A stretch of DNA of 54,917 nt from Patescibacteria group bacterium (GTDB lineage: Bacteria > Patescibacteriota > Minisyncoccia > Phycocordibacterales > Phycocordibacteraceae). This document shows, piece after piece, positions 1-54,917 of this stretch (within the stretch, counting starts at the first letter, position 1; every line of letters starts with the position of its first letter). The position numbers were made by a program, and so were the translations under genes. The notes under the pieces are model-generated. The model was not told where the DNA came from. It did no database searches and saw only the letters and a list, made by a program, of their open reading frames with translations. Where the stretch lies: assembly GCA_038064695.1 (NCBI GenBank), contig JBBTSO010000002.1, positions 38,252 to 93,168 of the forward strand. Reading direction: 5' to 3'.

Positions 1-114
1 CGCGCCGCAATCCCCTCGTGAGGGCTTGCCTGCGTTCTCTATTTTATTTATGAGCGAATAAGGTATTAAAATCCCCGTCTCAGCCAAAACTCAATCAGTG
101 CGGTGATATCCCCC

Positions 115-143
115 ACTATATGTCAAGTGGATAATTAGGTCAA
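115..143 (-). promoter_or_regulatory. sigma70-like promoter TTGACC-17nt-TATAGT firing toward the window start
   Basis: On the minus strand, TTGACC lies at 143..138, a 17-nt spacer follows, and TATAGT lies at 120..115. It sits in the ORF-free 249 bp downstream of trmD. Its target lies beyond the window edge. Confidence 0.35.
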
Positions 144-249
144 GTGTTTTTTCTCTCTGGTCAACCCTATGGTGTGGATAAGCAAAAACAGTAACCAGGG
201 GGGTCAGTGATCAGCTATGAGTTACCAGAAAAAAAATAAATATCAAGAA

Positions 250-966
250 TTACTTCTTTTCTTTCCGTTTCCACGCCTCAATATCTTTGTGGTTTCCGGA
301 AAGGAGCACTGAGGGAACTTTGTACTTTTTTCCTTTCCACGTGAGCACTTCGGGGCGCGTGTAGACCTCAGAACTCGCGACACGCTCTTCTTCAACCGAC
401 TCAAACGTGCCGAGGACTCCGGGAATTTGCCGTGAAATTGCATCAATCATAACGAGTGCCGGCAGCTCTCCACCAGTTAAGGTATAGTCCCCCACTGACA
501 CTTTTTTAGCTTTTAAAATTTTCTGCACCCGCGCGTCAATGCCTTCATAGCGCCCGCAAATAAAAATGACGTGCTTTTTTTTCTTTGAAATAACTCGCGC
601 CTGCGTATTGGTAAAGGGAGCGCCTGAGGTATCAAAAAAGACTACCTCAACGCTTGAGCTTTTAGGCTTTAGGTTTTTGCTTTTAGCTTTTTTAAGAGCA
701 GCTTCTACGGCGCGAAGGACGCTCTCGGCTTCCAACACCATGCCGGGCCCACCCCCGTACGGCTTTTGGTCAACGCGATGCCACTTGTTTTTCGCAAAGT
801 CACGCGGGTTGTAAAAAGAAATTTTTATTTTTCCCGACGCTTGCGGTCGGGACCCCGACCCCTTCAGGCGTCGGGGTTTATCCCCTCGAAGTGCCCGCCC
901 TAAAATTGACACCTTCAAATACGAGTCAAAAGATTCGGGGAAAAGGGTGATGACGTGAAAGTGCAT
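250..966 (-). CDS. trmD: tRNA (guanine37-N1)-methyltransferase TrmD
   Basis: 238-aa ORF with TrmD/SPOUT motifs HVITLFPE, CGRYEGIDARV and VGDYTLTGGELPA. It carries a basic insertion of about 20 aa (DKPRRLKGSGSRPQASGK). Confidence 0.9.
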   Translation of the reverse strand: MHFHVITLFPESFDSYLKVSILGRALRGDKPRRLKGSGSRPQASGKIKISFYNPRDFAKNKWHRVDQKPYGGGPGMVLEAESVLRAVEAALKKAKSKNLKPKSSSVEVVFFDTSGAPFTNTQARVISKKKKHVIFICGRYEGIDARVQKILKAKKVSVGDYTLTGGELPALVMIDAISRQIPGVLGTFESVEEERVASSEVYTRPEVLTWKGKKYKVPSVLLSGNHKDIEAWKRKEKK

Positions 967-968
967 AG

Positions 969-1121
969 CTAATCAGGAATTTTGTCGTTTTTCCGTGATG
1001 GTTCTCCAAACAGATTCCACCCGACCACCAAAAGTATCATCGCAACAACAGGAAAAGCGTACGCAAGTGCAACTGTTTCACCAGCGTTTAGATTTTCAGT
1101 GCCTCTTATTACCCATCCCAT
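969..1121 (-). CDS. small single-pass membrane protein (50 aa), hypothetical
   Basis: Below the ORF-track cutoff. Translation: MGWVIRGTENLNAGETVALAYAFPVVAMILLVVGWNLFGEPSRKNDKIPD. The ATG is 4 nt after the KH-gene stop and the TAG is 2 nt before the trmD ATG. It fills the slot where rimM usually sits. Confidence 0.4.
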   Translation of the reverse strand: MGWVIRGTENLNAGETVALAYAFPVVAMILLVVGWNLFGEPSRKNDKIPD

Positions 1122-1124
1122 ACG

Positions 1125-1439
1125 TTAGAACTTCAAATCCTCCAACGCCTCGTCAACACTCTTTGATGCAGAAGGTTTTGAGGTACCCATTCCGCTACCC
1201 TCGGGCTCACTAATTTTTAAGTTCACGCGCGCGTTGTTTTTCATTCCCACCACACGAAGAAGAATACGAATGGCTTTCGCGGTGTTACCACTTCGTCCAA
1301 TTACCTTCCCCATATCGGCAGGATTTACATCTAACGTGAGGAGAACGCCCATTTCATCCACCTGACGTTTTACTTTTACATCGTCTGGATGGTCAACGAG
1401 GGCCTTTATAACACTTTCTAGAAATAGTTGGTCTTGCAT
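1125..1439 (-). CDS. khpA: KH-domain RNA-binding protein (KhpA/YlqC family)
   Basis: 104 aa with the KH GxxG loop (VIGRSGNTAKAIR). It has the conserved position between rpsP and trmD. Confidence 0.8.
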   Translation of the reverse strand: MQDQLFLESVIKALVDHPDDVKVKRQVDEMGVLLTLDVNPADMGKVIGRSGNTAKAIRILLRVVGMKNNARVNLKISEPEGSGMGTSKPSASKSVDEALEDLKF

Positions 1440-1504
1440 AGCAGTGATTCATCAATTACCGGATAATCAGCCCGTTAAAGGTCTTGGAATAAGAGTATAC
1501 AATA

Positions 1505-1533
1505 AAACCCCCTACTTTTAAAGTAGGGGGTTT
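1505..1533 (-). terminator. intrinsic terminator after rpsP
   Basis: Perfect 12-bp arms AAACCCCCTACT / AGTAGGGGGTTT with a 5-nt loop. On the minus-strand RNA the stem is followed by UUUUAUUG. It lies 7 nt after the rpsP stop. Confidence 0.7.
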
Positions 1534-1539
1534 GAGCAT

Positions 1540-1914
1540 TTAGGCCGCAGGAACTTCTTCTTTTGGTGCCTCCTCGGCGGTGGCTTGCGTTTCAGATGGT
1601 GCCTCTGCTTTTACCTCCTCCGCAGGCGCTTCTTTTACGATAGGGGTTTTCTTACCAAGGACGTTGATTTTCTTTCCTGAAATGATGCCTTTGGTAATGA
1701 GGAGGTTGTGGAGCGAACCGGATGCCTGAGCACCACGAGAAAGCCAGAGTTTAATGGCGTCTCCGTCAAGCATCGTCTGCTTGGTCTTGGGATGATAATT
1801 CCCCACTACGGCGACATTTTTCCCTGCTTGAGAAGCACGCGCATGTTCAGTGACCACTACGCGGAACGCAGGGTCGTTCTTTCGGCCTATTCTCTGGAAA
1901 CGAATCTTTAACAT
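1540..1914 (-). CDS. rpsP: 30S ribosomal protein S16 (bS16) with an acidic Ala/Pro/Glu-rich C-terminal tail
   Basis: MLKIRFQRIGRKNDPAFRVVV is the canonical S16 N-terminus. The start is moved to the ATG at 1914. The 12 upstream codons in the ORF track overlap the promoter. Confidence 0.9.
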   Translation of the reverse strand: MLKIRFQRIGRKNDPAFRVVVTEHARASQAGKNVAVVGNYHPKTKQTMLDGDAIKLWLSRGAQASGSLHNLLITKGIISGKKINVLGKKTPIVKEAPAEEVKAEAPSETQATAEEAPKEEVPAA

Positions 1915-1921
1915 AGGGAGA

Positions 1922-1950
1922 ACTGTAACAAATAAAGCACAAAAGGTCAA
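1922..1950 (-). promoter_or_regulatory. rpsP promoter TTGACC-17-TACAGT, 7 nt upstream of the ATG (leaderless-type)
   Basis: Minus strand: TTGACC (1950..1945), 17 nt, TACAGT (1927..1922), then TCTCCCT and the ATG at 1914. Confidence 0.5.
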
Positions 1951-1977
1951 CTTACTGACGGCTGGACTAATTTTAAA

Positions 1978-2139
1978 TTAATTAAAATTGGTGTTTTTAA
2001 TAAAAACAGCAGCAATGAGACAGAGTATCAACGTTGCACCAGCACCAAGCAATAACCCTTGCCGGCGCCCTTCAGACGTTCCATCAGTAACTCCTTTTCT
2101 ATAAGCTTCACCAGTTCCTGGACGGTCATCAATATCCAT
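1978..2139 (-). CDS. small C-terminally anchored membrane protein (53 aa), hypothetical
   Basis: Below the ORF-track cutoff. Translation: MDIDDRPGTGEAYRKGVTDGTSEGRRQGLLLGAGATLILCLIAAVFIKNTNFN. It has its own TTGACT-17-TATTGT-6-ATG promoter. Confidence 0.55.
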   Translation of the reverse strand: MDIDDRPGTGEAYRKGVTDGTSEGRRQGLLLGAGATLILCLIAAVFIKNTNFN

Positions 2140-2145
2140 AAGATG

Positions 2146-2196
2146 ACAATAGAGTATTACCTGACTTGAGTCAAATATTGTTTTTGATGTTATATT
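2146..2196. promoter_or_regulatory. divergent promoter pair whose two -35 hexamers overlap in the palindrome TTGAGTCAA
   Basis: Minus strand: TTGACT (2174..2169), 17 nt, TATTGT (2151..2146), 6 nt, ATG at 2139. Plus strand: TTGAGT (2166..2171) and an extended -10 TGtTATATT (2188..2196), then 6 nt and the GTG at 2203. Confidence 0.45.
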
Positions 2197-2202
2197 TCGT
2201 AG

Positions 2203-4143
2203 GTGAAAAATGAAATGAATGAGAGCAAAAAACGCCTCTCGGGCGTTATTGACGTAATTCGGAGCGGAAAGAAAGGGTACTTCATTCAGGAAGACACCGA
2301 CGACATAGAAGTGCCTATGGAGTGGCTAAACCGCGCACTCTCGGGCGACGTGGTTGAAGTGGAACTCGGATTTAAATACGGTAAAACGATGGCACGCGTG
2401 GTACGTGTAATTGAACGAAAAACCAACACCTTTGTTGGAGAGTTAATGAAGGACAAAGAGGGCATCTACCTAAAACCCGACAACGCGCGCGTCTATCTCC
2501 CCTTTGCAATCGTGGGGTCGCAAGGTACGTCGGTCGGAAATAAAGCCGTGGTAGAGGTAGTGGACTGGGACAACGACCCCATAACTGCGGAGGTGAAAAC
2601 CATTCTCGGCGTTGCCGGGGAACATGAGACCGAAATGAAGGCCATTATTGCCGCGCGCGGTTTTGATAGCGATTTTCCGAAGGCAGTTTTGGACGAGGCA
2701 CAAAAATTATATGAACACCTGTGGGACGAGGAGGAAATTGCGCGCCGCGAAAATTTTAGAACGACTCTCACCTTCACCATTGACCCTGAAACCGCCAAAG
2801 ATTTTGACGACGCGCTTTCGCTCAAATTTTTAGATAATGGAAACTACGAAGTAGGCGTGCACATTGCGGACGTGTCGCACTTCGTGCGCCCCGGGAGCAT
2901 CATTGAAAAAGAAGCGTACAAACGAGCAACCTCTATTTACCTCGTAGACCGCACCATTCCCATGCTTCCACCCCAACTCTCGGAAGATCTCTGCTCCCTA
3001 AAACCCGACGTTGACCGTTTGGTGTTTTCCGCGGTATTCACCGTAAACCAAAACCACGATGTCATTGACCGACGCTTCACGCGCGGCATCATCAACTCCA
3101 AAAAACGCATGACCTACGAAGAGGCGGATGTAGCTCTCGGCCTACGCGAACCTTCTGAGCAAGGTGAGCCACTCTACCGAATGGAGCTCCGCCACCTGTG
3201 GAAACTTGCGTCAAAACTACGCACCGCGCGAAAAGAAGCGGGCGCGGTAATGTTTGATGTTGACGAAATACGTCCTGTTTTGAACGAAGAGAAAAAAGTC
3301 ATCGGGTTTAAAAAATCTGTCTACACTGAAAGTCACCAGTTGATAGAAGAGCTGATGCTCTTAGCCAACCGCGAAGTGGCCTCCTACGTTTCAGAAACAC
3401 TCGGGAAAAAGAACCAGCTTTTTGTGTACCGCGTGCACGACAAACCCGACACTGACAAGCTGGACGAACTTTCAGTATTTTTACGCGCCATCGGCTACTC
3501 CCTCTCCATGGGACAGCACGGCATTTCAGGAAAAGATTTAAATAAACTGTTGGACGAAATTAAAGGAACGCCCGAGGAACATCTCATTCGAACCGCCACC
3601 GTGCGTTCAATGGCAAAAGCAGTGTACGCGACCAAAAACATTGGCCACTTTGGACTTTCATTTAACGATTACACCCACTTCACCTCCCCCATTCGCCGCT
3701 ATGCGGACCTTATGGTGCACCGCGCGCTCGGGACACTCATTCGCGGAGAAAAACTCACCGTAGACCCTACTGAGCAAGCAAAGAAAGCGCTCCACGCGTC
3801 AGAACGCGAGGTAGTCGCATCTGAAGCAGAACGTGCTTCCATCAAGTTGAAACAGGTTGAGTACTTTGCAAACCTCATTGGCACCACAAGAACAGGCGTC
3901 GTATCAGGCGTTTCCGATTGGGGAGTGTACATTTCCGACACGGAAAGTGGCACTGACGGTATGGTGCGCCTTATGACCTTAACCGACGACACATACGAAC
4001 ACGACCGAAAGAAGTTTGCCGTCATTGGAGTAAATACTAAAAAAGCTATCCGCCTCGGCGACCCAGTCACCTACGTGGTGGAACGAGTCAACACTGACGA
4101 CCGCACCATTGACTTTCGTCTTGTTCCCTCAGCAGTCCTATAA
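2203..4143 (+). CDS. rnr: ribonuclease R (RNase II/R family, RNB domain plus C-terminal S1-like domain)
   Basis: 646 aa. RNB motifs FTIDPETAKDFDDALS and HFGL...YTHFTSPIRRYADLMVHR are present. The start is either the GTG at 2203 (6 nt after the -10) or the ATG at 2215 (preceded by AGGTGA). Confidence 0.9.
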   Translation: MKNEMNESKKRLSGVIDVIRSGKKGYFIQEDTDDIEVPMEWLNRALSGDVVEVELGFKYGKTMARVVRVIERKTNTFVGELMKDKEGIYLKPDNARVYLPFAIVGSQGTSVGNKAVVEVVDWDNDPITAEVKTILGVAGEHETEMKAIIAARGFDSDFPKAVLDEAQKLYEHLWDEEEIARRENFRTTLTFTIDPETAKDFDDALSLKFLDNGNYEVGVHIADVSHFVRPGSIIEKEAYKRATSIYLVDRTIPMLPPQLSEDLCSLKPDVDRLVFSAVFTVNQNHDVIDRRFTRGIINSKKRMTYEEADVALGLREPSEQGEPLYRMELRHLWKLASKLRTARKEAGAVMFDVDEIRPVLNEEKKVIGFKKSVYTESHQLIEELMLLANREVASYVSETLGKKNQLFVYRVHDKPDTDKLDELSVFLRAIGYSLSMGQHGISGKDLNKLLDEIKGTPEEHLIRTATVRSMAKAVYATKNIGHFGLSFNDYTHFTSPIRRYADLMVHRALGTLIRGEKLTVDPTEQAKKALHASEREVVASEAERASIKLKQVEYFANLIGTTRTGVVSGVSDWGVYISDTESGTDGMVRLMTLTDDTYEHDRKKFAVIGVNTKKAIRLGDPVTYVVERVNTDDRTIDFRLVPSAVL

Positions 4144-4232
4144 CCCCCTAGTAAAAGAAGTCTCACTTCCTTTACTCGTAGACGGCAGAATGCCCCGCGA
4201 GCTCTGCTTCGGGGATAGGGCGAGCCGATGTT

Positions 4233-6404
4233 TTACTTTGCGACTTTTACCGCTTCCTCCAGCTTTACCGAAAGCACTTTTGAAACCCCGTCATTCCCCA
4301 TGGTGACGCCGTAGAGCACGCCCGCGCGACTCATCGTCTCGCGGTTGTGTGTTATCAAAATGAGTTGAGATTTTTCAGAAAGTGCTGCAATCATATCGCC
4401 GTAGCGGCGGCTGTTTGCTTCATCCAGCGCCGCGTCGGTTTCATCCAGCACCAAAAATGGAGGCGGGTTGACTGACGACATAGCGAAAATAAGCGCGATG
4501 GAGGTAAGCGCGCGCTCTCCCCCCGAAAGCATCGTCAAACCTTTGATGCGTTTTCGTGGTATGGAGAGAGAAATTTCCAACCCTTCAACAGTTTTTTCCA
4601 TTTCATCCGGAATGCCGTCGTCATCAGCATCTTCAAGGCTACGCACGCGACGCACGGGTTCTTTCACCAACACTAAGGACGCGCTCCCGCCGTCAAACAT
4701 AAGTGAAAAGAACTTTGAAAATTCTGCGTTGATGGCGTGGAGGCCCTGTTTAAACTTGACCGAAAGCTCATCTTCTAGCTGGGCAATAAGCGAACGGAGT
4801 TCAGCACGTGCCGCTTCAAGGTCGGCGAGCTCACGCTCTAAAAATGCCTCGCGCTCAGACGCCTCTTGATACTCTTTCAAAACCTCGGCACCGCCCGCAG
4901 CTCCCATTTCCTCAAGGCGAATTTTAATTTTTTGAAGTTCACGTTTTTCGGTAGCTTGTGCTTCACGTGTTCTCGACTCACTAGATGGTGTTGCAAAACG
5001 CATTGCCTCAACACCTACGAGCACTCCTGCTTCAGAGAGATCGCGCTTGAATTCCTCTTCTTCAGCGTGGAGTCGGGAGAGTGCTGCCTCAGCGTTTTCA
5101 AGTGTGTGGCGTAACTCCCTCTCTTCGCTCGTTAATGCAAAGAGTGCTCGTTCTTGTTCACGCTCACGCGTGCGTGACGAGTCTAATGCTTTTCGTATCT
5201 CCTCGAGCTCGCGCGTGGCACCTTCCTCGTCTTTCGCAAGCTGTTTTTCCTTTGCGCGAAGTTTTTCTTTTTGTTCATTGAGTGTTTGTACCTCTCTTTG
5301 GTCTTTCGCTCCTCCCGCAAGTAACCCTTTAAGACGGCGCACAAGATCCTGCACAAAAGAAATTAGTGTTTCGCGAGTACTCTGGTGTTCCGTAAAGAGT
5401 GCATCGGTTTCCGAGAGTATCTGTTCAAGTGCCTCGCGCGAAACACTGGACTCAGGAACCATGCGTTCAATCGCTTCCATCTGTCCCTCAATGCGTGATG
5501 CCTCAGAAAGCACCGTGCGGCGTAGAGCGCGAAGGTGCTCTATGCGTTCTGAAAGCGCGGCAATGTTTTTGCCTTCACTGGATTCGCTTGAAAGCGCGAG
5601 CGCTTCACGCGCCGACGCCATTGCCCGAGACACTCTCTCCACCCCTTCTTTCGCTTTTGTCTTTTCCTCACCTAAATGTTTTTTTGCCTCGGTGAGGTAC
5701 GCTGACTCGGACGCAAAATACTTTTGAAAACGCACTACCGCTTCGGTGCGTATATCTTCTGCTTTTTGTATTTTTTCTACCTGGCGTTTTAAAAAACGGA
5801 GGTGTGGTGCAACCTCTTTACGGAGCGCGTCAACTTGACGCATATTTTCCTCTGTTTTTTCTAACTTACGGATACTCTCTTCTTTTTTATACTGATACAC
5901 CTTAAGTCCTAGCGCGTCTTCCAACATTTCCCTGCGTTCGCGAGATGGCGCGGAAAGAATTTTATCCGCCTCTCCTTGAGAAATAAGGTGGTGCCCCGTT
6001 TGTCCAATATTGGCACCTGCTAAGAGTTCTAAAATATCTTTAAGACGAACGATGCTCCCATTCAAACGGTACTCATTTATACCGTCGCGGTGCACAATAC
6101 GCTCAATAATTACCTCGTCAAAATCAATATCTAAAAATCGGCTCGCGTTGTTAAAGGTGAGCGCCGCGGACGCGCGGTTAGCCCGTGGTGCACTTGCCGA
6201 ACCATTCCAAATTAAATCTTCACCACGCTTTCCTCGCATAGACTTCATTGACTGTTCTCCCAACACAAAACGAATCCCCTCGGCAACGTTTGATTTACCG
6301 CTTCCATTGGGGCCGACGATAGACACCACGGGGGTATCAAAATCAAACGCCGTCTTTTTTGCAAACGACTTAAAACCAGAGAGTTCCAGACGGACGAGAT
6401 GCAT
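4233..6404 (-). CDS. smc: SMC-like chromosome-partition ATPase, short form (723 aa) with no recognisable hinge
   Basis: The N-terminal head reads LELSGFKSF...GPNGSGKSN. The C-terminal head carries LSGGERALTSIAL and FLVLDETDAALD. Between them lie about 400 aa of E/K/R/A/L-rich coiled coil. Confidence 0.75.
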   Translation of the reverse strand: MHLVRLELSGFKSFAKKTAFDFDTPVVSIVGPNGSGKSNVAEGIRFVLGEQSMKSMRGKRGEDLIWNGSASAPRANRASAALTFNNASRFLDIDFDEVIIERIVHRDGINEYRLNGSIVRLKDILELLAGANIGQTGHHLISQGEADKILSAPSRERREMLEDALGLKVYQYKKEESIRKLEKTEENMRQVDALRKEVAPHLRFLKRQVEKIQKAEDIRTEAVVRFQKYFASESAYLTEAKKHLGEEKTKAKEGVERVSRAMASAREALALSSESSEGKNIAALSERIEHLRALRRTVLSEASRIEGQMEAIERMVPESSVSREALEQILSETDALFTEHQSTRETLISFVQDLVRRLKGLLAGGAKDQREVQTLNEQKEKLRAKEKQLAKDEEGATRELEEIRKALDSSRTREREQERALFALTSEERELRHTLENAEAALSRLHAEEEEFKRDLSEAGVLVGVEAMRFATPSSESRTREAQATEKRELQKIKIRLEEMGAAGGAEVLKEYQEASEREAFLERELADLEAARAELRSLIAQLEDELSVKFKQGLHAINAEFSKFFSLMFDGGSASLVLVKEPVRRVRSLEDADDDGIPDEMEKTVEGLEISLSIPRKRIKGLTMLSGGERALTSIALIFAMSSVNPPPFLVLDETDAALDEANSRRYGDMIAALSEKSQLILITHNRETMSRAGVLYGVTMGNDGVSKVLSVKLEEAVKVAK

Positions 6405-6448
6405 AAGCGTATTTTACCCTATGAGCAAAGAGTGGCGAATGAACATAC

Positions 6449-7027
6449 CTACCCTCCACTATATCCAACGGCAATATTGTACGACTCTGCCCCACCACCT
6501 CGACCTTCACCATCAACCGTGCCACTACACTGGACGGTACTGAATGTATCGTAGTTTGAGTTTGCCGCGTCTTCCATTTGTCGCGCAAAAATTACTGCGT
6601 AATCTTTGTTACCACAACGGTGTAGCCCATCGTAGTAGTAATAAAAGGTACCGTTGTTAATGGGGTCTCGCGGAGTGGCATTCAAGTACGGCTCCATTAG
6701 GTTTTGAAAAGTGGTGTTCGTGGTGACGTTGCCATTTGCCCCCTCGGACTCTTTCGGGTACGTACCGTGGTCAACACTATAGAGCTCCAGTGCTTTTTGA
6801 ATCTGGTGAATATCGGCAACGCGGCGTTTATCTTTTGCGTCACGCTGTGCATCTGACAAAAATACTAAAACCATTGAAGCGAGCAACCCGAGGAGCGCAA
6901 TTACCACCATCAACTCAATGAGTGTGAATCCGCGACTTTGTCGCGAATTTGCTCCACCTGCGTTCGAAGAACATAAAAACTGATTTTTATGTTCCTTCTC
7001 TCTTGGTGTAGTAAACCCTATATTCAT
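6449..7027 (-). CDS. type IV pilin / pseudopilin-like protein
   Basis: Prepilin cleavage/N-methylation motif SRG|FTLIELMVVIALLGLLASMVLVFL. The start is set at the ATG at 7027, 5 nt after the upstream stop. This implies an unusually long 33-aa leader. Confidence 0.8.
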   Translation of the reverse strand: MNIGFTTPREKEHKNQFLCSSNAGGANSRQSRGFTLIELMVVIALLGLLASMVLVFLSDAQRDAKDKRRVADIHQIQKALELYSVDHGTYPKESEGANGNVTTNTTFQNLMEPYLNATPRDPINNGTFYYYYDGLHRCGNKDYAVIFARQMEDAANSNYDTFSTVQCSGTVDGEGRGGGAESYNIAVGYSGG

Positions 7028-7031
7028 ATAT

Positions 7032-7313
7032 TTACCGGTCCCCCGGGAGGACATAGTTCGGAAGTCTCTCACCTTCGCGAAGCTGGTCGTTCCCTAACGA
7101 AACTGGGTCAGGAATTGCTGATGCAATAAAATAAACCACGAGCGAGACGAGAAACACGGCGAATATAACTAATATAACTACCGCATCTCCCGACGTGGAA
7201 ACAATACCGGTTTTCAGCATTTGCTTTCCTATACCATCTGGTTCAGGATTTGGCGCCTGGAGTGGTTCAAGATCGCCGCGCTCCTCATCAAATATAATAT
7301 CCCCGGTCGGCAT
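7032..7313 (-). CDS. hypothetical single-pass membrane protein (93 aa)
   Basis: Acidic N-terminus and one TM segment (AVVILVIFAVFLVSLVVYFIASAI). Tightly spaced between rnc and the pilin gene. Confidence 0.5.
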   Translation of the reverse strand: MPTGDIIFDEERGDLEPLQAPNPEPDGIGKQMLKTGIVSTSGDAVVILVIFAVFLVSLVVYFIASAIPDPVSLGNDQLREGERLPNYVLPGDR

Positions 7314-7337
7314 GTTCCTATCATAACAAGGAAAAAA

Positions 7338-8051
7338 CTACGTTTCGCTTTGGAGTGCACGCTCTGCCGCGTTTTGTTCAGCTTCTTGCTTTGAACGACC
7401 CTCCCCTTCAGATACTGCTACGTCACCAACCGAGAGCGACACCACAAAGCGCTTGTCGTGGTCAGGTCCTTCCGAATGAACTACCTCATACCGCGGGGTG
7501 AGTCCGTACTTTGCTTGCGCGTGTTCTTGGAAACTACTTTTTGCGTCTCTCCACGCGCCACTTGAAACTACCTCGTCAGCTTTACTTAAAACGTGAGCAC
7601 GTATAAAGGTATTTGCTCCTTCAAAACCCTGATCCAAGTAGAGCGCCCCGACGACCGCCTCAAATGTATTTGCCAAAATGGTCGCGCGCGCCCGTCCGGT
7701 GTCTTTTGCTTCACCTTTTGAAAGGAGGAGGCAGTCATTCATTCCCAAACTCTCAGCAATGGTGCCGAGCATAGTGGCATTTACCAATGCAGCGCGGTAC
7801 GCGGTTAGATGCCCCTCCGTGACGTTCGGATATTTTTTAAACAGGTAGTCGGTAACGGAGAGTTCCAACACCGCGTCGCCTAGGAATTCTAGACGTTCGT
7901 TATGTTCCTGTTTGTCGGGAGTCACGCCTCCTCCTTGCTCATTCAAGTACGAGCGGTGAGTGAACGCTGTTTTGAGGAGCGACTCGTCATGAAATGACAC
8001 TCCCGCGCGTTTTAAAAATATATCAAAAGCTTTTTGTTTTTCTTCGGTCAT
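7338..8051 (-). CDS. rnc: ribonuclease III
   Basis: RNase III signature ERLEFLGDAVLEL plus a C-terminal dsRBD (GPDHDKRF...GEGRSKQEAEQNAA). Its ATG overlaps the upstream TGA (ATGA at 8048-8051). Confidence 0.92.
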   Translation of the reverse strand: MTEEKQKAFDIFLKRAGVSFHDESLLKTAFTHRSYLNEQGGGVTPDKQEHNERLEFLGDAVLELSVTDYLFKKYPNVTEGHLTAYRAALVNATMLGTIAESLGMNDCLLLSKGEAKDTGRARATILANTFEAVVGALYLDQGFEGANTFIRAHVLSKADEVVSSGAWRDAKSSFQEHAQAKYGLTPRYEVVHSEGPDHDKRFVVSLSVGDVAVSEGEGRSKQEAEQNAAERALQSET

Positions 8052-8926
8052 ATACCTGTGTTTCGTGCAGCGACAATACCTGATTCTATAATACTTCGCA
8101 AGTCTTCATACGTCTCTAGCTCACGAAAATCATCTTCATGAAACCAATTCGCATCAGAAACCGTATGGCCATGCGAAACGCGCAGTGTTTCTTTAGGAGC
8201 GTACGCGAGGAAGTACCCCACGCGGCGCACCACGTTTGCCTCTTTCGGGTCATGTGCCTGGTACTCATGTTCCGCAAGTGGCGCCTGAATGCTCACCGTT
8301 CCCAGTCCAAGTTCTTCGCGCGCGGCGCGAAGCGCCGCGCTGTCGGAGAGTTCACCCTCCTTAAGATGCACTTTGGGCAACGTCCACTTTCCAAAGAGGT
8401 CTTTCACGAGCGCCACGAACACTCCGTCGTCTTCCACCGCGCACACCACCACGCCTGCTAGAAATTCTTTTTCTTTTCGCTTGGGCGCTTCCTCGCGGCG
8501 CGGGCTCCCAAGCTCTTTATACACGCTTCCTAAAACACCGTTGACGAACCTGCTGGACGACTCGCTACCGAATGTTTTGGCAAGCTCTATTGCTTCGTTT
8601 AATGCCACTTTGGGAGGGACTGATTTGGTGTCGCCAAAGAGCAACTCAAAGAGCCCAATGCGAAGAATGTTGCGGTCAATAGGGGCAATTTTGGGGAGTG
8701 GCCATTGAGGCGCCATACGCTCCAGGACTGCGTCTATTTCGTCTCGCTTGGAAGCAATACCGCGAATGAGCGTATCGGTAAAGGGTTGATCTTCGTCATC
8801 GCGACTAATAGACGCGCTATTTTTTTGCAAAGAGGTGGTGATGGCTTCAAAAGAGAGGTCGCCCAGGATGTCTGAGGAAAAGAGCGCCTGGAGCGTGCTG
8901 ATGCGTGAGAGGTGTCGTGAGGCCAT
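8048..8926 (-). CDS. nusB: NusB-like antitermination domain fused to a Nudix hydrolase domain
   Basis: N-terminal ~150 aa are NusB-like (RISTLQALFS..., IDRNILRIGLFELLF, ALNEAIELAKTFG, FVNGVLG). A KR-rich linker follows. The C-terminal domain carries a Nudix box GE-x7-RAAREELGL in which the usual RE reads RA. ATG at 8926 preferred over the TTG at 8938. Confidence 0.75.
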   Translation of the reverse strand: MASRHLSRISTLQALFSSDILGDLSFEAITTSLQKNSASISRDDEDQPFTDTLIRGIASKRDEIDAVLERMAPQWPLPKIAPIDRNILRIGLFELLFGDTKSVPPKVALNEAIELAKTFGSESSSRFVNGVLGSVYKELGSPRREEAPKRKEKEFLAGVVVCAVEDDGVFVALVKDLFGKWTLPKVHLKEGELSDSAALRAAREELGLGTVSIQAPLAEHEYQAHDPKEANVVRRVGYFLAYAPKETLRVSHGHTVSDANWFHEDDFRELETYEDLRSIIESGIVAARNTGI

Positions 8927-9003
8927 ATAAAAGAACAACGTGAAGGTTCTAGCTTTTAGCTTACAGGCTTTAGACTAAAAAAACAACGTAGAAAACGTCA
9001 CTC

Positions 9004-9261
9004 TTATCTAAACGTACGTTTCAAGAGAGCATATCCAAATGAACCCGTGGTTGCAGTAGTGAGAAAAAACAGTGCTGAATGTGATCTTATGTCACCCAAA
9101 GAAGTTTTTTCTCCTCCCGTTAAATCAAGTGGTAAGGGAGCATTACGAGTAAAAAAATGTGTATATTCAAGTTCACCATCCCAAAAGTCGATACCCATTA
9201 ACAACGAGTCGATTGCTGCAACCACGGCAGCTATACCAACTACTGCTGGAAACACTTTCAT
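9004..9261 (-). CDS. hypothetical membrane/secreted protein (85 aa)
   Basis: Hydrophobic N-terminus MKVFPAVVGIAAVVAAIDSLL. Lies 6 nt downstream of rpmF. Confidence 0.45.
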   Translation of the reverse strand: MKVFPAVVGIAAVVAAIDSLLMGIDFWDGELEYTHFFTRNAPLPLDLTGGEKTSLGDIRSHSALFFLTTATTGSFGYALLKRTFR

Positions 9262-9267
9262 ACTATG

Positions 9268-9534
9268 CTACTTTTTCTCAGATTTTTTGACTTTTGCAGA
9301 TTTTTCTTTTTTCTCTTTCTTTTTCTCGTCACTCTTCACTGGTTTGCTCTTCACTGGTTTTTTTGTTTTATCCATCACTGAGCGTCCGCGGTACGGGGTG
9401 CCGTCTAGGAGTGCCTTGTGGCGTGGGTGTACGGAACCACCATCTTTTGATACTGAAAGGCGCGCACCGTTAAGGGCGTGGTGGCTTCTGCGATTTCGTG
9501 TGTGAGCGCGGGTTGCGCGCATTCGAACTACCAT
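9268..9534 (-). CDS. rpmF: 50S ribosomal protein L32 (bL32), Cys-less form with a Lys-rich C-terminal extension
   Basis: MVVRMRATRAHTRNRRSHHAL...YRGRSVMD matches the L32 pattern, but the zinc-ribbon cysteines are absent. A K-rich tail of about 30 aa follows. Confidence 0.8.
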   Translation of the reverse strand: MVVRMRATRAHTRNRRSHHALNGARLSVSKDGGSVHPRHKALLDGTPYRGRSVMDKTKKPVKSKPVKSDEKKKEKKEKSAKVKKSEKK

Positions 9535-9542
9535 AGAAAGAA

Positions 9543-9571
9543 AGTATAGCGTATAGAGTATTAAGTATCAA
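9543..9571 (-). promoter_or_regulatory. rpmF promoter TTGATA-17-TATACT, 8 nt upstream of the ATG
   Basis: Minus strand: TTGATA (9571..9566), 17 nt, TATACT (9548..9543), 8 nt, ATG at 9534. Confidence 0.5.
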
Positions 9572-9640
9572 GCAGAGAAACGGCACGTACCGTAACCCTT
9601 CTCTTACCAAAATACTCAATACAGAATACTGGATACTGAT

Positions 9641-10015
9641 TTATTTCCCCATCTCTTTTATAAAACTATCCAACACACTTTCAGTTGCATCACCCAAGTC
9701 TTGAAGAAGGTCTTCCGGTTTAAACGAGTCACGGAAAAACATGGCTACGTCAGCGAGGTTTGGCTCCACGGTCATATTTTGGGTTAATTCTGAAAGACGG
9801 TCTTTTTGGTCGTCATTCATCTTCGCGCCAAGGCGTACCATAAGGTCAGCCGCAATGGCTTCCATCAAGTTCTGCTCTACTTGCTTGCGTTCATCTTCAG
9901 GAACTTTGAGCTCGTTCAACACCTCGTCAACCCGTCCGTAGAGATTCATTACGCGCCCTGCTAGGTTAGGGTCCATCTGTGGTGCCTGGCCGTTTGTTGG
10001 CTGAATGTCGTTCAT
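9641..10015 (-). CDS. hypothetical acidic protein (124 aa)
   Basis: Good ATG ORF in an operon with the small membrane ORFs upstream. No motif that I recognise. Confidence 0.5.
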   Translation of the reverse strand: MNDIQPTNGQAPQMDPNLAGRVMNLYGRVDEVLNELKVPEDERKQVEQNLMEAIAADLMVRLGAKMNDDQKDRLSELTQNMTVEPNLADVAMFFRDSFKPEDLLQDLGDATESVLDSFIKEMGK

Positions 10016-10029
10016 AAACCAATACTATA

Positions 10030-10239
10030 CTACGTTGAAATTCCTTTTCCAGTGATACCACAAATAAGCGTAGGTAGCCCAACAACCGCCATGACTGAAT
10101 ATCCGATTGCATCGTCAACTCCACTTTCAGTTTCCATGCCAAGAACGGCAAATAACCCGACAGCAATTGCAGCAGAACCTAAAACAGATAAGTTCAAAGA
10201 ACCTCGCGTGTGTGTAAAAATTCTATCAATTGATTTCAT
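10030..10239 (-). CDS. hypothetical small membrane protein (69 aa, two hydrophobic segments)
   Basis: Hydrophobic segments LNLSVLGSAAIAVGLFAVLG and YSVMAVVGLPTLICGITG. Confidence 0.45.
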   Translation of the reverse strand: MKSIDRIFTHTRGSLNLSVLGSAAIAVGLFAVLGMETESGVDDAIGYSVMAVVGLPTLICGITGKGIST

Positions 10240-10262
10240 AAATTATTCTTTACACTATACCT

Positions 10263-10466
10263 CTAAAAATCGGGGCGCTTATGATTTTTCAACCACTCAT
10301 TAGTAGCATCTGGTTCAGGAACATCTGGAATGTTTGAGAGTGGAGATTCAATGATGTAGGTTGATAAAACATAGCATGCCGCAGCTACAATGACAGCAGA
10401 AATTCCAGCCCAGCGAGCCGCTGACGCGACATTTGCTTCTATATTTATTGTTCCAGGAAATGTCAT
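10263..10466 (-). CDS. hypothetical small membrane protein (67 aa)
   Basis: One TM segment: AARWAGISAVIVAAACYVLSTYII. Confidence 0.45.
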   Translation of the reverse strand: MTFPGTINIEANVASAARWAGISAVIVAAACYVLSTYIIESPLSNIPDVPEPDATNEWLKNHKRPDF

Positions 10467-10485
10467 AAAATAACTAATTAAAATT

Positions 10486-10608
10486 TTAAATTAAATCCCA
10501 CGTAAAAAGACTTAAAAACATTTCGCGTTCTTGAATGGTTTCGTTTACATCACCCAAAAATGCCATAACGCCTACCGAAGCGACTGCCGCAGCTAAAAGA
10601 TACTTCAT
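10486..10608 (-). CDS. small signal-peptide-bearing ORF (40 aa), hypothetical
   Basis: Below the ORF-track cutoff. Translation: MKYLLAAAVASVGVMAFLGDVNETIQEREMFLSLFTWDLI. Preceded by a consensus TTGACA-17-TACAAT-6-ATG promoter. Confidence 0.45.
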   Translation of the reverse strand: MKYLLAAAVASVGVMAFLGDVNETIQEREMFLSLFTWDLI

Positions 10609-10614
10609 GCAAGT

Positions 10615-10643
10615 ATTGTATCACTTTATTATGTTTTTGTCAA
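10615..10643 (-). promoter_or_regulatory. promoter TTGACA-17-TACAAT, 6 nt upstream of the ATG at 10608
   Basis: Minus strand: TTGACA (10643..10638, overlapping the rnhB stop), 17 nt, TACAAT (10620..10615). Confidence 0.55.
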
Positions 10644-11275
10644 GTTATAAAGGTAGTGCGGTGGAGCGCGCAGGGACCGTGTGCCTTTATGGCCTGATAG
10701 TGTGATTTTGTACCATAGCCCTTATGCTTTTCAAACCCATACTGAGGAAAGCGGGTGGATAAATGATGCATTTCCCTATCGCGCGCTGTCTTTGCCATAA
10801 TGCCTGCCAAAGTGATGGGAAGTTCGGTTTCGTCTCCACGAATAATAGTTTGTTGATGTAGAAACGCACTCGGCGCTTTCAATGACCCGTCCAAAAAAAC
10901 ATTGGTGCGAGCGGGTGGCGCGTCAACAGCAGCGAGCGCACGAGTGAGTGCTACCCGTATCGCGTTCACAATTCCGAAACGGTCAATATACTCTGACGAT
11001 GAAAACTGTACTGAGTACCGTATAAAATTTTTCTGCACCGCTTCATTTACACGGCTCTCAAAATACTCACGTTTCTTTTCACTCAACTGTTTTGAGTCCC
11101 GAACGCCGTCAAAAAATGTTCTATCGGGTGGTACTAAAAAAAGAACTGCCGCAACCGCAACAGGGCCCGCAATTGGCCCCCTTCCTGCTTCGTCAATGCC
11201 AACAACGAAGGTGCTAGTGGATAGTGGATAGTGATTAGCATGAACGTGAGAACGCATACCTAAAGTATAGGGCAT
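10640..11275 (-). CDS. rnhB: ribonuclease HII
   Basis: VVGIDEAGRGPIAGPVAVAAV catalytic motif, and DSKQLS. The start is ambiguous: ATG at 11275 or 11257, or TTG at 11284. Confidence 0.88.
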   Translation of the reverse strand: MPYTLGMRSHVHANHYPLSTSTFVVGIDEAGRGPIAGPVAVAAVLFLVPPDRTFFDGVRDSKQLSEKKREYFESRVNEAVQKNFIRYSVQFSSSEYIDRFGIVNAIRVALTRALAAVDAPPARTNVFLDGSLKAPSAFLHQQTIIRGDETELPITLAGIMAKTARDREMHHLSTRFPQYGFEKHKGYGTKSHYQAIKAHGPCALHRTTFIT

Positions 11276-11305
11276 GCAAAGCAAGGAGCGATGTTTTGAA
11301 AAGTG

Positions 11306-11485
11306 TTATTCTCCTCCTCTTTCCCATGGAAGACGTCCGTCTTTCCGGGTAAAATACCACATTCCTAAACCAAAAAGGACGGCAGCGAAAGGTACACCAA
11401 AGAGAACAGCTACATCATTGGTCATACCCATGTGTGCAAGTGCATATTCATTTTCTGTGTCTAGTTTTTCAGTTTCAATAGCCAT
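11306..11485 (-). CDS. hypothetical small membrane protein (59 aa from the ATG at 11485; 76 aa if the GTG at 11536 is used)
   Basis: TM segment VAVLFGVPFAAVLFGLGMWYF. A TATACC hexamer lies 8 nt upstream of the internal ATG. Confidence 0.4.
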   Translation of the reverse strand: MAIETEKLDTENEYALAHMGMTNDVAVLFGVPFAAVLFGLGMWYFTRKDGRLPWERGGE

Positions 11486-11578
11486 GAAAACATGGTATAC
11501 CTCGCCTCCAAAAATGCAAACACCTCGTTGCACCACTCAATCCTAGTTCCTAACCACTAATTCGGCTAGAATGATGCT

Positions 11579-14500
11579 ATGACGCCCACTCACCTCTCTG
11601 CTCACTCTCACTATAGCTTATTGAATGGGCTCCCCAAGGTGGATGAGCTCGTGGCGCGCGCGCGCTCATACGGAATGGAGGCGCTCGCGTTAACCGACCA
11701 CAACAACCTCTACGGCGCGCTTGAGTTTTACAAAGCGTGTAAAGAAGAAGGAATAAAACCGCTCGTAGGTGTTGATATGGATTGTTCCGTTTCAGGAACG
11801 CCAGGGAGACTCATTCTACTTGCGCTCTCCGAGCGTGGGTACCGAGCACTTATTTCTCTCGTGTCTTCAGCGCACCTTGCGCACCCAAATGAAGCACCTC
11901 GCCTCGATTTAGATACGCACGCATCACCTGTAGACGACGTGGTAGCACTCATACCCGAAGAAACGCTACAAAACTCTGGAGAACTTTTCGTCAAAAGCGC
12001 GCGCGCGTATTTTGGAGATGAGCACGTCTACGCCAGACTCGGCTGGACCACGTCGCGCGAGGCGCGAAGTGCATTTGCCACACGTGCTCGCGCGCTGTCA
12101 CTCCCCTTAATCGCGGGAGACGACACGTATTACTTAGCACCCGAAGATGCTCCCGCGCGCGACGTGGTGCGTCGCATTGCCGACCCCAGCACCCCACGCG
12201 ATGAGGGAGACCGTACCTTCATTGAACCCTCTCTATTTGAAACACACTACCGTGATTTTCCTGAAGCGTTAGAAAACATGAATGCACTCGTGGCGCGCGC
12301 CACCGTTGAACTAAAGCTTGGCTCGTGGCTGTTCCCCCGCTTCCCCATACCCGAAGGAACAACGTATGAAGGTGAGCTCGCACGTCTCGCGAAAGAAGGG
12401 TTTGAAGCGAAGCAACTCCCCCACACCAAGGCAATTGAAGATCGTCTTGAATACGAACTCTCTATCATTAATGGTAAAGGATTCGCCCCCTACTTTCTTG
12501 CCGTTGCTGACCTTTTGAAATTCGCCCGGGAAAACGGCGTCCTTACCACCACCCGCGGGTCCGCCGCCGGTTCTCTTGTTTCCTACGTTACCGGCATTAC
12601 CACCATCAACCCTATTGAGTACGAACTTCCTTTTGAACGTTTCTTAAACCCTGAACGCCCTAAAGCGCCCGATATTGACATGGACTTTGCCGACGTGCAC
12701 CGCGACCGTATGCTCGCGTACGCAAAAACTCGATACGGGAGCGACCACGTGGCGCAAATAGGTACGTTTGGAACCATGATGGCGCGCGCGGCGGTCCGCG
12801 ACGTCGCGCGCGCTTTGGGGTACTCATACGGCATTGGCGATCGAATCGCGAAACTCATTCCGTTTGGAAGCCAGGGATTCCCTATGACCATTGAAAAAGC
12901 GCTTGAAATGGAAGAAGAACTCCGCTCGCTGTACCAGAGCGACGAAGACGCAGAAATTATTATCAACACGGCAAAGCGCGTTGAGGGGAACGCGCGCCAC
13001 ATTTCAATTCATGCAGCCGGCATTGTCATCGCGCCGTCTCCTGTTACCGACTACGTGCCCGTGCAATACGACCCCCACGGAAACGCCATCATCACGCAAT
13101 ACAACATGCACGCGGTGGAAGACGCCGGACTTTTGAAATTTGATTTCCTAGGGCTCACCGTACTTTCCATTCTCGGCGACGCGGTTACGCGCGTAAAAAA
13201 GAGAAAGAACATAGACATAGATATTGAAAATATTCCCCTGGATGACCCACACGTTTTTGCGATGCTTGGACGCGGGGAAACTGAGGGGCTCTTTCAACTC
13301 GGCGGCGGGGGAATGACTCGGTACCTAAAAGATCTGGAACCTACTTCCATACACGATATTAACGCCATGGTGGCGCTGTACCGCCCTGGTCCTATGGAAT
13401 CAATTCCTGCCTACATTGCACGCAAACGAAATCCCGCGCTCATTCACTACCTTGACCCACGCATGGAGAAAATTTTGGATCGCTCCTACGGCATCGTGAC
13501 CTACCAAGACGACGTGCTCTTGCTTGCGGTTGAACTCGCCGGGTACACGTGGCTTGAAGCCGACAACTTGCGTAAAGCAATGGGTAAAAAAATTCCCGCG
13601 GAAATGGAAGCGCAGAAAGAAAAATTTATTTCTGGTTGTATTCAAAAAGGAGGTATTACCCACGCCAACGCGCAGTCACTGTGGCGACTCATTGAACCAT
13701 TCGCCGCCTACGGATTTAACAAAGCGCACGCGGCGAGCTACGGAAAAGTCGCGTACCAAACCGCGTATATGAAAGCGCACCACGCGGCCGACTATATGGC
13801 CTCCGTGATGTCGGCGGACGCGGGCGCGGTAGATAAAATTTCAATTCACGTCGCTGAGTGCGCGCGTCTTGGCATTAAGGTGCTCCCACCTTCGGTTTCC
13901 GAATCAGACTGGACGTTCACGGTGGTTGACGATAAAAAAATTCGTTTCGGGTTGGACTCTATAAAAAACTTTGGCGAAGCTTCCGCGCGCGCCATCATTC
14001 TTGAGCGCGCGCGTGGCCCCTTCACCAGCGTGGGCGACTTTGCTTCACGCATCCCGTCAGGGGTACTCAATAAACGCGGTTTAGAAGCACTCATTAAAGC
14101 AGGGGCGCTTGACGTGTTCGGTGACCGCACCGATATGCTCGCGCACGGTGAAGAAATTCTCGCGGCACTGTCACCTAAAAAAACAACGGAAGAAAATCAG
14201 GGTGCGCTCTTCAGCATGGAGCACCGCGCGCCCACTATTGCTATTTCAGCAAACGACACCACTCCACTCACCGAAAAACTGGAGTGGGAAAAAGAGCTCC
14301 TCGGCATTTATGTTTCAGGGCATCCGGTAGACCCGTGCCAAGAAGCACTTGCCCCCTACCCTCACTCTATATTGAACGCACGTGAAGAAGACCGAAACGG
14401 ATTTTCCATTATTCTAGGCGGAGCCATAGAGCAGGTAAAAACGATTCTCACAAAAAAAGGCGAGCGTATGGCATTCATTACCATCGCGGACCGTGAAGCG

Positions 14501-14647
14501 TCTATTGAAGCAGTGGCGTTCCCCAAAGTATTTCAGGAGGCGCGCGACGCACTCAAAGTGGGGAGCTGCATTTTGGTAAAGGGAAAAGTTTCCCGACGAA
14601 ACGACGAGCCGTCAGTACTTATTGATAAAGTTAAAAAAATAAACTAA
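11579..14647 (+). CDS. dnaE: DNA polymerase III alpha subunit
   Basis: 1022 aa. PHP domain HLSAHSHYSLLNG...LALTDHNNLYG; polymerase core PDIDMDF and GLLKFDFLGL; C-terminal OB fold. TAGAAT lies 6 nt upstream of the ATG. Confidence 0.93.
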   Translation: MTPTHLSAHSHYSLLNGLPKVDELVARARSYGMEALALTDHNNLYGALEFYKACKEEGIKPLVGVDMDCSVSGTPGRLILLALSERGYRALISLVSSAHLAHPNEAPRLDLDTHASPVDDVVALIPEETLQNSGELFVKSARAYFGDEHVYARLGWTTSREARSAFATRARALSLPLIAGDDTYYLAPEDAPARDVVRRIADPSTPRDEGDRTFIEPSLFETHYRDFPEALENMNALVARATVELKLGSWLFPRFPIPEGTTYEGELARLAKEGFEAKQLPHTKAIEDRLEYELSIINGKGFAPYFLAVADLLKFARENGVLTTTRGSAAGSLVSYVTGITTINPIEYELPFERFLNPERPKAPDIDMDFADVHRDRMLAYAKTRYGSDHVAQIGTFGTMMARAAVRDVARALGYSYGIGDRIAKLIPFGSQGFPMTIEKALEMEEELRSLYQSDEDAEIIINTAKRVEGNARHISIHAAGIVIAPSPVTDYVPVQYDPHGNAIITQYNMHAVEDAGLLKFDFLGLTVLSILGDAVTRVKKRKNIDIDIENIPLDDPHVFAMLGRGETEGLFQLGGGGMTRYLKDLEPTSIHDINAMVALYRPGPMESIPAYIARKRNPALIHYLDPRMEKILDRSYGIVTYQDDVLLLAVELAGYTWLEADNLRKAMGKKIPAEMEAQKEKFISGCIQKGGITHANAQSLWRLIEPFAAYGFNKAHAASYGKVAYQTAYMKAHHAADYMASVMSADAGAVDKISIHVAECARLGIKVLPPSVSESDWTFTVVDDKKIRFGLDSIKNFGEASARAIILERARGPFTSVGDFASRIPSGVLNKRGLEALIKAGALDVFGDRTDMLAHGEEILAALSPKKTTEENQGALFSMEHRAPTIAISANDTTPLTEKLEWEKELLGIYVSGHPVDPCQEALAPYPHSILNAREEDRNGFSIILGGAIEQVKTILTKKGERMAFITIADREASIEAVAFPKVFQEARDALKVGSCILVKGKVSRRNDEPSVLIDKVKKIN

Positions 14648-14650
14648 AAA

Positions 14651-14935
14651 CTAATTTCCACCGAGACACCGGCCAATACACATCCAATACTGTTGTGAGT
14701 CTTCTTCGAAGCCGGCGTTCACGCACTGTGTGTGACATACCTTTGCCTGATCCCACGCGTACGCTTTGCCATCGTTTTCCTGATCTTCTTCGTCATCATC
14801 TTCTTCGTCATCGTATTCATAGTCTATGTCAGATGACGACGATACCATGACGGTTGTGAGAAACGCGCCAAGAATTAACAGTATCGTTATGTTTCTTACA
14901 CTCCACAATGAATCACCCCGTATCACTTCGCTCAT
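14651..14935 (-). CDS. small secreted/anchored acidic protein with a twin CX3C motif (94 aa)
   Basis: N-terminal TM segment (ITILLILGAFLTTVMV), a D/E run (YEYDDEEDDDEEDQEND), then C-HTQ-C ... C-IGR-C. TATAGT lies 8 nt upstream of the ATG. Confidence 0.5.
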   Translation of the reverse strand: MSEVIRGDSLWSVRNITILLILGAFLTTVMVSSSSDIDYEYDDEEDDDEEDQENDGKAYAWDQAKVCHTQCVNAGFEEDSQQYWMCIGRCLGGN

Positions 14936-15008
14936 AAAAGGAAACTATAACAACCTAGAAACAATGTCAAATGCGTATTGAATTCGTCGCTGTGGTATGA
15001 TTTTTCTT

Positions 15009-16748
15009 ATGTCTGACAACCTGGAACATAAACGCCATACCCTTGCCCACCTCTTGGCTGCTGCCGTGATGGAGCTCTACCCGGACACGAAGCGTACTAT
15101 TGGTCCCGCTATTGATAACGGTTTCTACTTTGATTTTGAATTTTCAAAACCAATTTCAGAAAATGACTTCCCCGCTCTTGAGAAAAAGATGCGAGAAATC
15201 TTACCTTCGTGGACTTCGTTTGAGCACTCAGAATTGACTGCAGAAAATGCAAAAAAAGAATATCCTGGAAATCAGTACAAACACGAGCTCATAGATGAGT
15301 TCACAGCGGACGGTTCAAAAGTTTCATTTTATAAATCAGGCGACTACTCCGACCTCTGCCGTGGAGGGCACGTAGACAACCCCGCAAAAGAAATCGCGCC
15401 CGATTCATTTAAACTTGACCGTATTGCGGGCGCCTACTGGCGTGGGAGCGAAAAAAATACGCAACTCACCCGCATCTACGGACTTGCGTTTGACACCAAA
15501 GCAGAGCTCGATACATACCTTCTTCAGCGTGAGGAAGCAAAGGCACGTGACCATCGAAAGTTAGCAAAAGAGATGGACCTACTCGTTTTTTCAGACCTGG
15601 TTGGTTCAGGCATGCCCCTTTTTACTCCAAAAGGAAACGTCATCCGTTCACAAATTATTCAATTTTCCCGCGAACTCAACAACGAACTCGGGTTTGGCGA
15701 AGTTCATACACCCAATATAAATAAAGGTGAACTCTTTAAAGTGTCTGGACACTACGATCAGTACAAAGAAGATATGCTACAAGCGAAGTCGCAGTACGTT
15801 GAGGATGAGATGTTTATGAAGCCAATGAACTGTCCGCAGCATACCCAAATTTATGCGTCGCGTCCGCGCAGTTACCGTGATCTTCCGCTCCGCTACGCTG
15901 ACTTTGCCGTACTCTACCGAGATGAGCGTCCAGGGGAACTGTCAGGTCTCACCCGCCTCAGAGCTTTTTCGCAAGACGATGGACACATTTTTTGCCGTGA
16001 AGATCAAATAAAAGAGGAAATGTCAGCAGTACTTGGAGTAATCCAAAAAGCGCTCAAAACATACAACATTAGTTACTGGATGCGTCTCTCACTCAGAGAC
16101 CCACAGAAAAAAGATAAATACTTAGGTGATGATTCAACGTGGGAACAATCGCAAGACATAATGCGTTCTCTGCTACAAGAAAAAAACATTGAGTTTAAGG
16201 AAGCAGAGGGAGAGGCCGCTTTTTACGGGCCAAAAATTGACATTATGGCGGTAGACGCCCTTAACAGAACGTGGCAAATTTCCACGGTTCAACTGGATCT
16301 CAATATGCCAAAACGATTTGGATTGGTGTATACCGACTCAGATGGGACCGAAAAACATCCCGTTATGATTCACCGCGCATTAATTGGATCCCCCGACCGT
16401 TTTATGGGAATCCTCATCGAACACTACGCAGGTGCGTTTCCGCTTTGGCTCTCACCAGTGCAGGTAAAAGTACTTCCCGTTTCTGAAAAGCAAAACGACT
16501 ATGCACAAGGAGTATATAAACAACTAAAAGACGCGGGCATTCGCGCAGAACTTGATGATAATAACGAGTCTCTTGGTAAAAAAATTAGACAGGCAAAGGT
16601 GGAGAAAGTTCCCTACTTCTTCGTGATTGGTGACAAAGAGGTTGAAGCGGAGGCAGTAACGGTTGAGGGTCGCGATGGAAATGAGGGGATACAAAAACTT
16701 TCTACGGTTATAGATACCCTATTAGATAAAATAAAAAACCGAAGTTAG
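15009..16748 (+). CDS. thrS: threonyl-tRNA synthetase lacking the N-terminal TGS domain
   Basis: It begins directly with the editing/SAD-type HTLAHLLAAAV motif, followed by a class II core and an anticodon-binding domain. The start is moved to the ATG at 15009, because the ATG at 14997 lies inside the extended -10 TGgTATGAT (14993..15001). Confidence 0.9.
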   Translation: MSDNLEHKRHTLAHLLAAAVMELYPDTKRTIGPAIDNGFYFDFEFSKPISENDFPALEKKMREILPSWTSFEHSELTAENAKKEYPGNQYKHELIDEFTADGSKVSFYKSGDYSDLCRGGHVDNPAKEIAPDSFKLDRIAGAYWRGSEKNTQLTRIYGLAFDTKAELDTYLLQREEAKARDHRKLAKEMDLLVFSDLVGSGMPLFTPKGNVIRSQIIQFSRELNNELGFGEVHTPNINKGELFKVSGHYDQYKEDMLQAKSQYVEDEMFMKPMNCPQHTQIYASRPRSYRDLPLRYADFAVLYRDERPGELSGLTRLRAFSQDDGHIFCREDQIKEEMSAVLGVIQKALKTYNISYWMRLSLRDPQKKDKYLGDDSTWEQSQDIMRSLLQEKNIEFKEAEGEAAFYGPKIDIMAVDALNRTWQISTVQLDLNMPKRFGLVYTDSDGTEKHPVMIHRALIGSPDRFMGILIEHYAGAFPLWLSPVQVKVLPVSEKQNDYAQGVYKQLKDAGIRAELDDNNESLGKKIRQAKVEKVPYFFVIGDKEVEAEAVTVEGRDGNEGIQKLSTVIDTLLDKIKNRS

Positions 16749-16761
16749 ACTACTCAATAAT

Positions 16762-16794
16762 AAAATCCCCGGACATCCGATGTCCGGGGATTTT
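16762..16794. terminator. bidirectional intrinsic terminator between the convergent thrS and adhesin genes
   Basis: Near-perfect palindrome AAAATCCCCGGACAT-CCG-ATGTCCGGGGATTTT. A-run and T-run flanks give a U-tract on both strands. Confidence 0.8.
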
Positions 16795-16805
16795 TATGAT
16801 AGGTT

Positions 16806-19800
16806 TTAACGAGCTACATCAAACGCCTGCGCGAGGGCAATCTTAAACCCGGTGAATGGATTTGAGTACGTTGTTTCAAGCGCGCGTGACAAAATTTCAA
16901 TGTACGACGCCATAGTTTCTAGTGACACCATGTGTGATTTTTCAAGAAGCGCAACGTGCTCAGATGAGGTATTTGCTTTGCGAGCGCGGAAGAGTGCGTC
17001 CAAGAGCGACACCGTATCAGTGATAGTCTTTGTTGCTGATACTCCACTTCCTTCAAGGTCACGGACTAAGCTGAAAACCGCATCGCGATTTCCCGTAAGG
17101 AGTGCTGAAACGAGTAACTCATTTACAGAATCTGATACTGCATGAACGGTCGCAGGCGACAGTACCTCTTTGATGTGGGTAAACCCGCGTGCTGGTGCAG
17201 AAACAATCGTTGCGTTCTGCGCGGTAATAATTGCGTGAAGGCGATCACTTGAGAGCAACACCCACCCATCTTCGCGAGGAATAGTACGTACCGCTTCATT
17301 TAAGATATCTCCAAAGACACGAAGTGTTTGCGCGCGGTCGGTTGAAAGCGTAAGTACTGCCGCCCGTGCCTCAGGAGAAAGAAGTACTCCCGCCGCGTTT
17401 GCGCGTGATTCAACTACTTCTGCTAATTCTGGAATCCCATCAACGGCAACTGGCGCCGCAACTGGAACAGGTGCTGGTGGAGTCATCACTGAAGGCGAAA
17501 TTGCACGAGAAGGCGCGTGGGCAAGAGTTGATTGGTGAATCGCTAATGTCGCAACAGGTGCTGGATGAGCGTGCTCAGTTTCGTAGTGTTCAGCGTTGTC
17601 GTATGCTACGTACTCCTGATCCTCTTCGTGACGATCAGCACGCTGTGGAGCAAAGGTAAATACTTTTCCTGCAATAAACTGCATACTCTGTTTACCTAGA
17701 ACCACGTACGAGATTCCAATACTCCATACCACTACCGAGAGCCAGAAGAGCGCCGTCAAAAGTGGTCCTGCTTCAAAGCCAGTGTAGGGAACTTGAGCAA
17801 GCGAAACGTACGCGGCGAGTACCTGACCACCAGGCGCCTTCGTGAGAGAAACAGTTGGCTGGTTTAATCCCCCTCCACAGTTACCCTGACATCCTCCGCC
17901 TCCTTTTTCTACTTCAACAATAGCTGAACAGGTAGTTGTTCCGTATGGTCCTGTAAAGGTTCCCGTGTACGTCGTAGTGTCTGAAGGGTACAGATCATCG
18001 GTCGTTCCTCCTGAAACAGGAGTGGTCGTTCCCACGTGGGTGATGGTTCCGTTGGAAACGTTGGTAGAAGTCCACGATACAGTGATCGATTCCCCTGTCT
18101 TAATTTTTGAATGACTGACCGTGAGTGTACATTGTGGCGCAGGTGTCGTTGGTGTGTAGGTAATAGTTACTGAACATGTTTTTGTTTCTCCTCCAACGCC
18201 CGTAACGGTTCCCGTGTATGTGGTTGTCTGAGTTGGGTTTACGGTATGTGTTCCAACAAAATCATGGACAGGGCCATCGTAGAGCGTAACGCTGTTTAAG
18301 ACTGCCTTGATAATATTGTCCGCGGTGTACGAAATGATGACTGCCTCTCCGGGAGTAGTAATGGTCGTTTTATTAGCAGAGAGAGTACAGTTCGGCGCGT
18401 CAGGTGGTGGAATTTCAATAGTCTTAGTACAGGTGACTGTTTTGTTTGTTGGTCCCGTTCCCGTGAGTTTATACGTATGTGTTCCCACACCAAGCACAGG
18501 ATTAAATGTCTTTGAACCATCAACGGGCAAGTTAACTCCAACCGTCGGAGAAGAGGTGAGCGGAACGACGACGACGCTTGAAACGTTGGTTGTATTCCAC
18601 GTTAGTTTTTCCTTCGTGAGTGTCAACGTACAGATTGGATCACCTGGTGGTGGCGGTAATACCTGCTTGTTTTTAAAGACTACTGCCGCACAAACTGAAC
18701 CTGCGGGTACATTTACTACTCCTCCTGTAGGGGTTACTGAAACCAATTCCCATGCACTCCCTGGGTCAATTTCGGTCACGGTGTGATTTCCTGGTGTGAC
18801 ATTGGTAAATGTTGCATCACCATTTGCGTCGGTGGTAACGGTTTTCGTGCCGCCATCAAGCTTAAAGGTGAACTGCGCGACCGGAGTGAGAATATTACCC
18901 ACGGTATCGTACGTTTCTTTTTTCACTTTTATACATCCAGGTCCTGGTGGGGGCGGAACAATAACGGTCTTTTGACACTGAGCAGAACCCCCCGGACCAG
19001 TAGCGGTCAAAAGGTACGTGTGGGTTCCCACACCAAGTGGCGGAACAAAATTATGCGAACCTGATAGTGGGTACGTACTTCCTGAAGACGCGGTCACGCA
19101 GGTAAAATTGTAACGGAGGTGTGGGTCGTTGCCGGAAGCTGGTACGACGCTCCACGCTGAACCATTCCACAAAGCAATGGTGTTATTTCCAGGACTTGAG
19201 AAGGTATCGGTTTGAAATGTTCCGTTGACACTCCCCGGATACACGATAGAACAAAGGCGGTCCGCAGTTGCTTTATTTGCTTTGAAGCTTGCGTTCCCCA
19301 AAGTTACTCCACCGTAGGTAGTTGCATCAGTTTGAAACGTTGCCGCGTGGTTTGTTTTAAAGGTCCCAAAGTCGCCGCTAAATACCGTGACACCTCCTGC
19401 TGAACCACCCGTGGCACCGGGCACTTGTGGAGAATTGGTCAACGGAACAATGGTAACGGTGTTGGCGTTGTTTGATGTCCACGAAATAGCATCTTTAGTA
19501 AGATCCAATGTACAAATCGGAGGATTGGGCGGCGGAGTAACCGTAACGGTGGTAGAACAGGTTGCGGTCCCTGAGTACGTTCCTTTTACGGTAGCAGTAT
19601 AAGTGATAGTTGACCCTACCTGTACTGACTTCGTTCCTGAAGAAACGATACCGGTTAGATTTTGTGTCGCAAGGACCCCTTTATCTATAGAAATTGATGA
19701 GGCGTAGGTAGTATGCCAATTAAGCGTAACAGGCCCCGCTGAGGCAAGTGTGTTAGGAGTTGCCCATAGTGAACACGTAGGAGTAATAGACCCACCGCCA

Positions 19801-20033
19801 CCGCCGCCCTCGCCACCTCCTCCTCCCCAACCACCGCCACCGCCAATAAATCCAGGACCATCCACGTAATGAGTACACCCCACGCAGTCAACAAACGCCT
19901 CCGCTACATTCGCATTAGGTGTGACAACTGCAGATATCGTGTCAAAAGTAACCCACGCGCCGAAGAGCATCACTCCGAATAGAGCGATTGAGGTGAACGT
20001 TTTATTGACGGTGTTTAGGTTCATGGAATTCAT
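16806..20033 (-). CDS. large multi-domain surface adhesin with an internal sortase-type sorting signal and a C-terminal cytoplasmic domain
   Basis: 1075 aa. It has an N-terminal signal/anchor and a Gly tract (GGGGGWGGGGGEGGGGGG). At least 6 Ig-like modules are each bracketed by Cys (e.g. PICTL...C..T[IV]). One module is Cna-B/SpaA-like (CIKVKKETYD...TVTEID...FKNKQ). VPYTG (17778..17792) is followed by TM segment LLTALFWLSVVVWSIGISYVVLG, then K, then about 295 further aa. Confidence 0.7.
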   Translation of the reverse strand: MNSMNLNTVNKTFTSIALFGVMLFGAWVTFDTISAVVTPNANVAEAFVDCVGCTHYVDGPGFIGGGGGWGGGGGEGGGGGGSITPTCSLWATPNTLASAGPVTLNWHTTYASSISIDKGVLATQNLTGIVSSGTKSVQVGSTITYTATVKGTYSGTATCSTTVTVTPPPNPPICTLDLTKDAISWTSNNANTVTIVPLTNSPQVPGATGGSAGGVTVFSGDFGTFKTNHAATFQTDATTYGGVTLGNASFKANKATADRLCSIVYPGSVNGTFQTDTFSSPGNNTIALWNGSAWSVVPASGNDPHLRYNFTCVTASSGSTYPLSGSHNFVPPLGVGTHTYLLTATGPGGSAQCQKTVIVPPPPGPGCIKVKKETYDTVGNILTPVAQFTFKLDGGTKTVTTDANGDATFTNVTPGNHTVTEIDPGSAWELVSVTPTGGVVNVPAGSVCAAVVFKNKQVLPPPPGDPICTLTLTKEKLTWNTTNVSSVVVVPLTSSPTVGVNLPVDGSKTFNPVLGVGTHTYKLTGTGPTNKTVTCTKTIEIPPPDAPNCTLSANKTTITTPGEAVIISYTADNIIKAVLNSVTLYDGPVHDFVGTHTVNPTQTTTYTGTVTGVGGETKTCSVTITYTPTTPAPQCTLTVSHSKIKTGESITVSWTSTNVSNGTITHVGTTTPVSGGTTDDLYPSDTTTYTGTFTGPYGTTTCSAIVEVEKGGGGCQGNCGGGLNQPTVSLTKAPGGQVLAAYVSLAQVPYTGFEAGPLLTALFWLSVVVWSIGISYVVLGKQSMQFIAGKVFTFAPQRADRHEEDQEYVAYDNAEHYETEHAHPAPVATLAIHQSTLAHAPSRAISPSVMTPPAPVPVAAPVAVDGIPELAEVVESRANAAGVLLSPEARAAVLTLSTDRAQTLRVFGDILNEAVRTIPREDGWVLLSSDRLHAIITAQNATIVSAPARGFTHIKEVLSPATVHAVSDSVNELLVSALLTGNRDAVFSLVRDLEGSGVSATKTITDTVSLLDALFRARKANTSSEHVALLEKSHMVSLETMASYIEILSRALETTYSNPFTGFKIALAQAFDVAR

Positions 20034-20035
20034 AA

Positions 20036-20650
20036 TTATAGTAATGGTTCTCGGGTTTTGTAATCTGCGGTGACGACGTATCGCTCCCCGGGATCTCCGA
20101 AGGAGTTACACGTTGAGAGAATTAAAGTTTTTTCACCTGCTTCAAGTGGAATCAATGCATTATCCGCGTTAACTAGTGATACTGAGGTAACGGTGTATTC
20201 ATACACTGCGTTGTCTGAGAATACCTGAATGGTATCGCCAGACTCAAGTTTCTGAAGGTCGTTAAACGCCTTAAACGCTTTGTTTTTTACAACTGGAAGG
20301 TAACTTTGGTGCCCAAAGAGGAAAATAGGCGCGTCCTCTCCAAGTAGTGCGCTGCCTGGGTAGCGTACTGCGCCAGCGAGAAGCGCCGCATCCAACACTT
20401 CAAGTACTGCCGATGTAGGATTTTCAATAGTGGTGTCAACACCAATATCTTTAATGACGATCCGTGTCGGCGTTTCAATCACGACTTCTTGAGAAGTGCT
20501 CTTCGTTTCTTTCGTGTTTTTTTCAACGGATATTTTTGGTTCCGGTACAAAATCAATACCGTACAAAAAAACCGACGTTAAAAAGAACATAAGAAAAAAG
20601 ATTCCAAGGAATCTAAGGCTGGTGCGGGTGGTGTTGTGGTCACTGTTCAT
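20036..20650 (-). CDS. sortase-family transpeptidase
   Basis: N-terminal TM segment, catalytic His (IFLFGHQS), Cys (TLILSTCNS) and a downstream Arg (GERYVV). Its stop lies 2 nt before the adhesin start. ATG at 20650 preferred over the TTG at 20719. Confidence 0.8.
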   Translation of the reverse strand: MNSDHNTTRTSLRFLGIFFLMFFLTSVFLYGIDFVPEPKISVEKNTKETKSTSQEVVIETPTRIVIKDIGVDTTIENPTSAVLEVLDAALLAGAVRYPGSALLGEDAPIFLFGHQSYLPVVKNKAFKAFNDLQKLESGDTIQVFSDNAVYEYTVTSVSLVNADNALIPLEAGEKTLILSTCNSFGDPGERYVVTADYKTREPLL

Positions 20651-20744
20651 GAATGTTCGTTCGCTACAACGGGGAAAATAAAATTCACTTTCCGTATCTT
20701 CAGCGTGCGAAAACCTCAACGTGTATGCTCAGGTTTCAAAGAGT

Positions 20745-20773
20745 ATTCTATAGAATAAAAACCAATTTGTCAA
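20745..20773 (-). promoter_or_regulatory. promoter of the sortase-adhesin operon, TTGACA-17-TAGAAT
   Basis: Minus strand: TTGACA (20773..20768), 17 nt, TAGAAT (20750..20745). The -10 lies inside the 14-nt palindrome TATTCTATAGAATA (20744..20757). Confidence 0.5.
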
Positions 20774-20824
20774 GCCCCATGCTACCGTGAGGGTAAGATC
20801 ACAAAAATAGTCTTATGAAAATAC

Positions 20825-20853
20825 TTGACAAACGTATCATAGTGTGATATTTA
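20825..20853 (+). promoter_or_regulatory. promoter TTGACA-17-TATTTA, 8 nt upstream of the ATG at 20862
   Basis: Plus strand: TTGACA (20825..20830), 17 nt, TATTTA (20848..20853). Confidence 0.5.
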
Positions 20854-20861
20854 TGGACGAT

Positions 20862-21902
20862 ATGGAAAATAAATCAGGGAACAACATGTTTGACGTCGCT
20901 ACACGCGCACTCGCCATTGTTGGCTTTTTAGCAATTATTGGTATTGGTTTGTGGGGCACTGCTTCAGTTGCTCGTGGCGCCCCAGGAGTCTTTTCTGCAA
21001 TCGCCGCAGCTATCGTTTCTTTGACCTCTATCTTTGTTCCTGCTGACGAGGAAATTGTGCTTTCAGTTCCCTCTCTCACGGTGCTCTCAGGAGAATCATT
21101 CACCATTTCTTGGGAACACGCTAAGAAAAATACCGAGGGTTCTTACACCTTCCGATACGACTGTGCTGACGGTGTTTCATTCACTTCACCTTCTCAATCA
21201 GGCGCCGAAACGACCGTTTTCTGTAATATTCCCTTCAACTTCTTAAACAGCAAGGACTCAATTACCCTCACTCCCCTCTCAACAAAAAACCGCTTTATTG
21301 ATGTGACACTTCACGTTGACTTCACTCCAAACGGCGCAAACCAGCCAACCGTATCTGGTTCAACCTCCCTCACCATTGCAAATGAAAATATCGGCGGAAG
21401 CCCTGTGGTTACCGGTACCACTCCCACCACTCCCGTTAAAACACCCACTCCCACCAAAGGTCCTGAAACGTCTGGTGTGTATGAAATAGCGAATGGTCCC
21501 GTGGCTTCAAACCCCAACGGTCCTACCGACCTCGTTGCGCGCATTATTGAATTAGGCGTCGTTGATAAAACAACCGGTGCGTTCACCGCTTCTTCAACGC
21601 CGAACCGCTCAACTATCACTCATCGTGTTGCCGTACGTTTCGCCGTTGAAAATGTTGGTACGCGAACGTCGCCACAGTGGACCTTCAACGCCGTTTTGCC
21701 TACCTTTCCTTCCCACATCTTCAGTTCACCCATGCAGCAAGCACTTGGTCCCGGTGACCGTATTGAATTCACCATCGGCTTTGACAGTTTGGCTGATACC
21801 AATGAAGGAACCCTCGTTATTAACGTGGACCCTTCGAACCGTATAAACGAGGCAAACAAAATCAACAACATTTTGACCTACAAGGTAATCACGGTGAAGT
21901 AG
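20862..21902 (+). CDS. membrane-anchored surface protein with a C-terminal CARDB-like domain
   Basis: N-terminal TM segment (LAIVGFLAIIGIGLWG), a Thr/Pro linker (TGTTPTTPVKTPTPTKGP), and a CARDB-like end (PTDLVARII...VRFAVENVGTRTS...LGPGDRIEF...VDPSNRINEANKINN). The start is chosen 8 nt after the -10. Confidence 0.6.
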   Translation: MENKSGNNMFDVATRALAIVGFLAIIGIGLWGTASVARGAPGVFSAIAAAIVSLTSIFVPADEEIVLSVPSLTVLSGESFTISWEHAKKNTEGSYTFRYDCADGVSFTSPSQSGAETTVFCNIPFNFLNSKDSITLTPLSTKNRFIDVTLHVDFTPNGANQPTVSGSTSLTIANENIGGSPVVTGTTPTTPVKTPTPTKGPETSGVYEIANGPVASNPNGPTDLVARIIELGVVDKTTGAFTASSTPNRSTITHRVAVRFAVENVGTRTSPQWTFNAVLPTFPSHIFSSPMQQALGPGDRIEFTIGFDSLADTNEGTLVINVDPSNRINEANKINNILTYKVITVK

Positions 21903-21905
21903 CGT

Positions 21906-22070
21906 ATGGGTAGAGAAGCACCAGCAACCGATGAAACCACTGAGGTAACGACTGGACAAATCAATCAGATACCCGACTGGGTTGAGATTGTAGGAGGAGT
22001 AGCGGCAAGTTTAATATTCCTCGGTGCAGCCTACTACGCCATACGATACAAAGTTTGGCAGTGGTTTTAA
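21906..22070 (+). CDS. small C-terminally anchored membrane protein (54 aa), hypothetical
   Basis: Below the ORF-track cutoff. Translation: MGREAPATDETTEVTTGQINQIPDWVEIVGGVAASLIFLGAAYYAIRYKVWQWF. Starts 3 nt after the upstream stop. Confidence 0.4.
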   Translation: MGREAPATDETTEVTTGQINQIPDWVEIVGGVAASLIFLGAAYYAIRYKVWQWF

Positions 22071-22100
22071 AAACTGACGGGCGCGAGTTCCAAAAAGAAT

Positions 22101-22132
22101 AAAAAATCCCTGAGTCTCCTCAGGGATTTTTT
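22101..22132. terminator. bidirectional intrinsic terminator
   Basis: AAAAAATCCCTGAG-TCTC-CTCAGGGATTTTTT: a GC-containing core stem (ATCCCTGAG / CTCAGGGAT) extended by the complementary A-run and T-run, 14 bp in all. Confidence 0.8.
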
Positions 22133-22255
22133 GTTGCTGGTCGGTTCTTTTTATTTCTTTTCTTTTTTTGGTTTTTTCTTTTCTTTCTGTCTATCCATTC
22201 CTTTTGCCATGTAAAGTGTAGTTATAGTAACTAACGCACAACAAAATAAATGATA

Positions 22256-22681
22256 TCACATTCTTATTTCTTTCAGTAAAGCTCCCTGACCAGCAACCAA
22301 CTGGTTTCCTTCAGAAAGTGGCATCCAGTAAAAATGTAAGCGAGTCGGTTTTTGAGAACCATCGTGTTTTTCTTCACCATCCCAAGAGTCTGGGAGTGGC
22401 TCAGTGAGTTCTGCTTGAAAGAAATGGCGTGTGTGACGTTCATTTTTCATCGGATGCACGAAATCATTCACCACGCCTAAATATTTAGTAATTTTGAAAC
22501 CGCTCTTACCAGACTCTTCAACAAGCTCACGGAGTGCTGTAGCTTCTAAGTCCTCACCATCTTTCACTGTTCCCGCAGGAATTTGTATTCCCACTTCGGG
22601 AAAATCAGGATGCGTAAACACAAGAAGTTGATCGTCTTTCGCCACATATACCAGCACTTTATGTATGGAAGCCTCACTCAT
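22256..22681 (-). CDS. Nudix hydrolase (stand-alone)
   Basis: Canonical Nudix box GTVKDGEDLEATALRELVEESG. An extended -10 TGcTATAGT lies 6 nt upstream of the ATG. GC is lower than in neighbouring genes. Confidence 0.85.
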   Translation of the reverse strand: MSEASIHKVLVYVAKDDQLLVFTHPDFPEVGIQIPAGTVKDGEDLEATALRELVEESGKSGFKITKYLGVVNDFVHPMKNERHTRHFFQAELTEPLPDSWDGEEKHDGSQKPTRLHFYWMPLSEGNQLVAGQGALLKEIRM

Positions 22682-22774
22682 CTAAGCACTATAGCAAAGT
22701 CACCTGAGTTAATTCAGGTGATTGAGAGTGGTGGCTTAAGCAGTAACTGACCCGAATTTCCCCAATTGGAGAAA

Positions 22775-23401
22775 TCAAGTGTCTACATTAGCAAGTTTTT
22801 TCAACTTTGTTCCACAAGTAGTTGTTAAAACACTTGGGGTTCTTTCTAATAATTCTTCCATTCCCTGCTTTGTTTTTTTAGGAGAGTAAGGCAGATTATG
22901 TCTGTCTAAGATATCACTAAATTGACTCCTTTTTCCGCTCATGTACGCGTCAATCTGACTTCTGTCCTGCAAATCAATCGCGGATTTCGCAAAATCTGCA
23001 ATTATTTTTACTGTAATTTTTGCTCGCTCTTCTGTGGTAACCCAAAAATAATCGTTCTGTCTCCTTGCAAAATCTTCTATGAGAGCTGCGTTGTTATAAA
23101 AAAGATTTAGAAGTTTTAATTCATCTTGATCAAAATCACTTATAAAGAGTGGTGAGTAAGTCGCCCAACTATTTGTTGATAAAACGCCTGGTAAATCAGC
23201 AGTAGATCCTTCGGTAACCTTTTCTCTGATTTGTTCTAATCTTTCTTCAGCTGTCCGTATTTCTGTTAAAAGTACCCGGGCAGCTTGAATTTTTGTATTT
23301 TTCTTTTGTAAGGAATACACAACCCACGCTGCCAAACCAGTAACAATAGTTGCAACGCCAACAAAGAAATTTGAATTTAAAGCTAAAACAAAGAATTCCA
23401 T
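22775..23401 (-). CDS. hypothetical membrane-anchored coiled-coil protein (208 aa), AT-rich
   Basis: N-terminal TM segment (FFVGVATIVTGLAAWVVYSL) followed by helical sequence. Starts 3 nt after the gyrB stop. Hand-counted GC is 27-37% in 23041-23160, versus 60% in gyrB at 23941-24000. Confidence 0.55.
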   Translation of the reverse strand: MEFFVLALNSNFFVGVATIVTGLAAWVVYSLQKKNTKIQAARVLLTEIRTAEERLEQIREKVTEGSTADLPGVLSTNSWATYSPLFISDFDQDELKLLNLFYNNAALIEDFARRQNDYFWVTTEERAKITVKIIADFAKSAIDLQDRSQIDAYMSGKRSQFSDILDRHNLPYSPKKTKQGMEELLERTPSVLTTTCGTKLKKLANVDT

Positions 23402-23404
23402 AAA

Positions 23405-25498
23405 TTAAATATCCAAATTCGCGGTCTTGGCGTTACTTTGAATAAACGTTTTGCGTGCAGGGACGTCCGTTCCCATCAAAATATCAAACACACGATCAGC
23501 ATCTTGTGCGTCGGCAATGGATACCTGTTTCAACACACGTCGTTCAGGATCCATCGTTGTTTCCCACAATTCCTCAGGGTTCATTTCTCCAAGACCTTTG
23601 TATCGCTGAGTATTTATTTTTGCGGGCTTTTTTACTTTTGATTTCGCTTCCTCTTCTTCTGGTTCTTCTTCAGAATTTTCCTCTGCGGGAAGTTCATCGT
23701 CTTCTGCGGTGGCAAGCAGCGCTTCGCCACCAAAACCCTTCATGATTGTTGCTTTATCAGCGTCGGTGTACGCGTAGGCGATTTCTTTTCCTTTGGTGAT
23801 TTTATAGAGCGGCGGTTGCGCAATGTATAAAAACCCGCCTTCAATGACCGGCTTAAAGTAGCGATAAAACAGCGTCAAAAGAAGCGTACGAATGTGCGCG
23901 CCGTCAACGTCGGCGTCGGTAGCAATAATAATTTTATGGTAGCGGAGCTTGCTGACATCAAACAAATCGCCGATAGCGGTGCCGAGCGCAACCACGAGCG
24001 CGCGAATTTCGTTTGAAGCAAGCATACGATCTAAGCGTGCACGCTCTACGTTCAAAATTTTTCCACGAAGGGGCAAAATCGCTTGGGTACGACGATCTCT
24101 TCCCTGCTTGCTTGACCCACCTGCGGAATCTCCCTCCACAATAAAGAGTTCTGACTCTGACGCATCACGTGTCTGACAGTCTGCTAGTTTTCCTGGCAAC
24201 GTCATTCCCTCCAGTGCCCCTTTACGAAGTACTGAGTCTTTTGCTGCTTTTGCGGCCTTTCGTGCTTTGAGTGCCAACAAACTCTTTGAACAGATTGATT
24301 TTGCTTCTTCAGGATGCGTTTCAAGGAAGTCGGCAAAGGTTTCTGAAAAAATACTCTCTACCGCGCCACGCGCTTCAACCGACCCGAGTTTTGCTTTCGT
24401 CTGTCCTTCAAATTGGATTTCGGGCATCTTAACCGAAATCACCGCCGTGATGCCTTCCAATACGTCGTCTCCCGTAAAATTTTCCTCGGAGTCCTTCACG
24501 ATGCCGTTTTTACGGGCGTAGGTGTTAAGCGTTCTCGTCAATGCTGTTTTAAAACCGGTAACGTGCGTTCCCCCCTCAGGGTTATAAATGTTGTTTGCAA
24601 ACGCCGTTAAACGACCTGAAATATCGTCCACGTACTGGAGCGCAATTTCTACCGAAACACCATCCATTTCTTTCTCGGCATAAAAAATACTCTTGTGAAT
24701 TGGTTTTTGAAAACGGTTATTGAACGCGACGAGCGACTGCAACCCTTGTTCAAAATAAAATGTTTGTGACGGCACGTGGAGCGCGAGGTCGCGTACGTAA
24801 ATGGTGTCTTCCACGTCAACATTGCCTGTATACTCTCTCGCATCAATGACTCCAATTCTGGTTTTCTTTACTAAGTACGCTTGCTGGCGTAAGTGTGCCA
24901 CAATTCTATTCCATTCAAATTTGATTTCTTTAAATATCTCAATGTCGGGTTCAAAGGTGATGATAGATCCTTGAAAATCGGTGGAGCGAATTTTTTTTAC
25001 CTTAGCGGTCGGCTTTCCCCTTTTATACTCTTGTACATAAAATCCACCGTCTTTGTGAACTTCTGCTTTGGTGTGTATTGAAAGCGCGTTTACCACGGAC
25101 ACACCCACGCCGTGCAAACCACCTGACACTTTGTATCCGCTTCCGTCGCCACCAAATTTTCCGCCCGCGTGGAGCGTGGTCATGATAGTTTCAAGCGCTG
25201 ACACTTTCGTCTGTTTATGAATATCAACGGGAATACCGCGCCCGTTATCAACAACGCGTATGCGATTGCCTGGAAGAAGCGCCACTTCAATATCGTTTGC
25301 AAAGCCACCCATCGCTTCGTCGCGTGAGTTATCAAATACTTCCCAAATAAGGTGGTGGAGCCCGTCAGGACCCGTGGTCCCGATATACATACCGGGACGC
25401 TTCCGGACTGGATCCAGCCCTTCAAGCACCGTAATTTGGTCAGCTCCGTATGATGTTTTTTTAGATTTTGAGTCCTCTTGAGCGGGCTTTTTGGGCAT
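23405..25498 (-). CDS. gyrB: DNA gyrase subunit B
   Basis: 697 aa. Motifs GLHHLIWEVFDNSRDEA, LHGVG, EGDSAGGS, PLRGKILNVE and IATDADVDGAHI, with an acidic insertion near the C-terminus. An extended -10 TGcTATAAT (25526..25534) is followed by a 27-nt leader with AAGGGGAG. Confidence 0.95.
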   Translation of the reverse strand: MPKKPAQEDSKSKKTSYGADQITVLEGLDPVRKRPGMYIGTTGPDGLHHLIWEVFDNSRDEAMGGFANDIEVALLPGNRIRVVDNGRGIPVDIHKQTKVSALETIMTTLHAGGKFGGDGSGYKVSGGLHGVGVSVVNALSIHTKAEVHKDGGFYVQEYKRGKPTAKVKKIRSTDFQGSIITFEPDIEIFKEIKFEWNRIVAHLRQQAYLVKKTRIGVIDAREYTGNVDVEDTIYVRDLALHVPSQTFYFEQGLQSLVAFNNRFQKPIHKSIFYAEKEMDGVSVEIALQYVDDISGRLTAFANNIYNPEGGTHVTGFKTALTRTLNTYARKNGIVKDSEENFTGDDVLEGITAVISVKMPEIQFEGQTKAKLGSVEARGAVESIFSETFADFLETHPEEAKSICSKSLLALKARKAAKAAKDSVLRKGALEGMTLPGKLADCQTRDASESELFIVEGDSAGGSSKQGRDRRTQAILPLRGKILNVERARLDRMLASNEIRALVVALGTAIGDLFDVSKLRYHKIIIATDADVDGAHIRTLLLTLFYRYFKPVIEGGFLYIAQPPLYKITKGKEIAYAYTDADKATIMKGFGGEALLATAEDDELPAEENSEEEPEEEEAKSKVKKPAKINTQRYKGLGEMNPEELWETTMDPERRVLKQVSIADAQDADRVFDILMGTDVPARKTFIQSNAKTANLDI

Positions 25499-25613
25499 AA
25501 AAAATAGAGCCTCGTGGCTCCCCTTATTATAGCATATTTATCGTGTCAAAATATGCGGGAAAGGTTATAAAAACCTTGTATTACAAGGTAATATTGCATA
25601 CACTGAGAGAATT

Positions 25614-26768
25614 ATGGATATACGTATCGGGCGTGAAGAAGAAGATCGGCTGCTCAAGGTTTTGGACGAACGGACTGATACCGAATCGGCGCGAATGAAG
25701 CGGTACTTGTCTATGCCCGACCTCTCACGAACACCAGGTAGCCCCCTTTCGGAAATTGTAAAACGAGTAAAAGCAATCCCTACACTGAAGAATTTTGACG
25801 ATATTAACATTCCTGAGGTAGTTCCTGCCTCAGTGTCATTTAACCTCTTTGACTTTGCGCCTGATCACCCTGCTCGTAGCAAGTCAGATACGTACTACGT
25901 GGACGACTCTAACATTCTTCGCACTCACGACACGGTCTTTTGGTACTACTACCTCAACCATCCTGAGATAAAAGAACGCATAGCACGAAAGGAAGCACTC
26001 GGCGCGCTCTGTTACGGAAAAGTGTTCCGTAAAGACGAAATTGATAGCCGCCATATGAATGTTTTTCACCAGCTTGGTGGGTGGTATCTTACCCCTCAAT
26101 CAACTCCGCTTGGGCCTGATGATTTAAAACAGGTGCTCGGCGACATTGTACGAGCCGTGTTTGGTCCAGAATCTATCTTCAGAATCAACACTGACAACTT
26201 CCCCTACACCGACCCCTCATTTGAAGTTGAAGTGAACGTGAAGGGCACTGCGGCTGAAGGCCCCGCGCGCGGTGAGTGGTTAGAAATCCTCGGAAGCGGA
26301 ATGCCAAAACAATCAGTATTAGAAAAAATGGGTCTCTCAGGGTATCACGGCTGGGCATTTGGATTCGGACTGGAACGTCTCGCCATTATTTCTATGGCAC
26401 TCCCCGATATCCGCCTCCTGTGGTCAGACGATGAGCGCGTAAAAAAACAACTTGTGTTAGGAAACACGTACACTGAAGTGAGTAAATACCCAGCGGTAGT
26501 GCGCGATATCTCATTTGTCGTACCAAAAACCTTTTCACCAAACGACTACTTTGACTTGGTGCGTGACATCGCTGATGAACTTGTTGATGAGGTAGTTCTC
26601 ATTGATAGATACGAGAACGACGAGAAATTTGGTGCTGATAAGGTCAGCTACGCGTACCGCATCACCTATCGAAGTTCGGAAAAAACACTTGAAGGGAGCG
26701 AGGTAGACCTACTCCACAAAAAACTTGAACAAAAAACCAACTCGTTGTTTGGAGCAACTGTTCGTTAA
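25614..26768 (+). CDS. pheS: phenylalanyl-tRNA synthetase, alpha-type catalytic core fused to a C-terminal FDX-ACB (ferredoxin-fold anticodon-binding) domain
   Basis: 384 aa. Class II motifs DHPARSKSDTYYV, FRKDEIDSRHMNVFHQL and GWAFGFGLERLAI. The C-terminal ~95 aa (KYPAVVRDISFVVP...YAYRITYRSSEKTLEGSEV) are FDX-ACB-like. No pheT follows. Confidence 0.85.
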   Translation: MDIRIGREEEDRLLKVLDERTDTESARMKRYLSMPDLSRTPGSPLSEIVKRVKAIPTLKNFDDINIPEVVPASVSFNLFDFAPDHPARSKSDTYYVDDSNILRTHDTVFWYYYLNHPEIKERIARKEALGALCYGKVFRKDEIDSRHMNVFHQLGGWYLTPQSTPLGPDDLKQVLGDIVRAVFGPESIFRINTDNFPYTDPSFEVEVNVKGTAAEGPARGEWLEILGSGMPKQSVLEKMGLSGYHGWAFGFGLERLAIISMALPDIRLLWSDDERVKKQLVLGNTYTEVSKYPAVVRDISFVVPKTFSPNDYFDLVRDIADELVDEVVLIDRYENDEKFGADKVSYAYRITYRSSEKTLEGSEVDLLHKKLEQKTNSLFGATVR

Positions 26769-27622
26769 AACCCGGTCACTTCGTAGTAAGAAGTTTCATC
26801 CGCCACAGTGAGCACACCATCAATAACCTCAAACCGAGCGTTAGGTGTCGTAAAAATGGGAATGGTGAGCCGTGGCGCACGGACATCCGCTTCGGTAAAA
26901 TACACTCCTGACTCGCGCGTGCGGTACAGCACTCCCCCTGCAAAAAACTGAGCATCGGTGACCGTCTCACTCCCCTTCTCTAAAGCAAACACCTGGGCAC
27001 ACGAGGAAGGGCGAATACAAAACGAGCTTGGTGGTTGGCTATCGCGCTCAAAACGCATAAATAAATTACCCTCCTCAACGACGAGCGCTACCCCTCCCCT
27101 TACATCAGCGGGTGGCTCTGATGCCAGCTCAGAAGAAATGACGGGTGTAGTCGTAACTAAAAAAATAGACTCTATGGTGTCATACCGTTCACGGGTCACC
27201 ACCACAACCGTAGAGGTACCGACTTCTTCTTGGGGAGATTTTGTCACCACCTCCCTGACTGAAAGCGGTTGCGTGATGGCGAGCACCGAAACGTCAGACA
27301 CGAGTTGTGATTCAACAAAGAGCGTTTTAGACCATGGATAGTACCCTTCTGCCACCGCTTGGACCACATAGGAACCTGGCGCAAGGTTATCAAAAAAGAA
27401 TGATTTTGAAAAAAGGTTAGAGCGTTCTAACTCCTCTCCGTTAAGTGAGAGTGTAAAACCCGAAACCGGAACTGCTATATAAATACCACCCGTTGAAACA
27501 AGACCGAGTCCTTTGATGCGATACCCTGACGCGTAGAGCGTCACTATGGGTAAAATGATTAAAAACAAAACAAAAAAAAGCGCAGAGTAAAAACGGCGGG
27601 TTTTGAGAGAAAGCGGTTCCAT
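26765..27622 (-). CDS. membrane-anchored PEGA-domain-like protein
   Basis: N-terminal TM segment (ALFFVLFLIILPIVTLYA), then a PEGA-like stretch (FTLSLNGEELERSN...LAPGSYVVQAVAEGYYPW). It overlaps the 3' end of pheS convergently by 4 nt. Confidence 0.55.
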   Translation of the reverse strand: MEPLSLKTRRFYSALFFVLFLIILPIVTLYASGYRIKGLGLVSTGGIYIAVPVSGFTLSLNGEELERSNLFSKSFFFDNLAPGSYVVQAVAEGYYPWSKTLFVESQLVSDVSVLAITQPLSVREVVTKSPQEEVGTSTVVVVTRERYDTIESIFLVTTTPVISSELASEPPADVRGGVALVVEEGNLFMRFERDSQPPSSFCIRPSSCAQVFALEKGSETVTDAQFFAGGVLYRTRESGVYFTEADVRAPRLTIPIFTTPNARFEVIDGVLTVADETSYYEVTGF

Positions 27623-27624
27623 TA

Positions 27625-27646
27625 CTGTGCAGTGTACACTGCACAG
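27625..27646. promoter_or_regulatory. 22-nt perfect palindrome (candidate operator) immediately upstream of the ATG at 27622
   Basis: CTGTGCAGTGTACACTGCACAG. It contains a TACACT hexamer 8 nt from the ATG on the minus strand. Confidence 0.4.
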
Positions 27647-27736
27647 AGTAAACAGTGAACAGTAACGAGTGGGCAGTGGGTACTAAAAAATTTAACTCAT
27701 CACTCGCTACTCATAACTCATTACTATCTATTTTTT

Positions 27737-27772
27737 GGTGTAAGACAAGCTTGCTCCCTGCGAGCGTTCGGA
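27737..27772. repeat. direct repeat copy 1 (core GTAAGACAAGCTTGCTCC)
   Basis: GGTGTAAGACAAGCTTGCTCCCTGCGAGCGTTCGGA. Identical to copy 2 at about 80% of positions, with an 18-nt identical core. The copies are 80 nt apart. Confidence 0.6.
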
Positions 27773-27774
27773 CA

Positions 27775-27798
27775 TACAAAACAGACTACTGTTTTGTA
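27775..27798. other. 10-bp perfect hairpin between the two direct repeats
   Basis: TACAAAACAG-ACTA-CTGTTTTGTA. Confidence 0.5.
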
Positions 27799-27816
27799 CG
27801 TTACTCTCTGCTCTTG

Positions 27817-27852
27817 GGAGTAAGACAAGCTTGCTCCGTGCGTCGGTTCGAT
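27817..27852. repeat. direct repeat copy 2
   Basis: GGAGTAAGACAAGCTTGCTCCGTGCGTCGGTTCGAT. Confidence 0.6.
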
Positions 27853-27856
27853 AGTA

Positions 27857-29413
27857 TTAAAGTGTTATTTTAATACTATCCTCTCTCGACTTCGGAGTGA
27901 CCCAGAAACCAAGATATTTTTTTGTAGCTAAACGCACTTGCGCTTCAAGTCCAGGAACAGAACTGAAGAAAACCATCGTGAGAGGAACCAAAATCCACTG
28001 AAATAGCATTGCAATATTTGAAACGGTGCGTTTTTGTTCCGGGCGTGGAGGAATGAGTTGAATACCATACATGGCGAGAAAAACTAACCCGAACATTGCC
28101 GCGGTTAAAAACCATGACGATACTATAGGGAGGTTGTAAGAAAGCACCGTGGCGTTAAAGGCCACTCCACCGATGACGAGCGGGAGCCATCCGACCGCAA
28201 AGAGAATGAGTGGTTGTACCGCCAAGGACCACGCTCCCTCTATGTACACGAACAACATGTGGAGTTTTTTATGGTACGGAATACGAGGATTTTTGATGAA
28301 ATGAAAGAGAAGATACGGCACATTTTCAGCACTTCCATACATCCACCTGCGATGCTGCCGATAGAGGTTGGCGACCGTTTCAATAAAATTTTTCCCCACG
28401 TTCGCGTCCATGGACACCGGGTAGGAAATCGGAACCACGCGGTAATTTCCGTCGTAATGCATAAAGAGATTGAAAAAAATGCGTGAATCTTCATTCACCA
28501 TGTTTTTCTGCCAATACCCTGCTTCAACGAGTGCAGTAAGCGAAACGGCGTGCGAAGAAAACGTTGAGAGTCGTTCAGGCCGCTCCTGTTGGATCATTTG
28601 CCAAAACGTGGATGAGTACGCCAACACGCGCGAAAGCATAGGGGACGACCATATGTTGTTGTTATACAGTGGCACTGGTTGAAATGACGCATGGAGCGGA
28701 TCTTCTGTGGTTAAGAAATACCACGTCAAACATGAAAAATAGCCAGGGTACACCACGGTATCGGAATCAAACGCCGACACGAGCACGCGGTCATGGGGAA
28801 TGTGACGCGTATCAATAGCGAGACGCGTTGCCTCGCGACAGGCATACGCAATATTGGAACCTTTCCCTCGCATTTCACCAGAAATCCCGTCGGGGTGCAC
28901 GGTAACCACCACATCTAAAAACGTTTCTTTGTACTCTTTCTGTATACGAAGCGCAATGGCGCGTGCCGCCTCCCCGACATGAGCTTCTGTGCCCAACACA
29001 ATAATAATTTGTTTGGTGTTGAAGTGCGCTTTTGCTATTGCTTCAACACTCTCCACCAACACCTCGTACGGTTCACGAAAGAAAGGCAGCATCACCATGT
29101 GGATGACGTCTTCGTGGTGAAGGTTTTTTAGTCGCTCATTCCAATCAAGCACGAGGTGGTGGCGCAGTCGTTTAAAATTATGTCGAAGGTGAATCGTTAA
29201 AAAAATAGTTTTAAAAAGCCAGTATGCCGCAAAGGCAATCGTAAAGTATGCCACCACTGCCGGCGCCACAAATGAGAGCACTACGAACAGTACGAGCGTT
29301 CCTACCGAAAGAAACGCAGGAACAGTTTCAAAAAACCTGTACAACGCACGGTCACGCCCCACCAGGTCACTAGCGCGACCAACGTGGAGGTATGGTGATG
29401 GTTCATCCTTCAT
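27857..29413 (-). CDS. integral-membrane processive family-2 glycosyltransferase (cellulose/chitin/hyaluronan-synthase-like)
   Basis: 518 aa with N- and C-terminal TM bundles. Carries the D,D,D,QxxRW signature: FDSDTV, NEDSRIF, YRQHRRWMYG. Confidence 0.75.
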   Translation of the reverse strand: MKDEPSPYLHVGRASDLVGRDRALYRFFETVPAFLSVGTLVLFVVLSFVAPAVVAYFTIAFAAYWLFKTIFLTIHLRHNFKRLRHHLVLDWNERLKNLHHEDVIHMVMLPFFREPYEVLVESVEAIAKAHFNTKQIIIVLGTEAHVGEAARAIALRIQKEYKETFLDVVVTVHPDGISGEMRGKGSNIAYACREATRLAIDTRHIPHDRVLVSAFDSDTVVYPGYFSCLTWYFLTTEDPLHASFQPVPLYNNNIWSSPMLSRVLAYSSTFWQMIQQERPERLSTFSSHAVSLTALVEAGYWQKNMVNEDSRIFFNLFMHYDGNYRVVPISYPVSMDANVGKNFIETVANLYRQHRRWMYGSAENVPYLLFHFIKNPRIPYHKKLHMLFVYIEGAWSLAVQPLILFAVGWLPLVIGGVAFNATVLSYNLPIVSSWFLTAAMFGLVFLAMYGIQLIPPRPEQKRTVSNIAMLFQWILVPLTMVFFSSVPGLEAQVRLATKKYLGFWVTPKSREDSIKITL

Positions 29414-29420
29414 AGCGAGA

Positions 29421-29492
29421 GCCGCCTCCCAGATTCGAACTGGGGACCTTCACTTTACAAAAGTGTTGCTCTACCAACTGAGCTAAGGCGGC
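29421..29492 (-). tRNA. tRNA-Thr (anticodon UGU), 72 nt, CCA not encoded
   Basis: Hand-folded cloverleaf: acceptor GCCGCCT/AGGCGGC; D arm GCTC-AGTTGGTA-GAGC; anticodon arm ACACT-TTTGTAA-AGTGA (one A-A mismatch); variable loop AGGTC; T arm CCCAG-TTCGAAT-CTGGG. Confidence 0.92.
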
Positions 29493-29746
29493 GTTATTCT
29501 AATATATCCTTCTTGGATAATCTTTTCAATATAATCTTTACGTTTCAGCTTCTTCAAGCACCTTTCAACATATCTCGCATCATCTATGGCGCTATACTCC
29601 TGAGAAAAAATAAGAGTGAGTTTTCCCATTCGTTTAGTTGAATGAGTAAAACCTCCTTGGTGATGCTTTACGCGGGAGTTCAGGTTACCAGTACTACCAA
29701 TATAGTATCGGCCAAGTGAACTTTTTAGAATGTAGACATAAGGCAT
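29483..29746 (-). CDS. small GIY-YIG nuclease-domain protein (87 aa)
   Basis: MPYVYILKSSLGRYYIGSTGNLNSRVKHH... is a GIY-YIG motif. AT-rich: 33% GC hand-counted in 29521-29580. Its last three codons and the TAG stop lie within tRNA positions 1-10. Confidence 0.8.
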   Translation of the reverse strand: MPYVYILKSSLGRYYIGSTGNLNSRVKHHQGGFTHSTKRMGKLTLIFSQEYSAIDDARYVERCLKKLKRKDYIEKIIQEGYIRITPP

Positions 29747-29823
29747 ATCTGAGTCCCGACGCAAGGTCGGAATCCCGACTTCAACATTTGTTGAACGTCG
29801 GGACTAAGGCGGCGTATTTCTAA
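29483..29823 (-). mobile_element. candidate GIY-YIG insertion unit bounded by 20-nt imperfect direct repeats of the tRNA-Thr 5' junction
   Basis: Repeats CTAAGGCGGCGTTATTCTAA (29483..29502) and CTAAGGCGGCGTATTTCTAA (29804..29823) match at 18 of 20 positions and lie 321 bp apart. Each covers tRNA nt 1-10 plus 10 nt of upstream flank. Confidence 0.4.
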
Positions 29824-29838
29824 CAGGCTTCCTAGAGA

Positions 29839-30231
29839 CTATAGCGAATTTTCTTGCGTTTCGCCATTTTTCTTTTGAGCATCCGCCATGGTCTTTAAAA
29901 AAGGCGAAGGGTCGCGTGGTTCCACTGTTTTTACACGAGGAGTGCGCAAACGGTGATTTAAGCGAGACAGTGGTCTTTCAAGCGCTCTGAGAAGTGCGAC
30001 GAGCATCACCACTCCCTGGTGCGTTGCGTGGCGAAGACTCTTGAAAAACCAGAGGCGGTACGACGTGGGTAACTCACCAAACACACAGAGTCGGTAAAGT
30101 CGTACTGAAAATTCATCAAGTTTTTTTCGTTGCACTTCAAAAAAACGTCTCCCTCGCCGTACCTCAAAAAAACGAACGGCGAGATAGAAACCGAATCCGA
30201 TGAATCCAACGAGAAACAGGTACCCTCCCAT
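29839..30231 (-). CDS. hypothetical membrane-anchored basic protein (130 aa)
   Basis: N-terminal TM segment GGYLFLVGFIGFGFYLAV followed by Arg-rich helices. Confidence 0.5.
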   Translation of the reverse strand: MGGYLFLVGFIGFGFYLAVRFFEVRRGRRFFEVQRKKLDEFSVRLYRLCVFGELPTSYRLWFFKSLRHATHQGVVMLVALLRALERPLSRLNHRLRTPRVKTVEPRDPSPFLKTMADAQKKNGETQENSL

Positions 30232-30240
30232 AGTGTTTGT

Positions 30241-30822
30241 TTAACGCGCTGAAAAGCGCGCCATATTTCCTACCTCAACACGTTCACCAAATTTTTGCGC
30301 GGCATTGTCGAGGAGGTCTTTAATTTTCTTTTCAGGGTCTTTAATGTACTCCTGTTCCATAAGAACGATATTTTTGAGATACGCATCGACCTTGCCAGAG
30401 AGAATTTGTTCACGGAGCGCTTCTGGTTTATCCTGCACCTCTTTTACAAACATTTCTTTAATCGCCTCTAATTTTTTTGCGTCAATATCTTCACGCTTCA
30501 CGTACTGTGGACTTGCTGCCGAAACGTGCATAGCAAGATCGTAGGCAAGCTTTATAAATTCTTCATTTTTTGCGACAAAATCCGTTTCCGAACGCAACAC
30601 CACCGTTGCCCCCACGTCTTTAGTTGAGTGGACGTATGAGGCGACTGTCCCCGCACCGAGTTCACGATCAGATTTTTTTGCCGCAATAGCACTCCCCTTC
30701 TTTTGCAAAATAAGAAGTGCCTTATCAATATCGCCATCTGCCTCAACGAGCGCTTGTTTACACTGCATCACCGAAATACCGGTCATGTCTCGAAGTTTCT
30801 TTACATCATCAGTAGTTGCCAT
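30241..30822 (-). CDS. tsf: elongation factor Ts (short form, 193 aa)
   Basis: UBA-like N-terminus VKKLRDMTGISVMQCKQALVEADGDIDKAL. ATG at 30822, with TATACT 8 nt upstream. Confidence 0.88.
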   Translation of the reverse strand: MATTDDVKKLRDMTGISVMQCKQALVEADGDIDKALLILQKKGSAIAAKKSDRELGAGTVASYVHSTKDVGATVVLRSETDFVAKNEEFIKLAYDLAMHVSAASPQYVKREDIDAKKLEAIKEMFVKEVQDKPEALREQILSGKVDAYLKNIVLMEQEYIKDPEKKIKDLLDNAAQKFGERVEVGNMARFSAR

Positions 30823-30887
30823 AGATATATAGTATATTCTGAATATTTGAATCAGTCCGAAGTTCACCCATTCACCGAGAATGGGTA

Positions 30888-31619
30888 TTAACTTTTTTGA
30901 ACGTTGCCTTTTGTACCTTCCCGATACGCTTCAAGAATAGCGGTGAGGAAAAACTGTACACTTGCGCGCGACGCGTCGTTTCCAACGAGTGGATGCGAAA
31001 CTTGTGCGAGGTCACAGTCAGAATTCATTATACCAATAACGGGGATACCGAGATCTTTTGCTTCCTTAACGGGAATATGTTCTGCACGAGTGTCCACCAC
31101 CACAAGCGCATCGGGGAGACGTTCAACGCCCGAAAGTCCACCAAAGTTTAATTCTAGTTTTGCAATTTCCCTACCCAAAAGCACGCGCTCTTTTTTGGTA
31201 TATTTCTGTGCTAATACCCCTGAGTCTCGATCAGTCGTGAGAGAGGCGAGACGTTGTATACGCTTTTTAATTTCTACAAAGTTAGTGAGGGTGCCTCCGA
31301 GCCATCGTCCCGCAACATAGGGCATGTTGAGTGCTTCTGCGGTTTCGCGGACCAATTCACGAATTTCAGGTTTACCTGCCACAAAAAGAACGGTTTTCCC
31401 TGAGGCACCAAGCGAGCGAACAAACGCAAGCGCCTCATCAAGCAATGCTGCGGATTTAGTAAGATCAATGATGTCGGTTTTGCCTTTTGAGCCAAATATA
31501 AAATTTTTCATTGAAGCGTGGCGGCGGGCACGGGTGTAGCCAAGGTGTGCACCTACGCCAAACAGAGCCCCGACGACGTCTGGTGCTCCTTTTTTTACCT
31601 CTGTTTTTTCTTCAAGCAT
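30888..31619 (-). CDS. rpsB: 30S ribosomal protein S2
   Basis: GAHLGYTRARRH, VLFVAGKPE and YVAGRWLGGTLTNF. ATG at 31619 preferred over the GTG at 31637. Confidence 0.9.
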   Translation of the reverse strand: MLEEKTEVKKGAPDVVGALFGVGAHLGYTRARRHASMKNFIFGSKGKTDIIDLTKSAALLDEALAFVRSLGASGKTVLFVAGKPEIRELVRETAEALNMPYVAGRWLGGTLTNFVEIKKRIQRLASLTTDRDSGVLAQKYTKKERVLLGREIAKLELNFGGLSGVERLPDALVVVDTRAEHIPVKEAKDLGIPVIGIMNSDCDLAQVSHPLVGNDASRASVQFFLTAILEAYREGTKGNVQKS

Positions 31620-31702
31620 GTCCGAAAAATGTACCACGTGAGCGGTTTTTAGGCAATATCCTAGGTTCTTATGGCTAATGATTAGGGAAGTTAGAAAAAA
31701 TC

Positions 31703-31876
31703 TTAGAAAAAATCCTCGATCATTTTATCGACATCCCGAATAAGAGATCCAGCACCGTAGACTGCAGAAAGAACTATAAGCATCGCAGAGGTAAGGAGGA
31801 TCTTCCCGACCTTTGCCATATGTTCTGCTACCGCGTTCGGCGCAACAGGAAAAACATCGGGTCCTATTCTAGTCAT
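31703..31876 (-). CDS. small membrane protein (57 aa), hypothetical
   Basis: Below the ORF-track cutoff. Translation: MTRIGPDVFPVAPNAVAEHMAKVGKILLTSAMLIVLSAVYGAGSLIRDVDKMIEDFF. It has its own promoter. Confidence 0.45.
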   Translation of the reverse strand: MTRIGPDVFPVAPNAVAEHMAKVGKILLTSAMLIVLSAVYGAGSLIRDVDKMIEDFF

Positions 31877-31882
31877 AAGAAC

Positions 31883-31910
31883 ACAATATCATAAAAAATT
31901 GAAAAAGCAA
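31883..31910 (-). promoter_or_regulatory. promoter TTGCTT-16-TATTGT, 6 nt upstream of the ATG at 31876
   Basis: Minus strand: TTGCTT (31910..31905), 16 nt, TATTGT (31888..31883). Confidence 0.45.
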
Positions 31911-31926
31911 GTTTTTTCCCAAATAT

Positions 31927-32865
31927 CTACACGCTTGCCACTTCCGCTTTGTAGCGAATATCTTCGAGCATTGCATCGATATTCCCTGCCATAAGGGTAG
32001 GAATGTTGTGCCACGATTCTTTGATACGGTGGTCGGTCACACGGTCTTGGAGGAAGTTATAGGTACGAATTTTCTCACTCCGATCTCCTGTCCCTATTTG
32101 ATTTTTTCTTACCTCAGCGTGTTTCTTTGCTTCTTCCTCTTCATAAAAATTAGCCACTTTTGCTGAAAGAATTTGAAACGCTTTTTCACGGTTTGCCTGT
32201 TGACTGCGCTCAGACTGACTGCGTGTCTCAATGCCCGTGGGGATGTGCACCATACGGACCGCGGTTTCCAACTTGTTGACGTTCTGCCCGCCAGCGCCTC
32301 CCGAGCGGGAAAACTCCATTTGGATGTCGGCTGTTTTTAATTCAATTTTTGGTTTTTTACGAATAGGCAAAATGGCGACTGATGCGGTGGAAGTGTGGAT
32401 ACGGCCTGACTTTTCAGTAGCCGGGATGCGCTGAACACGGTGAACGCCTGTTTCGTATTTTAAGAGTGAGTACACTTCTCGCCCCTTTATTTCAATGGTG
32501 AGATCGTCCAACACTTTTACCTCCCACCCGCGTTTTTCCGCAAAACGCTGATACATAAGGAGAAGGTCTTTAGCAAAAATGTTCGCCTCGTCCCCGCCGG
32601 CGCCGGCCCGAATTTCCATAACTGCCGCGACGGGTTCTTCCTCTTCCTTTTCTTCCTCCTTCACAATGAGCGCCATGTTTGTGGCGAGCCCTTCAAGTTG
32701 TTGAACGAGCACGCCTTTTTCCTCACGCGCAAGTTCTGCCATGCCTGGGTCGCTTTCACTAAGCGCTTCTACTCTTTGTAATTCTTTTTGAACACGTTCA
32801 TACTCACCGGCAAAAAAAGCAGTCCGTGGGTTTTCTTTATACTGTTTCAACAACTGTTCATCCAT
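31927..32865 (-). CDS. prfA: peptide chain release factor 1 (short, 312 aa)
   Basis: GGQ motif ([11 protein letters not shown]) and the RF1-type PxT tripeptide (RIPATE). Confidence 0.88.
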
Positions 32866-32944
32866 AAAAAAGTGCCTAGTTTTTAGTTGTTAGGGTTTAG
32901 TTTATCACTCCCTAGACACTAACCCCTAGACACTAGCAACTAGT

Positions 32945-33199
32945 TTACTTCTTGGCCTTGAGTGCGCGCTGTTTGAATTTATCAACACGTCCCGCACGGT
33001 CAATAGTTGTTTTAATGCCTGTATAGAAAGGGTGTGATGCGGATGAGATTTCAACCATATAGAGCGGGTACTCTTTTCCATCTTCCCACTTTGCGGTTTT
33101 TTCCGTTTCTACCGTTGAACCAATGAGAAAACGAGCTCCGGAGCCCTGGTCTTCAAAAATCACCATTCGGTAGTTTTCTGGATGAATATCTTTCTTCAT
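32945..33199 (-). CDS. rpmE: 50S ribosomal protein L31, type B (Cys-less)
   Basis: [10 protein letters not shown]...[10 protein letters not shown]. No CxxC zinc motif. Confidence 0.88.
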
Positions 33200-33241
33200 A
33201 GTCTGAAAACTATACTCTAAAAGCATCAATAAAACAAGCCT

Positions 33242-34612
33242 TTATGAGCCACCCAAAATATCTATTTGCTTTTGGAAAAACGTCGCGTGTTCCATAACCC
33301 CGTCGCCGTAAAACGCGTAGGCAGGTTTCTCTGCGTTACCCCACCCGGCAAAGTAGCGGAGTGCCGCGAGACGTTCAGAAGCGTACGTGCCACGCGTAGC
33401 GCCATTGTCTTTGAGGAGAAGTGCGCTTGCCATAAAGGCGTCTTGGTTTTCCCACGGGTTCCCTGGAGAATTTTTTCCTAAGAGTGATCGAATACGGTCT
33501 TTGCTTGCGTCATACTCCCACGGCCCCGCATAGCTTCCTTTAACAGGGTTACACTTCCCCGTCCCCACGATGACAAATCCACCGAAACACGCCCACGTAG
33601 AGGGAATAAACTGCGCGGGACCCATAGCACCACCCCACCCGTAGCCCGGTTGTTTTGAAACGGGCATCTGGCGAGGATCAAGCCCTAATACTTCAGTAAT
33701 TTTTAAATACACGGGTACATCGCGCGTCGGATGCATATCCACGGTGTACGTCCCCGTTCCCAAGTACTCGCCGAGTCGGGTTTCCTGCTTCAACACGCCC
33801 AAAATAAGTGCCGCGCGCACTCCTGTTGCTTTGGATGCAGTGTTCGCGTACGAAAGCGCTTCACCAAAAGGAATGGCAGCGCTGTCACGTAGGGTAAAAA
33901 GTTCAGAGCGAATCTCTGCGGCGGTTTTTTCAATAGAGTTAATGAGTTTTTGGTACGCGTCTTCCTGGCCTTTCGTCACTTTTAAAATGTTTGAGCGTTC
34001 ACGCTCCTGCTCTTCAATTTTTTGCTTTTCCAAAACCTGGAGCGTTCGCAATTCTTGCTCTTCGGTGCGTTTCTGCTCCAGTGCTGTCTTTTCTTCAACG
34101 GTCACTGACTTCGTGTCAGCAATTTCCACAAACGACTCACGGAGCGCGCTCTTCACCGCAGTGAACGCATCCAGGTCAGCAAAAAAGTCAGAGACATCTT
34201 TAGAGGCAAGGACAAATTCCACAACGGTGTGATCGTCAATTTCATTGGTTTTTCGCAAAATATTGGCGAGTGACTGTTTCTCACGAATCAACTTTTCATC
34301 GAGTGACGTGATGGTGCTTGATTTACTCCCAATTTCAGAAGTGAGACGCTGAATGGAAAGGTCACGGGCACGAATGGAGAGTTTTGCTTTTTCAATTTGC
34401 GCGTCAAGAATCGCAATATCGCGCTCTAAAGACACGCGCTCGGTGCGCTTTTCGGTTAAAAATACCGTTTGATTTGCAATTTCTTTTTCAATCGCGGCAA
34501 GGTTGCGTTCCAGCTCTGCGCGACGCGCGGCAACATCTGCTTCATCAACCGCAAAAACTCCAGTAGGAGCAAGGAGGAGCACCGAACATAGGATAATTGC
34601 CCACGATTTCAT
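33242..34612 (-). CDS. secreted coiled-coil protein with a C-terminal MltB/SLT_2-like lytic transglycosylase domain
   Basis: Signal peptide MKSWAIILCSVLLLAPTGVFA, about 250 aa of coiled coil, then LKQETRLG and GAMGPAQFIPSTW. TATACT lies 6 nt upstream of the ATG at 34612. Confidence 0.7.
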   Translation of the reverse strand: MKSWAIILCSVLLLAPTGVFAVDEADVAARRAELERNLAAIEKEIANQTVFLTEKRTERVSLERDIAILDAQIEKAKLSIRARDLSIQRLTSEIGSKSSTITSLDEKLIREKQSLANILRKTNEIDDHTVVEFVLASKDVSDFFADLDAFTAVKSALRESFVEIADTKSVTVEEKTALEQKRTEEQELRTLQVLEKQKIEEQERERSNILKVTKGQEDAYQKLINSIEKTAAEIRSELFTLRDSAAIPFGEALSYANTASKATGVRAALILGVLKQETRLGEYLGTGTYTVDMHPTRDVPVYLKITEVLGLDPRQMPVSKQPGYGWGGAMGPAQFIPSTWACFGGFVIVGTGKCNPVKGSYAGPWEYDASKDRIRSLLGKNSPGNPWENQDAFMASALLLKDNGATRGTYASERLAALRYFAGWGNAEKPAYAFYGDGVMEHATFFQKQIDILGGS

Positions 34613-34660
34613 ACGTACAGTATACCTAACTGTAATGACGCACTCTACGCGTTTTGCTTT

Positions 34661-34688
34661 CAAAAAAACACCAGGGTTTTTGGTGTTT
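34661..34688 (-). terminator. intrinsic terminator after rplY
   Basis: Minus-strand RNA reads AAACACCA-AAAACCC-UGGUGUUU followed by UUUUUUG. Lies 15 nt after the rplY stop. Confidence 0.7.
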
Positions 34689-34702
34689 GTACTGAAGTAA
34701 TG

Positions 34703-35347
34703 TTACGCGTCTGGGGCTGGCGCTTCTTCCTCTTTCTTTCCTCGTTCTTCTGAAATGCCGATTGTAGCCATATCCACTGCCGCGACTGGTTCAACTGGTT
34801 CTTCTTCAGGCATGGCAACAATAGCAATAACTTCCTCAGGGTCGGTAACCAACACCACTCCGGAAGGAAGGTTTATATCTTTTGCGGTAATCTGGCTCTC
34901 CAGTGTGGTGAGACTACCAATATCCACCATGAGTTCGTGGGGAAGATTCATGGCGTCTGCTTCAACTTCAAGCTCGTGGAGCACTTTCACGACGTTCGCG
35001 CCAAGCTCTTTAACCACGGGAGCGACACCGGAGAATTCAAGAGGAACGGAGACTTCCACTTTCTGACCTTTCTGCACCGCGTAAAAGTCCACGTGGCGTG
35101 GTTCGTTGGTAAGTGGATCATAGTCCACGTCATGAATGAGGACATTCTTTTCCATACCATCAATAGAAAGAGCGACAATGGTTGACTCGCCGGCATCTTT
35201 CAAAATATTGGTAAACTCACGCTGCGAAAGCTCAATAGAAAGTGCTTCATCTTTTGCACCATAGACGACTGCGGGCATTTTCCCTGCTTTTCTGAGCGCG
35301 ACAAGGCCTTTCCCTGAAACGGTTCTCTTTGATGCGGTTAATTCCAT
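34703..35347 (-). CDS. rplY: 50S ribosomal protein L25 / general stress protein Ctc form
   Basis: RKAGKMPAVVYG...HDVDYDPLTNEPRHVDF, with an acidic C-terminal extension. Confidence 0.88.
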   Translation of the reverse strand: MELTASKRTVSGKGLVALRKAGKMPAVVYGAKDEALSIELSQREFTNILKDAGESTIVALSIDGMEKNVLIHDVDYDPLTNEPRHVDFYAVQKGQKVEVSVPLEFSGVAPVVKELGANVVKVLHELEVEADAMNLPHELMVDIGSLTTLESQITAKDINLPSGVVLVTDPEEVIAIVAMPEEEPVEPVAAVDMATIGISEERGKKEEEAPAPDA

Positions 35348-35356
35348 AGTCCAAAG

Positions 35357-35385
35357 AGTATATAAGAAAAAGAGATAAAAATCAA
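35357..35385 (-). promoter_or_regulatory. rplY promoter TTGATT-17-TATACT, 9 nt upstream of the ATG
   Basis: Minus strand: TTGATT (35385..35380), 17 nt, TATACT (35362..35357). Confidence 0.5.
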
Positions 35386-35389
35386 AGCG

Positions 35390-36394
35390 TTAGGCGAGTC
35401 CCCACTCTACTCGCCGCTGTTTTCCTTGATCGCGCAAGTTTTGAATAATTTCACTAACTTTAACTGGTGCAGACGTACTCAAATGCTTATCACGAAATGC
35501 CGCAGACGTTAAATTGCCGTCCTGATCAAAATCAAATTGGGCCGACTCAAGAAAGTTGCGAATACCACCCATTTCATTCCAATTTTTAAGGTTGATTTCC
35601 TTTCCAATGATGCCCATCGTTATGTAGTCAATGACAGGAGCGTGTGCAATAGTAATGCCGTGCACATGCTGGTCGGGAAATTTATCCTCCATATTTTTTG
35701 CTTCTCGTGCAAACTCTTCTAGCTGGTTTGCCGCCTCATCCTCAGGAGTGCTTTCACTGATAAATCGCGTAGGATTAAAATAGCGAAGCACATCTTCTTT
35801 TGTATATATAGAATCGACAAGTGGTAAAATTTCCTTGACCAGTTGGTTTACCTCACTTTTACGAGTAACTTGAATTTTGCTTAAAAGGTTATGGACGTGG
35901 GCTGCCATTTCTTTTTCATTTTTTGCCATAACTCTTAAATCTTCTTGCGCCTCATTCCATACTTCAGCAACATTATTTCCGGTGGTTAAACCAAGCCCCG
36001 GAACGTCTGGCACATTCGTTACCACCCAACGTTTTGAAGGATTATGTACCGCTGACGCCATCATTTCTTCATCGGCGTAGTCAATAAACTCAACAGAGTC
36101 TTCATTTGCGTCTCGCGCCAACTCTTTCAAGGCTTTTTCAAGATGTGAACGCGTATCTAACGCGCGCTCCACATTTGACGGCATCACATAAAACACCGAC
36201 CCTAGTGGGTGTCTCATAATATCTGCATACGTATCACGCGCCTCATCCTCAATATCTTCTTTCGCTTCAGGAGAGAGACTTTCTTCGTAGGCACTCCGCC
36301 TTGCGTGACGTCTCAAGTCGCGTCTATTTTCCTTATGTAGTGGGTTATCTAAATCTCCAAAAGCTGCTTCAGACATGGTGCTTTTACTATACAA
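35390..36394 (-). CDS. hypothetical acidic cytoplasmic protein (334 aa)
   Basis: Long clean ORF 16 nt downstream of the FAD-oxidase gene, so probably co-transcribed. No motif that I recognise. Confidence 0.55.
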   Translation of the reverse strand: MYSKSTMSEAAFGDLDNPLHKENRRDLRRHARRSAYEESLSPEAKEDIEDEARDTYADIMRHPLGSVFYVMPSNVERALDTRSHLEKALKELARDANEDSVEFIDYADEEMMASAVHNPSKRWVVTNVPDVPGLGLTTGNNVAEVWNEAQEDLRVMAKNEKEMAAHVHNLLSKIQVTRKSEVNQLVKEILPLVDSIYTKEDVLRYFNPTRFISESTPEDEAANQLEEFAREAKNMEDKFPDQHVHGITIAHAPVIDYITMGIIGKEINLKNWNEMGGIRNFLESAQFDFDQDGNLTSAAFRDKHLSTSAPVKVSEIIQNLRDQGKQRRVEWGLA

Positions 36395-36410
36395 TTAAAA
36401 ATTAAAAATG

Positions 36411-38078
36411 CTACCGTTCTGGTTTTGGCAAGTCGAGGTGTGCAAATGGTTCATAGTCACCCCGCACCACTTTTTTCCCAGGATTAAAAATATCAAAAGG
36501 ATCAAAAATTGATTCAACCGATTTAAACAACCCAGTCATTGCGGGACCAAACATGCGCTCAACGTACGGGGTTCGCGCGTACCCATCGTTATGTTCTCCA
36601 CTTATGGACCCCCCGTACTTCAACACGAGCGCATATACTTTTTCAGACAACTCGGTAACGAGTGTCACACCGTCAGTGCGCTTCGGGTCAATTAACGGAA
36701 TGATATGAAAGTTTCCATCTCCTACGTGGCCAGCAACCGTATAGGTTAAGTCATATTCTTTTAAAATACTATTCAGATGTGGTAGAAACTCGGGAAGGGT
36801 TGCGGGAGGTACCACGAAGTCTTCAATAAAAGGCGCCGTGCGCTTCCCGCGCACTTTTTTTCGAAGAAGATTGAAACTTTCTCGTCGCACAACCCAGTAC
36901 TTTCGTGCAGCGCGCTCGTTTTTCGCTAAAAAGATTCCCGGTGATGTTTTTGTCTGACGCAACTCTTGAATGAGTTTTTTGGCGCGCAAAAGCGCGTCGG
37001 AAGACGCGTCTGAACGAAATTCAACGAGGAGCACGAGTTTGGGAACACCACTCGTCAACAAGCGCCACACTTCGGGGAGAAACGCGAAACCGAGTCCAAT
37101 AATATTCGTTTTCATCTGGAGCGCAAATTCAGGAAAATATTTTGCGGCAAGCGTAAACGTGTTGTCGTCGTAGGATTCAAAACTGTCGGGCGCGTGTTTC
37201 AAAATAGTGGGAACGAGCGACCCTAAATCAGCAATGTCATTAACGAACACCACCGCCATAGACGCGTATTTTTTAGGACGCACGAGGCGGAAGCGAATTT
37301 TGGTAATAATACCCATCGTCCCCTGACTTCCCGTCATGAGACGCGCTACATTGAGTGAGTCAACGCCATCCCCCACATCCCACAACGCGTATCCTGAGGA
37401 ATTTTTGACCACGCGAGGGCGGTGTTCCTCTATCGTCTGGCCATGTTCGCGAATGATATTGCTCAGCGCTCGGTATGCCTCTCCGATAAATGATTGCTCC
37501 TGAAGTTTTTCTTTAAGCGCCGCTCCACTTACCTTTTTTAGGGTGTGAACTTCTCCATCAGCGAGCACCATTTCAAGCTCCTCTACGTATCGCGCAGTTT
37601 TCCCGTACTTCAAATGTTTTTCGCCTCCCGCGTCATTTCCTACCATTCCACCCACCGTACATATTTCACGGCTGGCGGTATAGGAAGGGAGTTCAAGATT
37701 TTTCTTTTTTGTCTCTCGGTCAAAGTCGCGGAAGTAGACCCCTGGCTCAACAACAGCGTATCCTCCCTCTTCGTCTTCTCCCACCTCTATAACTGAGTTG
37801 AAGTGAGGAAGCATATCAACCACGACAGATTCAGTGAGGGGGCCACCGCTCATATCAGTGCCCGCGGCACGCGGAGTTAAAGAAATCACGTTTCCTTTCT
37901 TTTTTTCTTGCGTCACGTACGACACCAGCCGCTGTACATCTTTTGTATTTTTTGGCCTGACAACAACAGTGGGTGTTACCTTAAAAAGGCTCGCGTCGCG
38001 GCTATATTTTTCTCTTGTTTCATCACTATCATCCACTTCCCCTTCAAGAAGGGCGCGCAATTCGAAAGCTAAAGTCAT
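36411..38078 (-). CDS. FAD-linked oxidase (GlcD / D-lactate dehydrogenase-like, PCMH-type FAD-binding domain)
   Basis: 555 aa. FAD-binding region PRAAGTDMSGG...GGMVGNDAGG and C-terminal oxidase region HVGDGNFH...SGEHNDG. TATAAT lies 6 nt upstream of the ATG. Confidence 0.75.
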   Translation of the reverse strand: MTLAFELRALLEGEVDDSDETREKYSRDASLFKVTPTVVVRPKNTKDVQRLVSYVTQEKKKGNVISLTPRAAGTDMSGGPLTESVVVDMLPHFNSVIEVGEDEEGGYAVVEPGVYFRDFDRETKKKNLELPSYTASREICTVGGMVGNDAGGEKHLKYGKTARYVEELEMVLADGEVHTLKKVSGAALKEKLQEQSFIGEAYRALSNIIREHGQTIEEHRPRVVKNSSGYALWDVGDGVDSLNVARLMTGSQGTMGIITKIRFRLVRPKKYASMAVVFVNDIADLGSLVPTILKHAPDSFESYDDNTFTLAAKYFPEFALQMKTNIIGLGFAFLPEVWRLLTSGVPKLVLLVEFRSDASSDALLRAKKLIQELRQTKTSPGIFLAKNERAARKYWVVRRESFNLLRKKVRGKRTAPFIEDFVVPPATLPEFLPHLNSILKEYDLTYTVAGHVGDGNFHIIPLIDPKRTDGVTLVTELSEKVYALVLKYGGSISGEHNDGYARTPYVERMFGPAMTGLFKSVESIFDPFDIFNPGKKVVRGDYEPFAHLDLPKPER

Positions 38079-38084
38079 GCGAGC

Positions 38085-38120
38085 ATTATATACTGACCCC
38101 TCAGCACCGTAGGGTATACT
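38085..38120. promoter_or_regulatory. 52-bp divergent control region with back-to-back -10 boxes
   Basis: Minus strand: TATAAT (38090..38085), 6 nt from the ATG at 38078. Plus strand: TATACT (38115..38120), 10 nt from the ATG at 38131. Confidence 0.45.
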
Positions 38121-38130
38121 AGTCTTTAGT

Positions 38131-38835
38131 ATGGATACAGAAAAACAGGCTCACGAAACTCTCGTAGCAGAACTGAACGACCCAAAAACATTAGAAGAGT
38201 ATAAAAAATCGTGCGACAACGCTCGCGTTGCACTGCTCCCCCGCCTCCTGGGAAATTTTTTGGTATGGGCAGGCAACACACTCTACGGAGATAAACCGAC
38301 CTACCTTAAATTTCGCGCCGTGGAAGTCATTGCACGCGTTCCCTACCACTCCTGGGCAGCGGTCGCGCACACACTCCTCACTATGTTCTACCGCGACGAA
38401 AAACGCGCCCTCAAATTATGTGAAGACAACAACTTTGCGCGACTCTCCCAAGAAAATGAAACTATGCACGTTATTGTCATTTCAAAGCTCGCCACGGAAG
38501 AACAGAAAGACAACATGCTCGTTCATACCATTATTCCGATGCTCTTTGCCTTCTTCTACTACTGGATGAGTTACCTAATGTACCTCTTTCAGCCACGCTG
38601 GTCTATGCAACTCAACTACCTCTTTGAAGATCACGCATTCAGCCAGTACGACCGTTTCTTAAAAGAAAACGAAGAAACGCTTAAAAACAAGTTGGTGACG
38701 AGCGACTTTCTATTGTGGTATGGTCGCGACCCACTGTCACAGTACGAATTCTTTCAATCGGTACGCAACGACGAGTTGATACACCGAAACAAATCAATCC
38801 ATGGGACGAGTCGCGCACAGAATGGGATACAATAA
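38131..38835 (+). CDS. alternative-oxidase / plastid-terminal-oxidase (AOX/PTOX)-like di-iron carboxylate protein
   Basis: Four motifs in the AOX/PTOX order: AVEVIARVPYH (LETxAxVP-like), QENETMHVI (NExMH), YLFEDHAFSQYDRFL (LEEEA / ExxH-like) and VRNDELIHR (RxDExxH). Confidence 0.7.
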   Translation: MDTEKQAHETLVAELNDPKTLEEYKKSCDNARVALLPRLLGNFLVWAGNTLYGDKPTYLKFRAVEVIARVPYHSWAAVAHTLLTMFYRDEKRALKLCEDNNFARLSQENETMHVIVISKLATEEQKDNMLVHTIIPMLFAFFYYWMSYLMYLFQPRWSMQLNYLFEDHAFSQYDRFLKENEETLKNKLVTSDFLLWYGRDPLSQYEFFQSVRNDELIHRNKSIHGTSRAQNGIQ

Positions 38836-38839
38836 AAAG

Positions 38840-39805
38840 ATGAAGTACGACTTTGATCTTGTCGGGTTAGGCGACACCGTCACGGATGCATTTATTTTGC
38901 TGGAGGACGCGAGCGTCCACTGCAATATAGACAACGAAGATTGCACCATTTCTATGCGCTGGGGAGACAAAATCCCCTACAAAGACCTCGTTGTCGTGCA
39001 CGGCGTAGGAAACAGCGCAAACGCGACCGTTGCCGCTACACGACTTGGGCTTAAAAGTGCACTGGTGACGGACATCGGGAAAGACCAATTCGGAGCAGAA
39101 ATACTCTCTAATTTTAAAAAAGAGGGTCTTAGTACGAAATTCATACGGAGTCACCGTGATATTCCCACGAACTACCATTTCGTTCTTTCATTTGAAGCCG
39201 AAAGAACTATTTTGGTAAAACATCAGATGTATCCACACCACCTTCCGAAAGGTTTAGAAAAAACGCGTGGATTGTATCTTTCATCTTTAGGGAGCGACAC
39301 CGAGGTGTACCACCAGGAAATTGCGGAATTCGTTGATGCACACCCTGAAATGTTTGTTGCGTTCCAACCAGGCACCTTTCAAATAAAACTAGGTATTGAA
39401 AAACTTGCACGTATTTATAAAAACACTAACCTCTTTTTTGCCAACAAAGAAGAGTACCAGCGCATTTTAAATCTTCCTGAAGAAAAAGAGGTGTCCGTAC
39501 TTTTGAAAAAAATGTCAGAACACGGCCCGAAAACTCCTATACTCACCGACGGAAGAAACGGCGCGTACGCGCTCAATGCTGGCGAGATTATTCACGTTCC
39601 TATGTTTCCTGACCCCGCTCCACCTGTTGAGCGAACCGGCGCGGGAGACGCATTTTCTTCAACTACTGCTGCGTATGTGCTCCAAGGAATGCCGCTCTAT
39701 GACGCTATGGTCCGCGGAACCATAAACAGCGCGTATGTGGTACAAAAAATAGGTGCGCAAGCAGGGCTGTTGACTAAAAAAGAGCTGGAATCAAAGCTCA
39801 TTTAG
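38840..39805 (+). CDS. PfkB-family carbohydrate/nucleoside kinase
   Basis: N-terminal GLGDTVTDAF, and C-terminal anion-hole/catalytic motif TGAGDAFSS. The ATG lies 4 nt after the PTOX-like stop. Confidence 0.8.
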   Translation: MKYDFDLVGLGDTVTDAFILLEDASVHCNIDNEDCTISMRWGDKIPYKDLVVVHGVGNSANATVAATRLGLKSALVTDIGKDQFGAEILSNFKKEGLSTKFIRSHRDIPTNYHFVLSFEAERTILVKHQMYPHHLPKGLEKTRGLYLSSLGSDTEVYHQEIAEFVDAHPEMFVAFQPGTFQIKLGIEKLARIYKNTNLFFANKEEYQRILNLPEEKEVSVLLKKMSEHGPKTPILTDGRNGAYALNAGEIIHVPMFPDPAPPVERTGAGDAFSSTTAAYVLQGMPLYDAMVRGTINSAYVVQKIGAQAGLLTKKELESKLI

Positions 39806-39824
39806 AAATTTTCTTGCGTGCTAA

Positions 39825-39853
39825 TTGACAGAATATTTTTTTAGTAGTACTGT
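39825..39853 (+). promoter_or_regulatory. promoter TTGACA-17-TACTGT, 7 nt upstream of the ATG at 39861
   Basis: Plus strand: TTGACA (39825..39830), 17 nt, TACTGT (39848..39853). Confidence 0.5.
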
Positions 39854-39860
39854 AGTTGAT

Positions 39861-40037
39861 ATGAAAAATACGCGAGGGCATGAAATAGTACACGCACACG
39901 ATGATGGACTTGACCCTGGACTTCCTTCTGTGAGCGAGTTTCGTGTGGGTATGTGGGCAGTATTAGGAGCCACACTGACAGTTATAGGGTCTGCTGCTGG
40001 AATTGCTGCCTGCGTATTATTTAGTTCTCACGACTAA
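39861..40037 (+). CDS. small C-terminally anchored membrane protein (58 aa), hypothetical
   Basis: MKNTRGHEIVHAHDDG...MWAVLGATLTVIGSAAGIAACVLF. The TTG at the ORF-track start is actually the -35 hexamer. Confidence 0.5.
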   Translation: MKNTRGHEIVHAHDDGLDPGLPSVSEFRVGMWAVLGATLTVIGSAAGIAACVLFSSHD

Positions 40038-40077
40038 ACCCCAAATCGTGGTGAATATTGCCACTAACTAGCAACGT

Positions 40078-40908
40078 TCACTCTCTGATTCTCCATCCTT
40101 GTTTAAAGAGGTGCCATACGAGTACAAGGAGTAAAACAAGTAACACCAATACAACTGACCACGAAAGAACAAGCGATGTATCGTGGTGGTCAATCATTGA
40201 ATAGCGCATTAAATCAACGAAGTAGAAGAAGGGATTAAAGTGCGAAACAAATTGAAGAGATGCGGGAAGCATATCAATGGAGTAGAACATTCCGCCCAAA
40301 AACGAGAGCGGCATGATGATGAATGTGGGAACCATGTTGAGTTGTTCAAACCCTTTTGACCATAAACCAACAATCATACCGAGAAGCGCGAATACTCCCG
40401 AGACCGCAAACGTAACTAAGAAAAAGGTGAGCGGGTGTGAAAAGTACACCGCCCCGAATATGAGTCCGATAATCATAATGCCGGTTGCAATAATGATGGT
40501 TCGTATGATGGCGGAGAGTGTAAACGCGAGAATCATTTCAAGGTATGAAAAAGGAGCTACGAGCATTTCTTCAATGGAACGCAAAAATCGCGCGAAGTAC
40601 ACCACTGACGAAGAAGACATAAACGCTCCCTGAATAACATTCATCATCAATATGCCTGGGAAAACGAAATTGATATAGGGAACGCCACCAATCAGGTCAA
40701 TGCGCTGTCCGAGGATTGAGCCAAAAATAAAAATGTAGAGGAACGCCGAAACCCATGGAGAAACAAACACCTGCCCTGCTACCCGAATGGTGCGGTCGTA
40801 CTCACGCTTTAAAAATGAAGCGAGGCCAATCCAGTTAAAATTCATTGGTTCCATCCCGTTAGAAATCTGGTCGTTTCCGCCTTCTCTTTGTTGTGTGTTC
40901 TTTTGCAT
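40078..40908 (-). CDS. ABC-2 type transporter permease
   Basis: About 6 TM segments, paired with the upstream ATPase. The real start may be the ATG at 40854 (MEPMNFNW...), because the first 18 codons lie inside a large hairpin. Confidence 0.75.
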   Translation of the reverse strand: MQKNTQQREGGNDQISNGMEPMNFNWIGLASFLKREYDRTIRVAGQVFVSPWVSAFLYIFIFGSILGQRIDLIGGVPYINFVFPGILMMNVIQGAFMSSSSVVYFARFLRSIEEMLVAPFSYLEMILAFTLSAIIRTIIIATGIMIIGLIFGAVYFSHPLTFFLVTFAVSGVFALLGMIVGLWSKGFEQLNMVPTFIIMPLSFLGGMFYSIDMLPASLQFVSHFNPFFYFVDLMRYSMIDHHDTSLVLSWSVVLVLLVLLLVLVWHLFKQGWRIRE

Positions 40909-40979
40909 AATGTGTGTTTATAGTACTACGTAAAGAAAAAATTTTAGAAAATTTTTTCTTTCAAAGATTTCTAACGGGA
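40854..40979 (-). promoter_or_regulatory. nested inverted repeats spanning the ATPase-permease junction
   Basis: Outer 15-nt perfect arms TCCCGTTAGAAATCT (40854..40868) and AGATTTCTAACGGGA (40965..40979). Inner 14-bp AT-only palindrome AAAGAAAAAATTTT-AG-AAAATTTTTTCTTT (40932..40961). Confidence 0.5.
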
Positions 40980-40993
40980 TTCCATACGTAAAT

Positions 40994-41731
40994 TTAAAAG
41001 TCTTCACCTTTAGTTATTTTTAAGTACGACTGTTCAAGACGGTCGCCATCTTTCATAAATTCTGCTTTGTCACCCTCAGCAACAATTTTCCCCTTATTCA
41101 CAATCGCAATTCGTTTTGCCAACTTTTCTACTTCTTCCAAGTAGTGGCTCGTTAGAATGATTGTCTTCCCTTGTGCATTCAACTCCTCCATATATCTCCA
41201 CAAATCATGTCTCAATTCCACGTCAACTCCTGAGGTTGGCTCGTCAAGAATGATGAGTTCTGGGTCGTGCACCATAGCGCGTGCAAGCATAACACGACGC
41301 TTTAGCCCTCCTGAAAGCTCACGAAACGGCTTGTCAGCGTGATTCATAAGGCCAAACTGCTCTAGTAGCTCTTCCGTTCGCACTCGTGCCTTTTTTGGGC
41401 CAATGCCGTAGTAACCGGCAACGTACCGGAGTAGGTGCCGTGCCGGGGTAAAAAAGTCGGCATTAAACTCTTGCGGTGAGAGTCCCACGAGGCGCCGCGC
41501 CTCGCGGTAGTCTTTTACCACGTCTAGTCCAAATATTTTCATCGTGCCCGAGGTAGGGAGTGCGATACCGGTCAAACAGTGAATGGTGGTTGACTTCCCT
41601 GCCCCGTTTGGACCTAATAAACCAAAAAACTCCCCTTTCTTTACTGAAAGTGACAGCCCATCAATGGCGGGAGTTTTTGCAGTGCGGTATTGTTTTTTAA
41701 AATCAACGATTTCAATCGCGTACTCACTCAT
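40994..41731 (-). CDS. ABC transporter ATP-binding protein
   Basis: Walker A GLLGPNGAGKST, signature LSGGLKRR, Walker B LIILDEPTSGVD. Confidence 0.9.
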   Translation of the reverse strand: MSEYAIEIVDFKKQYRTAKTPAIDGLSLSVKKGEFFGLLGPNGAGKSTTIHCLTGIALPTSGTMKIFGLDVVKDYREARRLVGLSPQEFNADFFTPARHLLRYVAGYYGIGPKKARVRTEELLEQFGLMNHADKPFRELSGGLKRRVMLARAMVHDPELIILDEPTSGVDVELRHDLWRYMEELNAQGKTIILTSHYLEEVEKLAKRIAIVNKGKIVAEGDKAEFMKDGDRLEQSYLKITKGEDF

Positions 41732-41755
41732 AAGTCTGGATATTCTAGCACAACC

Positions 41756-42874
41756 TTATCGCACTGACGTGTATCCTCCCAAAACACCATTTTTAGAAAG
41801 CACGATTTGCCAGAGCTGATTGTTTTGTCGTGAACGAAACGCACCGGCCATTGAAAGTAGGTAGTACCTCCACATACGGTAAAATCGTTCATTGTATTTT
41901 TCTTTAAGTTGCGGCCACGCAGCATCAAAATTTTTCATCCACGCCATGAGTGTGGGGTCGTAGTAGGGTCCAAAGTTATGCCAATCCTCCATAACAAATA
42001 TTCCTTCAATAGCTTCAGCAATCTGTTTAATTGAGGGGAGGAGTCCGTTAGGAAAAATATATTTATGAAACCACGGATCCGCGAGCGTGGTCGTTTTATT
42101 ACTCCCAATGTGGTGCAAAAGAAATAACCCATCATCTTTTAAAATATTTCGCACCGTTTTCATCATAGTGCGGTGATTTTTATACCCCACGTGTTCAATC
42201 ATTCCCACGCTCACCACTTTGTCATATGAACCCGTAAGGTCTCGATAGTCGCATTTTAAAATTTCAACAGGCAACCCCTTCGTGTACGATTGTGCGTACG
42301 CAATCTGTTCATCCGAAATACTGACGCCGGTTACGGTGCATCCATATTTTTCTGCAGCAAATTTGGCGAGTCCTCCCCACCCGCAGCCAATATCAAGCAG
42401 GTGGTCTTCTTTTTTTAACTGTAGTTTCCTACAAATGAGGTCAAGTTTATCTTCTTGCGCCTTGTTCAAGTCGTCTTTTGTCTGTGCAAAGTAGCCACAC
42501 GTGTATTGGTTGTAGGGGTCAAGGAACGACATATAGAGGTCATTTCCGAGATCATAATGCTCATCGATGACTTTTCGAGCGCCTCGCTTACTTTGTAAAT
42601 TTAGTATTTTTGATTTTAAAATATAGAAGAGTGTTTCAAAACTCATTCCCACTTTTTCATTAACGCGCGCACGAATGAGGCGGCAAACCATCTCGTCAAG
42701 CGCCTCGCAGTCCCACCACCCGTCCATGTAGGATTCACCAAGCGCAAGCGAACCGCCAGTCAAAATTCGCTGATAGAGCTGCTCGTTATGAATCTGCGGG
42801 TCATAGGGATGTGGCCCGTTTATGGTGAGTCCGGCGTAAGAAAGTAGTGTATGAAGTGTCTGCTTCGGGTTCAT
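41756..42874 (-). CDS. cfa: cyclopropane-fatty-acyl-phospholipid synthase family SAM-dependent methyltransferase
   Basis: 372 aa. YDLGNDLY, the SAM motif LLDIGCGWGGL, and MIEHVG. Confidence 0.85.
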   Translation of the reverse strand: MNPKQTLHTLLSYAGLTINGPHPYDPQIHNEQLYQRILTGGSLALGESYMDGWWDCEALDEMVCRLIRARVNEKVGMSFETLFYILKSKILNLQSKRGARKVIDEHYDLGNDLYMSFLDPYNQYTCGYFAQTKDDLNKAQEDKLDLICRKLQLKKEDHLLDIGCGWGGLAKFAAEKYGCTVTGVSISDEQIAYAQSYTKGLPVEILKCDYRDLTGSYDKVVSVGMIEHVGYKNHRTMMKTVRNILKDDGLFLLHHIGSNKTTTLADPWFHKYIFPNGLLPSIKQIAEAIEGIFVMEDWHNFGPYYDPTLMAWMKNFDAAWPQLKEKYNERFYRMWRYYLLSMAGAFRSRQNNQLWQIVLSKNGVLGGYTSVR

Positions 42875-43057
42875 TTATGGTTGTTTTTCGAGTTCAGAAT
42901 TTAGCTCTTGTAATTTCTGAATACCCTCTACTCCATATTCTGCCGTATCTGAGAGAGAATTGCCAACGGTCAAAAAACGAAGTGCCACAAGGGCAAAAAA
43001 GGCGATAATAATGAAGAGACCAAAAAAAGAGGCACTACTTTTTGTAGTAACTTTCAT
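42875..43057 (-). CDS. small membrane protein (60 aa), hypothetical
   Basis: TM segment SSASFFGLFIIIAFFALVALRF. Overlaps the tkt C-half stop by 4 nt and abuts the cfa start. Confidence 0.45.
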   Translation of the reverse strand: MKVTTKSSASFFGLFIIIAFFALVALRFLTVGNSLSDTAEYGVEGIQKLQELNSELEKQP

Positions 43058-44046
43058 TGTTTTCTACTCACCACCCGTCGCACCGCATCCACAATAGCGG
43101 AAGCATTAAGTTTATAGTGTGCAATTAACTCTGATGCGGTGCCAGACTGTCCAAACTCGTCATGCATACCGATAAACTCAATGGGGGTGGGGTGCTCGCG
43201 TGCAAGAAATTCAGCAACCGCGCTACCTAAACCACCCGCTATTTGGTGTTCTTCAACGGTTACCAATGCTCCTGTACGTTTTGCTAAATCAAGAATCGTT
43301 TTCTCGTCTAGCGGCTTTACCGTGTGGCTATTTAAAACAGAAACCGCAATTCCCTCCTCTTTGAGTTGTTTTGCAGCAAGGAGCGCTTCATATAAAAGCG
43401 GCCCGCACCCAATGATGCCAACCTCTGGCTTCTCGTCTTCCCACAAGTAATAGGCCTTGCCGATTTCAAACGGAGTTTGAGAACTCGTAAAAACTGGCAT
43501 TTTTTCTCGACCAAAACGGAGGTAGGTTGGCTTTCCATTAAATGCTGCCTCAACAGTTGCTTTTCTTCCTTCTTCAGCATCGCCCGGCACAATGACAATC
43601 ATATTGGGAAGTACGCGCATCAGTGCTATGTCTTCAAGCATTTCGTGGGTCGCACCATCAGGGCCTGTCTGAACGCCCGCGTGCATGCCGCACACTTTTG
43701 CGGGAACATCATTTAAAGCAATAGTGGTGCGAATTTGTTCATAATTTCTGCCCGGAGAAAATGCCGCGTAGGAAGTAAAAAAAGGAATTTTGCCGTAGTT
43801 CGCGAGCCCCGCGGACACGGTGGCAAGATTTTGCTCGGCAACACCCATTTCAATGAATCTATCCGGAAACTCTTTCTGAAACCAATCCGCGCGCGTTGAT
43901 TCAGCCAAATCGGCTGAAAGCACCACCACCCGTTCATCTTTTTTTCCTGCCTCAACGGTACCCAAACCAAAACCATCCCTGGTTGGTTTTTTTTCAACCT
44001 CATCGGTGAAAATCTTTTCTGAAAGTTTTGCGTCTTTGTTAATCAT
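43054..44046 (-). CDS. tkt: transketolase, C-terminal (pyrimidine-binding plus C-terminal domain) subunit
   Basis: 330 aa. RDGFG, FIEMGVAEQN and GPDGATHE. Confidence 0.88.
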   Translation of the reverse strand: MINKDAKLSEKIFTDEVEKKPTRDGFGLGTVEAGKKDERVVVLSADLAESTRADWFQKEFPDRFIEMGVAEQNLATVSAGLANYGKIPFFTSYAAFSPGRNYEQIRTTIALNDVPAKVCGMHAGVQTGPDGATHEMLEDIALMRVLPNMIVIVPGDAEEGRKATVEAAFNGKPTYLRFGREKMPVFTSSQTPFEIGKAYYLWEDEKPEVGIIGCGPLLYEALLAAKQLKEEGIAVSVLNSHTVKPLDEKTILDLAKRTGALVTVEEHQIAGGLGSAVAEFLAREHPTPIEFIGMHDEFGQSGTASELIAHYKLNASAIVDAVRRVVSRKQ

Positions 44047-44369
44047 GAGTAGAGTTCACGTAAACCAATAAACAAATCCGGAACAAGCATTCCAAAAATA
44101 AATACGAAAATAGTCAAAGCCGAAGCAATGATGTATATCGTTGCTTCTCGTGACGAACCATCTTTAGAAAAAATCTCAGCGGTGCGCATGAAAGTGAACA
44201 CAGACAAAATGATTATACCCAATAAAAGAAATGCGACGGGTAATATGTAAAGAAACCCGGCAATAGGAACTGAGGCAAGATGTCCAAAAAATGAATCAAA
44301 AAGAAACCACGCGATCCAAAATCCTGAGAGGAGAAACAGCGGCACATAGCGTTTTTTATCTTTTGGCAT
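44043..44369 (-). CDS. hypothetical polytopic membrane protein (108 aa) between the two transketolase halves
   Basis: Three hydrophobic segments. ATG at 44369, 7 nt after the tkt N-half stop. A 4-nt overlap with the tkt C-half start. Confidence 0.5.
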   Translation of the reverse strand: MPKDKKRYVPLFLLSGFWIAWFLFDSFFGHLASVPIAGFLYILPVAFLLLGIIILSVFTFMRTAEIFSKDGSSREATIYIIASALTIFVFIFGMLVPDLFIGLRELYS

Positions 44370-44376
44370 ATAAATT

Positions 44377-45237
44377 TTAATGCTTTGTTCCACATGCTTC
44401 ATGGAGCTGCGCGACAAATGACTCAAGTTGCTCTTTCTTCGGCGGATTGCCGTGCCAGCGATAATCGTTCTCAATCTCGCGCACTCCTTTCCCTGGTGTC
44501 GTGTGCGCGAGAATTAAAGTGGGTTTTTCCTTTATAGATTTTGCTTCTTCAACTGCGTCAGCAATTTCTTCAATGTTGTGTCCATCAATTTCCAAAACGT
44601 GCCAGTTGAACGCTCGGTACTTATCACTCAAGGGCTCCAGAGGCATGACATCCTCCGTATTTCCCGTTATCTGAATGTTGTTACGGTCCATAATCGCAAT
44701 CAAATTATTTAGGCGATACTTTGCGGCAAACATAACCGCCTCCCATGTATTTCCCTCTTGCTGTTCACCGTCTGACATAAGGCAGAAGGTGAAAAATTTC
44801 TTTTTATCCATCTTGGCGGCATACGCGATGCCGGACGCTTGAGAAAGCCCGCTCCCCAAGGGTCCTGACGTAGTCTCAACACCAGGAAGAAAGTGTCGCT
44901 CGGGGTGACCCTGCAAACGACTTCCAAATTGCCGCAACGTCATACACTCTTCTACAGGAAAGTAACCAGCGTGAGCCATCGCAACGTATCGAACGGGAGT
45001 GATGTGCCCGTGGGAAAGAATGAGGCGGTCGCGCTCTTCCCACCCTGGGTTTTTAGGGTCGTGGTTCAACGTATGAAAATAGAGAACGGTAAAAATATCA
45101 GCCATACCCAAAGGTCCCGCGGTGTGTCCACCAGTTCCCCGCTCACCGGAAGCTACGAGCGAGCGCAGAGTTGTTTCGCGTATCAGGCATGCTTTTTTCT
45201 CGAGCTCTTGTACTTTTTCTTCAGTAATATGTTTCAT
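44377..45237 (-). CDS. tkt: transketolase, N-terminal (TPP-binding) subunit
   Basis: 286 aa. GGHTAGPLGMADI, DRLILSHGH and SDGEQQEGNTWEA. Confidence 0.88.
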   Translation of the reverse strand: MKHITEEKVQELEKKACLIRETTLRSLVASGERGTGGHTAGPLGMADIFTVLYFHTLNHDPKNPGWEERDRLILSHGHITPVRYVAMAHAGYFPVEECMTLRQFGSRLQGHPERHFLPGVETTSGPLGSGLSQASGIAYAAKMDKKKFFTFCLMSDGEQQEGNTWEAVMFAAKYRLNNLIAIMDRNNIQITGNTEDVMPLEPLSDKYRAFNWHVLEIDGHNIEEIADAVEEAKSIKEKPTLILAHTTPGKGVREIENDYRWHGNPPKKEQLESFVAQLHEACGTKH

Positions 45238-45908
45238 AGCGGAAGTGAGGTGAGTGCGTCTATCGCTTTCTTTGGATCAGGTGCATTAAAAACGTATGAG
45301 CCAGGCGCCAAACGACGAGCGCCGGCGGCTATCAACTCCGGCGCAGTCTCTAAGTTTACCGAGCCGTCAACTTCAATTATAACATTGGGGTAGCGAGCGT
45401 GAACTTCGCGAATAGTTGAAAGAACCCGAGGGTCAAACGGCTGACCTTGAACACCTATGGTGGCAATGCCCATAAGTTGCACAACTGAAATATGCTCAAT
45501 ATACGCGTCAATACGTTCAATGGGTGTTCCTATTTTTAACGAAACTCCAAGCTCAACGGTGTCTCCCGCTGCCGCACGAAGCGCTGAAAAATCGTGGCGC
45601 GCCTCCACATGGAAGAGAGCGCGCACCACGCCTACTCGTATCCAATCGGGTAAAAGCTTTTCAGGGCTGTGTGCCATAAAGTGAACTTCAAATTCAAATT
45701 CATCCGCAAAGGGGAGTCGGTCTTGCCCGCGAACCAAGCGTTCAAATTGAACGTCGTCCCCCGGGTTCATAGGCCACGAACGCGATGGCACAAACATACC
45801 GTCGGCAACATCGATTTGAAACGTTTTTACCATTCCGCGCACGAGTGAGAGTTTTTGTGAAAGCTCCGCGTATGACAGAGCGGGTAACGATGGGATAACC
45901 TCAGTCAT
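45234..45908 (-). CDS. rpe: ribulose-phosphate 3-epimerase-like protein (divergent)
   Basis: Pattern QIDVADGMFVPS, EVHFMAHSP, VQLMGI..GVQGQPF, IEVDGSVN, APGSYVF. ATGA overlaps on both sides. Confidence 0.7.
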   Translation of the reverse strand: MTEVIPSLPALSYAELSQKLSLVRGMVKTFQIDVADGMFVPSRSWPMNPGDDVQFERLVRGQDRLPFADEFEFEVHFMAHSPEKLLPDWIRVGVVRALFHVEARHDFSALRAAAGDTVELGVSLKIGTPIERIDAYIEHISVVQLMGIATIGVQGQPFDPRVLSTIREVHARYPNVIIEVDGSVNLETAPELIAAGARRLAPGSYVFNAPDPKKAIDALTSLPL

Positions 45909-46387
45909 ATACTTTGATCAATCATGCGGTGTCGTCTGATATGTCGTTCAGCATTTGAAAACGGGGTCTTGAGCCAACGTTCAACGGCGCGTTGAGCGTC
46001 ATCAAGTTCAACAAACCTTCCTCCGATTGAAAGAATGTTTGAATCATTATGATTCCGTGTTGACTCAATTAAATCAAGTTCCTGACCGTCCGCGTCGGTT
46101 TGCTTATTTTTCGGCTCCCCATAATACACCACAGCCCTTACTCCTTTAATTCGATTTGCAGCAAATGCTTCTCCTTGACCAGAGCCACCGATAATAACCC
46201 CGCGATGTTCTTCGGGATTCTCTGAGACTCTGCGAGCTGCTTCCATGACAAAAGGCGGGTAATCATCTGCTGGGTCAAACGCGTGCGCACCAACGTCAAC
46301 TACTTCGTACCCAAGTGACTCAACAAATGATTTCAATTCTTCTTTTAAACTAAACCCACCGTGATCAGCCGCAAAAAATACCTTCAT
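45905..46387 (-). CDS. rpiB: ribose-5-phosphate isomerase B (RpiB/LacAB family)
   Basis: 160 aa. MKVFFAADHGGFSLK and GVIIGGSGQGEAFAANR. Confidence 0.85.
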   Translation of the reverse strand: MKVFFAADHGGFSLKEELKSFVESLGYEVVDVGAHAFDPADDYPPFVMEAARRVSENPEEHRGVIIGGSGQGEAFAANRIKGVRAVVYYGEPKNKQTDADGQELDLIESTRNHNDSNILSIGGRFVELDDAQRAVERWLKTPFSNAERHIRRHRMIDQSI

Positions 46388-46390
46388 ACA

Positions 46391-47419
46391 CTACACATAT
46401 TTCCCTGTCTCAAGGACATGCATAAGGAGCGTATTGGTGTACCCCATTTCGTTGTCATACCACGCAAACACTTTCACTAAAGTTCCATCGACTACTTTTG
46501 TAAACGACAAGTCGGCAATTGATGCGTGTAAATCCCCCACAATATCACTTGAAACCAGCGGCTCATATGTTGCCATAAAAATACCTTCCCACCGTTTCTC
46601 TTTCGCCGCTTTTTCAAGGATGCTGTTTATTTCCTCAACAGTCGTTGCTCGTTTTGCAATAAAAGTGATATCAACTAATGACCCAACTACCACCGGCACG
46701 CGTATAGCCACTCCGTCAAATTTTCCTTTAAGTTGTGTGAGTGCTTTCGTGGTAGCAATAGCCGCTCCCGTTGTCGAGGGAATAATATTTTGTGCCGCAG
46801 CACGCCCGTCGCGAAATTCTTTCTTTGACGGTCCATCTACTAATGACTGCGATGCCGTGTACCCGTGTACGGTAGAGAGCACTGCCTTTTCAATTCCCAC
46901 AGTCTCATCAAGAATAGCTATTAATGGATTCCCCGCGTTCGTGGTACACGAAGCGTTAGAACTAATGTCACATGTTTGTAGACGCTCTTGGTTTACTCCC
47001 ATCAGCACCGTGGCTCCCGATACTCCAGCGTCTTCAGGGTTATCTTTTACCGGTGCCGTCACTACCACCCGCTTCGCACCAGAGGCTAAGTGCACCTTTG
47101 CTTTTTCATAACTAGCAAAAGCACCCGTTGCTTCAACCACTACGTCAACGTTGAGCTTCTTCCATGGTAATTGCATCGGATCTTTTTCCGCGTAGACAGG
47201 AATGGTCACACCGTCAACAACCAACGCGTCATCTTTATAAGAAACAGCGAATGCTGCTTTTCCGTACACAGTGTCACGCGCGAGTAGGTACGCTAAATTC
47301 TCTGCATCACCTAAATCGTTAATAGCGACTATTTCTATGCCTGAATGTCCCTGTGCAAGTCTAAAAAACGCTCTCCCAATTCTTCCAAAACCATTGATGG
47401 CGACACGTACTTTTTTCAT
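46391..47419 (-). CDS. gap: glyceraldehyde-3-phosphate dehydrogenase
   Basis: VAINGFGRIGR, SNASCTTN and WYDNEMGY. ATG at 47419, preceded by AGAGGA. Confidence 0.93.
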   Translation of the reverse strand: MKKVRVAINGFGRIGRAFFRLAQGHSGIEIVAINDLGDAENLAYLLARDTVYGKAAFAVSYKDDALVVDGVTIPVYAEKDPMQLPWKKLNVDVVVEATGAFASYEKAKVHLASGAKRVVVTAPVKDNPEDAGVSGATVLMGVNQERLQTCDISSNASCTTNAGNPLIAILDETVGIEKAVLSTVHGYTASQSLVDGPSKKEFRDGRAAAQNIIPSTTGAAIATTKALTQLKGKFDGVAIRVPVVVGSLVDITFIAKRATTVEEINSILEKAAKEKRWEGIFMATYEPLVSSDIVGDLHASIADLSFTKVVDGTLVKVFAWYDNEMGYTNTLLMHVLETGKYV

Positions 47420-47442
47420 ATCCTCTATTGTACACTGTCTCA

Positions 47443-47985
47443 TTAGGATTCAACGCTGAGGGTTTTAAGGATGTCAGCAAGCCAGGAATCAAGCTCTGCG
47501 TAGGTGGTTATTTCGTATAGATACCCATGGTGGACAAACCACACCTCTCGACTTTCACCAATAACTGGTGCCACACTCCAAAAAATAAGGGCTCGTGCGT
47601 TATTTTTTCCTACGACAATCTCGGTTGGTTCGCGAACGACTCCTGAAGGAACGTCCTCTCTGATACGAGACAAAGAAATACTTTCGTCACTATACGGCGT
47701 GGCAAAAATTTGAAATCCTTTTTCCTCTCCCGGCTGTTGAAATACAATCGTGTAGCCTCCCCCTTCCTCCGGATACTCGTGTACTGAAAGCTCTGATGGG
47801 TACTCCAGGCTAAGACCGAGTGTAGTGTTTTCATACTTGGTGTGCGTGGTACTGACTGTATGGCTAACCCCTGTTCGTAAGCGTTCAGGTTCCCCACTGT
47901 ACGGCGCCGTACCTTCGGAGAAAAAAATAAAACCGGTACCGATTCCGAGAATATAAATAAAGAGTAAAGGAATGTATTTTTTCAT
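47443..47985 (-). CDS. hypothetical secreted/anchored protein (180 aa)
   Basis: N-terminal signal-like MKKYIPLLFIYILGIGTGFIFF. Lies downstream of the LamG-like gene. Confidence 0.5.
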   Translation of the reverse strand: MKKYIPLLFIYILGIGTGFIFFSEGTAPYSGEPERLRTGVSHTVSTTHTKYENTTLGLSLEYPSELSVHEYPEEGGGYTIVFQQPGEEKGFQIFATPYSDESISLSRIREDVPSGVVREPTEIVVGKNNARALIFWSVAPVIGESREVWFVHHGYLYEITTYAELDSWLADILKTLSVES

Positions 47986-47989
47986 ACTT

Positions 47990-49270
47990 TTATCGTAAAC
48001 GAATGCCACGCAAACGAACACCCAGGAGCCTGATGATGCGCGGATAACTTACCAACTGCGTTTCCTCGGCACCAAACGTCCAAAATGTTGCCGAAGCACG
48101 AGTGTTGTTGTATATCGTTAAAATGTCCATTGAGTGTAGGGCTCGCGAGTATACGCGAACATCGTCAATGGTTCCGGCATAATAAAGATCGCGTCGCCCG
48201 ATGTAAAAAGAGTTGGTGGAGTTCGACATACCGGTGTAGGTGCCCGCGTTTGAATTTGAGGTTGAGACAGTAGACCCGTTCGCATAAAGAAACTGCCCCG
48301 CGTTAGTTTCAGATCCGGTGTAGGACACCGCGACGTGATTCCACACTCCGACGGTCAAGGCGTTTGCTGCTGACTTTCCGATGTAGTTTGAAGTACCGTT
48401 GTGGGTTGTACGCCAAATAAAACTTGCTCCTGAGTTGAAAATGTTTAAGTAATACTCCCCGACGTTGAAGTCATCGGCCTTGGTCACCACCCCGCCTGCG
48501 CTTGAAGCAGTTGGTTTTGTCCAGACGAGCACTGACATTGGCTGATCCTGTCCGCCGCTCGTAAAAGAAAGCGAGTCGTTGTCAGCAACTAAAATATGGT
48601 CATCAACACCATCGAATTCGAGTGCACCATCCACCTGCCCTTTTACCTGATCCGCAGTGTCCATACTTCCCGTGTCGGTTCCGTTGTTAGTACCTAGTGA
48701 GTCTGCAATGCCTCCTGCGCCGGCCACCGTGGGGTCTTCGGTTAGGTTCCACACAGATACTTCACCCAAAGCACCGAACGTCCCCGCCTCGTTGGACACG
48801 TCCGATGCTGCATTGTCATCATACCCATAGTAAAGGAGAACGTTTTTTGCGGTCGTTGAAGAAATGTCGGTTGGCTCAACCCAAAGTACAAACTCTCCCG
48901 TCGTTTGGACATATTTTTCAAAGTAGAAGTCGAGAAGCGTGCCACTGTCAGCATTGCAGTCAGTTCCACTGGTCACCGCAACATCGACAGGCGTGGTAGT
49001 ACCGGAGGTAGCGGTTACTTCAAAGATGCGTCCCGCTGAAGAAGTTGCCGCGAGGGTTGAAATGGTAGAGGTTGCAACAAGCGCAAATCCAAGCGTTGTG
49101 GTGGTTGCGATACCGCCTGAGTTTCCCCCTGTAGCCATCGTCAATTTTCGGCAATACTGATAGTCAGTGTTATACCATGCGGCAAAAACGGAAACAGGTA
49201 TAAAAAATACAAACGCGAAAATGCTGATAAACAAGAAAATGTACACTTGCTCTTTTTTGCTGTATTGCAT
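47990..49270 (-). CDS. secreted DUF2341-like plus LamG/concanavalin-A-like lectin domain protein
   Basis: Signal/anchor, then WYNTDYQYCRKLT...LDFYFEKY...VLWVEPT...LLYYGYD (DUF2341-like). This is followed by ALEFDGVDDHILV...WNHVAVSY...IDDVRVYSRAL (Laminin_G_3-like). Confidence 0.65.
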   Translation of the reverse strand: MQYSKKEQVYIFLFISIFAFVFFIPVSVFAAWYNTDYQYCRKLTMATGGNSGGIATTTTLGFALVATSTISTLAATSSAGRIFEVTATSGTTTPVDVAVTSGTDCNADSGTLLDFYFEKYVQTTGEFVLWVEPTDISSTTAKNVLLYYGYDDNAASDVSNEAGTFGALGEVSVWNLTEDPTVAGAGGIADSLGTNNGTDTGSMDTADQVKGQVDGALEFDGVDDHILVADNDSLSFTSGGQDQPMSVLVWTKPTASSAGGVVTKADDFNVGEYYLNIFNSGASFIWRTTHNGTSNYIGKSAANALTVGVWNHVAVSYTGSETNAGQFLYANGSTVSTSNSNAGTYTGMSNSTNSFYIGRRDLYYAGTIDDVRVYSRALHSMDILTIYNNTRASATFWTFGAEETQLVSYPRIIRLLGVRLRGIRLR

Positions 49271-49272
49271 AG

Positions 49273-52200
49273 TTATTCTTCGTGGTGAGCGGTGGTATCT
49301 TCGAGTGTTGCACTAACGGCCTCCTGTTCAACGGTTGAGGTGGCTGTTTCAACATTCTCTGACAGTGCGAAGTCGGAAACAACAGAGAGATCGGCATTCA
49401 CCGTCGTCGTGGTCGTTGCTGTTTCAATAATGTTCGTAATGACGACGGTATCACCATTTACTTCAACCTGCTCCCCCACCACAACCGTTCGTGTTGCTTC
49501 ACCAATGTTCCCGTCTGTGTCGGTCGCGCGATACGTAATGGTATATGAAGTCGACGTTGATGTATCTAGAGTTACTACACTGACTTCCGCATCGCCAATG
49601 AACGTGTGAATGCCAAGATTTTGATTAAGATTATCGGTAACCGATGCGCCGAGATCCACGTAGGTTGCACCCACGGCAACGAACGCGGGGTTATTTCCAA
49701 AGAGCGTAATGACTGGTGCTTCTGTGTCAGTAGGTATAGCTACATCGATGGAAGCCGTTGCACCTCCGCGAAGCGCTAAAAGCTCCTTTAATTCTCCTTC
49801 GGTAATGCACGTTTCGCCAATGCACAACTGATTCGTAATATGAATCTCCCGTGTCATAAAACGTTCTGAAAGTGCTGAAAGCTGTGCCGTATTTTCGGTA
49901 ACGACAGCATAGAGATCACGCAATGCCCCGAGCACACTTGCAAGAAGGTCGGGTACACTCATACCGGCAAAAAGTGTTCCTGATTCAAGTGACGCAAAAA
50001 ACGTTTCTGTGTTCTCGGTTGTTTCAGGAACAAGAGAGTCAAGCGCAATGCCATTTACCTTATCAAATTGTTCAAAAATAATACTGATCTTTGCGCGCTT
50101 CTTACCATCTTGAGTCACTGCAGTAACGGTGTTCCAGTCAAGAGGCTGCGCTGCTTTCGCTACTACATGAGATATAAATGCTTCGCCGTCATCTTTCATG
50201 GCGTGTCCCGACACGGCAGAGGTGATGAGGTTGTCGCCCGGTTCAATTGATTCCTCCTCACCCTGGGTCACCCACACGTCGCCGTTACCCACGGCCATAA
50301 TGAGGTACGGGTTTTCCTCCGAAAGAGGTTTAGCTGGCTCCTGGAGCGCGAGCATGACGCCCATAACATTCGATGCGTTTTTTTCGGAAGCGAGCGTGAC
50401 ACCGTATATTGGCTCCGATTCTGCGTTTTCACTCTCGTTCGCGTTTTGACCAGTATAGGCAACCAGCATACCGCGCGGAATGTTCTCACTTGTCGTCGCG
50501 TAGTGGGCGCCGGTGAATGCGCCGTACGTAACGGTATTACCAGCAATAGAAATAGTGGCCTCAGAGGTTCCATCCTGACGGAAGCGCACCAAAACGCCAT
50601 CACTGTCGTTACGGTTAATGTTGAATTCTCCGATTGATACAAACCCTGCCGTTCCGTCAGCACAAAGTGAAATTCCTTCAAGTGCAGAATTTCCAGTGCA
50701 ATTTTCCGCCGTTCTCCCTATAATCACGTCACTTGCAAAGTAGCCACTGCCTGCAATATCAACCCAGAAAAAATCTGCGAGTGTTGTGCCTTTAGAAGCT
50801 CTGAACACTTTTCCGGTCGACGCACCGGTATCAAATGGATAGATAAACTGAAATGCACCGTTATCGTTCGCACCAAAACTGGCGTTTGCAACTTCAACTA
50901 AATAACCGGTGCGTGCGCTTGTAGTTTGAGCCCAAAATGCCGGTTGGTTAATTGAATATCCGTATAACGACTGTGCTCCAGTAGCCCCAGGGGTGACCGT
51001 CACTTTACCATTTGGTGTAGTTGAACCGATACCGATGTTTCCAGCGTTATTAATAATGAATGACGTCGCAGTTGATGAACCAACCACAAACTGGTTGACG
51101 TCACCCGCGACAGGGTTCACGGCAAGTTTTGCGAAAGGAGTGGTACTACCGATGCCCACGAGACCAGTTGAAGCATTGAAATGGGCGATCGCGGAAGCGT
51201 CAAGGGCGCGAAATTCAAAACCTTGTGTTGAAACATTAAAGTAGAGGCCAGCGTCCTGATCTCCGTCGTACCTAAACGCATAATCGTCACCACCAACAAG
51301 GTAATCTCCAGTTCCAGAAAAAGAGAGATCGCCCCCCGAACTCACCCTGAGTAATCCCCCGCTTCCTATACTGAGCCGCGAAGCAGGGGCCGCATCATCA
51401 ATTCCCACATTCCCCGTATTCGTAATTATGAAAGAGGTTGCCGTACTTGATCCCACCACAAACTGGTTCGTGTCGCCCGCGACAGGGTTCACGGCAAGTT
51501 TTGCGAAAGGAGTGGTGGTACCAATGCCGACAAGTCCTGTGGTCAAAGCCGAGATACGCTCATTTCCCCCACCACTCGCCGCATCATATATAGAGAGACG
51601 ACCATCGGAACCATTGTTTAAGCTCCATGTTGAAGTACCAATGTTCACGGTTCCCGCCCAAAGTGCATTCCAGCGTGAAGCACTTGCGCCTAGGTCATAT
51701 GCAGAAAGGTTATTGGTATACGTTCCGTTCGGAATGATGCTATTTGAGGCAAGGTTCCCCGCAACCGAAAGTTTTGCAAAAGGTGACGTCGTACTCACGC
51801 CAACGTTACTATTTGCTTCAAGAATAGTGAGTGCCGTTTCAGTTGACGTCGCAAACGTCGAGGGAGAGGAGGTGGCGAGGTACAGGTTGCCCCCAGCGTT
51901 TCGGAAGGTCCACTGACTTGAGGTTAACGAGCCATCGGTCAAGGCGAGCTGGGGAGCAGTCGATGATGCGACGGTGAGTGCCCATCGAGGTGTGGTGGTA
52001 CCGATACCCACCCAGCCAGAGGTGAAGGAGATGGAGCCGCTTGCGCCGTCAGTCCACTGCGAGGTAGAGATGTTGGACCAACTTCCTCCTGAATTTTTCA
52101 CCTGGATGGTGCCGGTGCTGTCGCGAATACCGTATCCCAAGGTTCCGGAAGTGCCCGCCCAGTTGATGTAGCGTGAGGCTTCTTGGAAGACAAGGTTTGA

Positions 52201-54917
52201 GTTGGATCCCGTGTCACCGATGTAGACGTCAGAGCCATAAGCGCTTCCGATGACCACCTGTTCGGAACCTGAGGTGGTGTCAACGCGGAAGAGCGGTGCC
52301 GCCGTTGTCGAGGTGGCGATGGTCCAGGCGTACTTGTTGTTGTTGATGACCGTGGTGGTTGCCGCCGCAGTGGTGAAGTCGAGAAGTCCGCCAGTTATTG
52401 AGAGGTTGGTGGTTGAGGCGTTGGTGACGGTGAGTTTTGAGAGGGCGCTGTCGAAGGTGAAGGCGGCGCTTGAGGTTAAGGTGTCGGCGTCTGACCAGAA
52501 TGCGACACGCGTGGAAGCACCGGATCCATCAATGGTTCCTGAACCCCCGCCGACACACGTATCGTTAATTGCATAGCACCCAGTCGTAATGTTGTAGCCA
52601 ACATTTGATGTGGAGGTTGCTGATCCTGAAATGTTTAATCCCGAAAGAGTCGTCGTGCCGAAGCCGTCAGCAGCGGTTGAAAGAAAGACAGTGGCATTTG
52701 ATGATGATGCAATCTGGAAGAGCGATGTTGTTTGACCGCCTGACGCTTGTACCGCAAGAGTCGCGTATGGCGTGGTGGTGCCAACGCCCAAGCGAGAACC
52801 GGTAAAGACAAAGCTTGCAGTTGAGGCCAGGGTATCTGCTGACGACGTGTAGAGTACCGTGTTTGTACCACCAAAGGTAGCGAGTCCCGTCCCTCCGCGT
52901 GCCACGTCGAGCGCGCCTGAATCAACGTTCAAGGTTCCTACCCCTCCCGAGGTGTATACAACACCGTCAGAGGTTAAGTTTGAAAGTGTTGCAATATTTT
53001 GCGACGTATTGACCGTTACATCCCCCGCACTGTAGGTAAGTCCTGTACTGAACGTAGTAGTCGCCACCCAACTTGGTACTCCGGAGACCAAGGAAAGAAT
53101 CTGTCCATTGGTGCCAGCAGAGGTGGTGGCGAGTCGTGACGTGCCATTGCCCAGAAGCAGCGTGTTGGCTTGGAGGTTTGCCCAGCCAGTACCGCCGTTG
53201 GCAATGGCGAGGATGGAAGAGCCAACGTCGGAGACGAGGTCAATGGTGGCGGTGGCAACCACGCCGGCGGTTGCCTTAAGGAAGCCGGTTAAGGTACCGA
53301 GGGTAAAGGTATTGGAGACGATGAGTGCGGAGGTTGATGCTTGCCCCGAGATGGCGATGTTGGTGGAGGTGGCGTTGGTGAAGATGGCGGTTGAGGGAGT
53401 GGCGGCACCAATCGGCGTATTCTCAATGGTGCCACCAGAAATGGTTAAGTTGTTATCAACCTGTGCATCGCTTGCCGTTCCCACGAGATTGGCAAAGTTA
53501 ATATTCAAAGAGGAGGTGGCAACCCATGATGGTCTGCCAGTTGTGTAGTCTTGTGTGAGAAAGCGACCAGCGCCTGAGGTGGTAGCAAGTGCCGTAAGGA
53601 CGGTGGAGCCCGCTCCGAATAGGAGTTGACCATCGGCAACCGAGGAGAGTCCAGTTCCTCCACCTGCTACGTTTAACGTACCTGAAGTTGAAGGAGTAAA
53701 CGTAAATGTACTGCCGGAATTGGTGATTGATGTACCAAGTGTAAGACCGTTGAACGATTGCGTCGACGTAGCAAGAGTGACTGCGCCTGTTTGTGCCGAA
53801 CCATATGTTTGTTGCAATGAAGAAACACCGTTATTAATGGAACTTGTTGCAACCCATGTGGGGATGCCACCAGAGAGTGCGAGAACATATCCATTGGTGC
53901 CGGCACTGGTGGTGGCAAGCGCTGACGTACCGTTCCCGTACACCACTGCTCCCGATTGAATATTTCCCCACCCGGTGCCGCCTTGTGGAACCGAGAGCGC
54001 GGTCGTCAGACCAGAGAGCGATGTAATGTCAGAGTTTGCACCACTTGCTGCCGCACCAAGCGTGGTGCGCGCATCTCCTGCCGTGGTGTCATCTAAAAGT
54101 CCGCGGATGAATGAGGTGAGGGTGGTCAACGCAGCAGTGCCACTCCCCGTGAAATATGGAAGCGAATCTGCAGCAGAGGTAAGTCCCGCAAGCGCGGCAA
54201 GTTCGGTGTCAAACGCTTGAACATCGGTGCCAATTGCAAGTCCGAGGTTGGTACGTGCACCACTTGCAGTAGTTGCACCGGTACCTCCATAAAGAATACC
54301 AACCGATGTCGTTGCTGAAACGACACCGGCGTTGGCTTGGAGCGGCCCGTTCAATGAACCAATGGTGAGTGTTGAATTAAATGTATTGGCGCCAGTCCAC
54401 GTGTTTGAGGTATATGTTTTTGGAATAGTCGTTGACGCGTGAATAAATGAATTGATATTCGAGTCGGCAGCAGTATCGTCAACCGTGAGTGCATTTCCGG
54501 AAACAGTAAGTCCGGTTCCTGCGAATTCGTTGATGGTGTCGCCGCCGATCACAATGTTCCCGCCGAAGGTGACGTTACCGCCGGTGTCAATTGAAGTAGT
54601 TGCCGTCCCCCCGAAGTACGCACTGTACGCAGACAGTTGGGTTGATGATGCACGGGTGAATTGCTGGAGAGCAGTCCACGTGTTCGCGTTTCCGAGGTTA
54701 AGGGCGGCAGTGACAGCAGCAGTCTCCGACCCACTTCCCGAAAGCGTGAGGGTACCTGCACCTGAGTCAGCGAGTGTAGCTACGTAGTTTCCCGTCGTAT
54801 CAGTCCCTAATGCAACAGCGTTAGCGTCAATGGTTGCGGAACCTCCCAAATACGTAAAGTCACCATGATCCCCATCCGCAATCTCTCCCGCGGTGATTGA
54901 GGTACCGAGGTCCGCGG
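49273..54917 (-). CDS. giant repeat-rich surface protein with phage tail-fibre-like repeats (more than 1880 aa; 5' end beyond the window)
   Basis: The frame stays open from 54849 to the window edge (...ADLGTSITAGEIADGDHGDFTYLGGSA...). GGTG(W/L/A) modules recur at least 5 times. A tail-fibre-like ARTNLGL...VQAFDTELAALAGL...PYFTGSG...LT segment is present. A 124-aa module is duplicated. A C-terminal DUF5011-like Ig domain reads PVITLFGNNPAFVAVGATYVDLGASVTD...TYRATDTDGN. Confidence 0.75.
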   Translation of the reverse strand, partial: ADLGTSITAGEIADGDHGDFTYLGGSATIDANAVALGTDTTGNYVATLADSGAGTLTLSGSGSETAAVTAALNLGNANTWTALQQFTRASSTQLSAYSAYFGGTATTSIDTGGNVTFGGNIVIGGDTINEFAGTGLTVSGNALTVDDTAADSNINSFIHASTTIPKTYTSNTWTGANTFNSTLTIGSLNGPLQANAGVVSATTSVGILYGGTGATTASGARTNLGLAIGTDVQAFDTELAALAGLTSAADSLPYFTGSGTAALTTLTSFIRGLLDDTTAGDARTTLGAAASGANSDITSLSGLTTALSVPQGGTGWGNIQSGAVVYGNGTSALATTSAGTNGYVLALSGGIPTWVATSSINNGVSSLQQTYGSAQTGAVTLATSTQSFNGLTLGTSITNSGSTFTFTPSTSGTLNVAGGGTGLSSVADGQLLFGAGSTVLTALATTSGAGRFLTQDYTTGRPSWVATSSLNINFANLVGTASDAQVDNNLTISGGTIENTPIGAATPSTAIFTNATSTNIAISGQASTSALIVSNTFTLGTLTGFLKATAGVVATATIDLVSDVGSSILAIANGGTGWANLQANTLLLGNGTSRLATTSAGTNGQILSLVSGVPSWVATTTFSTGLTYSAGDVTVNTSQNIATLSNLTSDGVVYTSGGVGTLNVDSGALDVARGGTGLATFGGTNTVLYTSSADTLASTASFVFTGSRLGVGTTTPYATLAVQASGGQTTSLFQIASSSNATVFLSTAADGFGTTTLSGLNISGSATSTSNVGYNITTGCYAINDTCVGGGSGTIDGSGASTRVAFWSDADTLTSSAAFTFDSALSKLTVTNASTTNLSITGGLLDFTTAAATTTVINNNKYAWTIATSTTAAPLFRVDTTSGSEQVVIGSAYGSDVYIGDTGSNSNLVFQEASRYINWAGTSGTLGYGIRDSTGTIQVKNSGGSWSNISTSQWTDGASGSISFTSGWVGIGTTTPRWALTVASSTAPQLALTDGSLTSSQWTFRNAGGNLYLATSSPSTFATSTETALTILEANSNVGVSTTSPFAKLSVAGNLASNSIIPNGTYTNNLSAYDLGASASRWNALWAGTVNIGTSTWSLNNGSDGRLSIYDAASGGGNERISALTTGLVGIGTTTPFAKLAVNPVAGDTNQFVVGSSTATSFIITNTGNVGIDDAAPASRLSIGSGGLLRVSSGGDLSFSGTGDYLVGGDDYAFRYDGDQDAGLYFNVSTQGFEFRALDASAIAHFNASTGLVGIGSTTPFAKLAVNPVAGDVNQFVVGSSTATSFIINNAGNIGIGSTTPNGKVTVTPGATGAQSLYGYSINQPAFWAQTTSARTGYLVEVANASFGANDNGAFQFIYPFDTGASTGKVFRASKGTTLADFFWVDIAGSGYFASDVIIGRTAENCTGNSALEGISLCADGTAGFVSIGEFNINRNDSDGVLVRFRQDGTSEATISIAGNTVTYGAFTGAHYATTSENIPRGMLVAYTGQNANESENAESEPIYGVTLASEKNASNVMGVMLALQEPAKPLSEENPYLIMAVGNGDVWVTQGEEESIEPGDNLITSAVSGHAMKDDGEAFISHVVAKAAQPLDWNTVTAVTQDGKKRAKISIIFEQFDKVNGIALDSLVPETTENTETFFASLESGTLFAGMSVPDLLASVLGALRDLYAVVTENTAQLSALSERFMTREIHITNQLCIGETCITEGELKELLALRGGATASIDVAIPTDTEAPVITLFGNNPAFVAVGATYVDLGASVTDNLNQNLGIHTFIGDAEVSVVTLDTSTSTSYTITYRATDTDGNIGEATRTVVVGEQVEVNGDTVVITNIIETATTTTTVNADLSVVSDFALSENVETATSTVEQEAVSATLEDTTAHHEE

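Follow-up and report, generated by a model that had tools for sequence, protein, structure and literature searches.

In a groundwater Patescibacteria genome (Paceibacteria-type), a sortase gene is directly followed by a gene for a 1075-aa protein in which a VPYTG motif, a transmembrane helix, and basic residues laid out like a cell-wall sorting signal stand inside the polypeptide, with a linker and two folded domains beyond them. We consider it likely, though well short of certain, that the two genes encode a dedicated sortase-substrate pair, in which cleavage between T and G of the motif would send the ectodomain to the envelope and leave a ~324-aa membrane remnant with a clamp-loader-like tail. 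Every part of this internal-signal interpretation that was open to computation held up, and no earlier description of a sortase substrate with such a layout was found in the literature. Positions refer to the window (the whole 54,917-nt stretch of DNA that was analyzed), and features lie on the minus strand unless stated otherwise.

The sortase gene encodes 204 aa from an ATG at 20650 (20036..20650); the longer open reading frame listed for it (20036..20719) has a TTG at 20719 as an alternative start. As stated in the preliminary description, the enzyme has its His in FLFGH and its Cys in LSTC, and its stop codon lies 2 nt before the start of the gene for the 1075-aa protein, the putative sortase substrate (16806..20033; junction ...CCA TTA CTA TAA tt ATG...). 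The sortase has an N-terminal membrane anchor and matches Pfam Sortase (PF04203; E=2.9e-17, 63 bits vs. a cut-off of 26.6). Its triad, mapped from residues to nucleotides, consists of His114 (20309-20311), Cys181 (20108-20110), and Arg190 (20081-20083), and the His/Cys/Arg triad is intact in 25 of 25 aligned sortases adjoining family members. Among solved structures, B. anthracis SrtA (2kw8) and C. perfringens SrtD (4d70) come nearest according to PDB sequence matches. No NCBIfam model for classes A-F matched at its cut-off (best: class D, 42 bits vs. 165), and judged by these profiles and that of class GN, the sortase fits no characterized class (A-F, GN). Upstream of the gene, a promoter-like site (TTGACA-17-TAGAAT, an 11/12 match to the consensus only; 20745..20773) is a candidate promoter for the sortase-substrate two-gene operon, in a region where such sites are no more numerous than in shuffled sequence.

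The 1075-aa protein begins with a signal peptide or anchor (aa 1-46; 19896..20033; hydropathy peak at aa 12-37), and an N-terminal hydrophobic segment is present in 101 of 115 full-length homologs. A Gly tract is evident in the sequence (aa 62-81; 19791..19850), followed by an ectodomain (aa 87-702; 17928..19775) of Cys-bracketed Ig-like modules and one SpaA/Cna-B-type module. Four clear modules of ~70 aa, bracketed by Cys pairs, show the pattern CTL...TYT.T..G..TC, a further Cys-bracketed module with a large insert occupies aa 174-353, and the SpaA/Cna-B-type module lies at aa 367-448 (18690..18935; PF17802, 25.4 bits vs. a cut-off of 23.1). The previous estimate of at least six Cys-bracketed modules is therefore about right, and hydropathy, Pfam, and the Cys pairs bear out the signal anchor and Ig-like/Cna-B-like ectodomain that had been proposed.

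Translation places VPYTG at aa 748-752 (17778..17792), where it forms the core of a conserved L.Q[VI]PYTGFEAGP block. Hydropathy and AlphaFold then place a single transmembrane helix, LLTALFWLSVVVWSIGISYVVLG, at aa 758-780 (17694..17762), which is one of only two hydrophobic peaks in the protein, the other being N-terminal. The K...K..R pattern noted after the helix corresponds to K781, K790, and R796, and the residues beyond the helix, formerly given as about 295, number exactly 295. Across the predicted T751/G752 site, which lies between ...VPYT and GFEAGP, the sequence reads ...AQVPYTGFEAGP.... The motif had been called non-canonical, a label that does not really apply: pneumococcal pilins use IPQTG and VPDTG as sorting signals, so that [VI]PxTG has a precedent (PMC5640630). 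The curated anchor models TIGR01167 and PF00746 (NCBIfam, Pfam) gave no match at E<=0.1.

The layout recurs in hundreds of homologs and is thus not a product of chance; a profile built from motif, transmembrane helix, and tail matches 936 protein clusters (50% identity). Of the retrieved members, 144 include the region, and all of them carry [VILT]P[YHE]TG just before the helix (86 VPYTG, 53 IPYTG, 2 IPHTG, 1 LPYTG, 1 IPETG, and 1 TPYTG); a helix and tail kept after loss of the motif, which would mark a simple bitopic membrane protein, were not seen among them. The motif is likewise kept in 26 of 26 related genome loci (L001 plus 25 from GTDB). Family-wide, the 19-residue window of highest hydrophobicity starts 3-12 residues past the motif; net charge, averaged over 146 members, is +1.7 for the 20 aa that follow the helix and -0.1 before the motif. 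The columns P, Y, T, G, and F are each >=90% conserved in 138 sequences whose tail-domain identity is only 21-53%, placing PYTGF among the best-conserved stretches of the protein. By the textbook definition, a sorting signal lies at the extreme C-terminus, whereas in most relatives the motif is followed by 266-366 residues.

The family seems to be its sortase's dedicated target. A same-strand sortase lies upstream in all 23 genome loci with enough DNA, in 43 of 43 metagenome loci with >4 kb of upstream DNA, and also in the distant members L027 and L028; it is the immediate upstream neighbor in about 70 of 70 informative loci. No second sortase was found elsewhere in these loci, which were read over about 10 kb each; further sortases or substrates may lie elsewhere in the genomes. 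Nor does any other open reading frame in 1.37 Mb of related DNA end in a canonical C-terminal [LIV]PxTG-helix-basic signal, and none was found elsewhere in the window. The surrounding genes of the family are core genes (gyrB, thrS, and dnaE). Next to the sortase, a divergently transcribed gene (20844..21902, plus strand; Pfam CARDB) encodes a 352-aa membrane-anchored CARDB-domain protein, and a search of 26 related genome loci found a homolog in 19. In 32 of 42 metagenome loci, as in L027, L028, and L073, this gene lies divergent and <=600 nt from the sortase; its place in the sortase-substrate system is uncertain.

The residues after the helix had been read as a linker followed by a helical domain. 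The linker is His/Pro/Ala-rich and disordered (aa ~794-863; 17445..17654; AlphaFold pLDDT <50), its length and sequence vary among homologs, and its alignment columns are not conserved. The helical fold also stands, but it is divided into two domains rather than one, in a confident AlphaFold model of the tail (pLDDT 89). Tail domain 1 (aa ~870-945; 17199..17426; pLDDT >95) is predicted by Foldseek to have an AAA+-lid-like fold (clamp-loader domain II) and bears the family motifs E.RA.A..VLLS.EA and PREDGW, and tail domain 2 (aa ~960-1074; 16812..17156) has a helical, collar-like fold (clamp-loader domain III) according to AlphaFold and Foldseek. The best 50 Foldseek matches of the tail are all clamp-loader, RFC, or MgsA subunits (best E=7.8e-5; ~212 columns aligned in order, TM-score 0.43-0.46). 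Sequence comparisons gave weak matches to Pfam Hda_lid in 3 of 27 members and to DNA_pol3_gamma3 (PF12169) in only 2 of 27, with E=0.003 and 17.7 bits on tail domain 2 here, below the cut-off of 24.4; hhalign found the tail weakly colinear with E. coli DnaX 182-358 (P=0.012).

No AAA Pfam match, AAA+ ATPase domain I, or Walker motif was found in the tail, and in place of the ATPase domain, the transmembrane helix and disordered linker lie upstream of the lid-like domain. Structurally, the two tail domains match, one after the other, the AAA+ lid and the collar of DnaX (gamma/tau), HolA (delta), and HolB (delta'), but the tail differs from these clamp-loader subunits in being membrane-tethered and in missing domain I and the Walker motifs, and its invariant PREDGW and VLLS.EA are family-specific and not clamp-loader features. 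As modeled, the likeness to clamp loaders is one of fold, not of membership, and the predicted structure is most likely a protein-protein interaction or oligomerization module. Because the tail is Cys-poor (0.29 Cys per 100 aa across the family vs. 2.54 in the ectodomains) and preceded by a net-positive stretch, it is probably cytoplasmic; its fold is that of cytoplasmic proteins in the Foldseek comparison.

Natural variants show which parts can be lost. L073, a tail-less ortholog in the same synteny, has the motif, transmembrane helix, basic residues, and sortase neighbor, with 69 aa after the motif, and tails in six loci are lid-only. Some homologs are split at an A9 run that immediately follows the helix; read in the zero frame, L096 and L104 terminate with a canonical C-terminal signal (...VPYTG, helix, KKKVS, stop). 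The existence of lid-only, tail-less, and A9-split forms indicates that motif and helix are an autonomous module, and the first two of these forms indicate that the collar is dispensable.

In the mechanism that we favor, the N-terminal signal would export the 1075-aa precursor and the disulfide-bracketed Ig-like/SpaA-like ectodomain would remain outside. The transmembrane helix and basic residues would halt translocation, therefore leaving the Q[VI]PYTGFEAGP block on the outer membrane face, next to the membrane-anchored sortase. We strongly infer that the sortase, using His114/Cys181/Arg190, would cut between T751 and G752. The ectodomain would be transferred to a cell-envelope acceptor, most likely a peptidoglycan precursor; it is the linkage to a sortase gene that points to covalent envelope attachment after cleavage. 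The ~324-aa remnant (G752-R1075) would stay in the membrane, its cytoplasmic part consisting of the disordered linker and the lid-like and collar-like domains, with no ATPase domain. Ahead of sorting, this tail may serve to position the precursor or to cluster it; alternatively, it may persist afterwards as a membrane-tethered product.

Retention and good conservation of the tail in most members can be read differently: the near-universal folded tail could mean that the protein works intact, as an uncleaved bitopic protein. It would then be a transmembrane adhesin or receptor linking an extracellular binding domain to a clamp-loader-like module, PYTGF would serve as a structural or interaction element beside the membrane, and the sortase would serve other substrates. 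Conservation does reach past the pentapeptide, with L.Q before it and FEAGP after it, and these flanking residues could have another juxtamembrane function; the lack of a match to the curated LPXTG-anchor models fits as well. We nevertheless regard this reading as unlikely, given the exact [LIV]PxTG match at the correct spacing to helix and basic residues, the position of the sortase immediately upstream of the family, the lack of an alternative substrate in the 1.37 Mb of related sequence, and the survival of motif and helix in tail-less and zero-frame-truncated forms.

A second possibility keeps the T|G cut and changes the acceptor. As a pilin (class C-type) polymerase, the enzyme would join the ectodomain to a lysine, either in another subunit or in the CARDB protein, giving a covalent fiber or layer instead of single-molecule peptidoglycan anchoring. 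The SpaA/Cna-B-type module and the sortase encoded beside its substrate are features shared with class C pilin substrates, and [VI]PxTG in place of LPxTG, typical of pilin signals, is shared with the S. pneumoniae pilins RrgB (IPQTG) and RrgC (VPDTG) of class C sortases (PMC5640630). A second surface-protein gene also often adjoins the sortase. However, the 1075-aa protein has no pilin-motif lysine (no YPK, PKN, or PK anywhere) and a long cytoplasmic tail, the NCBIfam class C model, with its cut-off of 160, gives the sortase 26.7 bits, and each locus has a single sortase. Pilus loci usually depend on a separate housekeeping sortase, and we find polymerization distinctly unlikely.

The favored reading of sorting at an internal T|G site has a far-reaching extension that we rate as improbable: this would be the first class of sortase substrates in which cleavage splits a wall-bound ectodomain from a functional cytoplasmic clamp-loader lid-and-collar protein, possibly docking on the replisome clamp loader or another AAA+ machine, with surface-protein assembly in these ultra-small bacteria coupled physically to replication or the cell cycle and with the tail turned on or off by A9 slippage in some lineages. 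Docking itself, in which the collar-like domain would bind the clamp-loader complex of DnaX or a different AAA+ machine, tether the replication machinery to the membrane at the surface-protein site, and be modulated by cleavage or tail loss, is very doubtful. The exclusively clamp-loader, RFC, and MgsA nature of the best 50 Foldseek matches, which cover both domains in order, and the position of the gene two genes from dnaE in conserved synteny are consistent with it, but similarity at the sequence level is marginal, the collar is dispensable in lid-only and tail-less variants, and the synteny may be merely inherited gene order. That the long reading frame is an artefact, either an assembly chimera or two genes fused by sequencing error, is scarcely credible: some homologs are frameshift-split (L001, L095, L096, and L104), but independent Logan contigs from four groundwater runs in two studies cross the motif/helix/tail junction with no indel or joint, and >100 full-length homologs from unrelated assemblies share the same continuous architecture.

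Compared to known systems, the pair shares with the LPXTG-type systems of monoderm bacteria, such as S. aureus SrtA/protein A, the N-terminal signal, [LIV]PxTG, a hydrophobic helix within about 10 residues, the basic residues, and an adjacent membrane-anchored Cys transpeptidase with a His/Cys/Arg triad. In known sortase substrates, only a few residues follow the basic stretch, whereas here the signal is internal, with ~295 residues and two folded cytoplasmic domains beyond it; the unmatched anchor models and the placement of the sortase in no class A-F model are further differences from LPXTG systems. In the 'marine' class GN (NCBIfam TIGR03784), one sortase acts on a single target protein with a C-terminal signal. 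As generally described, that class also has one sortase tightly linked to one substrate family with an extended family-specific motif, but the motif and lineage are different, and TIGR03784, with its cut-off of 158, gives the sortase studied here only 29 bits. A precedent for an intracellular function of the membrane remnant of sortase cleavage exists in Streptococcus gordonii, where the transmembrane remnant left by SrtA is sensed by the SGO_1180 two-component system (PMC11326707). That C-peptide is a short transmembrane peptide, whereas the remnant here would be a ~324-aa protein with folded domains.

Both the definition of a sortase substrate and its prediction by software rely on a sorting signal at the C-terminus. 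This rule is broken by a large, conserved family whose signal is internal and precedes a folded cytoplasmic domain; such substrates are invisible to standard predictors, and no curated anchor model matches the 1075-aa protein. The family of 936 clusters resides in a core-gene neighborhood of a major uncultivated bacterial radiation, and the surface biology of Patescibacteria is thought to underlie their host-dependent lifestyle. Were cleavage to occur, every sorting event would leave a membrane-tethered clamp-loader-like protein inside the cell, which would be a new way of coupling surface display to an intracellular process.

The gene for the putative sortase substrate (16806..20033, minus strand; 1075 aa) is directly preceded by a sortase ORF (20036..20719, minus strand), whose likely start is the ATG at 20650, giving a product of 204 aa. 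At their junction (CTA TAA tt ATG) the sortase stop lies 2 nt from the next start, and both ORFs and their spacing are as the preliminary description had placed them. Residues 748–752 of the translated substrate ORF (17778..17792, minus strand) read VPYTG, within the peptide SLAQVPYTGFEAGP that includes P749 and T751. They are followed by a transmembrane (TM) segment at residues 758–780 (LLTALFWLSVVVWSIGISYVVLG; in the hydropathy profile, the sole hydrophobic peak besides the N-terminal one), by basic residues (K781, K790, and R796), and by 295 residues beyond the helix, so that the layout of motif, TM helix, basic residues, and about 295 further residues, first read from the sequence, was borne out. 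This layout departs from the LPXTG-type tripartite signal in two respects only, namely where it lies in the protein and the match to a curated model, which the family (the homologues of this protein) lacks. Signals of the [VI]PxTG type are in use by pneumococcal pilins (PMC5640630).

The ectodomain was previously described as adhesin-like, and we found in it a Gly tract, four clear Cys-bracketed modules of ~70 aa, a fifth of this kind that carries a large insert, and a single SpaA/Cna-B-type module. Its length is highly variable across the family (304 to 1617 aa). Hydrophobic segments number exactly two in most members. Averaged over the family, net charge is −0.1 for the 20-residue stretch preceding the motif and +1.7 for the 20-residue stretch that follows the TM helix, and Cys residues number 2.54 per 100 residues in ectodomains and 0.29 in tails. 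These charge and Cys patterns fit an ectodomain outside and a tail inside, with the disulfide-bracketed modules probably extracellular and the tail cytoplasmic; the motif would therefore lie at the outer membrane face, within reach of a membrane-anchored sortase.

The window sortase scores 63 bits against Pfam Sortase (cut-off 26.6) and carries the catalytic residues His114 (in FLFGH), Cys181 (in LSTC), and Arg190. Its closest solved structures are SrtA and SrtD enzymes, and it reached the threshold of none of the NCBIfam sortase class models. The catalytic triad is complete in all 25 aligned neighbour sortases. A same-strand upstream sortase homologue was present in 23/23 related genome loci with enough upstream DNA (22 GTDB loci and L001, an orthologous locus on a 327-kb ENA contig). 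Such a sortase is also found in two distant members (L027 and L028), where the whole gene order is shared (gyrB, divergent surface protein, sortase, substrate, thrS, dnaE, rnhB). A metagenome scan with [VI]PYTGFEA found 188 relatives, from which 80 loci were kept; in all 43 whose DNA extends >4 kb upstream of the motif, a sortase gene precedes the substrate gene on the same strand, and none of these 43 has a second sortase elsewhere. Across the window and 1.37 Mb of related DNA, no other ORF ends in a canonical [LIV]PxTG-TM-basic signal. Within the DNA read, the family thus appears to be the only candidate substrate of the sortase. The sortase and substrate genes of some distant members are separated by two small genes for secreted or lipoprotein-like products, neither with a sorting signal (L027, 4641–5857; L073, 7628–8528). 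Transcribed divergently from the window sortase is a gene for a 352-aa membrane-anchored CARDB-domain protein (20844..21902, plus strand) with no sorting signal; this neighbour is kept in most related loci, including 32 of 42 metagenome loci.

When the motif-TM-tail segment served as query, eight proteins were returned, and all that include the region carry [VI]PYTGFEAGP, a TM helix, and a tail. The preliminary description had suggested surveying relatives for this architecture. Scanning one genome per GTDB species gave 25 loci, all in Patescibacteria (Paceibacteria, Kaiserbacteria, and similar labels), and in each of them Q[IV]PYTGF is followed by a TM helix and 299–347 more residues. A word-indexed protein search found no matches to a 61-aa motif and TM query and, with the tail alignment, only eight proteins with uninformative names; neither Pfam nor NCBIfam has a model for the family. 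Despite these near-empty searches the family is large, since HMMER, run exhaustively over 1.84 billion cluster representatives, found 936 proteins at E ≤ 1e-3, of which 161 reached E ≤ 1e-30. Among 154 sequences examined, all 144 that contain the region carry [VILT]P[YHE]TG shortly before the TM helix (86 VPYTG, 53 IPYTG, two IPHTG, and one each of LPYTG, IPETG, and TPYTG); the remaining 10, which have no motif followed by a TM helix, are short and resemble partial gene calls. In an alignment of 138 sequences, conservation reaches 90% or more in each of the P, Y, T, G, and F columns, which matches the highest level anywhere in the protein.

What had been described as a single cytoplasmic domain resolved, in an AlphaFold2 model of residues 723–1075, into a disordered linker (residues ~794–863) and two confident domains after the TM helix, and a tail-only model from a 27-sequence alignment had a mean pLDDT of 89.3. 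Both models agreed in Foldseek searches against the PDB, where the top matches were all clamp-loader subunits or closely related AAA+ proteins, including E. coli gamma and delta, B. subtilis delta, RFC, and MgsA. The alignments span ~212 columns and cover both tail domains in order (best E-value 7.8e-5; TM-score 0.43–0.46), and the two predicted domains correspond to clamp-loader domain II (AAA+ lid) and domain III (collar). Sequence support for this likeness is weak (Pfam DNA_pol3_gamma3, E = 0.003; Hda_lid in 3/27 members; hhalign colinear with DnaX 182–358, P = 0.012), and the motif-to-tail profile, searched against PDB sequences, gave chance-level proteasome matches only (E about 1). The motifs VLLS.EA and PREDGW are invariant in the tail and peculiar to the family. 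A genuine clamp-loader subunit was rejected because the tail has no ATPase domain and its sequence score is below threshold. As modelled, the tail is a clamp-loader lid and collar fold, yet not a clamp-loader subunit.

Natural variants were found in the metagenome loci. In six of them (L044, L063, L090, L092, L100, and L103) the tail ends directly behind the lid-like domain, and no frame downstream encodes a collar domain. The orthologue in L073 (8648–10237), which has the same synteny, ends 69 residues after the motif without any tail domain and keeps the motif, TM helix, basic residues, and upstream sortase. Two further loci, L096 (5055–5075) and L104 (1620–1640), have an A9 run immediately after the TM helix, and the ORF stops two codons later (...VIKKKVS*). 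Their zero frame ends VPYTG-TM-KKKVS*, which is a C-terminal sorting signal of textbook form, with the tail going on in the −1 frame. The A9 region of L104 holds an A_AAA_AAG heptamer. Contigs from four independent sequencing runs, each belonging to a different study, carry the A9 stretch of L096 with no indel. The two genes have diverged, sharing just 32 of 142 aligned codons, and 48 of the codons for conserved residues differ synonymously, implying that the −1 frame is under purifying selection. Another A9 run splits the gene in L095 (~1127–1165) at a different position, again with the tail in the −1 frame. RNA folding downstream of the A9 runs gave z-scores of −1.8 to −3.4 with dissimilar folds. 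Programmed ribosomal frameshifting, transcriptional slippage, or phase variation at these runs is possible and would render the tail optional. The orthologue in L001 (7860–11191) is called as two genes (694 and 396 aa), with the frameshift within an Ig-like module of the ectodomain; this split may reflect misassembly or a genuine disruption of the gene.

We consider it probable that the two genes encode a dedicated sortase-substrate pair. The precursor would be exported and then held by its TM helix, the sortase would cut between T751 and G752, and the ectodomain would be transferred to an envelope acceptor, probably a peptidoglycan precursor. The remnant, G752–R1075, would stay as a membrane protein with a cytoplasmic lid and collar module, most likely for protein-protein interaction or oligomerisation. 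An uncleaved bitopic adhesin or receptor, for which homologues keeping the TM helix and tail without the motif had been named as the sign, is unlikely; the opposite was seen, as the motif and TM helix persist without the tail, and the tail without the motif was never seen. Slightly less probable still is pilus-like polymerisation of the ectodomains, which is weakened by the missing pilin-motif lysine; a classical pilin is ruled out by the same absence. Docking of the tail on the clamp loader, to whose subunits its modelled fold is similar, is improbable. An artefact is hardly credible, and the assembly fusion of two genes once considered is ruled out by independent Logan contigs, which come from two studies' groundwater runs and read through the window gene's motif/TM/tail junction without an indel, and by the motif-TM region in 144 homologues.

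Several other genes in the window were recorded. Between dnaE and thrS lies a 94-aa ORF (14651..14935, minus strand) with one hydrophobic segment, a poly-Asp/Glu run, a Cys-rich C-terminus, and no matching Pfam family; L001 likewise has a small ORF at this position (13272..13520). A 296-aa ORF (8048..8938, minus strand) is a fusion of NusB and NUDIX hydrolase domains and is called likewise in L001 (18426..19310). A Pfam AOX (alternative oxidase) match (38131..38835, plus strand; E = 2.3e-11) adjoins an FAD-linked oxidase (36411..38078); to our knowledge, Patescibacteria are generally held to be without respiratory chains. A cyclopropane-fatty-acyl-phospholipid synthase homologue (41756..42874, minus strand; Pfam CMAS, E = 6.6e-84) stands beside an ABC-2 transporter pair. 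Two large putative surface proteins (47990..54849, minus strand), one of 1858 aa with a Bact_surface_Ig-like domain and one of 426 aa with a LamG domain, have no sortase-type signal.

A sortase family is stated in general terms to be enriched in CPR bacteria (PMC6744442), and a remnant peptide with an intracellular role in S. gordonii, as summarised in PMC11326707, is a precedent. Literature on VPYTG/IPYTG, sortase or LPXTG in Patescibacteria or CPR, internal LPXTG, and long cytoplasmic tails yielded no description of this architecture or family, and we found no earlier description of an internal sorting signal with a long folded cytoplasmic tail. The finding reaches far beyond one gene: an internal signal and a clamp-loader-like tail kept across a major radiation would be surprising from the standpoint of sortase specialists.

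What the first reader, a model, noticed from the sequence alone, without database searches (positions are those of the whole stretch)
25614..26768. PheRS built like the mitochondrial monomeric enzyme: alpha catalytic core plus C-terminal FDX-ACB domain, with no adjacent pheT
Bacterial PheRS is an (alpha-beta)2 enzyme encoded by adjacent pheS-pheT. The ferredoxin-fold anticodon-binding (FDX-ACB, B8) domain belongs to the beta subunit. This 384-aa ORF has the class II catalytic core (DHPARSKSDTYYV; FRKDEIDSRHMNVFHQL; GWAFGFGLERLAI..PDIRLLWSDDERV). It continues directly into a ~95-aa domain, KYPAVVRDISFVVPKTFSPNDYFDLVRDIADELVDEVVLIDRYEN...YAYRITYRSSEKTLEGSEV. From my recollection, this closely parallels the C-terminal FDX-ACB domain of mitochondrial PheRS (FARS2: ...KYPAVINDISFW...DFYDLVR...CYRITYR...). 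It also lacks the long N-terminal coiled-coil arm of bacterial PheS. The next gene is convergent, so no pheT follows. A free-standing bacterial lineage with a mitochondrial-type single-chain PheRS would bear on genome minimisation and on the origin of the organellar enzyme.
Basis: partly seen in the sequence, partly recalled or inferred. Interest (0 to 1): 0.7.

Follow-up and report, generated by a model that had tools for sequence, protein, structure and literature searches.

The report
Mitochondrial-type single-chain PheRS replacing bacterial pheST
This groundwater bacterium of the Candidate Phyla Radiation (CPR; Parcubacteria/Kaiserbacteria group) makes Phe-tRNA with a one-chain enzyme built like the mitochondrial one, and the gene sits in the chromosomal slot where close relatives keep the usual two-gene pheS-pheT pair.

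Summary
ORF 25614-26768(+) encodes 384 aa: a PheS-type class II catalytic core (PF01409, E 8e-48) fused to a C-terminal FDX-ACB anticodon-binding domain (PF03147, E 2e-21). Its best solved relative is human mitochondrial PheRS over the full length (E 4e-55), and an AlphaFold model (pLDDT 88.5) matches that structure best.

The gene is not an oddity of one bin. At least 402 GTDB species of the Parcubacteria/Paceibacteria group carry a close relative.

The main new result is positional. In the window and in 63 of 81 related loci the gene lies next to gyrB. In 86 loci from sister genomes (GyrB up to 88% identical) the same slot holds canonical pheS-pheT, with orthologous genes on both sides. No locus has both types, no pheT remnant is left in the single-chain loci, and the 80+80 assemblies do not overlap.

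Phe-pocket and class II motif residues are all kept. They are not kept in the plasmid paralogue SrmL.

In a neighbour-joining (NJ) tree of the core, all single-chain enzymes form one clade apart from canonical PheS (100% bootstrap). That clade holds the CPR, eukaryotic organellar, viral and SrmL proteins.

Absence of pheT from the whole genome was not shown directly. I found no paper that describes this.

The parts
25614..26768 (+). Gene for the single-chain (mitochondrial-type) phenylalanyl-tRNA synthetase, 384 aa plus stop codon
   Evidence: ORF list. Pfam PF01409 + PF03147. Best PDB relative is human mitochondrial PheRS, E 4e-55. Homologues of 383-390 aa align from residue 1.
25614..25790 (+). 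Short N-terminal helical region (residues 1-59), a reduced counterpart of the PheS N-terminal arm
   Evidence: AF2 model has helices 8-19, 23-33 and 44-53 with block-mean pLDDT 85-94. The relative in L075 aligns to the TIGR00468 pheS profile from position 32.
25740..26450 (+). Class II PheS-type catalytic core (residues 43-279)
   Evidence: PF01409, E 7.9e-48. Conserved residues are tabulated.
26019..26081 (+). Motif 2 region KVFRKDEIDSRHMNVFHQLGG (R139, H147, F151-H152-Q153)
   Evidence: These five residues are conserved in all 14 CPR single-chain sequences; R139, H147, F151 and Q153 are also conserved in the canonical PheS sampled, while position 152 varies there.
26199..26219 (+). Phe-ring pocket strand FPYTDPS. 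The second aromatic is Tyr (FPF becomes FPY) in the whole CPR single-chain clade.
   Evidence: Column counts: F196 14/14, Y198 14/14, T199 14/14.
26244..26270 (+). Clade-specific 9-residue loop insertion GTAAEGPAR (residues 211-219)
   Evidence: Nearly all of the stretch is invariant in the 35 closest homologues. It is absent from L075, P0121, and the viral, eukaryotic and canonical sequences.
26349..26387 (+). Motif 3 GWAFGFGLERLAI (A248 corresponds to E. coli A294; motif-3 Arg is R255)
   Evidence: A248, G250, G252 and R255 are conserved in all groups.
26481..26765 (+). C-terminal FDX-ACB (B8-like) anticodon-binding domain, residues 290-384
   Evidence: PF03147 1-94/94, E 2.1e-21. Matches the C-terminal domain of bacterial PheT: TIGR00472 positions 698-798 and PDB 2rhs_B residues 703-800.
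25499..25613 (.). 115-bp divergent intergenic region between gyrB and the PheRS gene. It holds no pheS/pheT remnant.
   Evidence: Sequence read; GAGAG lies 5 nt upstream of the ATG. No PheT-body HSP in any single-chain locus. The promoter scan was uninformative.
23405..25498 (-). gyrB, the conserved flank of the PheRS slot
   Evidence: Adjacent to the single-chain gene in 63/81 loci and to pheS-pheT in 75/86 loci. 68-72% identical to the GyrB of canonical-type loci.
26765..27622 (-). Conserved 285-aa flank gene (function unknown), convergent with the PheRS gene and overlapping its stop codon
   Evidence: Orthologues (38-40% identity) lie directly upstream of pheS in canonical loci L222, L204 and L215. 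No Pfam hit on record.
27857..29413 (-). Family-2 glycosyltransferase, second conserved flank gene
   Evidence: PF13632/PF13641. 51-64% identical orthologues at the same relative position in L263, L222, L204 and L215.

Best explanation
The ORF encodes the organism's housekeeping phenylalanyl-tRNA synthetase, and it is of the single-chain, mitochondrial (PheRS-M) type. One polypeptide carries two parts. The first is the PheS-like class II active site, which activates Phe with ATP and transfers it to tRNA-Phe. The second is a C-terminal ferredoxin-fold domain, homologous to domain B8 of the bacterial beta subunit, which reads the GAA anticodon. All other beta-subunit modules are missing, including the B3/B4 editing site, so mischarged Tyr-tRNA-Phe cannot be cleared by the synthetase itself. 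By analogy with the human mitochondrial enzyme it should act as a monomer whose anticodon-binding domain swings open on tRNA binding. In this lineage (Parcubacteria/Paceibacteria, Kaiserbacteria-like) the gene has displaced the ancestral pheS-pheT operon at the same chromosomal slot upstream of gyrB. Shown here: architecture, fold, conserved catalytic residues, clade membership, wide distribution, and locus-for-locus replacement. Inferred: Phe specificity, monomeric state, lack of editing, and that no pheT exists elsewhere in this genome.
For: Architecture PF01409 + PF03147. Human mitochondrial PheRS is the best solved relative over the full length, E 4e-55, against 3.5e-28 for the best bacterial alpha chain, which matches the core only. 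The AF2 model (pLDDT 88.5) has seven human mitochondrial PheRS entries as its top Foldseek hits. The best TM-score, 0.71, is to the tRNA-bound open state 3tup_A. R139, H147, F151, H152, Q153, F196, T199, E204, E224, A248, G250 and R255 are conserved. More than 6000 homologous clusters exist, and the top 120 are 72-100% identical and about 384 aa long. At least 402 GTDB species carry a close relative. gyrB adjacency holds in 63/81 single-chain loci and 75/86 canonical loci, with 0 loci holding both types. The window is collinear with canonical loci L222, L215 and L204 on both sides of the slot. The same holds for three close pairs with GyrB about 80-88% identical. No PheT-body remnant is present in the 81 single-chain loci. 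The 80 and 80 assemblies do not overlap. In the core NJ tree the single-chain clade has 100% bootstrap, and CPR canonical PheS groups with ordinary bacterial PheS.
Against: No whole genome could be scanned, so a pheT elsewhere in this organism is not formally excluded. The protein is below the curated cut-off of TIGR00469 (199 against 258). The second pocket aromatic is Tyr, not Phe; archaeal/eukaryotic cytosolic PheRS also has Tyr there, but that is from my own knowledge and was not tested here. The FDX-ACB tree is unresolved. The trees are neighbour-joining only. tRNA-Phe is not in the window, so identity elements could not be checked.
Confidence: 0.8

Rival explanations
1. It is an accessory PheS-like paralogue with another substrate, like the 'mystery ligase' SrmL, and the real PheRS (pheS-pheT) lies elsewhere in the genome.
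For: The best NCBIfam hit by score is NF051887 SrmL, at 205 bits. SrmL has the same two-domain architecture and falls inside the single-chain superclade (100% bootstrap). The whole genome was not seen.
Against: The score is well below the SrmL cut-off of 300, whereas a true SrmL scores 524. SrmL has F151P, F196H and E204Q at pocket positions that this protein keeps. The gene occupies the pheS-pheT slot and is never found with pheS-pheT. It is present and well conserved in hundreds of reduced genomes.
Confidence: 0.07
2. The single-chain gene arose locally and repeatedly: a deletion inside the resident pheS-pheT operon fused the pheS core to the 3' end of pheT. Its likeness to the mitochondrial enzyme would then be convergent.
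For: It lies at exactly the pheS-pheT locus. Sister genomes already have trimmed PheS (about 240-267 aa) and PheT lacking B2 (about 595 aa).
Against: The core is only about 30% identical to the PheS of neighbouring lineages, but it groups with the mitochondrial and viral enzymes at 100% bootstrap. All CPR single-chain proteins form one tight clade (99%). In most loci the gene is inverted relative to pheS-pheT, which a simple internal deletion does not produce.
Confidence: 0.05
3. It is a recent transfer of a eukaryotic mitochondrial PheRS gene into one bacterium, or eukaryotic contamination of the bin.
For: The closest characterised relatives are eukaryotic.
Against: The gene is embedded among bacterial housekeeping genes: gyrB, dnaE, thrS, smc and an RNB-domain ribonuclease (RNase R/II family). 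It is present in at least 402 GTDB species with conserved synteny. The CPR clade branches outside the eukaryote+virus clade, at 98% bootstrap without SrmL in the tree and 63-72% with it.
Confidence: 0.03

Closest known systems
Mitochondrial phenylalanyl-tRNA synthetase (human FARS2, PDB 3CMQ/3TUP; yeast/fission-yeast MSF1; TIGR00469; 'PheRS-M' in AARS Online, PMC11580382)
   Same: One chain with a PheS-type core plus a C-terminal FDX-ACB domain and no editing module. The C-terminal half is 42% identical to human. It is the best sequence and fold match. Both belong to the same clade in the core tree.
   Different: The host is a bacterium, and the gene is chromosomal, next to gyrB. The score is below the TIGR00469 cut-off. 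The protein is more compact: 384 aa, with no counterpart of human residues about 153-189. It has its own short N-terminal helices, FPY instead of FPF, and a 9-aa loop insertion. It branches as sister to the eukaryote+virus group, not within it.
Canonical bacterial (alpha-beta)2 PheRS, pheS-pheT (TIGR00468/TIGR00472), including the reduced versions in sister Paceibacteria (e.g. locus L098)
   Same: Same catalytic motifs, and the same anticodon-binding fold as domain B8 of PheT. It occupies the same chromosomal slot.
   Different: There is no beta subunit: no B1, B3/B4 editing, B5 or B6/7 modules. The core is about 30% identical. pheS scores 139 against a cut-off of 237.
SrmL, 'PheS-related mystery ligase' (NCBIfam NF051887; e.g. 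WP_005882727.1 on Glutamicibacter nicotianae plasmid pGnB68)
   Same: Same two-domain single-chain architecture, and part of the same superclade.
   Different: SrmL is an accessory, plasmid-borne gene. Its pocket positions are altered (F151P, F196H, E204Q). The window protein scores 205 against a cut-off of 300.
Single-chain PheRS of about 340-370 aa on huge-phage-like and giant-virus contigs (IMG/VR; ENA contig of 340,874 bp)
   Same: Same architecture. These proteins pass the TIGR00469 cut-off and are 31-40% identical to the window protein.
   Different: They are carried by viruses, they lack the N-terminal region, and they group with the eukaryotic enzymes and not with the CPR clade.

Membership tests
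Mitochondrial-type single-chain PheRS (PheRS-M / TIGR00469) | PheS-type class II catalytic core | tested here: met
   PF01409, E 7.9e-48, residues 43-279. Motif 2/3 and pocket residues are conserved.
Mitochondrial-type single-chain PheRS (PheRS-M / TIGR00469) | FDX-ACB anticodon-binding domain fused to the C-terminus of the same chain | tested here: met
   PF03147, full profile, E 2.1e-21, residues 290-384.
Mitochondrial-type single-chain PheRS (PheRS-M / TIGR00469) | No beta-subunit modules (B1-B7) and no editing domain | tested here: met
   Only two Pfam domains in 384 aa. E. coli PheT gives no HSP in the window, and in related single-chain loci it matches only the C-terminal (B8) region of this gene. 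No PheT-body HSP in the locus.
Mitochondrial-type single-chain PheRS (PheRS-M / TIGR00469) | Score at or above the curated cut-off of TIGR00469 | tested here: not met
   199.1 bits against 258.35. The 58%-identical relative P0121 passes with 264.3. The model was built from eukaryotic sequences only (from my own knowledge of the TIGRFAM description).
Mitochondrial-type single-chain PheRS (PheRS-M / TIGR00469) | Groups with mitochondrial PheRS to the exclusion of canonical PheS | tested here: met
   NJ tree, 200 core columns, 100 of 100 bootstraps. Also 100 of 100 with SrmL included.
Mitochondrial-type single-chain PheRS (PheRS-M / TIGR00469) | Three-dimensional structure like 3CMQ/3TUP | tested here: met
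   Foldseek E 1.8e-33 to 5mgh/3cmq. TM-score 0.71 and rmsd 5.0 to 3tup_A. Model pLDDT 88.5.
Mitochondrial-type single-chain PheRS (PheRS-M / TIGR00469) | Active as a monomer; charges tRNA-Phe with Phe | not testable with these tools
   Needs enzyme assays and SEC-MALS or native mass spectrometry.
Mitochondrial-type single-chain PheRS (PheRS-M / TIGR00469) | It is the only PheRS of its compartment or cell | tested here: inconclusive
   Indirect evidence only: it replaces pheS-pheT at the orthologous slot, with 0/167 loci holding both, disjoint assemblies and no remnants. No whole genome could be read.
Canonical bacterial PheS (TIGR00468) | Score at or above the curated cut-off | tested here: not met
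   138.9 bits against 237.45. A canonical Paceibacteria PheS (L098) scores 302.9.
Canonical bacterial PheS (TIGR00468) | Partner pheT gene adjacent | tested here: not met
   The downstream gene is a convergent 285-aa ORF and the upstream gene is gyrB.
SrmL (NF051887) | Score at or above the curated cut-off | tested here: not met
   205.4 bits against 300. A true member scores 524.
SrmL (NF051887) | Altered amino-acid pocket relative to PheRS | tested here: not met
   SrmL has F151P, F196H and E204Q; the window protein keeps F151, F196 and E204.

The most novel reading that the evidence does not exclude
The alpha-core + B8 fusion may not be a eukaryotic invention. It may be an old, mobile one-gene PheRS cassette that circulates among CPR bacteria, a few other bacteria (an Oligoflexia MAG; plasmid-borne SrmL derivatives), huge phages and giant viruses, and eukaryotic organelles. 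On this reading, mitochondrial PheRS descends from such a prokaryotic or viral cassette. Within Paceibacteria the cassette and the pheS-pheT operon would behave like two alternative 'alleles' of one locus, swapped repeatedly through the conserved flanks or sorted from an ancestor that had both.
Probability: 0.3. Interest if true: 0.8.

Novelty: new member of a known kind. Interest (0 to 1): 0.62.

Why it matters
PheRS is the textbook exception among aminoacyl-tRNA synthetases. Every free-living cell is taught to need the large (alpha-beta)2 enzyme with its editing site, and the one-chain form is treated as an organellar speciality.

Here hundreds of bacterial species appear to live on the one-chain form alone, so several things follow:
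- It gives a natural experiment on how far the translation apparatus can be reduced, and on life without PheRS editing of Tyr/meta-Tyr.
- It supplies prokaryotic and viral sister groups for the old question of where mitochondrial PheRS came from.
- It shows an unusually clean case of non-orthologous displacement, in which two solutions alternate at one locus among close relatives.
- On the practical side, pheS and pheT are, to my recollection, used as single-copy marker genes for genome completeness and phylogeny. These lineages would then be scored as lacking both.

Tried and rejected
- **Literature.** Nine full-text searches were run on monomeric or mitochondrial-type PheRS in bacteria, CPR, Patescibacteria, Parcubacteria, SrmL and huge phages. 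None returned a paper describing a bacterial single-chain PheRS. The nearest only notes that many CPR PheRS-beta lack domain B2 (PMC5370408).
- **Whole-genome pheT search.** This is not possible with these tools. The long source contigs are served only as windows of up to 10 kb on each side of a match.
- **CPR PheT seed.** Searching with the B2-like ORF of L075 returned only stand-alone ~140-aa proteins. A degenerate DNA pattern for the PheT motif DL[IV]EE[IV][AG]R..GY then supplied CPR pheS-pheT loci.
- **Placing the ~350-aa proteins in prokaryote genomes.** They turned out to be viral.
- **Single-protein scan of IMG/VR with P0140.** It found nothing; the alignment was needed.
- **FDX-ACB domain tree.** Unresolved, with only 100 columns.
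- **GyrB against PheRS distance correlation.** r = 0.55-0.62. This does not separate differential loss from recombination.
- **Promoter scan of the intergenic region.** Uninformative.
- **GenBank phages.** One distant hit on a 634,780-bp uncultured phage. Most of the others are short records matching only the PheS core, and look to me like host pheS fragments.

Full report
**1.

ORF 25614..26768(+) encodes 384 aa. Pfam finds the PheS-type class II core over residues 43-279 (PF01409, E 7.9e-48). It also finds a complete FDX-ACB domain over residues 290-384 (PF03147, E 2.1e-21).

Against all PDB sequences, the best matches are the human mitochondrial PheRS entries. They score E about 4e-55 and cover query residues 65-381 in two stretches. 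Bacterial alpha chains match only the core (best E 3.5e-28). Bacterial beta chains match only the last 100 residues (E 5e-5).

An AlphaFold2 model built on 35 homologues has mean pLDDT 88.5. Foldseek ranks seven human mitochondrial PheRS entries first (E 1.8e-33). The highest TM-score, 0.71, is to the tRNA-bound open form 3tup_A; the closed forms give 0.55.

NCBIfam places the protein between families and below every cut-off:
- SrmL: 205 against 300
- pheS_mito: 199 against 258
- pheS: 139 against 237

**2. The setting is an ordinary bacterial chromosome**

The window carries an RNB-domain ribonuclease (RNase R/II family), SMC, DnaE, ThrRS, GyrB, glycosyltransferases and large surface proteins, but no PheT. 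It holds one tRNA, tRNA-Thr.

The exact protein occurs in Hainich groundwater assemblies (ENA ERZ1292625 'Hain_H41'). Close relatives are 72-89% identical and about 384 aa long. They fill the top 120 of more than 6000 hits.

In the GTDB species set, 402 stretches encode a relative. The best 80 are labelled Kaiserbacteria, Colwellbacteria, Zambryskibacteria, Nomurabacteria, Paceibacterota or Parcubacteria. In NCBI taxonomy these belong to the Patescibacteria/Parcubacteria group.

**3. Is it the cell's PheRS or an extra paralogue?**

A whole genome could not be read, so I used the locus.

gyrB lies beside the single-chain gene in the window and in most related loci. A degenerate DNA pattern for a PheT motif, scanned over GTDB, returned a sample of 120 genomes. 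Several of these are CPR genomes in which canonical pheS-pheT is followed directly by gyrB:
- L098, 'Parcubacteria' GFS_4738
- L168
- L144
- L181
- L187, Kerfeldbacteria

Searching with the L098 PheT gave 167 GTDB species with a close canonical PheT. Many are also labelled Kaiserbacteria, Adlerbacteria or Paceibacterota.

I then typed all 167 CPR loci by tblastn:

| Type | Loci | gyrB within the locus |
|---|---|---|
| Single-chain | 81 | 63 |
| Canonical pheS-pheT | 86 | 75 |
| Both | 0 | – |

The 80 + 80 assemblies do not overlap.

The window itself is collinear with canonical loci L222, L215 and L204 on both sides of the slot. On one side lie the 285-aa gene (38-40% identical), the GT2 gene (58-64%) and, beyond the tRNA-Thr gene, a 208-aa gene (45-53%). 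On the other side lie gyrB (68-70%) and two further genes. Between the flanks, the relatives have pheS-pheT on the flank strand. The window has the single gene, inverted.

Three closer pairs show the same pattern: L068/L271, L013/L263 and L074/L235. GyrB identity of these pairs is about 80-88% over the trimmed alignment.

No fragment of the PheT body survives in any single-chain locus.

I read this as non-orthologous displacement of pheS-pheT. It is the main argument that the gene is the housekeeping PheRS.

**4. Catalytic competence**

In an alignment of 104 sequences, the window protein keeps the following residues:
- the motif 2 arginine (R139)
- H147 and F151-H152-Q153
- the pocket strand F196-P-Y198-T199
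- E204 and E224
- A248, the position of E. coli A294
- G250, G252 and the motif 3 arginine (R255)

The only systematic change is Tyr for the second Phe of 'FPF'. It is fixed in all 14 CPR single-chain sequences. From my own knowledge, cytosolic archaeal/eukaryotic PheRS also has Tyr there, so this need not alter specificity.

A genuine SrmL behaves differently. WP_005882727.1, on a Glutamicibacter plasmid, scores 524 bits. It has F151P, F196H and E204Q.

The window's subclade also carries a 9-residue loop insertion, GTAAEGPAR.

**5. Relationships**

I built a neighbour-joining tree on 200 core columns with 100 bootstraps.
- All single-chain proteins form one clade apart from canonical PheS (100%).
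- Inside that clade, CPR single-chain plus four 'other' metagenome proteins group at 98%.
- Eukaryotic plus viral proteins also group at 98%.
- Canonical PheS of CPR genomes groups with ordinary bacterial PheS.

Adding SrmL keeps the superclade at 100%, but support for the inner split drops to 63-72%. The 100-column FDX-ACB tree is unresolved.

The eukaryotic labels were confirmed for Branchiostoma, Salpingoeca, a chytrid and fission-yeast Msf1. Among the 'other' proteins, one is from an Oligoflexia MAG. Another lies next to an ATP synthase operon on contigs whose standard translation does not reproduce the protein, which suggests a recoded CPR lineage.

The single-chain core is therefore not a recent derivative of the neighbouring pheS. 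It is also not nested within eukaryotes in this rough tree.

**6. How the two types are distributed**

On a GyrB NJ tree of 120 loci the two types are interleaved, with 13 parsimony changes. Thirteen genomes have their nearest GyrB neighbour in the other class.

Two readings fit:
- The two solutions were exchanged repeatedly through the conserved flanks.
- An ancestor had both, and lineages lost one or the other.

A single-gene NJ tree cannot decide between these, and the distance correlations are only moderate.

**7. Mechanism proposed**

The protein would be a monomeric class II enzyme. The core activates Phe and transfers it to A76 of tRNA-Phe. The hinged FDX-ACB domain binds the anticodon, as in 3TUP. 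There is no B3/B4 site, hence no post-transfer editing.

Architecture, fold and residue conservation are shown here. Oligomeric state, specificity and lack of editing are inferred from the mitochondrial enzyme.

**8. Novelty**

I found no paper describing a bacterial or CPR single-chain PheRS. Database pipelines simply call these proteins 'PheRS alpha chain' or 'hypothetical'.

The enzyme type is known, so I classify this as a new member of a known kind. Three things appear new:
- its role as a bacterial housekeeping enzyme
- its breadth of distribution
- the locus-for-locus alternation with pheS-pheT

Noticed in passing
L075:5513-5935(+) and L082 about 5504-5932(+), directly upstream of the single-chain PheRS gene (L075:5980-7128), followed by gyrB: A stand-alone 140-aa tRNA_bind protein (PF01588). 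It is 41% identical to domain B2 of a Kerfeldbacteria PheT and sits in operon position with the single-chain PheRS. More than 750 such ~140-aa proteins exist in metagenomes, several named Doudnabacteria, and JGI calls them 'PheRS beta chain'. It may be a trans-acting tRNA-binding helper or a relic of PheT. None was found in the window.
   Followed up: partly
L363 (ENA contig of 340,874 bp, gene at 8001-9047); IMG/VR loci L365-L407: Single-chain PheRS of about 340-370 aa that pass the TIGR00469 cut-off are encoded on virus-like contigs. One is a 340-kb contig of small unknown genes with SNF2, PhageMetallopep and PcfJ. Forty-three are IMG/VR contigs, many of 200-540 kb (huge-phage size), and five are labelled GVMAG (giant-virus MAGs). 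In the core tree they mix with eukaryotic mitochondrial PheRS.
   Followed up: partly
L098:2654-3457 (PheS, 267 aa) and L098:3460-5247 (PheT, 595 aa); likewise L204-L282: The canonical PheRS of sister Paceibacteria is itself trimmed. PheS lacks the N-terminal coiled-coil arm, and PheT goes from B1 straight to B3/B4 without the B2 OB-fold. Kerfeldbacteria (L187) keep a full 795-aa PheT.
   Followed up: partly
L413:8001-9371 and L414:154-1524 (protein P0130, 456 aa): A 38%-identical single-chain PheRS lies next to an ATP synthase operon. The look-up reports that the gene does not translate to the protein under the standard table, which suggests a lineage with a reassigned stop codon (for example code 25).
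   Followed up: no
L415:6061-7179 (Glutamicibacter nicotianae plasmid pGnB68, WP_005882727.1): A true SrmL 'mystery ligase' (524 bits) is annotated 'hypothetical protein' and lies about 480 bp downstream of a Cmx/CmrA chloramphenicol efflux gene. Its Phe-pocket positions are changed (F151P, F196H, E204Q in window numbering). A second full-length relative lies on an Azotobacter chroococcum plasmid (hit H19).
   Followed up: partly
window 26244-26270: A nine-residue insertion, GTAAEGPAR, lies in a loop of the catalytic core. Nearly all of it is invariant in the 35 closest homologues, and it is absent from more distant CPR single-chain enzymes and from all other groups. Model confidence is lower there (block mean about 70).
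   Followed up: partly
window 29419-29492(-) and 29483-29764(-): tRNA-Thr(TGT) overlaps by about 10 nt the start of a 93-aa ORF. The N-terminus of that ORF (YVYILKS...GRYYIGST) looks like a GIY-YIG nuclease motif. This is my reading only and was not scanned.
   Followed up: no
window 16806-20033(-) and 49273-54849(-): Two very large predicted surface proteins: 1075 aa with a SpaA-like prealbumin fold, and 1858 aa with a bacterial Ig-like domain. A 426-aa Laminin_G_3/ConA-like lectin protein lies next to the second. I would expect such proteins in an episymbiotic cell, but they were not examined.
   Followed up: no
whole model m7ab0f5226f3f (window 25614-26765): Without any tRNA, AlphaFold places the anticodon-binding domain closer to the open, tRNA-bound conformation of human mitochondrial PheRS (TM 0.71, rmsd 5.0 to 3tup_A) than to the closed apo form (TM 0.55, rmsd about 19).
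   Followed up: no

Follow-up and report, generated by a model that had tools for sequence, protein, structure and literature searches.

An open reading frame (ORF) of 234 aa, carried on a 54,917-nucleotide stretch of Patescibacteria DNA (hereafter, the window), encodes a genuine di-iron carboxylate oxidase of the alternative oxidase/plastid terminal oxidase (AOX/PTOX) family. On balance, we favor the view that the protein and its clade are stand-alone O2 reductases that do not conserve energy and that would oxidize scavenged quinol in oxic groundwater. An earlier, sequence-only reading had described the gene as part of a three-gene locus, and direct reading of the DNA bore out the coordinates of the three ORFs and the 52-bp divergent spacing:

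36411-38078, minus strand: FAD oxidase, 555 aa, an FAD-linked D-2-hydroxyacid dehydrogenase-like flavoprotein (FAD_binding_4 plus FAD-oxidase_C)
38079-38130: divergent intergenic region between the FAD oxidase and AOX genes, 52 bp
38131-38835, plus strand: AOX/PTOX-family di-iron carboxylate oxidase, 234 aa, predicted to be membrane-bound and assigned to a Patescibacteria-specific clade
38840-39805, plus strand: PfkB-family sugar kinase (ribokinase-like), alternative ATG at 38822 or 38801

The stop codon of the AOX gene (TAA) occupies positions 38833-38835, and the 4-nt AOX-PfkB spacing given earlier is correct for a PfkB start at ATG 38840; on identical contigs, gene callers start PfkB at 38822 instead, producing a 14-nt overlap with the AOX gene.

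The window contains housekeeping genes, a split transketolase gene, rpe, rpiB, and gap. No respiratory or quinone-biosynthesis genes were present among ORFs of at least 150 aa in the 55-kb window, in agreement with the reduced, respiration-poor setting described before. Neither an ETF nor a GlcF-like gene was found among the same ORFs, no photosynthesis genes were found in the window, and the 55 kb of genome covered yielded neither a quinone source nor a quinone reductase. A cyclopropane-fatty-acid-synthase-like gene is located about 3 kb from the AOX gene.

Family Identity and Iron Ligands

In a Pfam profile search, the 234-aa ORF matched a single family, AOX (PF01786; E 2.3e-11). The score of 44.2 bits is above the 22.7-bit cut-off, and the match spans profile positions 50-209 of 216; such a search had been suggested by the sequence-only reading. 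The PF01786 annotation was also precomputed for 119 of the 120 relatives listed. COQ7, MiaE, rubrerythrin, and ferritin identities were rejected, with no Pfam match at E <=0.1. The iron ligands and the catalytic tyrosine were located as follows:

38323-38325, plus strand: ligand E65, in AVEVIARVPYH
38458-38460, plus strand: ligand E110, in NETMH
38467-38469, plus strand: ligand H113, in NETMH
38626-38628, plus strand: ligand E166, in LFEDHAFSQY
38647-38649, plus strand: catalytic tyrosine Y173, seven residues past the third Glu
38773-38775, plus strand: ligand E215, in DELIH
38782-38784, plus strand: ligand H218, in DELIH

The four Glu/His motifs recognized earlier were all present, in order and at the expected places, as were the residues of the PTOX-like context (ARVPY, ExHA, YDxFL). 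In an alignment of 42 relatives, which were 56-79% identical to the window protein, 59 columns were invariant, and the six iron ligands and Y173 showed no variation; Y173 was also invariant in a broader family alignment. Since the Pfam match is above the cut-off and the ligands and Y173 are invariant in 42 relatives, we conclude that the four motifs exceed what chance would produce. In family alignments, the ligand motifs and the tyrosine were in register with those of the trypanosomal AOX (TAO), whose ligands are E123, E162/H165, E213, and E266/H269, with Y220 as the catalytic tyrosine (numbering in line with Arg-118 and Thr-219 of TAO). A broad-family profile reached TAO at E 2.3e-12, with the motifs in register, while a profile made from the clade only did not detect TAO.

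Predicted Fold and Substrate Pocket

An AlphaFold (AF2) model of the 234-aa protein was all-helical (pLDDT 88, pTM 0.87). When the model was compared with the PDB by Foldseek, the best 14 matches were all trypanosomal AOX (probability 1.00, TM about 0.58; 14-17% identity in the structural alignment). TAO was the only significant structural match in the PDB, and a COQ7 or ferritin fold was rejected, the probabilities being 0.11 and 0.25 or less, respectively. The modeled protein has a four-helix-bundle fold with hydrophobic helices predicted to be interfacial, two of which were delimited:

38233-38286, plus strand: residues 35-52, hydrophobic helix (AF2 helix boundaries and hydrophobicity)
38515-38589, plus strand: residues 129-153, most hydrophobic helix (MLVHTIIPMLFAFFYYWMSYLMYLF; AF2 and Kyte-Doolittle)

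Helix 35-52 is proposed to be the counterpart of TAO alpha1, and would form a wall of a membrane-facing substrate channel; helix 129-153 is the proposed counterpart of TAO alpha4. The best 19-residue Kyte-Doolittle mean, found in helix 129-153, was 1.46, which is under the typical transmembrane value. Being hydrophobic yet sub-transmembrane, this segment fits a monotopic interfacial protein.

TAO has a cavity between alpha1 and alpha4, and its Arg-118 and Thr-219 have roles in the pocket, where Thr-219 hydrogen-bonds the phenol head of bound inhibitors (PMC9246349). A basic residue, K60, occupied the Arg-118 position in all 42 clade members, and the A216 position was likewise Ala in 42 of 42. 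At the Thr-219 position (Gln172 in the window protein), 39 of 42 clade members have Gln and a sister clade has Glu, in place of the Thr or Ser of classical PTOX. We therefore conclude that the substrate pocket differs from that of classical PTOX.

The altered Thr-219 position would be consistent with an AOX/PTOX scaffold that either accepts electrons from a non-quinol donor (a flavoprotein, a cytochrome-b5-like protein, or a thiol system) or uses O2 to modify a scavenged lipid, and a host lineage reported to be without quinone biosynthesis (PMC4508563) points the same way. So do occasional redox neighbors of the gene: a Cyt-b5-domain protein in four loci, a DsbD_TM/CcdA-like gene immediately upstream in three, and, in about eight, riboflavin kinase no more than about 1 kb downstream (adjacent in two). 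The nearby cyclopropane-fatty-acid-synthase-like gene, in turn, suggests remodeling of acquired lipids. Still, we consider a substrate other than quinol rather unlikely: the catalytic residues of quinol oxidases, including Y173 and the basic K60, are all retained, and no neighbor is consistent family-wide. Moreover, we know of no non-quinol substrate for any PF01786 member.

Distribution and Phylogeny

A sequence search revealed 925 relatives of the 234-aa protein, and species-representative genomes with a confirmed match numbered at least 224. The named relatives and the 80 genome loci were, without exception, from Patescibacteria or from MAGs of similar context; the clade is specific to Patescibacteria and belongs mostly to Paceibacteria. 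In a rough NJ tree, for which a single AOX fragment served as the outgroup, the family was monophyletic within Patescibacteria and was sister, with 100% bootstrap, to an unlabelled bacterial clade. In the same rough tree it stood as a separate clade beside the labelled PTOX of cyanobacteria, plastids, and cyanophages. The best labelled matches were cyanobacterial plasmid "alternative oxidases" (Acaryochloris, Nostoc; 30% identity, E 1e-14), followed by cyanophage PTOX (27% identity), and the clade is nearer PTOX than mitochondrial AOX. Classical PTOX is found with an oxygenic phototroph or its virus and with plastoquinol; here, the hosts are Patescibacteria and the window is devoid of photosynthesis genes. 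Assignment to the mitochondrial/proteobacterial AOX subfamily was rejected as well, the motifs being PTOX-type and the clade profile giving no TAO match.

The clade is an inherited one, old enough to have diversified over at least 224 species-level genomes. We find it hardly credible that the gene is a degenerating or inactive relic of a PTOX gene gained by horizontal transfer. A reduced host genome and partner genes that are not obvious are what such a relic would be expected to show, but the ORF is uninterrupted, the alignment of 42 relatives has 59 invariant columns, the gene is kept by hundreds of species and is monophyletic within Patescibacteria, and its base composition is that of the flanks.

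Compared with PTOX/IMMUTANS of cyanobacteria, algae, plants, and cyanophages, the Patescibacteria clade has the same Pfam family, the same E/ExxH/E/ExxH ligands and tyrosine spacing, the ARVPY, ExHA, and YDxFL elements, and a short size similar to that of the cyanobacterial forms. It differs in its non-photosynthetic, respiration-poor host with no known plastoquinone pathway, in the conservation of about 55 N-terminal residues, in the residue before the tyrosine (Thr/Ser in PTOX, Gln in the clade), and in motifs of its own (VEVIARVPYHSW, DNETMHV, FExHAFxQY, VRNDELIHRN). The resemblance to AOX, such as Trypanosoma brucei TAO (PDB 3VV9, 3VVA), lies in the fold match, in the register of the ligands and tyrosine, and in hydrophobic helices that border a channel leading to the di-iron center, a feature predicted in the case of the clade. 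However, AGVPG (LETVAGVPG) and EEEA (LEEEA) of AOX are replaced by ARVPY and ExHA, and the long N-terminal arm of AOX is missing. The sister clade (P0136, P0143, P0145-P0149, and others) consists of short AOX-family proteins of other bacteria (about 220-290 aa), which have K-F-x-x-x-E and ARVPYxxW in common with the Patescibacteria clade but carry DNEQWHL, FEDHAEHEY, and DERxH. Their genomic contexts are non-CPR, with MaoC and PQQ-propeller genes next to one member.

Genomic Context

The sequence-only reading had placed back-to-back -10 boxes in the divergent intergenic region. Both hexamers are there, at a distance of about 7-10 nt from the respective start codons:

38085-38090, minus strand: -10-like TATAAT
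38115-38120, plus strand: -10-like TATACT, found by promoter scan

The number of promoter-like matches in the region was, however, not above chance (4 observed versus 5.1 +/- 2.4 expected). A GGTATACTA/TATACT element 5' of the AOX start is common to the window and two relatives (L003, L004).

The FAD-oxidase/AOX/PfkB trio was also found in L003 and L004-L006, i.e., only at AOX identity of at least 70%, and in these relatives the entire neighborhood was collinear. In 78 of 79 other, more distant species, neither the FAD oxidase nor PfkB was encoded within +/-8 kb of the AOX gene, and none of four more distant FAD-oxidase orthologues (L092, L093/L094, L095, L096) was adjoined by an AOX gene. The block recurs in L092 without the AOX gene: there, PfkB and the FAD oxidase are themselves the divergent neighbors. 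The single distant exception is L082, where an FAD oxidase orthologue (34% identity, E 8e-95) and the AOX gene are tail-to-tail with a 13-bp gap, a weak hint of association. The idea that the three genes form a functional unit, put forward from the window DNA, is thus not supported; lack of synteny among relatives had been named as evidence against the divergent pair, and the data come close to that outcome. We conclude that the AOX gene is a stand-alone gene with varied contexts across the clade. Its position between the FAD oxidase and PfkB would be a lineage-specific insertion into an older divergent pair, and our leaning toward stand-alone O2 reduction covers this step jointly with the rest of that explanation.

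The FAD oxidase, which scored 161.5 and 105.3 bits with FAD_binding_4 and FAD-oxidase_C, respectively, is widespread in Paceibacteria (62-76% identity). Its match to NCBIfam YdiJ covered only positions 27-539 of 1018 and was far under the cut-off; it corresponds to the N-terminal flavin half of YdiJ, without the Fe-S quinone-coupling half. No quinone-coupling element (Fe-S CCG domain, GlcF, ETF/ETF-QO, or membrane anchor) was found in the FAD oxidase or in window ORFs of at least 150 aa. The closest PDB relatives are LctD, glycolate oxidase, mitochondrial D-LDH, and D-2HGDH; enzymes of these types pass electrons to ETF or partner subunits, not directly to quinone. The FAD oxidase is a neighbor of the AOX-type oxidase and at most a candidate partner. 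The PfkB ORF scored 113.2 bits with Pfam PfkB, and its best NCBIfam match was ribokinase (102 bits, below the cut-off of 299). It is probably co-transcribed with the oxidase in the lineage of the window, and was assigned to the pentose-phosphate block because of synteny, since TAL and transketolase are its neighbors in L092.

These data bear on a dedicated, co-regulated chain in which the FAD oxidase would pass electrons from a D-2-hydroxyacid, e.g., D-lactate, via quinone to AOX and O2, with PfkB co-transcribed. The divergent arrangement over 52 bp, the recurrence of the trio in L003 and L004-L006, the independent juxtaposition in L082, and the co-occurrence of both genes in distant genomes such as Adlerbacteria RIFOXYC1_FULL_48_26 agree with such a chain, as does the fact that an FAD-dependent D-2-hydroxyacid dehydrogenase requires an electron acceptor and none is evident. 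We nevertheless find it quite improbable, given the gene order in the 78 species and in the four orthologue loci, including the L092 block that lacks the AOX gene, an inconstant spacer (24, 52, or 93 bp among trio loci), and the missing Fe-S half of YdiJ in a window without an ETF or GlcF-like gene. The probability of one fortuitous adjacency among about 79 genomes of about 700 genes each is, by a rough estimate, near 0.2. Because it is not conserved, the two-enzyme chain is of lesser importance.

Proposed Function and Significance

By analogy with AOX/PTOX, stand-alone O2 reduction would proceed as follows. Two hydrophobic helices would dock the four-helix bundle onto the inner membrane face, a lipid-soluble quinol would reach the di-iron center via a channel from the bilayer, and O2 would be reduced to water there without energy conservation. 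The quinol may be taken from host or community membranes; a scavenged quinol is proposed because the hosts are reported to be without quinone biosynthesis, and host-derived quinones have been suggested for Parcubacteria that lack this pathway (PMC4508563). In oxic groundwater, such an enzyme would serve the cell by scavenging O2 and by disposing of surplus reducing equivalents. The source record name includes Hain_H41, which we counted toward an oxic habitat; the mean dissolved O2 in well H41 is 5.0 mg/L (PMC12577380). A sister-clade member, P0147, is located in a Fur/rubrerythrin/rubredoxin/Msr oxidative-stress island.

Cytochrome bd and bo3 of some Parcubacteria and Saccharibacteria have likewise been proposed to be O2-detoxifying quinol oxidases in genomes without quinone biosynthesis or the remaining chain (PMC4508563, PMC9938205). 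These are heme-containing, multi-subunit, electrogenic enzymes, whereas the AOX-type protein would be heme-free, single-subunit, and non-energy-conserving, with iron only. Genome C7867-001, reported to encode a cytochrome bd quinol oxidase (PMC4508563), also carries an AOX-clade gene (L041).

CPR/Patescibacteria are usually pictured as fermenting cells that have neither electron-transport chains nor terminal oxidases, yet many thrive in oxic groundwater. No description of a Patescibacteria AOX/PTOX clade was found in the searchable literature. A 2025 survey of oxygen-reductase evolution, from which MAGs were excluded, confined PTOX to phototrophs and prokaryotic AOX to Pseudomonadota (PMC7618691), surveys of Patescibacteria oxygen reductases covered heme-copper and bd oxidases only (PMC7507113), and two Hainich studies of CPR oxygen adaptation make no mention of an AOX-type enzyme.

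A conserved PTOX-like clade that spans at least 224 species of Patescibacteria provides a candidate O2-consuming enzyme and extends the range of hosts known for the family. More tentatively, at somewhat short of even confidence, we suggest that Patescibacteria and the non-photosynthetic sister group hold a third AOX/PTOX branch, not described before, of heme-free, single-subunit O2 reductases that use host quinones or a non-quinol donor. If so, PTOX-type enzymes could no longer be called exclusive to phototrophs, and CPR bacteria of oxic groundwater would gain a direct means of O2 consumption. The question is thereby sharpened to where the quinol or other reductant originates in a cell unable to make quinones, which bears on the use of host membrane components by episymbionts.

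Results

Organization of the locus

A sequence-only reading of this DNA had proposed that an FAD oxidase and an oxidase of the alternative oxidase/plastid terminal oxidase (AOX/PTOX) family, the latter co-transcribed with a PfkB kinase, are a candidate minimal oxygen-reducing chain. Its placement of the three open reading frames (ORFs) was exact:

36411-38078, minus strand: ORF of the FAD oxidase, 555 aa
38085-38090, minus strand: TATAAT, -10-like, in the gap between the divergent FAD oxidase and AOX genes
38115-38120, plus strand: TATACT, -10-like, in the same gap
38131-38835, plus strand: ORF of the AOX-like protein, 234 aa, with its stop codon at 38833-38835
38840 (or 38822) to 39805, plus strand: ORF of the PfkB-type kinase, beginning with ATG at either position

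The two divergent genes start 52 bp apart, as claimed. The 4-nt spacing between the AOX and PfkB genes holds for the ATG at 38840, the form in line with the start called in a relative; gene callers on identical contigs picked the ATG at 38822. Both hexamers of the supposed back-to-back -10 boxes are present, but promoter-like sites were no more numerous than in shuffled sequence. A TATACT element 5' of the AOX start was seen again in two relatives, with a spacer of 24, 52 or 93 bp. Since promoter and terminator counts were at chance level, the scan was rejected as evidence for co-regulation.

Housekeeping genes of the window encode TrmD, RNase R, RNase III, a NusB-NUDIX fusion, DnaE, ThrRS, GyrB, PheS, EF-Ts, S2, RF-1 and L25, and are accompanied by a sortase with large surface proteins, a split transketolase, rpe, rpiB and gap. 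Among window ORFs of at least 150 aa, no respiratory or quinone-biosynthesis gene was found, in agreement with the earlier description. The apparent NusB-NUDIX fusion protein has 296 aa (8048-8938, minus strand), and an SMC_N-family protein (4233-6404, minus strand) has only 723 aa; a canonical bacterial SMC is expected to be longer. The sortase stands beside a 1075-aa SpaA-fold protein (16806-20719, minus strand), and a 1858-aa Ig-like surface protein beside a 426-aa Laminin_G_3 protein (47990-54849, minus strand); these are probably attachment machinery. A 334-aa acidic ORF without a Pfam or NCBIfam match (35390-36394, minus strand) separates L25 from the FAD oxidase; it is missing in the otherwise collinear loci L003 and L004, where the FAD oxidase directly follows L25. 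A cyclopropane-fatty-acyl-phospholipid-synthase-like (CMAS-like) methyltransferase (41756-42874, minus strand; 281.9 bits) is encoded some 3 kb away from the AOX gene, and L003 has two copies of it; such an enzyme is of note in a lineage believed to rely on lipids taken up from elsewhere.

The 234-aa protein belongs to the AOX/PTOX family

Pfam AOX was the sole family match of the 234-aa protein (44.2 bits against a cut-off of 22.7); NCBIfam has no model for it. The six iron ligands, E65, E110, H113, E166, E215 and H218, are invariant in 42 relatives (56-79% identical), as is Y173, seven residues past the third Glu. The AlphaFold model is all-helical and confident (pLDDT 88, pTM 0.87), and its PDB matches were 14 trypanosomal alternative oxidase chains (probability 1.00, TM about 0.58), with no other meaningful match. 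Searches of PDB sequences with the single sequence or the clade profile did not reach the Trypanosoma brucei alternative oxidase (TAO); a profile broadened with outgroups and labelled PTOX sequences matched it with an E-value of 2.3e-12 and every motif in register. COQ7, MiaE and rubrerythrin identities were rejected, AOX being the only Pfam match and COQ7 and ferritins staying at noise level in the structure search. As the protein does not group with another di-iron family, its earlier identification stands, and we conclude that it is a genuine AOX/PTOX-family di-iron protein. Helices 35-52 and 129-153 are hydrophobic and score under the typical transmembrane value, which suits a monotopic interfacial protein.

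The top labelled matches were cyanobacterial plasmid "alternative oxidases" (Acaryochloris, Nostoc; 30% identity, E 1e-14), followed by cyanophage plastoquinol terminal oxidases (27% identity). In a representative library, about 12 clusters (50% identity) scored above 180 bits, after which scores dropped to about 120 bits or less. In a rough neighbour-joining tree (100 bootstraps, TAO fragment as outgroup), the Patescibacteria proteins were monophyletic (bootstrap 100), with an unlabelled clade of short bacterial proteins as sister (bootstrap 100), and the two together sat beside classical PTOX. Recent horizontal transfer and a pseudogene were both rejected, given a base composition like that of the flanks, the invariant ligands and the monophyly of the clade; that the gene is a relic is scarcely credible.

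The 234-aa protein has the ARVPY, ExHA and YDxFL residues in common with PTOX and differs from it by signatures of its own. In TAO, Arg-118 and Thr-219 form hydrogen bonds to the phenol head of bound inhibitors (PMC9246349). Lys occupies the Arg-118 position in all 42 clade sequences. At the Thr-219 position, 39 of them have Gln, the sister clade has Glu, and classical PTOX has Thr or Ser. Judged from these residues, the substrate pocket would be similar to, but not identical with, that of TAO and PTOX. A non-quinol electron donor, or a different di-iron chemistry, is rather unlikely.

Neighbourhoods of other family members were also recorded. In an anaerobe, a non-CPR bacterium, the gene of the 294-aa sister-clade protein P0147 (L091 392-5788) is part of an oxidative-stress island: it lies next to, and divergent from, genes for a Fur-family regulator, three rubrerythrins and a rubredoxin, and 5' of one for an MsrA/MsrB fusion. 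In Acaryochloris marina S15 (L086 1-2193), a plasmid-borne PTOX-type "alternative oxidase" lies directly 3' of the nitric-oxide reductase large subunit.

Gene order around the AOX gene

The order FAD oxidase, AOX, PfkB recurred only in the loci L003 and L004-L006 (AOX identity 70-73%). There, the whole neighbourhood is collinear with the window (S2, RF-1, L31, SLT, L25, ABC transporter, transketolase), and the recurrence therefore says little. Neither an FAD oxidase nor PfkB was found within 8 kb of the AOX gene in 78 of 79 other species-representative genomes (54-66% identity). The sole exception, L082, has an orthologous FAD oxidase (34% identity, E 8e-95) tail-to-tail with the AOX gene; a rough estimate puts the probability that one such pairing arises by chance, in about 79 genomes with about 700 genes each, near 0.2. 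This independent juxtaposition is a weak hint of an association. The FAD oxidase itself is common and well conserved in Paceibacteria, and none of four more distant orthologues lies beside an AOX gene; an Adlerbacteria MAG has both genes on different contigs.

The most telling synteny case is L092 (1-5647), which reads rpe, tktN, tktC, TAL, PfkB, 33 bp, FAD oxidase, L25, SLT. The block is that of the window, except that an AOX gene is missing and PfkB itself is the divergent neighbour of the FAD oxidase. On this evidence the AOX gene looks inserted, and the simplest reading is that it entered an older FAD-oxidase/PfkB gap in the window's lineage. PfkB belongs with the pentose-phosphate genes.

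Across 80 loci, no conserved partner gene adjoined the AOX gene. The commonest neighbour, a PduO-type cobalamin adenosyltransferase, was adjacent in about 15 loci, convergent and not co-transcribed; the others were mixed (EamA transporter, riboflavin kinase, CcdA/DsbD-like protein, Cyt-b5-domain protein, AI-2E transporter, ClpB). The Nomura- and Yonathbacteria loci L007 (7255-7962), L009 and L030 have, directly 5' of the AOX gene and in the same orientation, a gene for a DsbD_TM/CcdA-like thiol-disulfide membrane protein, with 38-41 bp between the two. In four loci (L023, L026, L043, L052), the gene two places from the AOX gene, about 560-635 bp downstream, encodes a protein of 235-239 aa that carries a cytochrome-b5-like heme-binding domain at its C-terminus. 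Cytochrome b5 is an electron donor to other membrane di-iron enzymes in eukaryotes.

The FAD oxidase

The FAD oxidase is a two-domain flavoprotein (FAD_binding_4 and FAD-oxidase_C) that matches only positions 27-539 of the 1018 of YdiJ, the N-terminal flavin half, far under the family cut-off. Its nearest solved relatives are LctD, a glycolate oxidase, mitochondrial D-lactate dehydrogenase and D-2-hydroxyglutarate dehydrogenase. Electron acceptors in these families are ETF, Fe-S partner subunits or cytochrome c, and we know of no direct electron transfer from them to quinone; no such partner was found in the window. FAD-linked enzymes of this kind work in the oxidising direction and need an acceptor, so a dedicated chain from the FAD oxidase to the AOX-like protein is not an absurd idea, and L082 hints weakly at it; only gene order fails to support it. 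With that gene order and no electron-transfer partner in the window, we regard such a chain as quite improbable.

D-lactate dehydrogenase was reported in 25% of Patescibacteria MAGs from Hainich and taken as a fermentation gene (PMC8672522); we suspect that this count includes the present FAD-oxidase family. In the Adlerbacteria loci L093 and L094 (5685-8402), a gene cluster for an NAD_binding_1 reductase (479-493 aa), an ApbE flavin transferase and an FMN_bind protein converges on the FAD-oxidase orthologue and is possibly a flavin-based electron-transfer set in a CPR genome.

Distribution of the clade

The clade was found in at least 224 species-level genomes, with hosts among the Paceibacteria, Nomura-, Yonath-, Kaiser- and Adlerbacteria and UBA2163, all Patescibacteria. 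The complete genome CP174359.1 (UBA2163, 721 kb) is one of those that carry the gene. A gene identical to that of the window is on contig Hain_H41_01um; H41 is a Hainich well with oxic water, in which dissolved O2 averages 5.0 mg/L (PMC12577380). Genes of the Patescibacteria type also occurred in MAGs titled Bacillota, Bdellovibrionales, Gammaproteobacteria or Saccharibacteria (L054, L059, L071, L073 and many "Saccharibacteria" loci), which may be mislabelled or contaminated bins; the ClpB neighbourhood upstream in L054 is common to L033, a Hainich Patescibacteria MAG.

Discussion

The observation that opened this analysis and the assignment to the AOX/PTOX family were borne out; the two-enzyme chain was not. 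We favour, with some caution, the view that the 234-aa protein works on its own as a monotopic O2 reductase that conserves no energy. Its substrate would be a membrane quinol, which the cell is unable to synthesise and has to obtain from outside, and its role in oxic groundwater would be to scavenge O2 and to dispose of reducing power. The data show the family, the conserved active site, the fold, the structure of the clade and the absence of conserved synteny; substrate, topology, O2 reduction and physiological role are inferred. Parcubacteria have been described as without quinone biosynthesis even where bd or bo3 quinol oxidases are present, and uptake of host quinone has been proposed for them (PMC4508563). 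In the same 2015 paper, cytochrome bd was reported as the only oxidase of Parcubacteria C7867-001, with no mention of an AOX-family protein; that genome also encodes the clade's protein (L041 8001-8648).

Database labels of clade proteins are already "alternative oxidase" or "ubiquinol oxidase". Our search of the literature for AOX in Patescibacteria, Parcubacteria, Paceibacteria or CPR yielded no paper that discusses them. A survey of Patescibacteria oxygen reductases covered heme-copper and bd oxidases only (PMC7507113), two Hainich studies of CPR oxygen adaptation leave an AOX-type enzyme unmentioned (PMC12577380, PMC8672522), and a 2025 survey, which excluded MAGs, confined PTOX to phototrophs and prokaryotic AOX to Pseudomonadota (PMC7618691). 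The clade is therefore a new form of a known enzyme family in an unexpected host, spread over at least 224 species-level genomes, and as a finding this Patescibacteria-wide, PTOX-like clade outweighs the local gene pair.
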